A program made the translations under genes and the position numbers. This document shows positions 1 to 64,000 of a stretch of 64,000 nt of DNA, piece by piece. The stretch comes from Selaginella moellendorffii (lineage: Eukaryota; Plantae; Lycopodiophyta). The notes under the pieces were generated by a model. The model saw nothing but the letters and a program-made list of their open reading frames with translations. It was not told the origin of the DNA and made no database searches. The DNA is taken from assembly GCF_000143415.4 (NCBI RefSeq), contig NW_003314273.1, positions 1,312,074 through 1,376,073 of the forward strand, given 5' to 3'. Numbering within the stretch: position 1 is the first letter of the stretch; each line of letters begins with the position of its first letter.

Positions 1-447
1 ACGTGACAAATACGAGCACGCCTCGTCCGACTGCATGCCTCTATTGAACACGATTAAAGGCTTTGTGGAGGGGATTGAGTCACTAATGGGTACAACAAAC
101 GCCAAGGAGGTGGCCTCGTAGATCATGGACATGATAACAAATGCCATCAAAAACATGGGCTCGTCATCTTCCGAAATGGTCCAGAAGACTCTGTATAGCG
201 TATATCGAATCAACGGAGACGTCATCGGTAAGCCGTATCTGGTGGCTAACATTTCTGGAGCAGTGTTAACATGGAGAAGCACACCGGTAGCAAGACTACC
301 GTGGAGAAACAGAAGATCGAGCTGATTGGATATAGCTACATGATCTTGAGTGACATAGTCGTGGCGAATGCGGATGCATTAGGTGCAGCTGCACCGGTAT
401 CTGTTAAACAGTTGGTGGACTCTGTCAATGAAAACGTTCCTTCTTGA
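1..447 (+). pseudogene. 3' part of a disrupted paralog of the 709-1580 gene (putative Evf/Cyt-like toxin family)
   Basis: Frame 2 reads RDKYEHASSDCMPLL...EVAS*IMDMITNAIKNMGSSSSEMVQKTLYSVYRINGDVIGKPYLVANI. After a 1-nt deletion near 253 it continues WSSVNMEKHTGSKTT...YSYMILSDIVVANADALGAAAPVSVKQLVDSVNENVPS*. It is colinear with the 709-1580 product. There is an internal TAG at 119-121 and a frameshift. The 5' part lies outside the window. Confidence 0.8.
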
Positions 448-708
448 TGAGGGCCTGTATTTGATCATTCTAATATAAATTACAGAATCTAGAAACTGTT
501 GAAGTTGCTTCTTGTTGGGTCTTCAGGACGTTGACAATTATTCATTAATTCATTCAGTAATAGGCTTCTTTCATTTCAAAACAAATCGTGACCTATCAAC
601 AAGAGGAATCCATAAAACTGTAAAAATCTGATTTATCTTATGTGTGTATTAAATAGCCAGAGAGAAGAGTTCTTGAGCACCGACTCTCTAAGAGCCTTGT
701 TCTTGTCA

Positions 709-1580
709 ATGGCCCCTCTCCTCCTCTTGTTGACTCCAGATCAAGCTCAACGTAACAGGGAATTGTTCCGGTGTGTTCCTGCTGCTGATCCATTACCTGG
801 TTACCCATCAATCCCACCTGCAAATCCTCCGTTTTCCATCGCACCAGATTTCAATCCCGCTGACACTAAGGCCACACTTGCGGTTGCAAATGGCACCACC
901 AGGTCGAGATATCCCCCTCCACCAAACAGCACCATTTTTTCCGACCCCCAGTACCACGAGCATGTTCTAGCCACGTTCATCAGCACAGCCATGGTGGCTG
1001 CCGGATACACCCCCAACTCACCTACCAACTCCCCTGAACAAGAAACAAATGGCTTCTTCAGTTTCATCTTCGAGCTTATGAATTACGGATACTATTTGTC
1101 CCTTGAGCTGTTCAGTGACAACTACCAGCACAACTCCTCCGATTGCCAGCCTCTCCTGGACAGAGTTTCTAGTTTCATTCGATCGGTTGAGTCGTCAACA
1201 GGTGCAAAAGATGCATCCAAGGTCACTGCCGAAATTACAGAAATGATTTGATCGGCAGCCCAGACCATGGGCTCCTCCTCATCTAATTCACAAAAGGTGC
1301 AGAAGACTCTCTACACTGTGTTTCGAATCAATGGAGATGTTGTGGGTAAGCCATATCCTGTTGCTAACATTTTCTGGAGCAGCATTGTTATGGAGAAGAA
1401 GGCTGTCAGCAGCGGCAAGTCGACTTCCGTGAACCAGAAGCAGTCCATCCAACTGCTATGCTACAGCTATATGATACTGAGTCCGCGGGTTCAGGCTAAT
1501 GCGGACAGGCTAATGCGGATGCATTAGCGGGTGCTTTCCCCGTACAAGTTCAGGATTTTGTTGATAGTGTGAATCCTTGA
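709..1580 (+). pseudogene. Intronless ~285-aa gene, disrupted; resembles Erwinia virulence factor Evf / Cyt-fold toxins
   Basis: ORFs 640-1251 and 1267-1527 are in one frame separated by TGA 1249-1251. A 14-bp tandem duplication (caggctaatgcgga, 1492-1505/1506-1519) shifts the C-terminus, which otherwise reads ADALAGAFPVQVQDFVDSVNP* and matches the paralog at 1-447. The family assignment is from recalled resemblance only (N-terminal VPAADP..GYP.IPP). Confidence 0.6.
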
Positions 1581-2129
1581 GGCTGTACAGAATAATAATG
1601 TCCTTCAATCATTCATGTGTTCTTTGGCCATTTCCAGATGAGTGGAGGGACAGCCCCAGCATTGTTGTTCAGCCAGTCCGTGTTGGGAGTAAGTCACCAC
1701 CCTTTGAAGGACATCAGACCCTTGACTTGGATGTTTGCTTGAACCATGTTTTCCTTTGTGAGCAATTGCTGTGATCAGGCTTGTCCAGAGCAGGAAATGT
1801 CTTTTAGAAAGGTTAAAAAATCGAATTTTAGCTTCATTGGTCCTTCCACCATTGTCGTCACACTCTCTCATAGGCATTTGTCAAAAAGAGTTGTTCAGCC
1901 TTTGCAATTATCTCTGACAGCTGCTGAAAAAAGACTTTGGGGGTAATGGAACCTGTAATAAAAAACGCAGAGGCCCTGAATATTCGTAAAAAGTACTTTT
2001 GTTATTAGACCTTAATTAAGCTAACTATGTATAGGGTTTTTTGTTGCCCTAATCCTTTGTTCGGCTTGTCTAATTTGTCAGATTCCATAAGTTTGATCCT
2101 TGGCTTTTGGCATTCTCTGTGTGGAATGG

Positions 2130-3870
2130 TGTTATGATCCAGCACAAAAAGACAGAGATCTAGTCGCTCTAGAGTATGCTATGCCACCTCTTGAGGTTCC
2201 TCACCACCCAACCACCCCCAAGCTACCTCAAAAGCTCCACTGTAAGCCCTAGGCTAGGTTAAGTGCCTTACCCTAACATGCTTTAATATACCCTTGAGCC
2301 TCCCTTTGACCGACATTGACCACGTGGTCAAAGCTGGCACCTAACAATTCTTCCTCCTCAACAAAGTCCTTGTCCCAAGGACGAGTTATACCGGTGATCA
2401 CCCTTTCCGGGGAATCCTGCTCAAGCTCCTGGTCCATCTTCCATAGCCGTATACATCAAGGAGGCATTGGGCCTGTCACTCCGAGATAGTACACCTTTCA
2501 ACTGGCTGACATAAAATACTGGATGAATTTTCACCCCAGCTGGCAGCCGCACCCGATAAGCCGCTTTACCAATGCGCTCCAGCACTTCATATGGACCAAC
2601 ATATCGATGGGAAAGTTTATCACTCTTCCCTGTCCGTAAAGGCACCAAGGTGTTCCGCTGCTCACTTGACGGAAAGATCACTCGCACAAAGACGAGATCA
2701 CCCACCTTATATTCCCGAAATTGGCGATGCTCATTGGCAAACTCCTCCGTTCTATCCTGAGCTGCTTGCAAATTCCGTTTACACACCACCAAAATCTCAT
2801 CAAGTTCTGTGGCCAGATCAGTTGCCTCGGAATCAAGCTTATCTTGAACGTCCTTACTCAAATGCAATCCCAACTCCACTGCTGTTCGAGGATGCCTTCC
2901 AAACATGGCAAAGTAAGGACTTAGTTTGGTTCCACTGTGTTGGCTATTGTTGTAAGCAAATTGCACCAACGGAAGATATAAGTCCCACTGTCCTTGCCTT
3001 TGACCAATGCTACAACGTAGCATATCCTCCACCACCTGATTCACACGCTTGGTTTGCCCATCCGTCTGAGGATGATCTCCACTCGAGAGTTTCAAAGTCA
3101 CTTGCATAGCCTTTGCAAAGCTTTTCCAAAATCCACTAGTGAACTTTGAATCTCAATCACTAATGATGTTCTCTGGTAAACCAAAATTAGGAAAAACCTT
3201 CTCCAAGTAAACTGCAGCCAAGTCTGAGGTAGTGAGTCTTCTGAAGCACATATTTCGTCAACCGATCCACTATGACCCATACTTGCTCCTTTTGCCTCTG
3301 TGTTTGTGGCAAACAAGTGATGAAGTCCATAGAGATACTACACTAACAGCTTTGAGGAATAGGTAAAGGTTGCAAAAGTCCCCCCGGCTTCTCCCATGGC
3401 ACCTTAACCCACTGACAAAGCTTGCATGATTTACAATACTTGAGGATATCAACTTTCATATTCCTCCAATAAAAGTTGCATTTAATCAACTCATATGTCT
3501 TCTTCCCCCCAAAATGATCGGCCTCTAGACGATCATGATAGTGGAATAAAACTTGAGTAATTAACGCATCCACCCGTGGCAAATATACATGGCCATTGTA
3601 GTAGAGAATCCCATTCATCAATGAGAAAAGGGCTTTCATCTGGTCTCACAAAGAGGCCACCTCAGCATTCTAAGCCTAAGCATGCTCAACCAACTGCCCA
3701 AACTCGCTGACTACCTTAGTCGGTTGATGATGGAGGTATTTGGGCGTTATCTTCATGAGTTTGTGGAGATTTTCCTGGATGATATTCTTGTTTTTACCCT
3801 AACATGCCTTAATATACTTGAGCGTCCTTTTGACCGACGTTGACCATGTGGTCAAAGCTGGTGCCTAACA
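2130..3870 (-). mobile_element. Internally deleted Ty3/Gypsy element, family 1 (short ~215-bp LTRs)
   Basis: 3' LTR 2130-2346 (TGTT...AACA) with a purine tract adjacent at 2347-2362. Integrase remnants at 2421-3639 (H2C2 zinc finger, [14 protein letters not shown]). Partial 5' LTR ~3794-3870. TSD AATGG at 2125-2129 and 3871-3875. Confidence 0.9.
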
Positions 3871-4064
3871 AATGGGGCCTATTATCCCTGCCACACCGGG
3901 CTCTGACTTGCGTCTTGGGTCGGTTCCACGGGCAAATCCTAATAGTCAGCCACATATTTGTGAGATGTTTCTTTTGAAGTGATTTGTGTAAGGTTACAGA
4001 TCTATAAAGGTGACTTAAGTTTGGCTGATGAGGTCTCTCAGGTGCTCATCGATCAGAAAGGCCT

Positions 4065-4600
4065 TTACATTCTTGATGATTATTCTTTTTTTGAATCCTC
4101 CACTTGCGAACTTGATCATGGAGTCATTCTATCATTTTTTTGGGGTTTGTTTTGGCTTCCTGCTCCAACAGCTGAACCGTCAATTGTTGCCACATGAGCT
4201 TGCTTTCCACCTCAGGATCACGAACACTGGCTGATTAATTGGGGGCCATCTTAGGTCAGAAACATTCCGTGCTGTAAATATGAAATGAATGTTAATCAGC
4301 AATTGGGATAAACCTGACAAGTTCATGTTATTTCTTGATAAAGTTAAATTATTCAAAAGTAGCCTTCAAATTTAAATATTTAACCGAAACTATTATATTA
4401 AGAAAAACTAGAGAATTTGCTATTGGACCATAAAAAGAAAAGAACATTCTTGATGAATTCCTCCACTTGCGAACTTGATCACGGAGTCATCCTATCGTTC
4501 TTCAACGATCCTGCTCCAACAGCAGCTAATGACTTTTTGTGCCTTGAACTGTCAATTGTTACCACATGAACTTGCTTTCCGGCTCAGGATCACGAACCTG
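4065..4600. repeat. Diverged local duplication (~4065-4230 vs ~4445-4600)
   Basis: Shared blocks cctccacttgcgaacttgatca.ggagtcat, tcctgctccaacagc and ttgctttcc..ctcaggatcacgaac. Confidence 0.7.
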
Positions 4601-5349
4601 ATGAACCATTACACATTTTGTTTGTTTACAGACACATTCCCCTAATATCAAGCATTGTGCTGTACATAAGTGTATTCCCTACATGAAGTGCATGTTAATC
4701 CACTCGACAACCATTTCACGGGCACTACAGGGATGGCTGTGAGAGAAAAACGGAAGCGCTCTGCACTCTTGTAAATTGAACGAATTGTGAAATGAAACAG
4801 GGGATCCTAACCCTAAATGAACCCTACCCAACGTGTCTGATGTCGCCACGTGGCATGCATCGGTTGGGCCACGTGGCTGAGCTAACGTTGAACGCAGCTG
4901 CGGCTCGATCTTGCAGTGCTTGCAGTCCATAGCGTGAAGCTTGGAATCAGTGACAGAATTCAGCTTTAGATCTGTTGTCATATCTCCCACGTACTGTGCT
5001 GGGTTCAGGTGATATGTGCTGAATTGGGCTGAAAGATGAATTTCAATGTTACTTTCAGATTGTGCTTTCGCCACAAAGTACCACAATTTTTGGCAAATTT
5101 TCAGAGAGTACCTTAAAGAGGTTGTCTTTCGGTAAGGTACTGTTACTTTTTTTTTTTTTTTGTCATGAAAATGTGAGCCCTAGATTTCAACTGCTGGTTT
5201 GCTTCAAAGACTGTGCCAGCCCCATCCGTGCGTTCTTGGGCCCATGCTCAAATTGCCGGAAGACAACATTACGTTTTTCCAAATAAAACTTTGATTTTCA
5301 CTAGGGTTAAGTTGAAAGCAACATTGGTTTCGTTGACAAAGCAACATGT

Positions 5350-8300
5350 TCCCCAAAACCTTGGTCATTCTACTATCACTTAACGTTTGTCTCTCCCAGA
5401 TCCCACACTTTGAACTCGCATGATTTTCATGATGCTATCCCAGTTCTGGGGCCACTTTTCTGCGTGATCAGTGTACAAAACTTTCCCATTGTTTTTCAGC
5501 CAAGTCGTCGTCCCCATGTACAGCTCTAATGACTGCAAACTATTTGCCCCCGACCTCCCCTGTCAACTCCATTTGCACAACATTGTCCACAACTGGAAAA
5601 ACTGAGACCGGAGCAGCAGCAACAGTGTATCCTTGTCTAGAAGACACAAGGGATACTTTAACGTCCACGTCTCCAGAGCCACGTTCTGCCCATGTTTCAG
5701 ACCATCACGAACAGGAACAACACAAACTTCACGTCTCAGAGAGGCAGCTGGTTATATGCTATGCTCTTCAAATGTTTCCATAGCAGAGTCGAGGATCAGA
5801 GAACCTGTGTCTTCATCAACCACTGGTTTACCAAACATCAAGAAATGAGCTTTGTAATAGAAAGCTGCAAAGTAGACCTTCACCCCCAAACGAAGTCTTC
5901 CCAGCAAATGCATCATAAAAACATCCCACCCAGTCCACTTCCCTCTCTGGATTGTCGACTACAATGTTATCGCCCTTCCTGTATATCACACCATCCACCA
6001 GCAACTGCGGATACTCTGTTACTTCCTGGCCACTTTGCAGGGCTATGCCATGCACTTGTTTTCCCAGTCCGTCAATCGTCTCTGAACACCTCTTCCAATA
6101 AGAATCCCGTTCAAAGCAAGCAATGTCCAGTACATTCGCCACTGCTCGTTCACAATTTCCGTACTGCTTCCTGTGTGGTCACAGCAAAGTAACCTGGTGA
6201 GCAAAACAAATTACTGGTGATTACAAACATGCAATGCAGCAGTAGTTACCTCTACCTCCATTATAGCCTGCAGCTTCCGTTAGCAGATCTTCCATCCGGC
6301 TCCTTGCTGAAACTCCATCCTTCTCCAGATATCTCAACCGCATCAACTTCAGAAAAGTAACACGATTGATCATACGTGAAAATGTGACCTCCATCTCTTT
6401 GCTGTTGGTGTGGAACTTGTTTAGAAACGAAGACATGCGCTCGAATCGGTAGCACCAGAGCACATAGTGGTGGCCGAAACGGTATATGTTGTCCAAGTCA
6501 TATGTGCTCCAGGACACTCTAAGATGGGCCAAAAATTTCAGCACTCCGGATGTACCAGATGACAGATTCTGCTTCATGAGCCCGAGAGTTGTCACTGTCC
6601 AACCTTTGCACTCACTGAAATCGTAAAAAACTCTCGTGATATCTCGTCTGCAACTTCTCTGGAAGAAGGTGTAGATGTGTATTTTTTGTGTGCGGAATGC
6701 TCTGTCGACTTCATTGCTTTGATATGGTTATGTACATAATGGTATGGGTGTGACACTTGGCGGTTGGTGTCTTGGATGAATGACTTGTCTTCTTTGCTGA
6801 CGTGGAAACTTTTCCTCACTTGTCTCCACACTCCTCCTCAAGGCTCGCACCATCAGTCAAGTGGAGTGATTTGAGGAAGAGTTCATGCTTCACTCGAGGG
6901 AAGGACTTTGTCAGGATATCAGCAACCATTGAGCTGGTTGGACAGAATTCCAGGTTGATTGTTCCATTGTTGACTTGATCCGGATGAAATGGAACCTCAA
7001 CTCAATGTGCTTGGTGCGTGAGTGAAATCTCACATCCTGAGTCAACGCTATTGCCGACATATTGTCGCAGTAGAGTTTGACTGCTGGAATTTGAATGCCG
7101 AGGTCCTACAGATGGCCTCTTTTGCTGCTGCTGCAGCTGCAATGTATTCAGATTTGCATGAGGACATTGCAGTGATCTGTTGCCTCCTGGAACACCAACT
7201 AACCATGTTATGGTTATAGATGAAGACATACCTCGAGGTGGATCTTTTGTCATCTGGATCTCCTGCCCAGTCTGCATCTGTGAATCCCACCAGGCCATTA
7301 TCTCCATCTCCTCTTGCACATTTCAGTGTGAATTTCCTTGTGCCACTCACATACCTCACGATCCACTTCACAGCGGCCCAATGTGAGGGTGATGGATTGT
7401 CAAGGAACTTTGAGACTGCTCCCACACTGAATGCGAGGTCAGGCCTGACCATCAAGTAGATGAGGCTCCCGACCACTGAACGGTACAGTGTTCGAACCAC
7501 AAGGTCTCCTCCTTGGGAGTGTCATCAGAGGTTGATGTCAAACTAAAAGCCTTGGACAACTTTGAGCCTACTTCCATAGGAGTAACCACCGGATTAGCAT
7601 TAAGCAAAGAGTACCTCTAGAGAATGTCATGGATGTATTTCTCCTGGGAGAGCTCAAGTACTTCATGTTGCCTATCCCGGCAGACTTGAATTCCTAGACA
7701 ATAGTGCAAGTTTCCAAGATCGGTCATCTCGAATTTAGCAGCAAGAGAGGCCTTGATGCAGTGGATGAGTCGCATCTGGTTGGAGGCTAATATTGTATTG
7801 TCCACATATAAGGCTAAAAATAAAATCCCTGGCCATCTCGATATATGTAGAGATTATTATCAGCTGTGCTACGAGTAAAGCCCAGTGAGGTCACAAAGCT
7901 GTTAATTTTAGTGTACCATGACCTGGGGCTTTCTTTCAGCCCATAGAGAGCCTTGTGCAAGCGGCAGATGAGATGCTCCTGTCTGGGACGTATAAACCCA
8001 GGAGGCTGGGCAACGTACACCTCCTCCTCAAGATCACTGTTCAGGAAAGCAGTTCTCACATCAAGTTGATGGAGCTCCAGGTCAAGCTCAGCTGAAAGGC
8101 CCATCAAAACATGAATTGCTGTCAGCTTTACAACAGGGCTATAAGTTTCAGAGTAATCAACTCCCTGGATCTGAGAGAAACCACGAGCTACAAAATGTGC
8201 CTTGCAGTGCTCGATGCTGCCATCAGCTCAATATTTCTTCTTGAACAGCCACTTGGCTGTGACTGCCTTCCTGCCGGGAGTGAGGGGAACCAATGTCCAG

Positions 8301-11300
8301 GTTCCACTCTTGATCAGTGAGTCATACTCGTCCTGCATGGCTGCTTGCCACTGTGAGGCATCAAGACTGGAGAGAGCAGCCTGGTAGCCACGAGGTTCAG
8401 CAATGGAGCTCATGGCCCGTAGAATCCCTTCTTGTGTGGAGCTTGAGCAAGAGATTCTAGAGCTTTGACCATTGGCTTGCTCACTTGTCCTGAATGGGTA
8501 ACAGCTCCAATCTCTTGATGAGGTGGTGGTGTAATGAGAGACTCTGGAGGAGGTGAGCAGGAAGATCCTCCAACTGTTTCTTCACCAACAAACAGCTTGT
8601 CCACAGTAGCAGCAAGATTCTGCTCAATGGATGTAGTGTTGCTGCTAGTAGCCACCGAAGTGACCAGAGGTACTGGTAGCAGCAGAGTTGCTGGAGAAGG
8701 CTCATCACCAAGTGGAGGAGGTGTTCCTCCTTCTGGAATGAGCAGCCTTTGGACTGCTGGTGCTTGTGGGTGGGTGAGCTCGTCATCCAGCACGTGGATC
8801 AAGTCTACCAGGTTAGAACTTGAAGGAATAGTACCCTGAATGTGGCAATAAAGCTCTTGCTCATTGAAAGAGACATCTCGGCTGACCACAAGCTTCTTGA
8901 GAGCAAGATTATAGAGGCAGTAGGCCTTGGAATGAGCATGATAGCCCACAAAGATGGTCTTCTGGCTCCTAGGATCCAGCTTCTGCCGAGTCGCATCTGG
9001 AATGTAAACATATGCTGTGCAGCCAAAGACCTCAAGTGCCCTAACTGAGGATGCTTCCCAGTCCAAGCCACACTAGTGCTCCTTGTGGGAAGGCGGTTAC
9101 GGATGTAAACAGCCGTATTAATGGCTTCACCCCAAAAAGAGTTGGGTATGCCTGCGTGCTGCAAAAGGCAACAAACAGTCTCTAGCAGAGTGTGATTGAG
9201 GTGCTCTGCCACGCTGTTCTGTTGGGGAGTATGGGTTGTTGTGTACTGGTGAATGATGCCAGCCTCAGCTAGAAAGTTGAGAAACTCTCTGTTCAGGTAC
9301 TCTCCACCACCATCTGTGCATAACACACAAATCTTTCAGCCAGTAGATGTCTTTGCCCAGCTCTTAAAAAGCTTAAAGTGGTTGAACACTTTGCTCTTGG
9401 TGTGGAGAAGGCTCACCACAGCGTATCTGGAATGGTCATTGATAAAAGACACAAAGTACCTCTTGCGGCTGAGTGTTTGCACTGGCAAGTAGCACACGTC
9501 ACTGTGAACCAGATCCAGTAAGCCTATAGCTTGGTCCTCCATGGTTCTTGATGGAAAAGGAAGGCAAACTTGCTTCCTAAGATGGCAAGTTTCACACATG
9601 CCTAGATAGCCAGCTGGGAGTGTGATGCCTTTAGCATGCTGGTTACAAGCTAAGGCGTGCAGATCTCGTTCATTGACATGCCCTGGACGAGCATCCCAGA
9701 GCTCAATGGTGTCTTGTGCTCAGAAAGCAAGCACTCGAGCTGGAAAAATCAGTTCTACATTTAAATGGTAAAGTGTTTCATACCTCACGCCACTGGCTAC
9801 AGGAGTACCATCACGACCATAGATGGTGCACCCTTTTGGGAAGAAGGTGGTAGTAAAGCCTTGATCTAAGGCTGCACTTATAGAAAGAACTGTCTGCCCT
9901 GCTTTAGGTACAAAGTGCACGTGATGAACCTACTTAAGAGGTTCATTGGGTAGCTTGATCACCACCATGCCACGACCTTCCACCTGGAGTGGCCACTTGT
10001 GGCTGACATAAATCTGTTGTGGAGCTTGAAGAGCCTTGTAAGTGTGAAATACAGACCTTAAGGGAGTCATGTGAAAAGAGGCACCACTATCCAGCCATAG
10101 AACCTCAAAAGTAGACACCAGTGATGGGTAAAGAGCCATCATCAACGAGTTGCTCTGGGTAAGCATGCACTGGGTGGCAGCCTTCTTTGCACGACACTCA
10201 CGCTTGACATGCCCCATCTTTCCACAATAGTTGCAAGGACCCTTTTTCTTCTTGGAGAAGTTAAATCCAGAGCTGGGAGTTGTAGCAGAAGAGATACGAG
10301 GCCCACGGCTAGTGCCTCCTTTCCTCTGCTCCCCACTCGGTTGTTTCTTACCAAGAAACAAGGCCTGCTCGCAAGCAGCTTGAGGCGATCCTTGATGGCC
10401 AGCTTGACGCTCAGCAATCTTGTGCTCTTCCTTAAGAAGATCAGAGTAGAGCTCCTCCATGGTTTTGCCTGGGACAAAAGAGAGCATGGAGGACGATTGT
10501 TGCAACTCTGGAGATACAGAGTAGAGCAAGAAGGCTTTTGCATAGTCATCAGAAACTGCAGCACTTACTTCCTTCAGCTGCTGCATTAAGCCCTTCCTGT
10601 TGCCATTGTCTCACCAGGCTGCATGCGTAGGGAGAAAGTTTTCTGGGTCAAAACCAATTTAGTATTAGCGGCTTTGGCTGCAAAGATTTGGGAAAGTGAG
10701 TCCCAATTGGCCTTGGCAGATTTTTCTAAATCAAGGAGATGAATAAATTCATCTTCAAGACCCAGTCCAATCACAGAAAGTGCTTTTTGATTCTTGGAGT
10801 CCCAAGTAGCCTGCAAGGCTGCTTCTATATCTTGAGGTCTCACTTGGGTTCCCTCCACCAAATCCCAACAATCTTTTGCCATTAAGATTAATTGGACTTT
10901 GGTCTTCCAAGTTGTGAAGTTCTTGCCTATGAACTTCTGGAAGCATAAACTTCACAACCAATAAAGAGTAGCTTTTCTCATCCTGCATCCCAGTTGCCAG
11001 CCGGGATGGCCATGGTGCTCGCTAGGGTGGTTCTAGATGTAGTGCGAGGTGGAGTACTGGTAGCCATTAGTTTCTAGAAGGAAGGACAAAACAGTGGAAG
11101 CTAGAAGCGAGGATGGGGAGGAGGCAGTGGGAATTGCTAGAAGGGACGCCCACACACCGTGCACACAGAGTGACAATTAGGGCAGAGGCACGGATGGACA
11201 TCACATTGCACTCGCTTGCGTTCTTGAATCCGTCGTTCCACCCTAGCAAGGACTGTGAGAGCCTTAGCGTGGTCCTGCTCGTCGCGTTGCTGTGTTTGCT

Positions 11301-13175
11301 AGTGTTTTGCCATCAGGATTGAAACAAACCCAATACCATGTAGATGTGTGTTTTTTGTGTGCGGAATGCTCTGTTGACTTCATTGCTTTGGTATGATTAT
11401 GTACATAACAGTATGGGTGTGACTCTTAGCGGTTGGTGTCTTGGATGAATGACTTAGTCCTCTTTGCTGACGTGGAAACTTGTCATCACTTGTCTCCACA
11501 GAATGTCGTTATGAATGTAGCCAGTATACTACTGCACAAAGGTCTGGTGTTCCTGGGCCTTCATATAACCAAAACGCTTGAAAGGATTTGGAGTCCAACT
11601 TTCTGGCGAGCTTCATTGTGTGTGTCCGGTGCTTCAATAGACATTGCAACCTGTTCCATGCAAGACTTTTCTTGACTCCTCTTTCTCTTGGATCTGCTTC
11701 GTCCGCAAATGTGGCCTTGTTTATCTTCTTCCACACACCAAGTGCCCAAGCATGCATCATATTTATCGTGCAGTCCTGTAATATATCAAATCTCTGCACT
11801 TCTGCCTAAGGTGATAGTCTTGAGTGTCCCTTCAGCCAGAAACTTTGGTCGCCACCATTTTGCAGCCCAGCATACAATTCTTCCATTGATCTCTTCTTGT
11901 GGGGGAAATGAATATTTTTACGTACATCTACAAACATACCTCTTGACAAAGTTGTGTTCACTTTGCAATGACAACAGGGCTGATGGCCTCCTGCACATTC
12001 ATTTGTTAGCAAGCGGAAGCAGGAGTTTATAGAAAATCACCTCGTGAAGTATTTGCTAGCTCGCATTGCGCTACATGGTCCGCTGAAACAGCCATCACAA
12101 GTCCCTGAAGCACAGGCTTGGAGTCTGCTACAACACCAATAAGTTCTTCCCTGGCTGGCCAATCTACTTCTATCCCGGCCAGAAACAGTATCTTGAGCTG
12201 TTGTACGATGATCTCTACAAAGATGTCGAAGGTTTCCCCCACTCCTATTCCAAGAAATTAAACATCATCGGGAGCACCATGTTCCCGCATTCTTCGCTAG
12301 TGTCTTTTTCTCCGTTCAAAGCTACGAGGCTATCAGCTTGAACACTCCATTGTTGCCTGGAAACCATGCTATGCAGAAGAAAAACGAAGTTCCTTGGAAC
12401 TCCAGCTACACGTATGGGTTTCCAGTCGACATTGGTATTGCAGAACGGACATATCAAGCAGAAGACACCATGAAAGTTTTCAAGCTGCATGTGAGTGTAT
12501 AGAATATAGAAAAGGAATATGCATATTCATCAGCCCAAAAACCCTAAATTATATAGTGGTCCGGACTGCGCGAGTTGAGCTAGGGTTTTGTGGAAGCTGA
12601 ATTATGTACTTGTCATTCCAGAAATAAAAATGCTTATCTTTCCTTCCAACGAGAAGTGCTCAGCCAGCCAACTGCTAATATACTGCCCGCAAGAACAAGT
12701 AGCAGGGAGCGTGAAACTTCTGTCGGGCCTGAAAAAGTTCTGGAACTGACACTATTTACAACCATGCCAAATTTCGTGCAGACAGGCCAGAGCGTCAGCA
12801 AAGCTCTTTCCCAACCATGTCTCTCGTTCTCTCCAAGCCTTCAAGAAATGACTGCACAATGTCTTTGATGCAACTAGTTCTCGAAGACGATCATTTATTG
12901 GAGCTAGCAAGAACTGCACGGCTTCCCATCTGTACTTCTAGCAGATTGGACATATCTCACTGTTTGTAAGCACAGGATCATCTGCAACTGCTGGAAAAAT
13001 ATGTGGTTTATCAGCCCCAGGATGCATACAAACAGTTCACCTTCAAAACAACGACCACAATTCAGCACCAGCATCCAATCACAAAGAACTTCAACTCAAT
13101 TACCTCGCTAGATCTGGAAATCCCATATCCTTCAAGAAACGCTTCGTTGTCTTGCTGCTTGTAGGAATCTTCATG
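5350..13175 (-). pseudogene. Decayed EnSpm/CMC (Tnp2-like) DNA transposase, split by a Copia insertion
   Basis: Fragments in the expected order on the minus strand: IPTSSKTTKRFLKDMG (N-terminal); FDIFVEIIVQQLKILF...LVMAVSADHVAQ; MMHAWALGVWKK; MKAQEHQ; IYRFGHHYVLWCYRFERMSSFLNKFHTNSKEMEVTF; C-terminal LVDGVIYRKGDNIVV. Many stops and frameshifts. TIRs were not identified. Confidence 0.7.
6670..11500 (-). mobile_element. Full-length degenerate Ty1/Copia LTR retrotransposon
   Basis: LTRs at 6670-6830 and 11339-11500 (~161 bp, TG...CA). PPT (reverse complement ctcctcctcaa) at 6831-6841. Domain order: gag (CNYCGKMGHVKREC), protease (WLDSGASFHM), integrase (LVHSDV, TDGGGEY, TPQQN), RT (QLDVRTAFL, LHKALYGLK), RNase H (GFTDADWAG). 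Flanks GAAGG and GAATG match at 4/5 as a TSD. Confidence 0.95.
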
Positions 13176-13195
13176 GTACTTACATTTTGGTCGCA

Positions 13196-13330
13196 GCTGA
13201 CGTGGTGGGACACGCTGATGTGGTGAGATGTGTTGACTTGGTAGGACGTGCTGATGTGGTGGAACCCATTGCCGTGGTGAGACACACTGATGTGGCAGGA
13301 GATGCTGACATGGCAGGACGTGACTGATGA
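13196..13330. repeat. Degenerate 18-bp tandem repeat (consensus approx. CTGACGTGGTGGGACACG) at the 5' end of the transposase
   Basis: About 7 copies with ctga(c/t)gtgg cores at 18-nt spacing. It yields the His/Ser 6-aa periodic ORF 13100-13384. Confidence 0.75.
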
Positions 13331-15415
13331 AGGAGAAATCATCCCAGCGGAATGAGATGCCAAAGCCAACCGGTGAACCAACAAATCTCGCTAAGTACCA
13401 GGAGGTAGAGTATCCTACCTAACAGACGAATCTACAACCCGACAATCATCCACCTAGTAGGCGAATTGTCTTGACAGGGCAAATTATCCTACCACCGGGA
13501 GCAGACTTGAACACAGAACCGATTACTGAGGCGGTTAGAGGAGCGATTACCACCAGCAGTTGCCAACGGTTAACAAATACGAAGAACCCAAAATAGGCGG
13601 ACCAAGGACAAAGCGGTTACCACTCGGCAGTATAAATAGGATAGACGAACAGGAAAACGGATCCCCATCCCACTCACTTGTACTCGCGCTGTACTGTGCT
13701 TTTCTGATATTCAATTGAGCTGTGAGATTGCTTCCTACACTGTGTCCGGGGATCAACATTGTGTCATGCATTCTTCTTTCTCTCTTCTTTATTCTACTTC
13801 TTTACTTCTCAAGCCGACCCTCTGTTTGTCATGTTTGTAGAGGGTTTCATCTCTAGCTGGTGACCAAGGCATTTCTGTTCATCTCACTATTCTTGTACCC
13901 CATCTCGTCTGTTTTCCCCTACCCACTATTCATCCATCCCTTTCTTACCATCCTGTATTTTCTTAATCTTCCTGTCAGTGACATCACTCCTTTCTGTGCC
14001 TCCGGTGAATAGGAATTTATTTTGGTCATCACGTGGCAACCACAGTGGGATGGTTTTCATAGAATCTACGATTGCTTGAGAGTTCATTCCCTATTTCTTC
14101 TCATTTTTTGTTCTTTCCAGAATTTCCCCTATTTTTCCTATTCTACTGAGTTTTTCAATCATTTTCTTGATAGTTGTAAAAAATCCCCTAAACCAGTGTG
14201 AGATTAGTTGATCAGCAGAGTAGAGAGTACTGCTCAACGGAGTGATAAGGATTATAGGACTACCCCATCAGACGAATTTTTATTGTGGAAAATGGCATTC
14301 TTATGGGATGAAGGAGTTCTGCAGACGGCTGGAGGATTACCTTGGGAGGAAACCAAGAGGACAAGAGTGGAATGGAAGATTGTTCTTGTGCAACAACTGT
14401 GCCAAAGGAATAGCCACCTCTGCAAACTTATGCTGGAAATGTTGGTAGTAACTAGCCATTCCAAGGAAATTGCATAACTCGACCATTGTAGTTGGTGTAA
14501 GCTAGTTCTCCACCACAGCCACCTTCCTTGGATCCATCTTGACACCCTTACATGTCACAATATGGCCTAAATATTCCACCTCTAACATTGGAAATTCACA
14601 TTTGCTTTTCTTCACATAAAGTTTGCAGTCACGAAGTAACGAAAGAACCTTGCACAAATGCACCTTATGCTCCTCCATATTCTTGCTGAAAACAAAAATA
14701 TGGTCCAAGAAAATCTCTACAAACTCATGAAGATAACGCCCAAATACCTCCATCATCAACCGAGTAAATGTGGCTGGTGCATTCGCCAAACCAAATGGCA
14801 TAATTGTTGTGTTGAATGTTGTTTTAGAGATAGATGCATCATCCTTTGCAATCTGATGATATTCACTCCTCAGATCAATCTTGGTAAACACTTATGCTTC
14901 ACTAAGCTTGTCTAAGATATCATTCACACGTGGCATTAGCATCTTATCCTTCACTATCTTCTTGTTCAAGGCACGGTAGTCAATACACATTTGCATTGAA
15001 CAATCCTTCTTCTTCATAAGCAAGACCTCCACCTTCACCAACCATGGGATCCCAAGAATGGGATCCATACAATGGATATTTGCGAGATAAAAAGTCTCCA
15101 CAAGTGTGGTTTTGCCAACCAACACTTCTAGCCTCTCTACACAAGCATCGAAATGTTGAGTAAAGGTAGTTGCACCTTCCACTGTGTATGGAAGAACTCT
15201 ATGTGTGACTAGGCCATGCTCCATAACAAACTTTGCCAAAACAAAGTTGTCATCGCTCCCACTATCCAATAAAATCCGCACTGGACCACCACGGAACGTG
15301 CCCTCCAGCATTAAAGCTGATTCACGTGTATCTTCAAGCTTCATCTTGTTCCACACATAGTTGAGTTGACGAGCAACGATTGAAAGCCTCTTCCTCTGAC
15401 TGGAATGGTCGTCCC

Positions 15416-18400
15416 TGTTAGGCGCCAGCTTTGACTACGTGGTCAACATCAGTCAAAGGGAGGCTCAAGGGTATAAGCACCAAACATACACTTACTTGGT
15501 TGCATAAATCCAAACTCAAGTAACTTCTTGATTTATTTTGCTCCTCCGAATAACTTAACTGAAATGGACGCCGGTAAATTGGCTGTGTCTCCGGCTCCAA
15601 CATAATCCCATGCTCCACACCTTGTAATAGAAGCAACCCATGAGGAAGTTCAAATGGAAAAACATCAGAAAACTTGCCGAGTACATTTCGTATTGTTGCT
15701 TCTCCCCCCCACATGCCTTGGTCCCCCACCCCAAGTCATGAACAAATAGCAAGTAACTTGAAAGTGCTTTTCCATTACAACAAACTTGCTTTAAAGATGT
15801 AGCAGAGAGCATTACAACTGGAGGTTGAACTCCCTCTCCAAACAACATATCTTTAACACTACTGTACTCTAGCGAAACATGTTTAATACTCCACTCCCGC
15901 TCGGGGGTGGTTGGGTGGTGAGGAACCTCAAGAGGTGGCGTAGCATAGTCTAGGGCGGCTAGATCTTTGTCTTTTTGCACCGGATCATAACATTGGTATC
16001 AGAGGAGTTGGTTGCGATGGCCGACCAAGCTGAACACTGGAATCCTATTGTCGATGGTGGTGTTGACAATGGTGCTAACGAAGCTACGGAGATTTGGACC
16101 ATTCAAGATGTGGTTCATGAGCTGCGAGCCCTTAACCAAAATCAGCAAGAGATGCAAGACGGGATGCATGGCATGATGGATACCATGTGTGGGCGTGTTG
16201 AGGCACTCGAGGCTGGACGGGGTAGCACTCCAAGTAAGCCTTCTTTGGTAGATCGACTCAAGATTCCAACTTTTTCCGGTGATGGTGGTGTGGACGAGTG
16301 TCTCGCTTGGCTAGCCAATGTGAAGAAGTTCTTGGCTGCTAGGGGAACTCCAGATGCAGAGGCTTTAGTGGCTATTCCGATGGTTTTGTGTGATGCGGGT
16401 TTTCGATGGTGGAATTGGATTGAGGAGTCCCATGTTGCAAATAAAAAACCATCAGTGTCTACCATGGATGAGTTTGAGGCTGCTTTCTGTTTACGTTTTG
16501 CCCCTCATTACGATGTGGAGAATGCTCGTATAGAACTTCGCCATTTTTAGCAAGGGAAAATGACGCTCGGGGATTATATTGAGAAGCTTACTCACTTGAT
16601 TAGTCGTGTTCCAACGAAGGATCCAGATCAGAAAAAGTCCTACTTCATTGATGGCTTACATAGTGAGAGCATGCGACAACACTTGCATCATTCTCAGCCT
16701 ACAAAGAGTTTGGAGGAGCTCTTTGATGCGGCTCGTCGACTTGACAATGACAAGCACAAGTCTCGCAAGCGTTTGCAGAGTCCTTCTGTCGAGAATCGTC
16801 GTGATGATCACTGTGGACACAAGGATGGGAACAAGTATCACAAGTTGAAGTCGGTGGTGACTACCTCGGATGCAAAGGGGTCCAAGAAGCAGAAGTTCTT
16901 TGTGAAGAATTATAGACAGGGTTGTCATCATTGCGGCGAACTTGGACACTACAAGGCTGATTGTCCGCAGTTGAAGAACAAGCAGTAGGACAAGAAGAAT
17001 GGCCAATCTTCTTCTCACAGTAAGTTAGATACTAAAAAATTGCAAACTTTGCAGCGTGAGGATGAGGAGAACGACCATTCCGGTCGGAGGAAGTGACTTT
17101 CGATCGTTGCTCGTTAGCTCAACTGTGTGTGGAACAAGATGGAACTCGAGGATACGCGTGAATTAGCTTTAATGCTGGAGGGCGTGTTCCGTGGTGATCC
17201 AGTGCGGATTTTACTGGATAGTGGGAGCGATGACAACTTTGTTTCGGCAAAGTTTGTTGTGGAGCATGGCTTGGTCACACGCGGAGTTCTTCCATACACA
17301 GTGGAGGGTGTAGCTACCTTTGCTCAGCATTTCGATGCTTGTGTCGAGGGGCTGGAAGTGTTGGTTGGCAAAACCACACTTGTGGAGACTTTTTATCTCG
17401 CGGATATCCATCGTGTGGATCTCATTCTTGGGATGCTATGGTTGGTGAAGGTGGATCTAGAGATAAAGTGGAGCATTAAGTGTATCTTGCTGGAGTATGG
17501 TGGCGTTAAAGATGTGTGGTTTGGTGAGGGCGTTCAACCTCTAGTTGTTATGCTCTTTGCTACATCTTTGAAGCGGGCTTGTCATAATGGAAAAGCACTT
17601 TCAAGTTACTTGCTGTTTGTTCGTGACTTGGGCGACCAAGGCACGTGTGGGGGAGAAGCAGCAGTACGGGATGTACTAAACGAGTTTTCTGATGTTTTTT
17701 CACATGAACTTCCGCATGGGTTGCCTCCATTACGAGGTGTGGAGCATGGGATTACATTGGAGCTGGGGACACGGCCCATTTACCGGTGTCCATTCTGGTT
17801 AAGTTATGCGGAGGATCAAGAAGTTCAACAACAAGTCAAGGAGTTACTTGAGTTTGGATTTATTCAGCCAAGTAAATCTCCGTTTGGTGCTCTGGTCTTG
17901 CTTGTGAAGAAGAAGGATGGTTCAATGCAGATGTGTATTGACTACCATGCTTTAAACAAGAAGACAGTGAAGGACAAGATGCCGATGCCACGTGTGGATG
18001 ATATCCTGGACAAGCTTGGTGAAGCACGAGTGTTTACCAAGATTGATCTGAGGAGTGAATATCATCAGATTGCAATGGATGATGCATCTATCTCCAAGAC
18101 GGCATTCAACACAAGCTTCAGACATTTTGAGTTTACAGTTATGCCGTTTGGTTTGACGAATGCACCCGCCACATTTACTCGGTTGATGATGGAGGTATTT
18201 GGGCGTTATCTTCATGAGTTTGTGGAGATTTTCTTGGACAATACTCGAGACAGCAAACTTTATGCAAAGAAGAGCAAATATGAATTTGCAAAGTCGGAGG
18301 TGGAATATCTATGCCATATTGTGACATCTAAGGGTGTCAAGACGGATCCAAGGAAGGTGGCTGTGGTGGAAAACTGGCCTACACCGACTACAGTGGCCGA

Positions 18401-20563
18401 GTTGTGCAGTTTTCTTGGTATGGCTAGTTACTATCGACGTTTCCAGCATAAGTTTGCAGAGGTGGCTATTCCTTTGACACGGTTGTTACGCAAGAATGTG
18501 CCATTCGAGTGGAAGAAGCCACAAGAGGAGAGTTTGGTGGTGCTGAAACGATTGTTGAGCGAGACTCCAGTGCTTCGCATTGCTGATCCATCGAAACCTT
18601 ACGAGGTGACATGTGATGCGAGTGGTTATGCACTGGGAGGAGTTCTCATGTAAGAGGGACAACCTATTGCATATGAGAGTCGAACTTTGAATTCTGCGGT
18701 GCAACGCTATTCCACATATAAGCAAGAGTTACTCTCTATTGTTCATGCTTTGCGGATGTGGCGGCACTATCTTTATGGTGCAGTGTTCATGGTGTTGATA
18801 GATCACAAACCTGTTGTGTATCTTTTCACATAGAAGGAGTTGAACACTAGGCAAGCTTGTTGGATGGTCAAACTCATGGAGTTTGGGGAGTTTCCTATTG
18901 AGCATCGTCCGGGAAAATCAAATGTGGTGGCAGATGCTTTATCTCGTGTTCGTCATGTGACCACGTTACAAACACAATTTTGTCATCATTTGAGTAAGGT
19001 GGTCAGCGAGTTTGGGCAGTTAGTTGAGCATGCTCAGGCTTAGGATGTTGAGGTGGCCTCTTTGCGAGACCAGATAGAAGCTCCTTTCTCATTGGTGGGT
19101 GGGATTCTCTACTACAATGGCTGTGTATATTTGCCATGGGTGGATGTGTTAATTACTCACGTTTTATTCCACTATCATGATCGTCCAGAGGTTGGTCATT
19201 TTGGGGGGAAGAAGACGTATGAGTTGATTAAGCGCAACTTTTATTAAAGGAATATGAAGGCTGATATCCTCAAGTATTGTAAATCATGCTAGCTTTGTCA
19301 GTGGGTTAAGGTGCCACGGGAGAAGCTGGGGGGACTTTTGCAACCTTTACCTATTCCTCAGAGCCATTGGTGTAGTATCTCTATGGACTTCATTAGTTGT
19401 TTGCCACGAACACAGAGGCAAAAGGAGCAAGTATGGGTCATAGTGGATCGATTGACGAAGTATGTGCAGTTGTTGGCTCTTCGGAAGACTGTCACTGCCT
19501 CAGACTTGGCTGCAGTTTACTTGGAGAAGGTTTTTCCTGATTTTGGTTTGCTAGAGGACATCATTAGTGATCAAGATTCAAAGTTCACCAATGGATTTTG
19601 GAAAAACTTTGCAAAGGCTATGCAAGTGACTTTGAAACTCTCGAGTGGAGATCATCCTCAGATGGATGGGCAAACCGAGCGTGTGAATCAGGTGGTGGAG
19701 GATATGCTACGTTGTAGCATTGGTCAAAGGCAAGGACAGTGGGATTTATATCTTCCGTTGGTGCAATTTGCTTACAACAATAGCCAACACAGTGGAACCA
19801 AGCTAAGTCCTTACTTTGCCATGTTTGGAAGGCATTCTCAAATAGTGGTGGAGTTGGGATTTGCATCCGAGGCAACTGATTTGGCCACAGAACTTGATGA
19901 GATTCTGGTGGTGTGCAAATGGAATTTGCAAGCAGCTCAGGATAGAGCGGAGAAGTTTGCCAATGAGCATTGCCAATTCCGGGAATATAAGGTGGGTGAT
20001 TTCATCTTTGTGCGCGTGATCTTTCCGTCAAGTGAGCGGCGGAACACCTTGGTGCCTTTATGGACAGGGAAGAGTGATAAACTTTCCCATCGATATGCTA
20101 GTCCATATGAAGTGTTGGAGCGCATTGGTAAAGTCGCTTATCGGGTGCGGCTACCAGTTGGGGTGAAAATTCATCCGGTATTTTATGTTAGCCAGTTGAA
20201 GGGTGTACTATTTTGGAGTGACGGGCCCAATGCCTCCTTGATGTATACGGCTGTGGACGATGGATCAGGAGCTTGAGCAGGATTCCCCAGAAAGGGTGAT
20301 CACCGGTACAACTCATTCTTGGGACAAGGACTTTGTTGGGGGGGGAAGAATTGTTAGGCGCCAGCTTTCAAAGGGAGGCTCAAGGGTATATTAAGGCATG
20401 TTAGGGTAAGGGACTTAACCTACCCTAAGGCTCACAATGGAGCGGCGGTGTAGTGGAGCTTTTGAGGTAGCTCGGGGGTGGTTGGGTGGTGAGGAACCTC
20501 AAGAGGTGGCGTAAGATAGTCTAGGGTGGCTAGATCTTTGTCTTCTTGCACCGGATCATAACA
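15416..20563 (+). mobile_element. Near full-length family-1 Ty3/Gypsy element (B)
   Basis: 5' LTR 15416-15992 (interrupted by an inserted pol fragment), PBS tggtatcaga at ~15994, PPT ~20337-20350, 3' LTR 20352-20563. TSD GTCCC at 15411-15415 and 20564-20568. Confidence 0.95.
16017..20276 (+). pseudogene. Single-frame gag-pol polyprotein of element B with premature stops; no chromodomain
   Basis: ORFs at 15975, 16560, 17127, 18840, 19053 and 19311 share one frame. Domains: gag, CHHCGELGHYKADC zinc knuckle, LDSG protease, RT (with an in-frame deletion after FLDN), RNase H (VTCDASGYALGGVL), integrase with GPY/F. Confidence 0.92.
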
Positions 20564-23213
20564 GTCCCTGTCATCCTTATGTTGCAAAGTTTGCAACTTT
20601 TTAGTATTTGATTTACCGTCAATAGAAGATTGGCCATTTTTCTTGCTTTGTTGCTTGTTCTTTAGCTGTGGACAATCAACCTTACAGTGTCCAAGCTTGC
20701 TGCAATAATGATAACCTTGTCTATAATTCTTCACAAAGAACTTCTTCTTTGACCCCTTTGCATTCGAAGTAGTCACCATAGACTTCAACTTGTGGTGCTT
20801 ATTCCCATTCTTGTGTCCACGGTGATCATCACAATGATTATTGAGAGAAAGACTCCTCGAATGCTTGCGAGACTTGTGCTTGTTATTGTCAAGTCAACAA
20901 GCTGCATCAAAGTGCTCCTCCAAACTCTTTGTAGGCTGAGAATGACACAAGTGTTGCCACATGCTCTCATTATGAAGGCCATCAATGAAGTAGGACTTGT
21001 TCTAATCTAGATCCTTCGTTGGAACACGGTTAATCAAGTGAGCAAGCTTCTCAATATAGTCCCCAAGTGTCATTTTCCCTTGCTGAAAATGTCAAATTTC
21101 TGTACGAGCATTGTCCACATCGTAGTCAGGGGCAAAACATAAATAGAAAGCAGTCTCAAACACATCCATGGTAGACACTCATGGTTTTTTATCCATAACA
21201 CAAGACTCCTCAAGCCAATTCCACCACCGCAGACCAACATCACGTAAAATCATTAGAATAGCCACTAAACCCTCTACATCTAGAGTTCTCTAGCAGCCAA
21301 GAACTTCTTCACATTGGCTAGCCAAGCAAGACACTCATCCACACCACCATCACTGGAAAAGATTGGAATGTTGAGTCGATCTACCAAGGAAGGCTTACTT
21401 GGAGCGCTACCACGTCTAGCCTTGAGTGCCTCAACATGCTCACGCATGGTATCCATCATGCCATGCATCTCGTCATGCATCTCTTGCTAATTCTAATTAA
21501 GGGCTCGTAGCTCATGAACAACATCTTGAATAGTCCAAATCTTCGCAACTCCATCGGCACCATCTTCGGCACCACCATAAACAATAGGATTCCAGCGTTC
21601 AGCTTGGTCAGCCATCGCAACCAACTGTTCTGATACCAATGTTATGATCTGGTGCAAAAAGATAAAGATCTAGTCGCCCTAAACTATGCTACGCCACCTC
21701 TTGAAGTTCCTCATCACCCAACCACCTGGTTTCCTCATGATCTTGGACTCAATCTCAGTCTTGGAGTCAGTCTCATACTTGACCTCGAACTCGGTTCCTA
21801 CTTTGTCCATGCAAAGCTACCACAAACCAATTGAATCAATCCATCCCAAAGATTATGTCAAATTTTGCCATGTTCAACATAACAATGACAATGTCCTCAT
21901 TGTCCTCTGATACCAATGTTAAAATCTGGCACTAAAAGACAAAGATTAGTCCCAATATAGTGAAATCCCTTTTTACTTTCCATGTCCCCACTTTGACTCT
22001 TGCTTGTCGAAGTACCTCATTAATGCTTTGGCTACCTTGAACAAACTTTATTGTCCTCGGTTCGCCTAGTTGCTGCACTATTAGTCTGGCTTGCCAGACT
22101 ATATCTGCAACCACAAAATTATCCAAAACACCCGTGTTAATAAAGATCTTAACAAAGTTACCTTTGAACTTCCCTCGGAGGGCTAATAAATGTTGCAAAC
22201 AACTCTCTACCAAAATTGCTCATGTAATGAGTAACTTTGAGCTAGGGACTGAATCACATACCTCAATTTGGTTTTTAACTGACTTAATGGCAATATTGAC
22301 TCTAACCTTTTTCGGGTAGGGACATTCTCTAAAAAAGTGTCATGTTTCACCACAGTTGAAGCATTCATTGTTTCCCACACTAGTAGCCAACTTGACCTTC
22401 TTATTTGTCAATTTGTCCCTTTTTGCCTATGTACTTGCTTGCTAGCCATCGGATTTGCCTTTCTGAAAGCCTGAGAACTCATTTTTAAAGAAACTCTTTT
22501 TGAATTTTCTTTTGCCATATGTCCCCTTTGGTTTGGCTCCTTTGCTGAAAATGGATCTCGGCCCTGTTGTGTTCCCCTTTCGCAGGTTATCATTGAAATG
22601 CACCTTAATAGCCGCATCCAATTCTTCTTTGTAGTTAATTGGGTTCCAACACATCACCTTGCCTCAAGCCCAGGTTTGCAAGTCTGATATGAAGGCATAG
22701 AACACATCCATATCACCCATATCTATGACAAATATCCTTTTTGCTATAAACGCATTCATATACTCTTGAATAGTTCCAGTTTGCTTCAGCCTACTCAACT
22801 CATCCGTTAAGTGTAAAGTGTAAGGAACCAACTCCCTATGGTTGCTATGACTAAGGTCAAAGCTATGACTAAGGCTAGTGGGGGCTTGTTACAAAGCATC
22901 CCAATTACAAATCGTCCATGGAAATGTCTTACGATGGACTTCATCACGGGACTCCCCTCAAGCGAGGGGTTCGATGCAATATTCGTGGTGGTGGACCAAT
23001 TTTCAAAGTTGGCACATTTCATACCCACCACAATGGAAGTGGATGCGGAAGGTGTGGTGAAGCTATTCTTCAAACAAGTGGTTCGAGTGCGGGGAAGGCC
23101 AGGAGAGATTATCTCAGATCGAGACAAGATCTTCACCAGTAGGTTCTGGAGAACTCTCATGGAATAGTATCGCACCAAGTTGAAATTTAGCACAGCCTAT
23201 CACCCACAGACAG

Positions 23214-23260
23214 GTATTGGGTATTAAGTCAAGTTTGACGGCACTAACACTTCTTGACAG
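23214..23260 (+). other. Predicted spliceosomal intron 1 (47 nt) in the integrase catalytic core
   Basis: cac cca cag aca g|GTATTGG...CACTAAC...TTCTTGACAG|ac gga caa aca gaa. Removal restores [17 protein letters not shown] ends and a CTAAC branch point are present. Confidence 0.85.
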
Positions 23261-23670
23261 ACGGACAAACAGAATAGGCAGCTGGAGGATTATTTGTGAT
23301 GCTATGTCTCGGGAGACCAGACATATTGGGTAAGTCATTTGGGACTTGCGGAAATGTGTTATAACAACTCACCACATTCAAGTATCGGGGTGAGTCCATG
23401 GGAAATCATCAATGGGCGAGCTATTGAAGGTCCTATGGAACTTGGCGTGGCCGAGTATCATGAAGAGTTACCTGTAGAGGAGGCATTCACGGTGGAAAGA
23501 CTCAACATTTGGAATCTAGTGAGGGATTCCTTGAAATGGGCTCAACAAAGGTAAACCAAGTACGTGAACCAGAAGTGCCGGGATGTAGAGTTCCAAGCTG
23601 GGGAGAAGGTGTGGCTGAACACCAAGAACCTCAGGCTACCAAGTGGGATCAGCCAAAAGTTGACCCAAAG

Positions 23671-23722
23671 GTAAAAGGACATGTATTCCTGTAAATCAAT
23701 TAATCTTGAGTTCCTTAAGCAG
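23671..23722 (+). other. Predicted spliceosomal intron 2 (52 nt) in the integrase GPY/F module
   Basis: aag ttg acc caa ag|GTAAAAG...TTCCTTAAGCAG|g ttc gca ggg cct tat. Removal restores SQKLTQ-R-FAGPYE. Confidence 0.88.
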
Positions 23723-26700
23723 GTTCGCAGGGCCTTATGAGATTGAGGTACGAATCGGTAAAGTGTCTTACCGTCTCCGACTTCCTCAACAGATGGGGAA
23801 GATGCACCTAGTGTTCCACGTGAACTTACTCAAGCCGTACTTTAAGGATCCACTTTGCAAGGACCAAATAAGACCTTTACCTGAGGTTATCCAAGGGGAA
23901 GAGGAATACGAAGTCGAGGCCATCCTCAATGCCCGCAAGAGCAAGTAACAAAGACATGAGGTGAGAGAGTTCCATGTGAAGTGGAAAGGATTTCCACATT
24001 GCAAAGCAATATGGGAATTGAAGGAAAACCTATTGAATGCACAAGATCTAGTGGAGGAATTTTTGCAAGATAGAACTCTATGCATTTATGCAAAATTCAA
24101 TTAAAGAATCTATTTGTGAAGTTGAGCAATGGCATATGTTAGGACCCAAAGGCGCGCCGAAGGTAAGCTAATTAGCATGGGTTAGCTAAATCGACCAGGC
24201 ATAGTGAACTACGCCTGACTCCCCACGGGGATGTCGAATTCGTAGACGTATTCTACAGAGGTTGGGTTCGAGTTCCAACCCCCTAGTAAAGCAAGGTTGG
24301 GTTCAAATCCCAACCCCATACTAGGGCATGGTGGGGTGAGGGGTATAGGGACACCTATATTCCATTGTCATGGGCTCTTGGCCAGGGAGGCTAACTTAGG
24401 CACAGTGCTAAGTGGGGGGATGCCCCCAGAGACATGGTCAACAAGTCGTAGGATAAAAAGAGACGTTCGATAAGGGCATCGAACTTCTTCCATGGGTGGT
24501 GGAGTTGTAAGGAACGAACTCCCCGAGGTGTCATAGGCTAAAGGATCCACGAAAGCATGACCGAAATGACAAAGAGTTCATCGGATGGGACCGAGTCTGA
24601 GATCGAGTCCAAGACCGACTTTGAGACCGAGTTCAAGATAGAGTCCGGGTCCGAGTCCGAGGCCGACTCGGAGACCGAGTTCAAGGCCGAGTTTGAGACA
24701 GAGTCCGAGATCCGAGATCCGAGATCGGGTCCGACACCGAGTCCAAAGTCGAGTTCAAAGTCGAGTATGAGATCGGGTCTGAGATCGAGTCAAGGACCGA
24801 GTCCGAAATCAGGTCTGAGATCGAGTCCAAGATCGAGTCCGAGACCAAATCCGAGTACTAATACAAGTCAAGGGGTGAAAGCCCAAAGCATGCATCTCCC
24901 GGGGGGGGGGGGGGGGGGGGGGGGAGGGGGCTGCAGGCTGTTCCAAAAGTATAGTAGGGATAGGGAGGTCCAGGAACCAGTCTTGAAGGAACTTTCCAGT
25001 GGTGCTTCCAAACTGACTTGAGGTTGAGACTGGGGCCGAGGGGCCTTGGGTGGGAGTGAGCATGGACTCGGGTGGTGTCGGAGGGGCCACCCAAAGAAGT
25101 GCTCAAAAGCAGCTCCCACTCCCGAAAGGGAAACCGACTGTGGTGCTCCCGACTCATGTGGAGTGGTGCCCCACTTGAGTACCTTGTGGCTCATTAATCC
25201 TCACCCTTCCTAGGGGCTTGGGCCTTCCCTTTGGGATGGAAGTTTGGGGGTAGAGGTACCCATACCGGGCCGTTAGGCCACGGTGTTTCGCCCCGGCTTT
25301 CCAAAGCAAGTGTTGCACCCAAGGCTTGGGATTTAGAGGGTCCCATGATCAAGTCTTGTTAAACCAAGGGATGTTAGGAACCTGGATGCTTGGTGTGCTT
25401 GGCTACTTGTGCCTGCGAGGAGTGTAGCCGAACCTTAAGTCTAGTCTAACCCGGGGAAGGGGATTGGGAGAGATTTGGGAATTCGTGGATGGATGGCTAA
25501 CGCTCTGTTGTTCGTGTAGTGACTAGCTGAAACTAAGTAGGACCAAGTAGGAGCTGGTACAATAGATGGGAACCTTGGCGAGGGAACTTAGCAAAAGCCA
25601 AGGCAGTGTTGGTCCGATAGACGAGGTAAGCTGGCAAATTGGAAATGAAAAATTTCAGGCTTACATAGAGTAGCATTTGAAGGAACGTAAGTCATGTAGA
25701 TCCTTACCTTCATCATTTCCCAAGTGGCCACTAGTCCTTCATTGGCCTTTCTTGTTCTCCACCAAGACTTGGCATTATCTGCCAAGTATGGTTTGCATAT
25801 AAGACAATCTCTGAGCTCGGTAATCGCAATGCTCAGAAGTAATCCTCCATATTATAAAATCAATTTTCCACCACTTTATAGTCATTCACTCCTTTGAAGA
25901 CCAGTGGGGGCTTTGGTTTGTACTTGGGAACTACTTGAGGGACTGATTCCACTTCAGTTTGTTTGACCTTATCCGGTTCTGCCTTAGTCCCCACCAAATG
26001 GTGCATGCCTTTTGCGCTGTTAGCATCTACAGTCTTTTGCTTTTTCTTCTGCTTCTCGTCATGTTTAGCTTGTATACGAGAGTCTCCAGTAGGTCATTGG
26101 TTAGTGCCAATAGTCCTTCTAGAATGTTCAATCGAACCTTGGATGACCGAACCTCACCACCGGACTTCTGTTTGGAACTTTCCTCACGAAGTACTCCTCA
26201 TATAAGGATTCCTCATCCATAGCTTCCTTTTCAATTGAAAGCTCTATCTCTAAAGGAGGTTTTGTCTCTGCCTTGGTTCATTTATGCTTTGCCTTTGCCA
26301 TCTCTCAGCAATCCACCTCTATCCTTCGCTAGAATTGAGGAAAAAAGCTCTGATACCAAATTGTAAGCCACCATTTTTTCCTTTTCAATTTGCTAGCTTA
26401 CTTCATACATCCAACCACCACAGCTTTGGCTTTAGTTAAGTTCCCTTGCCAAGATTCCTGCTTATTGTATTACCTCTTACTTGGTCATACTTGGTCTTAG
26501 CAACTCACTACACGAGCAATGGAGCGTTAGCCATCCAACCACAAATTCCCAAATTCTCTCCCAATCCCCCTTCCTGGGAGGATTGGATTGGACTGGACTT
26601 AAGGTTTGGCTACACTCCCTGTAGGCACAAGCAGCAAAGTAAACCAAGCCTTCAGGTTCCTAACATCCTTTAGTACAACAAAGTTTGGTCATGGGACCTT

Positions 26701-27754
26701 CTAAATCCCAAGCCTTGGGTGTAACACTTGCTTCAAAACACCAGGGGGAAACACCGTGGCCAAATGGCCCGGTCTACCACCAATAGAAGAAGTTCAATGC
26801 CCACATTGAATGTCTCTTTTTAATCTTACAACTTGTTGACCATGTCTCTAGGGGCATTCCCCCACTTAGCGGTGTGCCTAAGTTAGCGTCCTTGACCAAG
26901 AGCCCATGACAACGAAATATAGGTGTCCCTATACCCCTCACCTCACCATGCCCTAGTATGGGGTTGGGACTCAAACCCAACCTCCGTAGAATACATCTAC
27001 GGATTCGACATCCCCATAAGGAGTCGGATGTAGTTCCCTACGCCTAGTCGATTTAGCTAACTGATGCTAATTAGCTTATATTTGGCATAATTTTGAGTCC
27101 CATTATATAATATTGCTCAATTCCTCAAATAGAATCTTTAACTGAATTTTGCATAAATGCAGAGTTCTACCTTGCAAAAATTTCTCCACTAGATCTTGTG
27201 CATTCACTAGGTTTTCCTTGAATTCCCATATTGCTTTGCAATGTGCAAATGTTTTCCACTTCACATGGAATTCCCTCACCTCACATCCTTGTTTCTTGCT
27301 CTTGCGCGCATTGAGGATGGCCTTGACTTCATATTCCTCTCCCCCTTGGATAACCTTAGGTAAAGGTCTCACTTGGTCCATGCGAAGTGGATCCTCAAAA
27401 TATAGCTTGAGTAAGTTCACGTAGAACATAGGGTCCATCTTCCCCATCTCGCGAGGAAGTCGGAGGCGGTAAGGCACTTTACCAATTCGAGCCTCAATCT
27501 CATAAGGCCCCGTGAACCTACTGTGAGACACCAAATCCCTAGGCCCCAAAGTGGAGCTGGAAGGGCGCCACATGGTAGTGGCCGAAGCGAGAGCCAAACG
27601 AGCGTAACACGTTTGGACCAAAAGCTCCGACTTGAAAAGTCAAGAGCGGGAGTGGAACTCCCAACGAAGTGCTCGAGGAACGAGCATGAAGCGAGCAAAA
27701 GGCGAGGCTCCAAAAAGGGACCCAAAAGGACCAACACATGACACATGGGAGTGT

Positions 27755-28280
27755 CCGAGATGGACTCGAGTTGGAGTCCGAAGTGGAGTCCGAGATGGAC
27801 CCGAGTTGGAGTCCGAAGTGGAGTCCGAGATGGACCCGAGATGGAGTCCGAGATGGAGTCCGAAGTGGAGTCCGAGGTGGACCCGAGATGGACCCGAGTT
27901 GGAGTCCGAAGTGGAGTCCGAGATGGACCCGAGATGGAGTCCGAGATGGAGTCCGAGATGGAGTCCGAAGTGGACCCGAGATGGACCCGAAATGGAGTCC
28001 GAGATGGAGTCCGAGATGGACCCGAGATGGAGTCCGAGATGGAGTCCGAGATGGACCCGAGATGGACCCGAGATGGAGTCCGAGATGGAGTCCGAGATGG
28101 AGTCCGAAGTTGAGACCGAGACCGGGACCGAGATCGAGACCGAGACCGAGACCGAGACCGAGATCGGAACCGAGACCGAGACCGAGGCCGAGGCCGAGAC
28201 CGAGCCCGAGCCCGAGTCCGAGTCCGAATCCGAGTCCGAGTCCGAGTCCGAGTCCGAGTCCGAGTCCGAGTCCGAGTCCG
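27755..28280. repeat. 6/12-bp minisatellite in the LTR ((GAGATGGAGTCC)n grading into (GAGACC)n and (GAGTCC)n); second copy 33658-34183
   Basis: Read directly from the sequence. It produces low-complexity ORFs in all six frames. Confidence 0.95.
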
Positions 28281-31200
28281 GAGCCTGAGAGGGTGAAAGC
28301 CCAAAGCGTTCGTCTCCCAGACCCTGGGGGGTTTGGTGAGCTCCAAAAGTATAGTAGGGGGAGGACTGCAGTGGAGCCAGTTTGGCCAGGAAAGGCCAGT
28401 TTGGCCGAGGAAGGCCGGACCCAGTGTTGGGTGATGAGCTGCCCACTGGGAAGTCCAAGACTAGAGTGAACACGGACCGACAAGTGGGGTAGCTTGGTGA
28501 AGTGTTCAAGAGCCGGCTCTAGTTCCCCCGGGAGATCGACTGGCCGATGCTCCCAGTCCAAGTGTGGGTGGCACTACCTACTTGGATACCTGTCGTGGCT
28601 CAACGGAACCTCGCTCTAAGCCCATGGCTAGAGCACCTAAAGGCGAAAGACGAGGAGAGTACCCAGGTGGCTCGCGTAAGGCCACGGTGTTCCGAAATGT
28701 TGTCCCAAAGGCCCAGACTGTGGAAAGGAAGAGGAGCAGTCCTCTGGGGTAGTGACCAAGGACACAGTCGTGTGGTGAGGAAGTCCCAGAGGGCCGTGGG
28801 ACTTAGTGGTCGGGCCTGTGGGTCTCGATCCAGTGGCAGTGTTGGCAAACACGGCCAGGGGCAGGAAGGGACTTAGTGGGGACTGACCGAGGGATATTGG
28901 GGAAGGCTATTCCCCTTGTCGGTGGGCATCCTAAGGATGCTAAGGAGTGGATCTGAGATGACCACTCACGGATGGTTTGCCTAGTCTTGGAGAGCCAAGA
29001 CGGGGATGCAAGTGGTATTGGACTACCAGTGTGGCAAAGGTGATTGGGCATGGCCTTAGCGTAACAGGCCGCTATGTCGGTGGTACCTTTGAGTGTCGGT
29101 CATGGGATCGGACACGTGGAGCACTTGGACCAAGTGCAAATGTTGAGTGGCATGGATGCCATTCTCGGGGCTAGCAAGTCCCAAGTCCTGGATTGGACTT
29201 ATGGAGGTTGTGAATGAGACTCCTCCAAGTGGTCAGAGGTGTGGTTAAGTGACTAAAGTAGAATGGAAAATTTAGTCGCTTACAACTTGGTATCGGAGCT
29301 GTTCCTTAGTCCGACTTTTATTGGTGCTCAAGTATATCACCACTAGTGTTGGCATCGGAAGGTCCGAGGAGTGGGCCTATCCTTGAGGAGTAGCAAGTCG
29401 GGAAGACATGGCTCTCCATTACAGTTCATGTGTGAACTTGTAGACGAGGTGGTGGATAGAAAAGGGCCAATAATGGAACGACTTTGGGATCTTGGGAACA
29501 GTATATGGTTTTCCTCAAAGAGTTGAGGATGTGATCCAGACGAGCGTTTGACTTAGCAAACTGGCTAATGTAGTTGTGGTAAACAACTAAAGTTGGGATC
29601 ATGGGAAAGATAAAGACTCCAAAGCAATAAAGGAGTCACAAGATTTTCCTCATATAGTTGAGGTTGGTGCTCATGAATGTGAGACCAGAAGCGATGACCG
29701 TGAGAGGTCAAGTATGGATGAGGACACGAGTCCTTGAAATGGTAGCCGGGGCTACCTCTAATAAATGCTGGAACAACCCAAGGAGTTGGGGGTGTATTAA
29801 GTGGATGAGTTGGTATTCTCATCACATGGACAAGTAGTCCTAAGGGGCAAAGGTTGCCCCCAGAGAACAAAATCAAGTGTCGGAGTAACACTTGTGAAAA
29901 TAGTCCTTTTGAGTAGGACAGGAATGCAAGAAGTGTATTCCAGTGAGCTAGTGCCTCACAAATAGGACCTTACGGGTCTGTGGATTAACCAAGTCCAAAA
30001 CTGCTGGATGACTCAAGTGGAGTCAACGGATGGTCCTAAAAGGACTGATAGAAGCATTTGGACTGAGGTGTGTTGTACCCCACAAAGGATGGGGGGGGAT
30101 CATAGGATCCAAGGATGAGAACAGAGGGTATCTCATCGATGGCAAAATGTGCCATGCTAAAGTCGTGGGAAAGGTATTCCCAAAAAGAAAACAACTTTGA
30201 CACAAAGTTGTGTGTGACCTCTATGGTGCAGTGCTAACGGATGGTTGGCATGAGAAAGAGCGGTGTTGGTCTTGGCAAAGACTTAGACACAAAGAAGAAG
30301 TGTCATAGAGGTAGGCTCGTGGAGCCGATGGTGTGGAGACACCAAATGTGCCAAGGTGTGATACCTTGAGGCTATGTTGGTGGGTTCATGAGAACCCCTT
30401 GCCAAAGGAATCCCAATGGAAATGGGAATGGCATAGCCTAAGCTGCAGAGCATGCAGTTGGAGTGTGGTGACCCAAATAATGATGGAGGTGTGAAAGCAC
30501 CAAGCAATGAGTTGTAGGACTTGACAACTATGAGGCAACTAAGCAAGAGGTGCAAAATAACTGGTTAAACGGGTAGAAGGTAGCTACCCAAGACTTCTAG
30601 CATAGGGAAGTCGGATATACCCTTGCGGGGGATAAGTTGCTTATGTTGCGATATAGTAAGTCAATGTCATAAAAGGAAATACTCATTGTCAAGAAAGCCA
30701 TCATTGGGACACCTGAACACTCTAGAACACCAGAAGGTGGTGTTTGATGTCGCGAGGGCAATGGATAAAGCCCAAGGGACTAAGTCCCTAGCGAATGATG
30801 GATAGAAGGTGCTATCCAAATGTCCAAGGTTGCGGAGACAGGAGAGGACTGTCTACCCAAGTTGGACAAAGCCAAAAATGGAATTTTGGCAAGGCTAGTG
30901 ATGGGCATGTAAAGGCCCATAAGCAACAATGTAATCCCAGTGTGTGGGATTATAAGGTGAGCATACCCGGATTGAGGAACCACTCCCTGGGCTATTGGGT
31001 AGGTTCATCCCTAAGAATACTTGTTAAGGCATGATAGAAAGTGCAAAGCTATCCTCCTGATCTGGAGGAGAATGACCGAAGGAAAGGTGTGAAGCCAAAG
31101 GCAAGTAGTATTGGGATGGAACTGAACCATAGAAATCGAAGGGCATAACCAAGGTTGGTTATGCCAGCTGGGAGTGGGGAATCAAGTGGGGGCTCAAGGG

Positions 31201-33189
31201 TGTTGCCGCTAGCAACCGTGATGCCATGGAGAGTCTAAGTTATGGAATTGTCCATGTTAGACTATGTGGCATTTGGAAGGCTTGCAAAAAGGGAGGCCTT
31301 AGCAAGCTAAGGGACAGAGTTCCTTCAAGGTTCCCAAAGATGATTCTAGGTAGCTTAGTACCTAGAAAGGCCAAGTGTAAATGGTTCATGGAACGCGCGA
31401 AATCAGAGTGGCGCAGCAGAAGCGTGGTCTTGAAGCTTGCCATGAGGCAAGGCTATCAAGGTTAGGGAAGTAGTTCCCGAGTGTTCAAGGAGAGGGCTTT
31501 GAACGAAAGTCAATGGTCAAGGACTTTCACGCTTATGCAGGAACCATGTTACAGTGGTTGGAGGACTTGCCAAGCGAGATTGGCATGTCGGGGGAACAAA
31601 TACCCTAGTTGAAGGTGATAACTTCAAAAAGGGTGGGCCATGGGGCCGAGCATGGAGGAGTCCATGCATGATCACAGACATGTCAAGTGAGAGGACTTGG
31701 CAGTGTGGAGGAACTAGGTTCCTAAGCTGTGATCTGTAGCGCGCTTTAAAAATAAGTTGGTGCACCGGCGTGGGGAGTCACGCCAGGCATCTTGTGTGAT
31801 GCCGTCCGTAGATGCATATACGGAGGTTGGGTTCGAGTCCCGACCCTCTAGTGCTTGGGTTCGAGTCCCAAATCACTAGGGCGTGGTGATGGTTTGGAAT
31901 ATGAGGACACTCATATTTCGGTGGTCATGGACTCTCAGTGGGGAGACTGGTTTGGGCACACCGCCAAGCGAGGGATGCCTCGGAGTCGTGATGCACGGTT
32001 AGATTGCTTAGTGTGAAAGCTTAGCATATCTAACTTGAATGCTTTGGTGCAAGTGGCACCAAGGTCGTGGTGAGTGAGATGGGGACACCTAATCTCAGTT
32101 GCTATGAACCCTTGGCCGTAAGGGCTGGCTTGGGTGCACCGCCAAGTGTGGGGGATGCCCCCGGGGTTATAGTCAACAACTTGGAGGTCTAGAAGACCAA
32201 GTACCTCTTGGCAACTCTGTTAAAGTGCCAAGGTGAGATCACTAGGTGATCTTATGGCCAGATAAGGACAAGGTCCTTGGTTGGCTAAGGAACGAAGTTC
32301 CTGGTTCAAAATGTTGAAATTGAACTATTTAAGGTGGTGTGTCCTGGTCGTGATGACCAAGTGGGAAGATCACCTAAGGGAAATAAACTATGTCCGTGCG
32401 ATGGCATAGTGAGTCCGAGGAAAGTAGTCTCTATAAAAGACCCATGGGAGGGTCACGAAGTTGGGCCGTGGATAGAGCCCATAGCAGAAGATGCTAAGGA
32501 GACGTACTAGGGGTGAACATCCTCCGGACTTGGCAAAGAAGAGTCTTTGCTATGGAACCGAAACAATACCTCAAGAAGGGAGGTAGAGATTCAATGTTGC
32601 TTGGTGCAACAATCAACGGATAGGAGCAAAAGATGAGTGGCCAAGATAGGGCCGTGGAATCCCTTGGAAGGAATCCAAGTGACAAAGTTAGGCGAGGAAC
32701 ACTAATGTGTTGGACGCTAACAAGTTGTGAAAAAGGAAGTGTGTTTCCAAGGAGGGATTCCGAAATGCTCCGATTTGGCGAAAGTGGAAGCTCCAAGGGA
32801 GGGAGTGGTAAGGTAGCCAAATGATAGGGCCATGAACAGCCCTAGCACAAAGTATGATAACTGGAACTTTGGCACGAAATGGAAGAGAGGATGATGGTGC
32901 CCTCGAGTAGAGAACTTCCTAGGATGGGAAGTGGAGTTGCACAAAAAGGTGCAAGGCAAGGTGTCGGAGACACCTAGGAAATTGACTCCAAGAAGTCAAA
33001 ATTCAAAGTTCCAAAGTGCAAAGGTTATATCGATGGAAATCGAGACTACTCGAGAAGGAGTAGTGGGATTGACTTAGAGAAGGGTCTCTAAGAGGTTTAG
33101 CGAGGACTAAATCAATAAAAGGAGAGAACCACTACATGTGGTCCAATCAATCTCTAAGTTGGAGAGACTACCCTCCTTAGAGGATAGGC

Positions 33190-33318
33190 AAGGCATGGTG
33201 AGCCTTTGATGTCAAACCATGGAGGCCTATGCAAAAGGCATGGTGAGCCTTCAATGTTAAACTATTGACGAATATGGAGAAGGCATGGTGAGCCTTCAAT
33301 GTCAAACCATTGACAAAT
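33190..33318. repeat. Three ~45-bp direct repeats upstream of the LARD PPT
   Basis: aaggcatggtgagcctt(t/c)(g/a)atgt(c/t)aaac at ~33190, ~33235 and ~33280. Confidence 0.8.
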
Positions 33319-35188
33319 ATTGGCTAGGTGCCAAGGATGGAAATGGTAACACACGCGAGTGTTACTTTACAAGATGGTTTACCGTTCGATGAGGACATCG
33401 AACTTCGTCTATGGGTGGTGGAGTTGTGAGACACCAAATCCCTAGGCCCCAAAGTGGAGCTGGAAGGGCGCCACATGGTAGTGGCCGAAGCGAGAGCCAA
33501 ACGAGCGTAACACGTTTGGACCAAAAGCTCCGACTTGAAAAGTCAAGAGCGGGAGTGGAACTCCCAACGAAGTGCTCGAGGAACGAGCATGAAGCGAGCA
33601 AAAGGCGAGGCTCCAAAAAGGGACCCAAAAGGACCAACACATGACACATGGGAGTGTCCGAGATGGACTCGAGTTGGAGTCCGAAGTGGAGTCCGAGATG
33701 GACCCGAGTTGGAGTCCGAAGTGGAGTCCGAGATGGACCCGAGATGGAGTCCGAGATGGAGTCCGAAGTGGAGTCCGAGGTGGACCCGAGATGGACCCGA
33801 GTTGGAGTCCGAAGTGGAGTCCGAGATGGACCCGAGATGGAGTCCGAGATGGAGTCCGAGATGGAGTCCGAAGTGGACCCGAGATGGACCCGAAATGGAG
33901 TCCGAGATGGAGTCCGAGATGGACCCGAGATGGAGTCCGAGATGGAGTCCGAGATGGACCCGAGATGGACCCGAGATGGAGTCCGAGATGGAGTCCGAGA
34001 TGGAGTCCGAAGTTGAGACCGAGACCGGGACCGAGATCGAGACCGAGACCGAGACCGAGACCGAGATCGGAACCGAGACCGAGACCGAGGCCGAGGCCGA
34101 GACCGAGCCCGAGCCCGAGTCCGAGTCCGAATCCGAGTCCGAGTCCGAGTCCGAGTCCGAGTCCGAGTCCGAGTCCGAGTCCGGAGCCTGAGAGGGTGAA
34201 AGCCCAAAGCGTTCGTCTCCCAGACCCTGGGGGGTTTGGTGAGCTCCAAAAGTATAGTAGGGGGAGGACTGCAGTGGAGCCAGTTTGGCCAGGAAAGGCC
34301 AGTTTGGCCGAGGAAGGCCGGACCCAGTGTTGGGTGATGAGCTGCCCACTGGGAAGTCCAAGACTAGAGTGAACACGGACCGACAAGTGGGGTAGCTTGG
34401 TGAAGTGTTCAAGAGCCGGCTCTAGTTCCCCCGGGAGATCGACTGGCCGATGCTCCCAGTCCAAGTGTGGGTGGCACTACCTACTTGGATACCTGTCGTG
34501 GCTCAACGGAACCTCGCTCTAAGCCCATGGCTAGAGCACCTAAAGGCGAAAGACGAGGAGAGTACCCAGGTGGCTCGCGTAAGGCCACGGTGTTCCGAAA
34601 TGTTGTCCCAAAGGCCCAGACTGTGGAAAGGAAGAGGAGCAGTCCTCTGGGGTAGTGACCAAGGACACAGTCGTGTGGTGAGGAAGTCCCAGAGGGCCGT
34701 GGGACTTAGTGGTCGGGCCTGTGGGTCTCGATCCAGTGGCAGTGTTGGCAAACACGGCCAGGGGCAGGAAGGGACTTAGTGGGGACTGACCGAGGGATAT
34801 TGGGGAAGGCTATTCCCCTTGTCGGTGGGCATCCTAAGGATGCTAAGGAGTGGATCTGAGATGACCACTCACGGATGGTTTGCCTAGTCTTGGAGAGCCA
34901 AGACGGGGATGCAAGTGGTATTGGACTACCAGTGTGGCAAAGGTGATTGGGCATGGCCTTAGCGTAACAGGCCGCTATGTCGGTGGTACCTTTGAGTGTC
35001 GGTCATGGGATCGGACACGTGGAGCACTTGGACCAAGTGCAAATGTTGAGTGGCATGGATGCCATTCTCGGGGCTAGCAAGTCCCAAGTCCTGGATTGGA
35101 CTTATGGAGGTTGTGAATGAGACTCCTCCAAGTGGTCAGAGGTGTGGTTAAGTGACTAAAGTAGAATGGAAAATTTAGTCGCTTACAC

Positions 35189-35239
35189 CTACTTAAAAAA
35201 CTCAATATCAGTTCATTTCCAGAAATACATGCATTTTAC
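35189..35239 (-). other. Intron 2 homolog (51 nt) in copy G
   Basis: Minus strand cccaaag|GTAAAATGCATG...TTTTTTAAGTAG|g. The downstream exon (FTGPYE) continues at 27517 beyond the insertion. Confidence 0.8.
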
Positions 35240-35939
35240 CTTTGGGACAACTTCTGACTGATCCCACTTGGTAACCTTAGGTTCTTGGTGTTCAGCCACA
35301 CTTTATCCCTAGGTTAGAACTCTACATCCTAACACTTCTGGTTCACATATTTCACATATTCACAACTGCACCCAATGCAAGTTTGAAGCATATATTTCTA
35401 CCTCAAAGTCTTTACCAAAGTCTAGTAATGCAAATATGGGAGCCTTCTTCAATTTCCCTTTGAGGTGGACAAATGCCACCTCGCATTCCGCTGTCCATAC
35501 CATGTTCTCTTTTTCTATTTGGTCCATTAAAGGCAAGATTACTCTCGAATAGTGTTTGATAAACTTTTGATAGCAGTTGTATAGCCCCAGGAATGCCCTT
35601 AACTTGTGTATATTCAATGGTCGTTCCCATTCTTGGATTGCTTAGACTTTTTCAAGGTCCATCTTGAGCCCATCCTTACCCACCATATGCCCAAGAAACT
35701 TTACCTCTTGTTGAGCAAAGTCAAACTCAGCTAAAGCATTGGCCCACCAACCCTATTTCCTTCTTAAGTCAAGTTGTGACAAGAAGTGTTTTGTAGCTAC
35801 AATATCTGTGTAAACTTTGAAGTATCTCATAAGGTAGTGTTACCACTCCTTGAGTGCCTTGACCACCGCAAAGATTTCCTTCTTGTGGGCAAGCCACTTT
35901 CGCTAAGCCTTATCCAACTTCTTCGAGAGGAATACTACA

Positions 35940-37563
35940 TCCCGACGATATTGGTCCTTATTACGTCGATACCTATCTTGAACTTTGCCCATCGCCTTAG
36001 TAGCTCTATGGAAGGGACCTAAAAATTCTAAGTTTGGGAGTGAGCTAGAAGGCACTAGAGAGAGAGTGTGAGGGAGGGAGTGCGGAGGACAGCAGCAGCA
36101 TCTCACACGCCGTGGCAGCAGCACGTAGGGCTCTCCTCGTTCCTCCTCTTCCTCTCTTCTCTTGAAAGCAGCATCTCCGCACTTGGGTCGCGATTTCTCC
36201 TAAACGGCTGGGAGTTTCTTCGATTCCTTTGACAGGGGGCTTGTAGGAGTGGAGCATCACGTCCTCCTACAATGGCACAGCGAGATCTGCCACAGATCTG
36301 GAAATCTCGCTCACCCTAGTTGCGGCAGCAGCTAGGGTTTGCAAGCTTCATAATTTTTGGCTTTTGGTTCTAGGGGGAAATCAAGTTGTGGGAGTGATTG
36401 AGGTGAAGAAGAGGGACATCACCAGAATCACTAGCCCTCCATTAGCTTCGCCGGAGTGGCTATGGCAAGGATGAGCTCGTTTTCTCCTCTTTTCGCTCTC
36501 ATGGCTTGGTATTCCCTCTTTTTCTCGATTCAACTTCACGGCTGGCATCCAGGGAGTGGCAAGAAGCACTCCTAGTAGCGGCGCTTCATTCAGATCTGAG
36601 CTCCAGGAGATCTGGACAACCCTAGCTCGCGCTTTGGAATTAGGGTTCTTGGGCGGTGGCTAGGGTTAGGGTTCCTGGCAGCTAGGGTTCTGGCTGGCAG
36701 CTAGGGTTAGGGTTTGCCCTATTCTAGGGCTAGGGTTCCTTGGCAGCTAGGGCTTCTAGGGCTGGTGGTGGTGGGTCGCTGCGGTCCTAGGAGCCTCTTA
36801 AGGCATCTCGACGGTGGACGGACAGTTGCAAAAGCTCTAGAAATGGAGATCTTTGCCAAGATCTATGCGATCTTGCTTACTTTGACAAGTGATGGAGCAG
36901 TACGGTCAAGGATTGGTGGAGCTGAATGTCACTTTAGGGGTGACTTGGAGCAGCTGGGACTTGAAAAAATTCCCAGCTTTCTGGATTCTCTTTGGAAGAC
37001 AACGCACGATATCTCGCTTTGAGGATGATTGGCAAGGGAGGATTTTTGGATCCAGTGGCAAGGGTTGCTGCCATGTTTGGGGCCAGCAGCCGACAGAGTT
37101 GATTCAATGCTGCACGCATAGGGGATCCGCATGTTTCCTCTCCAACGCTAGATCTAGAGCATTTGGCTCCCTAGGAGGAGGTTTGGGCCATTTCTCTAGT
37201 CCCTTGGGCTAGGAATATTTCGAAGATGGGCTAGTGCACTTATCCCGTGTGGGAGGCAAGGTAGCACGCTCCGACTATGAGTTGGAGGATGTTCACACCT
37301 CGCATGGATTTACAAGTTGGAGTCACATTGCGATGGGGCGTCATTTTGGCACCGAAGGTAGGTTGGTGGTGGAGGGCTTTATGGCAGTTTCGCGTGTCGC
37401 AGAGTGTAGCAGGTGGCTTCCAATTTCATGGTGGAGTCACCTAGGAGGTGGATGGCCCACAAGCAGTGCCGGGCGTCCATGCTCGTAGTCTCGCTAGTCT
37501 CTCTGAGAGTGCACTCTCGCTGTTGTTTTAGCCCCTAAGGGGCATTGGGGAATAGTACACACA
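35940..37563. repeat. GC-rich non-coding segment with clustered (C)TAGGGTT motifs; probably an LTR/UTR remnant of another element
   Basis: About ten tagggt(t)/tagggc motifs at 36330-36765. No credible ORF. It lies between two retroelement remnants and its termini are unresolved. Confidence 0.4.
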
Positions 37564-37564
37564 T

Positions 37565-40500
37565 GTTTCATCTAGACCAACCTTGGTGTAGCTGCTCTAC
37601 ATAAGTCTCAACAGCTGGGACTAACACTTCAGACATTGGTTTCGGTACAACAATCTATTGAGGCACCCCACGAGCATTCCCTTGCAGCATCTCCCATGGA
37701 GAACAGCCAATAGCACTGTGAAATGTGTTGTTATAACAAATTCTGCCATGTCTAAATGCTCAGCCTAGTCGCATTGGTCCACCGCGATATAGTATCGCAG
37801 ATAATCCTCAACTTGAGCATTCACGTGTTCGGTCTGCCCATCAGTTTGAGGATGATAAGCTGTACTAAACTTCAACTTGGTACTGAACAACTAGAATAGT
37901 GTGCCCAAAAACTTCCCAATAAATCTTGAATCTCTATCCAAGATCATCTCTTTGAGAAGACCATGAACCCGCACTACTTCATGGAAAAAGAGCTTTGCTA
38001 CTTGCTTTGCATTCACTGTTTCTACAGTTAAAATGAAGTATGCAATCTTTGACAATTGATCCACAACCACCATCAAAGTATCATAACCCTTAGACTTTGG
38101 CAAGCAAGTGACTAAATCAAATGTCATACTCTAAAATGGCCATGCTGGTGCTCGAATGCATTGCAACTTTCTAGCATTGCTAGCAGTTTTACACTTACAT
38201 TGCTAGCATATAAGGCAGGAACAGACATAATCCACTACATCACCTTCCATACTAGACCAGAAAAATCCCTTTTCCAATAAAGCAAGAGTCTTGCATTTTC
38301 CACCATGTCCCACTGCTGGAACATCATGATATTCCTGCAGAAACAACTACTGTAGATCAATATTGTCTTTACCAGATTTATATATGATTTCAAAATTATA
38401 TCTAGCATGCTTCTCTTGCCAACAAGCTTGCTTTGGCATAAGCTTTGGCTATGTAGCAAAGTAGCTTAATGTGTTACTTTTTGTATAAACCTTAATATGT
38501 CCACCCAAATAGTGTCTCTAGTGTTCCAGTGCCGACACTATAGCAAACATCTCTTTCTCGTCTGTTGGCCATCTTTGTTGGGTTTCATCCAATTTCTTGG
38601 AATAGAATGCAATAGAACAACTATGTCGCCTTAGTGTAACACCAACCGCTTTGTCACAATCTTGCTGTAACACAGCACCAATAGCATAGCTAGATGCATC
38701 ATAATGCACTTCAAATGGTTTATCAAGATCCGAAATCCTAAGAACAGGAACCATAGTCAAGATCTCCTTCAACCATCAAAAACATGCTGACAAGCTAGTG
38801 TCCAATGAAATGGTATACTACTCTCTGTCAACTCAGTCAATAGAAGAGAAATTCTTGCAAAATTGCGGACAACTTGCAATAATACCCTACTAAACCGAGA
38901 AAGGAACGAACATTTGATACAGTGGTCGAGACTTCCTAGGACTTCACCACTTCTACCTTCTTTGGATCCACCTCAATTACGCCACCACCAACTATATATC
39001 TAAGAAAGTTTACATACAATTCTCCAAAAGCACATTTACTTTCTTTAGTATACAGTTTATGTTTGCACAACTTATGAAACACTAGCTCTAAGTGTTTCAA
39101 ATGATCCTCCAACATTTCATTGAAAACTAGAATATCATAGATATATAGGATAACAAATGTGTCCAAATAATCTCCAAATATTCTATCCATCATAGTGTTG
39201 AATGTTGCCAAAGAATTGCATAACCCAATGGCACTGTAAAGAACTCATAAGACTTGGTCAAATAAGTCATCAATGCGAAGCAAAGGATAACTGTTCTTTA
39301 CCATGATTTTATTGAGTGCCCGATAGTTGATACACATCCTCATGGTTCCATCCTTTTTCATAACAAAAAAGGACTAGCACTCCATAAGGTGATTTTCTTG
39401 GTCGGATATGACCTTTGTTAAGAAGGTCCACGAGTTGCTTCTTGAGTTCAACAATCTCCTTGATGTTCAAATGATACAAAGCTTTTGTAGGTGGTTTAGA
39501 ACCCGGAATGACCTCAATCCGATGATCAACCTCATGGCTAGGAGGTAGCCCTGGTGGCAAATCCTTCGAAAAGATATTTTAATTCCTCGCCAACAACTTC
39601 AAAATCTTCTTTGGTACAGAATCAACCCTATCACCAATTTGAATTGAGTCACTATCACTCTCAGCTTCTATCACTTGAACCGAAAAGGTTCTACATCCCT
39701 TCTTAGCTGCTTTTTGAGTGGCTCTCGCAATCAAAAACTTAGCATCCCAATCCTTTAAGGAGTGCTTTTGCAACTGAAAGGACACATTGGGACGTCCTTC
39801 TGACTTCAATGTAATGCGACTTTGTCCAGCACTATAAATCCCTTTAATATATTTGTTGAAGAAATCCATACCAAACACCATCTAAAAATCTGATATCTTC
39901 AACACTACCAAGTCCTTTTTTTCTTTCCACTTGGATATTTTTATTAAAACATCACTCACACATTTTCTAGTACTTGCCCACCTTTCACAAACTAGAAGTG
40001 TATGGGTGACATCTACTTAGCATTCAATCCTAACAACTTAACTAAGTCTTCAGATATCACGCTATGCGTAGGTCCTGTGTCAATCATCACTCAAATTCAG
40101 TGTCTGTAGACAAAGCCTACCAGATACATCAATAGATCAGTGTTTGCTTTGACTGCGAGAAAAACTTGGGGAAAATAATTAAAGTAACTCACCTCTTCTT
40201 TCCCATAGTCTGCATTGACCAACTCGTCAACCCCTTCAGCTTCACCACCACCGTCTTCCCTTATGACATTAATACGAGACCTTGTTTTATGTTTGTTGGG
40301 ACATTTTAAGGACCTATGTCTTGACTCTCCACAATGGAAGCAATGACCCACACTACCCATTCTGCTAGGAGCAAGTTTTGCAGGTTGCTGCTACTTGTAC
40401 CCACCAGGAGGAGGAACAAAGGGCTTAGGACCAGAAGAAGCTGTTGGTGGTTGCCAACCACCACCACCTTTGTTAACCATTGCTTGTGAACCTCCAGGGC

Positions 40501-41500
40501 AGAATCTTCCTTTCACCCTTTATTTCCAATCACTTTATTTATTCCCAGAATTCTTATTCTTGTTTGAGGTACCACCATAAGGCTGCTGATATTGTTCCAT
40601 GAGTGAGTGACTAAGGCAACTTGTTGTGCTACTTCCTTACACTCCAAATATGTCTTCAGGCAACTTGTTGTGCTACTTCCTTACACTCTAAATATGTCTT
40701 CAGCTTAAACTTCAAAATCTCATTGCAAGAAAGTGAACTTAAACCCTTCAGGAAATAGCTTTGAGCATCTTTGTCACTCATATTGGCAATCATAATATGC
40801 TTCTGAGCAAACACATTAATATAATGCATAAGATCCCCTTGCCGCTTTAACCACTACAACTCCGCGCGAAGCCTCAGACCAAGATCATCCAACAAGTATT
40901 CTTTATGGATAGGAGATTGCATCTTGGTCAAATTTCTAGTCTGCCCTATTTTAGCACACACCTGGTGGCACCAAGTTTTGGCATGATCAGTGAGAAAGGA
41001 TTGTGCACATGCAACTTTCGTACGATCATCTACGACTGCCGCTATGAAATAGTTTTCCATATCATAGACCCAGTCTTCCAAAACCTAATAGTCTCGCATG
41101 CCTTTGAAAATGGATGGTTTTGGAGGCTTGAATTTTGAAACTCATGCAACAGGGGGTGGTTGTAGAACTTCATCGTCTTCAAAACTTGAAGAGGAGTCTG
41201 GTTATTTAGATTTAGCTGCCTCAGCTTCCTTCTTCCTTTTCTTGTTCTCTTTCTTCAATTTGTGAACTTCCTTTCGTAAATTCTTGATCTCAACTTCCTG
41301 AGCCATACACTGTAATGCCGTAGCATCTGGCTCTTCCTCTTCTAACTTAGTCTCAGCCTCTTCCACAACATCTTTAGCAGAAGTTTCCTCCTCTTGATTC
41401 ACCCATCTAGAGGTTTCAGTATCATCAACACGGTTCCTTTTCACCATCTCACTAGCTATATGCATGCCTCTATCAATAACTAAACATGCATACAACATTT
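37565..41500 (-). mobile_element. Heavily decayed Ty3/Gypsy element, family 3
   Basis: gag (EDWVYDMENYF), zinc knuckle CFHCGESRHRSLKC, protease (IDTG), RT (YIYDILVF), RNase H (HYDASSYAIGAVL), integrase (TFDLVTCLPKSKGYD; uninterrupted [13 protein letters not shown] at ~37865-37825). Confidence 0.88.
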
Positions 41501-41728
41501 TTACCAGATGGTGCAATCCAACTAATCCTACATAGGTCACTTCATATCTACTAGAAAAGTCTCTGTGTATGCAACTTGAGTCAAAAAATCTGACAAAAGT
41601 TGGATAGGAATCGTTGAAACAATTTCTCTAGAACCAAATGTAGTGCACCTTAATTTGGAGCCAAGCTCCAAGCCTGTTGTGCTACAAAATGAAAGTCCAC
41701 TGCAATCCCACAAGCACCAGCTCCCTGA

Positions 41729-44700
41729 TGTAAAGAACCAACTCACCGATGTGTTGTACGCTAAAAGATCCCTGAAAGCATGACCAAAAAGATAAAGAGT
41801 TCATCAGATGAGACTGAGTACGAGATCGAATCCAAGATTGACTCTGAGACCAAGTTAGAGACCGAGTCTGAGATCAAGTCCGAGACCGAGTCCGAGACCG
41901 AGTCCGAGATTGAGGTCGAGACCGAGTCCAAGATCGGGTTCGAGACCAAGTCTGAGATCTGAGATCGGGTTGGAGACCGAGTTCAAGATCAAGTCCGAGA
42001 CCGAGTCCGAGATCTGGTCCGAGATCAAGTCCAAGATCGAGTTCGAAATTGAGTCTAAGACCGAGTCTGAGGTAGAATCCAAGATCAAGTCCGAGACTGA
42101 GTCCAAATACTAATACAGGTTTGTGGGGTGAAAGCCCAAAACATGTGTCCCCCGGGGGGTGCTCAAGAGGGTTCCAAAAGTATAGTAGGGATAGTGAGGT
42201 TCAAGAACCAGTCTTGAAAGAACTCTCTAGTGGTGCTTTTGAATTGACTTGAGGTTGAGACGGGGCTTAGGGGCCTTGGGTGGGAGTGAGCATGGACTCC
42301 CTATGGGTATGTCAAATCCATAGATGTATTCTATAGAGGTTGAATTCAAGTCCTAACCCCTTAGTAAAGCAAAGCTAGGTTGAAGTCCCAACCCCATACC
42401 AGAGCGTGGTGAGGTGAGGGGTATAGGAACACCTATATTCCATTGTCATGGGCACACTACTAAGTGGGGGGATGCCCCCGGAGACATGGTCAACAAGTTG
42501 TAAGATTAAAAAAAGACATTCAATATGGGCATCGAACTTCTTCTACGGGTGGTGGTGTTGTAAGGAACCAACTCACCGAGGTGTTGTAGGCTGAAGGATC
42601 CCCGAAAGCACGACCAAAAAAATAAAGAGTTCATCGGATGAGACCGAGTCCAAGACCAAGTCCAAGATTGACTCTGAGACCGATTTTGAGACCGAGAGGT
42701 CTCGGACCCAATCTCGGATCTCGAACTTGGTCTTGGTCTCGGAGTCGGTCCCGGACTCAATCTCGGATCTGAGACCGAGTCCGAGATAGAGTCCGAGGTC
42801 GGGTCTGAGATTAAGTTCGAGATCGAGTTTGAGAACGAGTCCGAATACTAATACAAATCATGGGGTAAAAGCCCAAAGCGTGTGTCTCCCAGGGAGGGGG
42901 GGGGGGGGGCTGTACATGGACTCGGGTGGTGTTGAGGGGGGGCACCCAAGAAACTGCTTAAGAGCAGCTCCCACACCCAGAAGGGAAACTAACTGCGGTA
43001 CTCCCATACTCCCAGCTCATGTGAAATGGTGCCCCATTTGAGTACCTTGTGGCTCATTGGTCCTTGCCCTTCATAAGGGCTTGGGACTTCCCTTTAGAAT
43101 GGAAGTGGGGGAGTAGGGGTACCCATACTAGGCTATTACCCCATAGTGTTTCCCCCCGGTGTCCTAAAGCAAGTGTTGCACCTAAGGTTGGGATTTAGAG
43201 GGTCCCATGATTAAACTTTGTTGTACCAAGGGATGTTAGAAACTTGAAGGCTTTGTGTGCTTTGTTGCTTGTGCCTACAAGGAGTGTACCCGAACCTTAA
43301 GTCGAGTCTAATCTAGGGAGGGGGATTGGGAGAGAATTTGGGAATCCATGGATGGATGGCTAACGCTCCGTTGCTCGTGCAATGAGTTGCTAAGACCAAG
43401 TAGGACTAAGTAGGAGCTAGTACAATAGATGGATATCTTGGCAAGGGAACTTAATTAAGGCAACAGCTGTGGTGGTAAGCTAGCAAATTAGAAGGAAAAA
43501 TTTGTGGCTTACAATTTGGTATCAAAACCTTTTCCTCAATTCTAGCAAAGGATAGAGGTGGATTGTTGGGAGATGGCATAAGTAGGGTGTAAAATAATTA
43601 AGGCGGAGATGGAACCTCCTCTAGAGCTAGAGTCTTTGGTCGAACAAGAAGCTATGGATGAGGAATCCTTATATAAGGAGGACTCCATGAGGAAACTTCC
43701 AAACATGAGTCTGATGGTGAGGTTCGATCGTCCAAGGCTCGATTGGACATTTTAGAAGGACAATTGGCACAGATCAATGCCCTGCTAAAGACTCTCGTAC
43801 GCAAGCTAAAAGGTGACAAAAAGCAGAAGAAAAAGCAAAAGACTACAGATGTTGGTAGCGCAGAAGGCATGGACCCTTCGGTAGGGATTGAGGTGGAACT
43901 AAACAAGGTCAAACAAACCAAAGTGGAATCAGTTCCTAAGTACAATCCAAAGCCTCCACCGGTCTTCAAAGGAGTGAATGACTATAAGGTGGTGGAAGAT
44001 TTGTTTTATGATATAGAAGATTACTTTCGAGCGTTGCGGTTACTAAACTCTAAGAGGGTCCCATGTGCAAAACCATACTTGGCAAATAATGCCAAGTCTT
44101 GGTAGAGAATAACAAAGGACAACAAAGGACTGGTGGCCACTTGGGAAATGATAAAGGCGAGGATTTGTGCGACTTACATTCCTCTAAATGCTACTCTACA
44201 CCTAAAGGATGAGCTTAGTAGGCTGAAGCAGACCGGAACCATTCAAGAGTATATGAATGCATTTATGGCAAAGAGGATACTTCTCACGGATATGGGTGAT
44301 ATGGATGTGTTCTATGCCTTCATATCAAGCTTGCAAACCTAGGCTCGAGGCGAGATGATGTATTGGAACTTAACCAACTACAAGGAAGCATTGGATGCAG
44401 CTATTAAGGTGCATTTCAATGATAACCTGCAAAAGGCTAACACAATGGGATCGGGGTCCATGTTTAGCAAAGGAGCCAAACTAAGGGGGATATATGGCAA
44501 AGAGAAATTCAAGAAGAGTTTCTTTAAGAATGAGTCCTTAGACTTCCAAAAAGGCAGATCTGATGGCTAGCGAGCAAGTATGTGGGGGAGTCAAGCGAAA
44601 AGGGACAAACTGACAGATAAGAAGGTCAAATCAGCTAGTGGTATGGGAAACAACGTATGCTTCAACTACGGTGAAGCAAGACACTTTTTGAGAGAATGTC

Positions 44701-46372
44701 CCTACTTAAAGAAGGCTAGAGTTAATATGGCATTAAGTCGGATGAAAATACAACTGAGGTACGTGATTTAGTCCCTAGCTCAAAATTACTCATTACATGA
44801 ACAACTTTGGTAGAGAATCGTTCAGGACATCTACTAGCCCTCCGAGGAAAGCTCGAAAGTAGCTTTGTTAAGATCCTTATTAACACGGGTGCTTTGGATA
44901 ATTTTCTGACTGCAAACATAGTCCAGCAAGCCAGACTAACGGTGCAAAGGTAGCCAAAGCACCGATGAGGTACTTTGACAAGCAAGAGTCGAAGTGGGGA
45001 CATGGAAAGTAGACATGGATTTCACCATATTGGACATGACGAGATTTGACGTGATCTTCAAGATGGATTAGTTCAATTGGTTTGTGGTAGCTTTGCATAG
45101 ACAAAATAGGAACCTTGTAGTACTGGCGAATGCCTAAGGAGAATGATCTAGGGTGGAGGCCTAGGATTTAAAGGTAGGGCAAAGTAAGGCCAAAGACTCC
45201 TACTTGAACCTAGTGTCTACAAGAGGACAACTCACTAAAGGAACCAAGGCACCATTTTTGTGCTTACTCTTAGTGAGGAGTAACAAAAAGGTAGGAACAG
45301 AAGAAATACTTTTAGTGATCTCGTGGGTGTTGGACCAATTTTGAGATACCATGCCAGAGGAGGTACCAACAGGGTTACCCCCGCATGACCAATAGAACAT
45401 AAGATCGAGCTAGTCGAGGGTGCTAAGGCAGTGGTTCGTCCCTCCTATTGGTTGAACGAAAAGGAACTCGAGGAGTTCAAGTGCCAACTTGAGGAGTTGG
45501 TGGAAAAAGGGTATGTCAAGTTGAGCAAGTTGCCGTATGATGCATCAGTGTTATTTGTGAAAAGGAAAGATGGCTCTATGCACATATGCATAGACTATCG
45601 GTTGCTCAATAAATATATAAAGAAGAACAAATACCCTTTACCAAGGATTAAGGACCTATTCCATAAGTTGCAAAAGGTGAAATATTTATTGAGGATTAAT
45701 CTAAGGTCATGATACTACCAGCTCTAAGTAGCAGAGGAAGATGTCAAGAAGACAACCTATCGAACAAGGTATAGAAGCTTTGAGTTTTTAGTGATGCCCT
45801 TTGGGTTGTGCCATGCACTAGTAATGTTCTCAACACTGATAAACCACATTTTTGTACTCTATCTGGATCATTTCATGGTCATCTATATTGACGACATCTT
45901 GATTTATAGTGAGACACTAGAGGAGCATGCCAAACACTTGACGAAAGTGTTTGAGAAACTAAGGGAACACTAGTTGTATGCTAAAGAGAGCAAATATGAC
46001 TTTGCTCAACAAGAAGTAAAGTTTCTTGCGCATATGATGGGCAAGGACGGGCTCAAGATGGACCCTAAGAAGGTCCAACTGATCCAGAAATGGGAAGACC
46101 ATCAAATGTACATGAGTTAAGGGCATTCTTGGGACTATATAACTACTACTAAAAGTTTATTAAACATTATTCAAAAGTAGCACTACCTTTAACGAACCAA
46201 ATAGGAAAAGAGAAGATGATATAAATAACAAAATGTGAGGTGACATTTGTCCACCTCAAAGGGAAGTTGAGGAAGGCTCCCGTGTTGGCATTACTAGACT
46301 TTGGTAAAAACTTTGAGGTAGAAATAGATGCTTCAAACTTTGCGTTAGATGCAATTTTGAAGCAAAATAACC
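41729..46372 (+). mobile_element. Family-2 tandem remnant D: partial LTR, 3' UTR, PPT, full LTR, PBS, degenerate gag-PR-RT-RNase H
   Basis: LTR start at 41729 fused at ~42300 to the 3' UTR, PPT ~42546-42558, LTR 42559-43513, PBS tggtatcaaa at 43517. gag from ~43609 is homologous to 53059-50891, and pol is truncated at ~46372. Confidence 0.85.
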
Positions 46373-46740
46373 AGTTACCAAGATAGGTTGGACCCTATTG
46401 TGTTTTGAAACGAATTGGTAATGTATCCTATCAGTTGGATCTTCCTGCGGAAAATCCAATGTTCATAATGTATTTCATGCCAATTTATTGGCTCCTTACA
46501 CTATGGATGTTGCACAACATGGGGAGATTCATCTACCACTAAACGTTGTGGACGGTGAACCTGAACACAAAGTTGAAACGATCTTGGATTCCCAGGTTTC
46601 AAAGACAGGCTCATATGAAAGAATATTTAGTTAAATGGAAAGGTTACCCATCTTATGAATTAACTTGGGAACCTTTTAGGAATCTTACACATGCTTGTGA
46701 ACTTGTCACGGAGTATGACAATAATAATAAAGACTAGCTT
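46373..46740 (+). pseudogene. Chromodomain-integrase tail of a further, older chromovirus
   Basis: KRIGNVSYQLDLP, VHNVFHANLL, DGEPEHKVETILDS, EYLVKWKGYPSYELTWEP. AT-rich and divergent from family 2. Confidence 0.75.
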
Positions 46741-49000
46741 TTGTAAATTTTGTAATAAATCTTGCAAATCAATAAAGAACTATATTGCTATAAATCAAAG
46801 TTTTGTTTCTCTCGTTCCTTAATGCTTAGGTCAGTTTTGGCAAATTGACTTCAGTACTTTGGTGCATGGGTCCAATCCATAACCATGGGGATAACTATTA
46901 TAGACTAATCACAAGTCCCCGCCTCTCTCTTGATGACTCATTTTTGAAAGGGGCATGGTCGTGTAAACAACTTAATCTACCAATTTATAATAGTTGTCTA
47001 AATCTTCTTGATGGGGTTGATTTCTTGCTCAGGGGAGTTGGGCCTCAAGCCTTCTCCCTATATCTCTGTGGGCAGGGATGTGTCATTCCTTTGTAAGCCG
47101 AATGATACTCGGAGCAACAAGGGTGGCTAACTCCGTTAGTCATTTCCTTGTCAATGACAGCTCAAGGGTGTCTGAGTTGTAACGTCTTTGGACATAAATG
47201 AGAGGTCGTTCCATAACTCATTTAAGTCAATGTGTTTCCCACATAGTGTGCTTTTTGTTAACTTTCAGAGTTGTTTCCTTGACAGTTTGCTAGACTCAAG
47301 TATGCATCAACAAGGACATCAATCTTCCCCAAGGGGGGGAGAGTGTCATAAATGTGACTTTGGGCCTATTCTTATGGACATTCTTTTCTTACTACCATGA
47401 CGGTAAGAGGTCGGTATAGTTGGATCCCTTTGGGGGCCCTTCTTATGCTATGTAAGCCACAAATTTTTCCTTTCCAATTTACCAGCTTACCTCGTTTATC
47501 CGACCAACACTGCCTTGGCTTGTGCTAAGTTCCCTTGCCAAGGTTCTCGCCTATTGTACCAGCTCCTACTTGGTCCTACTTGGTTTCAGCTACTCACTGC
47601 ACGAACAACGGAGTGTTAGCCATCCATCTACGGATTCCCAATTCTCTCCCAATCCCCCTCCCCGGGTTAGACTGGACTTAAGGTTCGGCTACACTCCCTG
47701 CAGGCACAAGCAGCCAAGCACACCAAGCCTCCAAGTTCCTAACACCCCTTGGTACAACAAGACTTGATCATGGGACCCTCTAAATCCCAAGCCTTGGGTG
47801 CAGCACTTGCTTCGGGACGTCAGGGCGAAACACCATGGCCTAACGGCTCGGTATGGGTACCTCTACCCCCCCACTTCCATCCCGAGGGGAAGGCCCAAGC
47901 CCCTAGGAAGGGCGAGGACCAATAAGCCACAAGGTACTCAAGTGGGACACCACTCCACCTGAGCCGGAGCACCGCAATCGATTTCCCTTTCGGGAGTGGG
48001 AGCTGCTCTTGAACACTTCCCTGGGTGGCCCCTCCGGCACCACCCAAGCCCATGCTCACTCCCACCCAAGGCCCCTCGGCCCCAGTCTCAACCTCAAGTC
48101 AGTTTGGAAGCACCACTGGAGAGTTCCTTCAAGACTGGTTCCTGGACCTCACTATCCCTACTATACTTTTGGAACCCCCTGCAGCCCCCCCCCCTCTGGG
48201 AGATGCACGCTTTGGGCTTTCACCCCTTGACCCGTATTAGTACTCGAACTTAGTCTCTGGCTCGATCTCAGACTCGATCTCGGATCCGACTTCGGATTCG
48301 GTCTCGGACTCGATCTCGGACTCGATCTTAGACCCGATCTCGGACCCGACCTCGGACTCGACCTCGAACTCGGTCTCGGATCCAATTTCGGATCTCGGAC
48401 TCCGTCTCAAACTTGGTCTCGAACTCGGTCTCCGAGTCGGTCTCGGACTCGATTCCGGACTCTATCTCGAACTCGGTCTTAGAGTCGGTCTTGGACTCGA
48501 TTTTAGACTTGGTCCCATCCGATGAACTCTTTATCATTTTGGTCATGCTTTCGGGGCTCCTTTAGCCTACGACACCTCGGCGAGTTGGTTCCTTCCAACT
48601 CCACCACCCATAGAAGAAGTTCGATGCCCACATCGAATGTCTCTTTTTTATCCTACGACTTGTTGACCATGTCTCCAAGGGCATCCCCCCACTTAGCGGT
48701 GTGCCTAAGTTAGCCTCCCCAGCCAAGAGCCCATGACAACGAAATATAGGTGTCCCTATACTCCTCACCTCACCACGCCCTAGTATGGGGTTGGGACTTG
48801 AACCCAGCCTTGCTTTACTAGGGGGTTGGGACTCGAACCCAACCTCCGTAGAATACGTCTACGGATTCGACATCCCCGCAGGGAGTCGGGCGTAGTTCCC
48901 TACGCCTAGTCGACCTAGGTAACCCATGCTAATTAGCTTACCTTCGGCGCGCCATTGGGTCCCAACATATGCCATTGCTCAACTTCTCAAATTGATACTT

Positions 49001-52000
49001 TTAATTGAACTTTGCATAAGTACATAGAGTTCTGCCTTGCAGAAATTCCTCCACTAGATCTCGCGTGTTCGCTAGGTTCTCCTCCGGTTCCCATGTTGCT
49101 TCGCAGTGTGGAAATCCTTTCCACTTCACATGGAACTCTCTCACCTCGCGTCCTTGTCGCTTGCTCTTGCGTGCATTGAGGATGGCCTCGACTTCGTATT
49201 CCTCTTCCCTTTGGATAACCTCAGGTAAAGGTCTTACTTGGTCCTTGCGAAGCGGATCCTCAAAATACGGCTTGAGTAAGTTCACGTGGAACACGGGATG
49301 CATCTTCCCCATCTCTCGAGGAAGTCGGAGACAGTAAGCCACTTTACCGATTCGAGCCTCAATCTCGTAAGGCCCCACGAACCTGCTTAAGGAACTCAAG
49401 ATCAATTCATTTACAGGAATACATGCATTTTTACCTTTGGGTCAACTTTTGGCTGATCCCACTTGGTAGTCTGAGGTTCTTGGTGTTCAGCCACACCTTC
49501 TCCCCAGCTTGGAACTCTACATCCCGGCACTTCTTTGCAACAAGCCCCCACTAGCCTTAGTCATGGCTTTGACCTGCTGACATATTGGACATGTCTTTAC
49601 ATAGTCTTGGACGTCCTTAGCCATATCTGGCCAATGGTACTTCCTCTTGAGTAAGCCCATTGTCTTGGGCACTCCGCCGTCTCCCGCAAGAGGTCCGTCA
49701 TAACACTCTTCTAAGGCTACCTTCCTTAGTTCCCCTTCTGGAATATACACCCTCGTTTGCTTGTAATAGATGAGTCCGTTGCGTTTCGCATAACCCATTT
49801 TCTCTTCCGTTGGCAGCTCACCTCTCTGCTGAGCTTCCCGTGCATCTAGATTCCTTAGCAACACTTCTTGTGCTAAACTATCATTCTCATATGCTGTCCG
49901 CACATCGTCCCAAAAGGTTGCTGTCGCACTGGATATCGCCAACCTCAAGCTTGCTTTTCGACTTAGCGCATCCACCACGATGTTGTTCTTCCCAGGCTTG
50001 TACAGAATCTCGCAATCAAACTCGGCCAAGGCATTGGCCCACCAACCTTGTTTCCCTCTCAGGTCGGGCTATGACAAGAAGTGTTTCGTTGCCACATTAT
50101 CCGTGTAAACCTTGAAGTGTCTCCCAAGGTAGTGTCGCCATTCCTTGAGCGCCTTAACCACTGCAAACAATTCCTTCTCGTGGGCAAGCCACTTCCGTTG
50201 AGCCTTGTCCAACTTCTTCGAGAAGAACGCTACTAGATGGTTGTCTTGCTTCAAAACTACGCCCAACACAAAGTCCGAAGCATCCGTTTCTACCTCAAAG
50301 TCCTTACCAAAGTCTGGTAATGCCAACACGGGAGCCTTCCCCAACTTCCCTTTGAGGTGGACGAATGCCGCCTCGCATTCTACTGTCCATACCATCTTCC
50401 CTTTTCCTGTTTGGTCCGTTAAGGGTAAGGCTACTCTTAAATAGTGTCTGATAAACTTTCGGTAGTAGTTGCATAGCCCCAAGAACGCCCTCAACTCATG
50501 TACATTCGATGGTCGTTCCCATTCCTGGATCGCTTAGACCTTCTCCGGGTCCACCTTGAACCCGTCCTGGCCCACCACATGCCTGAGAAACTTTACCTCT
50601 TGTTGAGCAAAGTCAAATTTGCTCTCTTTAGCATATAGTTTGTGTTCCCTTAGTTTCTCAAACACCTTTGCCAAGTGTTCGGCATGCTCCTTTAGCGTCT
50701 CACTATAGATCAGGATGTTGTCGATATAGACGACCACGAAGTGATCCAGATATGGTACAAAGATGTGGTTCATCAGCACCGAAAACGTTGCTAGCGCATT
50801 GCATAGCCCGAAGGGCATCACCAGAAACTCAAAGCTCCCATACCTCGTTCGACAGGTTGTCTTCTCGACATCTTCCTCAGCTACCCTAATCTAGTAGTAT
50901 CCTGACCTTAGGTCAATCCTCGAGAAGTATTTTGCCTTTCCCAACCTGTCGAACAGGTCCTCAATCCTTGGCAAAGGGTACTTGTTCTTCTTTGTATACT
51001 TGCTGAGCAACCAGTAATCTATGCACATGCGCATAGATCCATCTTTCTTTTTTACAAATAACACCGGCACCCCATATGGCGACTTGCTCAACCTAACATA
51101 CCCTTTGTCCACCAACTCCTCTAGTTGGCACTTGAGCTCTGCGAGTTCTTTTTCGTTCAAACGATAGGGGGGATGAACCACCGCCTCAGCACCCTCGACC
51201 AGCTCAAACTTATGTTCTATCGGTCGTGCGGGGGGCAACCCCACCGGTAACTCCTCTGGCATGGTATCCTGGAATTGGTCCAACACCCGTCGGATCACTA
51301 AAGGTACTTCTTCTGTTCCTGTCTTTTTGTCACTCTTCACCAAGAGTAAGCACAAAAATGCTACATTAGTTCCTTTAGTGAGTTGTCCTCTCGTGGGCAC
51401 CAGGTTTAAGTAGGATTCTTTAGCCTTGCTTTGCCCTACCTTTAGATCCTGGGCCTCCACTCTAGATCTTCTTCCTTGGGCATTCGCCAGTACCACAAGG
51501 TTTCTACCTTGTCCATGCAGGGCTACCACAAACCAATTGAACCAATCCATTCCGAAGATCACGTCAAATCCCGCCATGTCTAGCACGGTGAAATCCATGT
51601 CTACTTTCCATGTCCCTACTTTGACTCTCGCTTGTCGAAGTACCTCATCGGTGCTTTGGCTACCTTGAACAAACTCTATAGTCCTTGGTTCGCCTAGCCG
51701 CTGCACCGTTAGTCCGGCTTGCCGGACTATGTCTACAGCCACAAAATTATCCGAAGCACCCGTGTCAATAAGGATCTTAACAAAGCTACCTCCGAGCTTC
51801 CCTCGGAGGGCTAGTAGATGTCGCGAACGACTCTCTACCAAAGTTGCTCGTGTAATGAGTAACTTTGAGTTAGGGACTGGATCGCATACCTCAGTTTGGA
51901 CTTCACCCGACTTGATGGCCATCTTGGCTCTGGCCTTCTTCGGGTAGGGACATTCCCTTGAAAAGTGTCCCGCTTCACCGCAGTTGTAGCATACGTTGTT

Positions 52001-53059
52001 TCCCACGCTACTATATGACTTGACCTTCTTATCTGTCAGTTTGTCCCTTTTCGCTTGACTCCCCCACGTACTCGTTCGCTGGCCACCGGATTTGCCTTTC
52101 CGGAACCCCGAGGACTCATTCTTAGAGAAACTCTTCTTGAATTTCCCTCTGCTATACGTTCCTCTTGGTTTGGCCCCTTTGCTAAACATGGATCCCGACC
52201 CCGTCGTGTTCCCCTTTCGCAGGTTATCGTTGAAATGCACCTTGATGGCCGCATCCAACGCTTCCTTGTAGTTGGTCGGGTTCCAGCGCATCATCTCACC
52301 GCGAGCCCAGGTTTGCAAACCTGATATGAAGGCATGGAACGCATCCATATCCCCCATGTCCGTGACAAGTATCCTCTTTGCCATAAACCCATTCACATAT
52401 TCCTGGATGGTTCCAATCTGCTTCAGCCTACTCAGCTCATCTCTCAGATGCAGAGTGGCATTTGGTGGAACATATGTTGCGCGGATGCTTGCCTTCATCA
52501 TGTCCCAAGTGGCCACTGGTCCTTCGTTGGCCTCCGTCGTTCTCCACCAAGACTTGGCATTATCTGCCAAGTATGGTTTTGCACATGGGACCTTCTCCGA
52601 GCTCGGTAATCGCAACGCTCGGAAGTAGTCCTCCATATCGTAAAACCAATCCTCCACCACCTTATAGTCATTCACTCCCTTGAAGACCAGTGGGGGCTTT
52701 GGTTTGTACTTGGGAACTGCCTGAGGGACTGATTCTACTTCACTCTGTTTGACCTTGTTTGGTTCTGCCTCAGTCCCTGCCGAAGGGTCCACACCTTCTG
52801 CACTGCCAGCATCCGCAGTCTTTCTCTTTTTCTTCCGCTTCTCGTCACGCTTTAGCTTGCATACGAGAGTCTCCAACAGGGCATTGGTCTGTGCCAACTG
52901 TCCTTCTAGCACGTCCAATTGAGTCTTGGACAACCGAACCTCGCCACCGGACTCCTGTTTGGAAGTTTCCTCACTAGAGTCCTCCTCATGCAAGGATTCC
53001 TCATCCATAGCCTCTTGTTCGACCAGAGGCTCCAGCTCCGGTGGAGGTTCCGTCTCCAC
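49001..53059 (-). pseudogene. gag-pol of copy C (gag, CCHC, protease, RT, RNase H, integrase zinc finger, GPY/F, chromodomain)
   Basis: A 722-aa ORF plus in-frame continuations 50821-50534, 50494-50069 and 50029-49517 separated by point stops. The integrase core is deleted at ~49535 (LLQ joined to the KCRDVEF region). Intron 2 at 49383-49434, chromodomain 49210-49040. Confidence 0.92.
49383..49434 (-). other. Intron 2 homolog (52 nt) in copy C
   Basis: Minus strand acccaaag|GTAAAAATGCATG...TTCCTTAAGCAG|gttcgtggggccttac. Removal restores KLTQRFVGPYE. Confidence 0.88.
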
Positions 53060-54524
53060 CTAGGTTCGCTTACGCCCTGCCCTTGCCATCTCCCAGCAAT
53101 CCGCCTCTATCCTTCGCTAGAACTGAGGAAAACGCTCTGATACCAAATTGTAAGCCACAAATTTTTCCTTTCCAATTTGCCAGCTTACCTCGTCTATCCG
53201 ACCAACACTGCCTTGGCTTGTGCTAAGTTCCCTTGCCAAGGTTCTCGCCTATTGTACCAACTCGTACTTGGTCCTACTTGGTTTCAGCTACTCACTACAC
53301 GAGCAACGGAGTGTTAGCCATCCATCTACGGATTCCCAATTCTCTCCCAATCCCCCTCCCCGAGTTAGACTGGACTTAAGGTTCGGCTACACTCCCCACA
53401 GGCACAAGCATCCAAGCACACCAAGCCTCCAGGTTCCTAACACCCCTTGGTACAACAAGACTTGATCATGGGACCCTCTAAATCCGAAGCCTTGGGTGCA
53501 GCACTTGCTTCGGGACGTCGGGGCAAAACACCGTGGCCTAACGGCTCGGTATGGGTACCTCTACCCCCCCACTTCCATCCCGAAGGGAAGGCCCAAGCCC
53601 CTAGGAAGGGCGAGGACCAATGAGCCACAAGGTACTCAAGTGGGGCACCACTCCACCTGAGCCATGAGCACAGCAATCGGTTTCCCTTTTGGGAGTGGGA
53701 GCTGCTTTTGAACACTTCCCTGGGTGGCCCCTCCGGCACCACCCAAGCCCATGCTCACTCCCACCCAAGGCCCCTCGGCCCCAGTCTCAACCTCAAGTCA
53801 GTTTGGAAGCACCACTGGAGAGTTCCTTCAAGACTGGTTCCTGGACCTCACTATCCCTACTATACTTTTGGAACCCCCTGCCCCCCTGGGAGACGCACGC
53901 TTTGGGCTTTCACCCCTTGACCCGTATTAGTACTCGGACTTAGTCTCTGGCTCGATCTCGGACTCGATCTCGGATCCGACTTCGGATTCGGTCTCGGACT
54001 CGATCTCGGACTCGATCTCAGACCCGATCTCAGACCCGACCTCGGACTCGACCTCGGACTCAGTCTCGGACCCGATTTCGGATCTCAGACTCCGTCTTGA
54101 ACTCGGTCTCGAACTCGGTCTTCGAGTCGGTCTCGGACTCGATTCCAGACTCTATCTTAAACTCGGTCTTAGAGTCGGTCTTGGACTCGATCTTAGACTT
54201 GGTCCCATCCGATGAACTCTTTATCATTTTGGTCATGCTTTTGGGGCTCTTTTAGCCTACGACACCTTGGCGAGTTGGTTCCTTACATGCTAGTGGAGTT
54301 AACTAGGTATTTCGAGTGTACCTAAACTGGATGAGCATAAGGATAGAATTCCTACATATTATTAACTAAACATACTTAGCCTAGTAAGGAGTTCTCGTCT
54401 CATTATGTCTTGCACTAGCTACTGACAAGAACCCTTACGTATTGAGAGTAGTCCCTCAATATTGCTGGATGATGGCTTATTGTGTTTGCCAAACACCCTC
54501 GCTATCATGCCCTTTGTGTTAGTC

Positions 54525-56200
54525 TCATTTTGGTCTTAAATGCTATTTATGAAAAGTGTCTAGATTTTCTCATTTGATATATCTAAAATGTAGAGATTGT
54601 CCTGAATGCAATGGTGTTTGTCCCGTGTCCAAATTCACAATCTGACATTCTATATTTAGTAAGCTTCAAGCTTGTCCCAAAGACTAAGTCCTGGTACTAA
54701 GGGAGGCTTGGGGTGAAATCCCAAAGCATGTGTTCCTTTGGGGGGGGTAATGGGGGGTTTCAAATGTATAGTAGGGATAGTGGTTGAAATGCATGTCTGA
54801 CCAACTAAGACATTAGTTTGGCTCTTGCTAGGCTGTGTTGCTCCTTGTTCTGCATCTGGCTTGGGTCAAAACCCAAGCTCCATGTTGCTTTAGTCAATGG
54901 GGTACCCTCCTCCTCGCGTTAGGCCACTAGTATGCCAAAATTGTGCCAGACACTATTTAACACCATTTTGTATGCAAGTGCTACATTTGGGGAGCTGGTG
55001 GTCATGGGATTATACCAAACCCTTATTTTGTAGCACAACCGCTTGGAGTTCGGCTCCAAATTCAGGTGCGCTACATTTATAGAAGATGAAAAGTCTACAT
55101 AATTGTGGTTTTTACTAATCAATGCTTCTAGCCCCTCTCAACAACTGTCAAAATACTATATGGGTAGATGCTTTTTCCACTATGTATGGAAGAACTCTTC
55201 ATATCACTAGCCTATGCTCCTCAATAAAATTTGTCAAAACCAATTTGTCATTGCTCCTACTATCCAATTAAACCTGCACTATACCACTATAGAACACACT
55301 CTCCAGCATTAAAGCTGATGCACAAGTGTCTTCAGCCTCCACCTTGTTCTAAACATAATTGAATTGATAAGCAATGATCAAGAGCTGATTTCTCTTACCA
55401 AAATAGTCCTCATCATCTTTATGCTATAGATTTTGCAAATTCTTAGTATCTGACTTATTGTCATTAGAAGATTGACCATTCTTCTTATTGTGCTGTCATT
55501 TCTTTAGTTATGAATAATAAGTTTTATAATGTCTAAGCTCACTACAATGACGACAACTTTTCTTCTTTGACCCCTTTATACCCAAAGTAGCCACTACAAA
55601 TATTAGCTTATGATGTTTATTCCTATCTTTATGTTCACATAGTTCTTGATTGAATAACTTTTTGAATGTTTCTGTGATATGTACTTGTCATTGTCAAGAC
55701 AACAAGCCACACATTTCGGTCCCAAATGCTATTTATGGAAAGTGTCCAGATTTGCTTTTGCTCATTTGGCATATCTACGGAATGTAGAGATTGTTCTGAA
55801 CACAATGGTGTTTGTCCCGTGTCCAAATTCACAGTCTAGCGCCATTCCATATTTAGTAAGTTTCGAGCTTGTCCCAAAGACTAACTCCTGATACTAAGGG
55901 AAGCTTGGGGTGAAAGCCCAAAGTGTGTGTTCCTCAAGGGAGGGGGCGGGGGGGGGGGGGGGGGGGGGTTCCAAATGTATGTAGGGATAGCGGGTAGATT
56001 GAGCATGGCCGACCAACTTAAGGCATAGTCTAGCTCCCGCTTGCGTGCCTGTCCTTGTTCTGCATTCAGCTTGGGTCTAAGCCCAAGTTCTATTCCATGC
56101 TATCTGGTGAAGTACCCATGTCCTTGCATTAAGCCACCGGTATGCCGAAATAGCGCTAGACTCTATTTGACTCCGTTTTGCATGCTAGTCCTGGCATTAG
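54525..56200. repeat. Two diverged copies of an LTR-like unit (~54525-54990 and ~55712-56190) flanking an old family-1 gag/protease fragment (~55170-55710, minus strand)
   Basis: Shared aaatgctatttatg.aaagtgtc.agattt...tggtgtttgtcccgtgtccaaattcaca...ggggtgaaa(t/g)cccaaag...polyG...aaatgtat. 54980-55080 is an inverted homolog of 41637-41725, and 55280-55370 matches 15290-15380. Confidence 0.7.
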
Positions 56201-58435
56201 GATGCTAGTTACTCTAGGATTGTTCCAAGTCACTCCGGGCTCCTGTCCCTTCACTCCTTGGGCTGTATGCTCGGGAGTTGCTCTATGGTCCGATTCCATC
56301 ACTCCTTGGCTCCATGCTTGGGAGTTTGGCACCATTCCTTCATTTAGTGGCCCAAGGCCCTGAACCTCAGGTTCTGCACCACTATCCTTTGGACATGTGG
56401 CATATGACACGTGGCATAAAAAGGGTTTAGGTTCCGCTTCATGGTGTTATCCTATGGTAAATCACCATAGGATAAAAGGTCAAAACAACATGTGCTACAT
56501 GTTCCAGGAATATCCAACCATGTACATGTGTAGACTTGGATTCAGCCAATGTGGTGCTGCCACCTGGACAATGCCTGGTTATATACAGCCACATACAACC
56601 ATCCGTGCATGGTTTACAGATTGCATGCCATATCTAGACCTCATCTTCTGTTCTTATGGACACAGTTACCATTGTCTTTTCCACTTGAGACTGTCTCCAT
56701 AAGTACAACTTGTTTGCATGAGGTTTGTGAAATGCAGTTGGTCTGAAATGTATATCACACTGTAGATGTTTTGAGGCATATCATTCCTTTTATTTGTTAC
56801 AGCTGTTTTACATGGCAGCAAAGGGGTGTCTGAAGCTGCACCAGGCAGTTCATTTGGGACGTTACATTTGACGACTGGCTTGTATGTACTGCTACCATTC
56901 AAAGGTTTGAAACCTCTGACATGGTGAAGAGACAACCAATGGCAATGCAGGAATTACATCAGAATCCAGGTAAAACTTTTCTTCAAACCTACCTTTTCGA
57001 AGTGCAAGAAATCATGAACAAGTATTAGACTCACGGACCTTCACAGGTAATCATTGTTTTGCTTTCAAGTTCTTGGTTATAGCATGGCATGTTTTAATTG
57101 AGTACCAATCTCCTTTGGCCAATCGCCAGCACTGTCTTGCACTCTTCAAGGCTTGACAGTGAAACATCTTGTTTACAACCCTGTGAATGAATTTTCACTC
57201 CTGCTGAGAACAGTCATTAGTTTTGAAGGATTATGTGGATTTCCAAATTTATGTTGGAGTCAAAGATTGCATGCATATTAAATTGAGCTTCTTCGTGTTT
57301 CTGATGGACAGGAGTTTTTTACTTAGAAAAAAAGCGAGCATAAATTAGTCGATAGCCAAGCAAGATTTTGGACATTCAAGATTCAAGTATTCTGGATCTG
57401 CAAAAGGTTTAGTAGTAAAGCACAAATTGATGGCCACCATCTGCTACCAAGTACTTCACAGATCGTGATAGAATGGAAGTTCGTAGGAAAAAACTACTTT
57501 AACTACACTTCTACATGCATTCCATGCATGCGGTCCACGAGCTCCTTGTCTCATTCTCCTGCTTTTGAATGTTGATGAATGTCGCTTTTATATATTCCCA
57601 CTTGTTGCATAAATACTTGAGTCATCCACTTCTAACAAGCATCGCCTTTTTTTTCTTCAGTTTCATGAGCAAAAAAAGAAAGAAATCCAAAACTTTGCTA
57701 CTTGATTTTGAAGTGTATATATACTTGTGCAGCTGTTTGGCCCTTTCTTTTCCCGTGTTTTGAGCTTGATAACCAAGCTCCCCACATTCCTTTTTTGTGA
57801 TATTTCAAAAAAGAAAAATAAAAACCTCTCGTCAATCCTGGGCCCGACTTTGACCTCCAGAAAACACCTATGAGGTTCCCGGGTGGTTATTACTCGTGTT
57901 CCGGAGAATTCCAGGCCTGGCCTCCATGTTCATAATGCCCTTTCCCAAGTGTTAAATTTCTAGAGGTGCTGTTAGAGCGCTGCTATTGTCTTGAGATAAT
58001 GTAGTGTCTTAGGTGATCCTTAAGATGAGAATTTACATCCACATACATCTTTTTTATTTTATGCCATTCTCATTAGTGGAAAACCCGCCCCAGTTTGGAA
58101 CGTCTTTCTTGGTTGGAAAACATTTTAAACATCTAAAAACCTCCGCACAACAAAAAAAAATAGCTTACTGTTAAGGTTGTTCATCTTTTTTTAGAAATAT
58201 GACTGTAATTGTGAGCTACCTGTGAGCAATAACGTGCTACTGGCAGTTATCAAATCCGAAACGAATGCCTCTAAAAGATTTTGCTTGAGATTTGAAAATG
58301 GAATCCACAAACACTCCATCCATGCTAAAAGGATCCCCCAAACACAACACATGATTTTTCTACGTTAAAGTTATTGAAACTAAATGCATGTATGACATTT
58401 ATCAGATAGTGAAGCCTGCTGAGTAGCTTTGTCTC

Positions 58436-61400
58436 CTAAACTTGAAAGCTTACCTTGCTGAGTGCAGCAGCAATAGCTTCACAACTAGTTGCGACAAGAT
58501 TATTATTACTCTCAGATGGGACAACGTCTTCTCTAGTCCCAGTCGTGTGAACCACATCTTCCTTGCCAGCAGCTCTGTGAGGAACAAGGCCTGTTAAGAC
58601 AATAATCTTATGGATCCCGGATAGCAGCTGCTCGTAATCGGAATCACCGGTCTCACCAACAAAAACAACAGTGTTTCCTATATCCATTCCCCATCTCACA
58701 AACAAGTACCTGACATTATGCAAGAAAATGAAATACTCTCTATACATGTTTCAGATACCTTATGGCCTGGGAACGAGAGGCCAGCAATGGAACTATGTGA
58801 AGCTTTGTGGTATTCAGGCAGTAGATAATATGACACCTTAAGCCACGCATTCTCAAGAGGCGACGGTACTCATCCACTTTCACCATCTAATTCACAGATA
58901 AATAGCTAACAGACAATGCAGGACAAGTTAAAGACAATGTTAACTACTTACATTTGCGGTATTGACCCGATAAGCAACGCAGTGCGTGCTAGAACGCAGT
59001 TCCTCCTCAATGATTATTGGCAGGTCTCCAGCCTCTGAGAAAGTAAGCCTGCTCATTGCCTTCCTTATCCCGTCGCTATTCCAGTGATAATCAATGTGAT
59101 GATCATAGTCATAATCTGGCACCAGGTGCACCTGACTGTTGAAGCTCATTGAAGGATAGTACAGCGAAGCACCACTGTTGCAAACCAAGGCATCAAAATC
59201 TGTCACGGGTATTCCATCTTCTGCAAGCGCTGATAGGGTCTCTGAAGCTGTCATGGCCGTAGAAAGAATAAAGCCCGTTAACCCCATCTTACAAGCTGTG
59301 AATATCTCACGAACTGCAGCCAGCATGTTCTTGGAAGCTTTATTGCTGTCGTAGCTGTCTATTGCTAGAACACACACTTTTTTTCTTCTCCTTAAGAAAG
59401 GGAACTTACAATTTTGCAACTTCTCCAGCCCAATAAGTTTCTGTTCCGTAGCCACTATACTTAGTTGTTTGTCATATATTTGCTTGCCCTTCTCAACGTT
59501 CTCGGGTACTTCTCCATCGTCAGATAGCTGTAAAGATATGTCTTCCACATCCTTTAAAGAATCTTCCTGGGAATTGTCCTCAGTACTATGATTAGAAAAA
59601 TTGTTTTGCCATAGCGGCTGTTTCCTTTTGCAAAGAGATATCTTTGATAGATATGTTTTGCAATGTTCAGGCCATGAATACATGTGAATATTTTTTAGGC
59701 CGTTACGACGGCATTCTCCCCACAACAAACGATCGGCAACAAGTTTGATCAATGCAGTTGCGATGGCTTGCTCATCGTGTGGATCCACAAGAACTCCATT
59801 ACTCAGAGTCTTTAATAGAAGACAAAACTCATTAATAAATTTAATGAAAAATACTGACTCACCTTTTGAATATCTACTGGACCTCCATTCATTGTAGCAA
59901 CCATAGGTAAACCATGTGCAGCTGCCTGTGCACACGGTTTATGAAACCAGAAAACAGGCAATACTAGCAACAAACCTCAATAAGGGTCAAACCAAAGGGC
60001 TCCACCAGTGCAGGGTTGATAAATACGCCCTGCTTTCATAAGGTTCACTAATTTTTTTCTTTTTAAAAGGAGTAATACCTTAGTTTTGGCAGCTAGCCGA
60101 TAAATGTCTGGAACTTCATTTTGCTTGTGATGTTTTGGGTATGCAACTTGACCATAAAGATCGTACTTGTCTATAAGTTTAAGGACAATCGTGAGTATAT
60201 TGGAGCTTGTGCCTGGCATTGTATCGATGTCATCTCTGTTCCCCATTATTAATGTCTGTACATAATTGACCATGTAAAAAGACATTGTCCATCTAAAGTT
60301 ACCTCTACCATATTTGCCAATTCCCGTAGCGGCTTGCTTTCTCCAAAGGCTTTTACAAGCGTTGCTAGGTTCTTTTTTGGATCAGGTCGAGCAAGGGCCA
60401 GAATCATTGGCTTATGGGGGTTGGTAAAAAACTTCATAACCTGGTTTGAGCTGAGTGAAGAACCAGAAAAGCCATTTTCTTTACAAACCTCACTCCAAAT
60501 AGGTGGTTCAGGTTTAGGAGATGGAGGCGCCACAGGGATGCCTTCTCCTTCTATTTCACCTTCTAGTATATCAAATGCTTCTTGGTCAACGCTTCTGAAA
60601 TCCATTCCAGGTGCAATAACCTGCACTTCATTCTTGGAAAAGTAGCTTAAAGAAAATCAACTTACTGCCATGCGAGGCATGTGTCGGCCATGACAGCTGA
60701 CGCCTCTTTTTATTCTAGCCCTCAAAACTTTTTCAAGCTTCAGATCAAAACCGTCGTATAATCCCCACTGTTCTTCAATTTCTTGTCTTGTACTAGTTAT
60801 GACGAGTTCCGCAGTGTCTAAGGAAAACTCTTCAGCTTCTATTCTCCGCATAATTTTGTAGTTTGTGTTGATATCTGTCTTAGACTGCCGTCCTTGCTTC
60901 AACAGTTGTTCAAGTTTGTTGCGGCCCAGAGAATGACCTGTTAAGACCATTGGTACGTTCAATGCACCTGAAATCAGAGCAGCAATATCCCCTGCGTCGG
61001 CATAATGTCCATGAATCACATAAGGCCATACCGAGTCCCCACCAGTTATCTGTTCTCCTAAAGCTTTAGCCATGTTCACAATGTGCGTTAGCGACCCATC
61101 TACAAATTCTTGAATATATGGCCATAATAATTCCTTCCGTAGATATTGATCCCTCGGACCACAGGGAATGCGCACAATGTAGGCACCACTACTCTCTCCT
61201 ACTTCGTCTCCGCAGCAGTCATAAGAACCTGGGGCTAACGTTTCTGTGGGCTCACCGTAGCTACGGTCAACATCTGGTGCCAAAATTTGACGAGTTAACA
61301 AATCCACGCGGTAAACTTCGGGCATCATAGCTAAAGCTCTTGCAAACTCCACAACATACTTGACCTATAGCTGGCGTCTTTCAAAGAAACGAACTCAACT

Positions 61401-62126
61401 TGGAAGTCAGTACCTGACCTCCTGTATCCGAGTCACGTCCAAGTTCCATGTTCTCCCCACGAACAAGTCCATGTAAGCTAAACCAACGTAAGTAAAATTC
61501 AGATCCACATGGCGTACCTGATCAAGACAATATACAGACACTTGTCTTTGTGCTGTCCTTCATTGAAACTTTTCCGCACATCTGTCTCGGAGCTATTTCT
61601 TGAGAGCCTAGTTCCAGCTATATCTGAATGTAGGTCTGCCTCTGGATGATCCTCGCACAAATCATCCGCAGCATCTTTTCGCCCTTGCTCATGCTCAAAG
61701 TGACGGTCTGCAACTCTTTGTGTATTTGCCCACTCAATCTGAGAAGAACTTCTGATGCTTCGTTAAAACATTTGCACCAAACCTGTTTTCTCTTGCGGCT
61801 TATATGCCATATCCTCCAACATAAATTCTCAAGCCGTGCACTCCTCTCTTTTGAGTTCCTACAAACAGTTGCCTGTAATAAAGAGAAGAGTTACTTATTT
61901 TTCCGTTACTCTTCAGTTTTGGTACCTTCATCCACGTCTGATGAATGTCGGTCTCATCGAAGCCCGAGACAACCTCCTGGATGAAATATTTAGTAGCATT
62001 CACAGCAACAATTCTTCGAGCAGGACTACTTTCTAATAGACGCTGCTGCTGATAGTCAATTGTTCCAGCAGTTCCTGTGTCCAATATTGCTTCCAAATAG
62101 CCATTAATCCACTCATTCCCCGCCAT
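58436..62126 (-). CDS. SPS: Sucrose-phosphate synthase (multi-exon, short introns)
   Basis: Start [16 protein letters not shown]; [10 protein letters not shown]; [14 protein letters not shown]; [11 protein letters not shown]; [23 protein letters not shown]; [10 protein letters not shown]; [18 protein letters not shown]; [13 protein letters not shown]; VAYPKHHKQ; and the HAD-like C-terminal domain [10 protein letters not shown] ... [16 protein letters not shown] introns of about 45-60 nt. Confidence 0.97.
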
Positions 62127-62234
62127 AAATAGATTTTGTTGCAAGAATGACAAGCTTTTAGGGTAAATCAGAACCGTTCTGAAGCTTACGTGTGTGACAA
62201 AGTGAAATGGAATTAAAGTTAACATTATTTCTAT

Positions 62235-62441
62235 TCATTGATGCTGTTCAATCCGCCCTTGTCTAAACTTCTGCCTCCCATTTTGTGCACTTTCTTTTCG
62301 ACAAGCCATTCTTGAAATCCCTGCAGCAAGAAGTGATCTCATCTGAGGGTCTGTCATTTTGAGTAATCGCATTACCTTAAGCCACGAAATGAGTTTTGCT
62401 TCACATTGCAGCAACAGCTTTCGCACGTTATCATCCTCAGT

Positions 62442-62488
<47 letters not shown>

Positions 62489-64000
62489 GTGAGCAACCTG
62501 TGACAACCAAGACTTTACATACATTGTACATCTCCCCCTCGTGAATCTTATCCACGAGCCTTTTAGTTCCTCGAATAACGGAGATTAAAGAGGAAGCTCG
62601 CTGTCGCGTCCCAAACTTGTGAATTTTATTCATCAGTCGCTTTGTTCCTTCGACCATTTTCTTTAAGGTATCACCAAGAGCCCCTTTCTTTCTTCGCTGG
62701 CTAGTTGCACTAGGCTCGGGTCCAATTTGCCCAGCGATTTTCCATTTCATTTTCTGAATTCTCTCTTGTAAACTCTACATAGGGGAGTTGAGGATTAACG
62801 AGAAGCACATGATTTTCTCACCTTAGCAGACAGAGTTCCACTTTTCAGTTGATCAACAAGCTCTTTTAGCTCACTTGTAAGGTGGTCTAGGTAATCGCTG
62901 TTTCTCCGCAAGGTGACTACATAGTGAAATAATTCCTTCATTGTTGGAAAGCTCAAAGCTGATAATATTAACGGGGACACCTCGTGAATTTGACCAAGTG
63001 TAGCGATGTTCCTAGGAAGATCAGGCTGTACCATGCTGCAAGGGTCAGCGGGATAAATGCACCTGGTAGCAAATATACCTCACTGAACAAATTATGATAT
63101 CTAACCCCAATTGGAAACTGCGCTCGCATCATCTGCAAATGCACCACATAAATTTAAATTCTACGGAATCCAGATGCACACAGCAAAAGAATCACGGCAC
63201 GTTTATGTAAATAAAAACCTTACCTACTTCTTCCAGTGCCGATCTTGATTCCTCTCTCGNNNNNNNNNNNNNNNNNNNNNNNNNNNNNNNNNNNNNNNNN
63301 NNNNNNNNNNNNNNNNNNNNNNNNNNNNNNNNNNNNNNNNNNNNNNNNNNNNNNNNNNNGGCGTCATAATACATAAGTGCCATTTGCTCGTACTCCTCTT
63401 CTCTACGCCTTGATGTTCTACCCAGGGTGTCCATCTACAGCGTACTGACAGTTAACTAAATTAGCGATTGGACAGGAACAACCTGGCTGTTGTAGATAGC
63501 TCTCTCATCGCATATGGGCTTTAAAGTTGCTTCGTAGCTGCTCTTTAGTTCACGAGCTTCTTTAAGGCCTAGTACCGCTTGCTCAAGTGTTTCTTCCAGA
63601 GCTCGTAGCTTGACAAGTGGAGCTGTGTTGTTGTCCAATGCCTGTTCGCAGTCCACTTGTGCAGATTTTGTGTTCGTTTTTTGACTTTCCAGCTGTCAGT
63701 CACAGTTTAAAACACGATCGTGCACACAGCAGATTGCTCACCATAACCTCCGTAACAATGGACCTGTGTCTCTGCTCGTCATAACACTTACGAAGAGCTG
63801 CCACACGATCCCCGAGTCTTCTCAAGTCGGAGCGACCCAAAGCACATCTTTCTTGTTCTAGCAACGAATTAAGAGTTGCACGAAGCTGCTTGTTCTCGAG
63901 CTTTGCAGCCGCTATAAGTACCTTGTTTCTCTTAATTTTGATTTGTGAAGCATCGTAGTAGGCCTTGCCACCAACTCCTGCAGACATTGGGAAATTCTTT
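62235..64000 (-). CDS. Multi-exon gene for an uncharacterised, probably coiled-coil protein; 5' end likely near or beyond the window edge
   Basis: A series of same-strand helical, E/K/L/R-rich ORF segments (63987-63700, 63656-63456, 63434-63192, 63034-62795, 62750-62235) separated by short GT-AG-like gaps. It contains an assembly gap. Confidence 0.55.
62444..62486. repeat. (GA)n microsatellite, probably the intronic polypyrimidine tract of the minus-strand gene
   Basis: About 21 GA units, immediately followed on the minus strand by CAG. Confidence 0.95.
63260..63359. other. Assembly gap (100 N)
   Basis: Run of N. Confidence 1.

Follow-up and report, generated by a model that had tools for sequence, protein, structure and literature searches.

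Two intron-like inserts in the integrase of a Selaginella moellendorffii chromovirus and a putative dependence of integrase on spliced RNA

In Selaginella moellendorffii, a chromovirus carries two intron-like inserts within its integrase gene. In our preferred reading, to which we assign a probability of roughly 0.6, the element most likely belongs to the published SM1-Galahad family, working integrase would be made only from spliced RNA, and the unspliced RNA would be the form that is reverse-transcribed. The analysis covered a window of 64,000 nucleotides (the whole stretch of DNA analysed, from contig NW_003314273.1) together with sequencing runs X1, X5, X21 and X22. The inserts are present across genomic copies of the family. 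The initial annotation had described them as spliceosomal-type introns, family-wide and kept through retrotransposition, and this description is supported by the DNA depth, by the open reading frames (ORFs) of the published consensus, and by one RNA read that fits the exact loss of intron 1.

The element family and its published counterpart

The family has the gene order of a chromovirus (Ty3/gypsy), gag-PR-RT-RNase H-integrase with a C-terminal chromodomain, and copy C matches the Pfam models Chromo (E 1.8e-16) and SH3_Tf2-1. In copy C, the region from gag through PR, RT and RNase H to the integrase zinc finger lies in one frame (with stops), and 676 bp of the integrase core are deleted. We rejected the possibility that this deletion arose by splicing, as its ends are not splice sites. 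Copies C and E had both been annotated as two-LTR insertions flanked by target-site duplications (TSDs). This is correct for C, which has two LTRs and a perfect TSD, but not for E, which has a 5' LTR stub of ~30 nt and a TSD that matches at four of five positions. In copy E, exon 2 contains stops, and 8 nt are missing from it immediately downstream of intron 1. The window also holds a young non-coding LTR element that shares the same polypurine tract.

The architecture of the family most likely identifies it as SM1-Galahad. In the passages of Novikov et al. 2012 available to us (PMC3350952), SM1-Galahad is ~7.5 kb long, with LTRs of 1076/1146 bp, a poly-G stretch of 11-25 and a tRNA-Met primer-binding site (PBS); its placement in the Galadriel/Galahad clade is taken from the same source. 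The LTRs of the window family measure 1139, 1147 and 1160 bp, the G runs number 24 in E and 10 and 7 in C, and copy C with its own 676-bp deletion added back comes to ~7.51 kb, agreeing with the published length. The published ORFs comprise 1295 aa without a chromodomain, then 316 bp, then 309 bp with the chromodomain (PMC3350952, same passages). In the window, 1268 codons and 27 further upstream, combined over copies C and E, give 1295 codons for the first ORF; the other two measure 318 bp and 309 bp, so that the 1295-aa and 309-bp ORFs are equal and the published 316-bp ORF is 2 bp shorter. Because these ORF counts agree with the window copies, the published multi-copy consensus has both breaks.

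The same passages describe hundreds of copies of SM1-Galahad with no intact one in the survey, and a sister, SM2-Galahad, with a single 1577-aa ORF (PMC3350952). A search of the available text found three ORFs described, with the words "intron" and "splic" absent. The intron reading of these ORFs is thus an addition of the present analysis. It accounts for the publication of the family with three ORFs and no intact copy, and ORF-based annotation would misclassify such intron-bearing families as defective.

Sequence features of the two inserts

The features of the element copies, the inserts and a host control gene are collected in the table. The coordinates of introns 1 and 2, their lengths, their GT-AG ends and the CTAAC motif were all as first annotated, as was the recurrence of intron 2 in copies C and G.

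Table. Positions of element copies, exons, introns and the host control gene in the window.
Feature	Positions	Strand	Length	Description
Copy E	22819..25665	+		5' LTR stub, integrase, 3' LTR 24506-25665; nested in gag of another family copy
Copy E exon 1 end	22853..23213	+		Integrase core (rve), first two catalytic aspartates
Intron 1	23214..23260	+	47 nt	Phase 1, GT..AG; in HPQT-D-G motif just before third catalytic residue
Copy E exon 2	23261..23670	+		Remaining integrase core and start of SH3-like domain; published "ORF2"
Intron 2	23671..23722	+	52 nt	Phase 2, GT..AG; within integrase SH3-like domain
Copy E exon 3	23723..24104	+		Last part of SH3, then chromodomain; published "ORF3"
Intron 2 in copy G	35189..35239	-	51 nt	G exon 3 continues from near 27517, past nested LTR element
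Copy C	47451..54287	-		LTRs 1139 + 1147 bp, 95% identical; perfect 5-bp TSD; tRNA-Met-type PBS
Intron 2 in copy C	49383..49434	-	52 nt	
Host sucrose-phosphate synthase (SPS) gene	58436..62126	-		12 introns of 40-65 nt, median 49; intron-size control

Both inserts resemble U2 introns in having GT..AG ends, a host-like size and a branch-like motif, and their removal restores the conserved frame. In intron 1, CTAAC lies 17 nt from the intron end, and a 5-nt direct repeat bounds the intron. If every equivalent placement is allowed, inserts of the same composition would start with GT and end with AG by chance with a probability of at most 0.029 for intron 1 and 0.017 for intron 2, and at most about 5e-4 for both jointly. 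The YTRAY motif occurs in all four element introns and in 4 of 12 host introns. GT and AG are kept in the window copies, which at three are too few to show selection. The sizes are like those of the introns of the SPS gene, as had been proposed, and an exon of this gene is 100% identical over 235 aa to a Selaginella moellendorffii protein. The description of the inserts as AT-rich needs tempering: their AT content is raised, but only mildly (60-73% vs 54% in the flanks). Each insert brings an in-frame stop, reached four codons into intron 1 and, in intron 2, provided by a TAA at 23672 that overlaps the donor, and the unspliced reading is cut short as annotated.

Relatives of the element are uninterrupted at these sites. 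Alignment gaps in homologues without the inserts fall exactly at introns 1 and 2, and the integrase is likewise uninterrupted in the families numbered 1 and 3 in the window, as claimed. Among the best 80 of 540 confirmed metagenome loci, an intron-size insert was present in 0 of 77 at the intron 1 site and 0 of 73 at the intron 2 site, with 3 and 7 loci having no coverage at the respective sites. The residues after the motif are D/N-G in 86 of 150 representative proteins and different in 5, while 59 were unmatched by the motif pattern. Protein searches returned no close family protein (best match 59%, 51% over most of the query, and 56% among the 150 representatives), and scans of viral contigs returned no relatives. 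Both introns may have been gained in the SM1-Galahad lineage after its split from the single-ORF SM2-Galahad.

Introns in genomic DNA and in RNA

In the contigs of DNA run X1, the summed depth inside intron 1 was 782,549, compared with 804,807 and 548,280 in the flanking exons. For intron 2, the corresponding values were 309,411-556,435 inside and 262,174 and 422,285 in the flanking exons. Among the 15 joints listed of 31 in this run, none skipped either intron; in this joint search, the 8-nt gap of copy E could mask a contig without intron 1. Run X5, labelled as another organism, contained the same family variants, maybe from a close relative or from admixed DNA, and was not counted as a second species.

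RNA run X21 placed 8 of 18.4 million reads on the element. One of the eight fits the exact removal of intron 1; it was deduced from the depth tables rather than listed as a joint, for which the threshold was three reads. The covered blocks 23168-23213 and 23272-23356 must come from one read, and their 46+85 letters leave 19 of 150 nt, exactly as many exon letters as are present at that point in other copies. As deduced from this one read, intron 1 is probably spliced in vivo. Removal of intron 2 was seen in none of the eight reads, and three of them enter intron 2 unspliced to about 23695 and then continue onto unlike sequence.

Integrase supply and alternative explanations

Translation of the unspliced RNA would yield 1295 aa and lack the third catalytic residue, the SH3 domain and the chromodomain. 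If intron 2 is also spliced, a single Gag-PR-RT-RNase H-integrase-chromodomain product of about 1557 aa would result. Particles may package mainly unspliced RNA, with integrase drawn from the spliced pool, and splicing efficiency would then set the integrase dose relative to Gag and RT. The family would have to favour unspliced RNA strongly when it copies itself, because the spliced form would yield an ordinary element with a single ORF, as in SM2-Galahad. A stricter form, which we put forward only tentatively, has the two host-type micro-introns act as a gate: particles made from unspliced RNA could reverse-transcribe but not integrate, spliced RNA would be strictly excluded from particles, and the host splicing state would time insertion. 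SM1-Galahad could serve as a natural system for studying how retrotransposons select RNA for packaging, and as a datable intron gain in a type of sequence from which introns should be purged.

The passage of LTR elements through RNA is classically proved by the loss of introns. PMC12786077 describes plant LTR elements as generally intron-free and gives Ogre and EVADE as exceptions. Like the window family, Ogre belongs to Ty3/gypsy and retains intron sequence in its genomic copies; in Ogre, splicing of some of the transcripts makes the polyprotein complete. Unlike the window family, Ogre has a single such region with a mean length of 274 bp, which lies between gag-protease and RT and sets Gag:Pol (PMC6317226, PMC4408406). 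In copy C, gag to RT is one frame with no such intron, and the window family is a chromovirus with two ~50-nt introns inside integrase, which would gate only integrase and the chromodomain. The principle would be that of Ogre, but the family itself is not an Ogre.

Splicing also splits the RNA pools of EVADE/Ty1-copia and BARE, where the spliced RNA is Gag-only and the unspliced RNA encodes full Pol, and BARE packages a separate class of RNA (PMC5580714 and PMC3735527). The window family reverses this logic, as its unspliced RNA encodes no complete integrase. Foamy viruses make Pol, integrase included, from a spliced RNA and use the unspliced RNA as their genome; a single large intron removes gag there, and small introns inside integrase are not known. 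Introns also survive retrotransposition in Penelope-like elements, and one has been inferred in a Selaginella family, but these are non-LTR elements with another mechanism, and their introns are often in the 5' UTR (PMC8557442). A literature search, mostly by title and abstract start and with subscription journals, Repbase and Dfam outside it, found no report of introns in the integrase of an LTR element, nor did the accessible portions of PMC2442089 and PMC2864245 contain one. Retained introns are already known in Ogre, copia and BARE; the location in integrase appears to be what is new.

The inserts might instead be real but inefficiently spliced introns carried as passive passengers, with most RNA and new copies keeping them and a small spliced fraction supplying integrase, with no sorting or regulation. 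The reads that run unspliced into intron 2, with none showing it spliced, fit this account, and tiny introns gained at proto-splice sites require no function. But the spliced RNA would yield fit intron-less copies, comparable to SM2-Galahad, that should accumulate, and no such copy is listed in run X1 above a depth of 134, against 3-8e5 through the introns; we regard passengers as rather unlikely. It is improbable, in our judgement, that the inserts disabled the family and left it non-autonomous for integrase, with a sister such as SM2-Galahad acting in trans and occasional splicing incidental. Trans-mobilisation appears to occur in the window because the young non-coding LTR element has the same polypurine tract, and the published survey without an intact copy, in the part of PMC3350952 available, points the same way. 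Exon-3 dN/dS is also compatible with disablement, at 0.35, 0.54 and 0.31 for three copy pairs vs a neutral simulation median of about 0.55, with just one of the three pairs in the 5% tail. Yet precise splicing of either of the two independent inserts would restore the conserved frame, one RNA read fits exact splicing, and the published consensus has open second and third ORFs (PMC3350952, same part). A second spliceable insert would be unneeded in an element already killed by the first, which counts for functional splicing.

Intron-less copies could also be the active masters, with the intron-bearing copies a side lineage. Contigs drop rare variants, 327 loose ends lie beyond the 15 of 31 joints listed, and the deduced spliced read could derive from an intron-less copy. 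Against this, depth through both introns equals exon depth, both breaks are in the published consensus, and two protein searches found no family protein of at least 199 aa or at least 222 aa, the last being weak evidence. We hold such masters to be highly improbable. Spread of the introns by DNA-level duplication, without any RNA step, has nothing direct in its favour and is the most strongly disfavoured account: copies are 10-15% divergent, E has a different TSD, and C is a two-LTR copy with its own perfect TSD. The retention of intron 2 between the two LTRs of copy C supports our preferred reading, in which the introns are kept through an RNA step.

Inserts interrupting the chromovirus integrase

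The two inserts that the initial annotation had claimed in the integrase of copy E were found with their coordinates and GT..AG ends, and the second was found again in copies C and G of the same chromovirus family. The truncation it had expected without splicing fits the sequence of E, where each insert brings a stop in read-through, after 4 codons in intron 1 and at a TAA overlapping the donor in intron 2. Allowing for every equivalent placement, the probability that GT..AG ends arise by chance is no more than 0.029 for the first insert and 0.017 for the second.

Coordinates of the integrase introns and of the host sucrose-phosphate synthase (SPS) gene
Feature	Position	Strand	Remarks
Intron 1, copy E	23214-23260 (47 nt)	+	starts GT, ends AG
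Intron 2, copy E	23671-23722 (52 nt)	+	starts GT, ends AG
Intron 2, copy C	49383-49434	-	recurrence of E's second insert
Intron 2, copy G	35189-35239	-	recurrence of E's second insert
SPS gene region	58436-63360	-	12 very short introns; CT microsatellite upstream

Related metagenome loci were compared at both sites, using the best 80 of 540 confirmed. Site 1 was contiguous in 76 (a further 1 had a 1-nt shift, 3 were not covered) and site 2 in 72 (a further 1 had a 4-residue insert, 7 were not covered). E itself was flagged at each site by the script used for these loci. Against uninterrupted homologues, E shows a 13-codon alignment gap at site 1, equal to the 47 nt minus 8 nt missing downstream in E, and a frame change at site 2. 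The site-1 motif, queried from the window's uninterrupted family, aligns with Ty3 and foamy-virus integrase, and its last Glu is presumably catalytic. Another gypsy family (2130-3730 and 14383-21726) has terminal repeats of ~90 nt and an uninterrupted integrase ending without a chromodomain. Copia-type remnants (SH3_retrovirus, Pol_BBD, zinc knuckle) lie at 8410-10610.

The element introns (47-52 nt, 60-73% AT; coding flanks 54% AT) match the 12 host SPS introns (40-65 nt, 57-77% AT) in size, as had been claimed. A YTRAY motif lies 17-26 nt before the end of 4/4 element introns and, within the scanned range, of 4/12 host introns. The SPS exon in the window is 100% identical to a Selaginella moellendorffii protein; an assembly gap of 100 N (63260-63359) falls in this region. 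Models of intron gain include insertion at proto-splice sites. Direct repeats bounding the inserts (5 nt at intron 1, 4 nt at intron 2) would fit such a gain, but are partly explained by the splice consensus. Overall, the inserts are very probably true introns.

Correspondence with SM1-Galahad

Novikov et al. 2012 (PMC3350952) present SM1-Galahad as a family of hundreds of copies, none intact, with a 7.5 kb consensus, LTRs of 1076/1146 bp, a 1295-aa ORF that stops in the integrase core and lacks a chromodomain, and two further ORFs of 316 bp and 309 bp, of which the 309-bp one carries the chromodomain; the sister family SM2-Galahad has a single ORF of 1577 aa. In the window family, 1268 codons plus 27 upstream give a first ORF of 1295 codons, closed by the stop in intron 1; the second ORF runs 318 bp up to the intron 2 stop, and the last is 309 bp long. 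With both introns removed, ~1557 aa are computed, against 1577 aa in SM2-Galahad. The LTRs and the whole element match SM1-Galahad in length as well, so the window family is most likely SM1-Galahad, matched by published description rather than exemplar sequence. The family and its unusual ORF layout are therefore already on record, though the paper does not interpret the layout as introns: "intron" and "splic" do not occur in the accessible text of PMC3350952, nor "Galahad" and "intron" in that of its supplement.

In Ogre, the retained intron lies between protease and RT (PMC6317226, PMC4408406), not inside integrase as here; splicing makes Gag in Copia-type elements (PMC5580714); Penelope-like elements keep introns (PMC8557442); and a 2025 review describes plant LTR elements as generally intronless, naming Ogre and EVADE as exceptions (PMC12786077). 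We found no report of an intron inside an LTR-element integrase in the literature searched, a scope excluding subscription journals, Repbase and Dfam. The introns are a real feature of a known family and add an integrase-located case to the intron-retaining LTR elements.

Introns in genomic copies and RNA

Four of 23 sequencing runs were examined: DNA run X1, run X5 (labelled as another organism), and RNA runs X21 and X22, which share X1's species label and hold 9.2 million reads each. In X1, 11,453 contigs aligned to the family. Summed depths, which are not copy numbers, were 782,549 inside intron 1 versus 804,807 and 548,280 at exon positions on either side, and 309,411-556,435 inside intron 2 versus 262,174 and 422,285. 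Contigs bridging intron 2 with the intron in place numbered 2 in X1 and 1 in X5. Among the best 15 of 31 joints in X1 (depth 134-292), none skipped either intron and all were other deletions; E's 8-nt gap may hamper detection of contigs lacking intron 1, a problem that does not affect intron 2.

Family-matching RNA reads numbered 5 in X21 and 3 in X22. Since the five X21 reads gave six coverage blocks, two of these, 23168-23213 and 23272-23356, must stem from a single read. Its first block ends at the last base before the intron 1 donor, and depth is 0 at 23239. With 131 letters aligned, at most 19 remain of the 150-nt read; exactly 19 exon letters separate the intron 1 acceptor from 23272 in other copies; with the intron still present, 66 would be required. 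Deduced from coverage and below the joint-calling threshold, this read fits exact removal of intron 1. Of the junction reads proposed in the initial annotation, this single deduced read is a candidate for intron 1; intron 2 was spliced in none of the 8 family reads. Three reads enter intron 2 to about 23695 and continue onto unlike sequence, perhaps because they come from a fragment in another transcript. Exon 3, the chromodomain-ending part after intron 2, gave dN/dS of 0.35, 0.54 and 0.31 (neutral median near 0.55).

A possible division of labour between RNAs

Gag, protease, RT, RNase H and the integrase zinc finger share one frame, so unspliced RNA would yield all of these without a complete integrase, and removal of both introns would give the full chromointegrase. 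Because genomic copies keep both introns, the reverse-transcription template would be mostly unspliced RNA, with a spliced pool supplying integrase. We favour this division of labour, at a probability of roughly 0.6. Spliced RNA might be excluded through separate RNA pools, as reported for BARE (PMC3735527), or through an intron that carries a packaging signal. Passive, inefficient splicing is a less probable account of the same copies, integrase borrowed from a sister family is doubtful, and hidden intron-less master copies are very improbable.

Copy C carries a pair of 95% identical LTRs and a perfect TSD, which shows that integration has produced an intron-bearing copy. The earlier description of C and E as TSD-flanked, two-LTR insertions holds for C; E has a 4/5 TSD and only a 5' LTR stub.

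A young LTR element at 27523-35187 (LTRs ~1765 bp, 99.94% identical; 5-bp TSD) has no long ORF. It carries a PBS of tRNA-Met type, shares its polypurine tract with the window family and has integrated exactly across G's intron-2 acceptor. It is likely a non-autonomous partner of the family, which would imply recent integrase activity.

E spans 22819-25665 on the plus strand and lies nested within the gag region of a further copy of the family, which occupies about 21793-26773 on the minus strand. E's ~30-nt 5' LTR stub joins integrase via a 13-nt duplication (22819-22866), a junction that looks like a repaired large deletion. E's internal start (22853-22895) nearly equals the start of C's integrase deletion (49535-49575), with ~40 nt of overlap. 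Just before intron 2, E 23571-23670 and C 49435-49534 are identical at 99/100 positions, against ~90% in intron 2 and exon 3, a jump possibly reflecting gene conversion.
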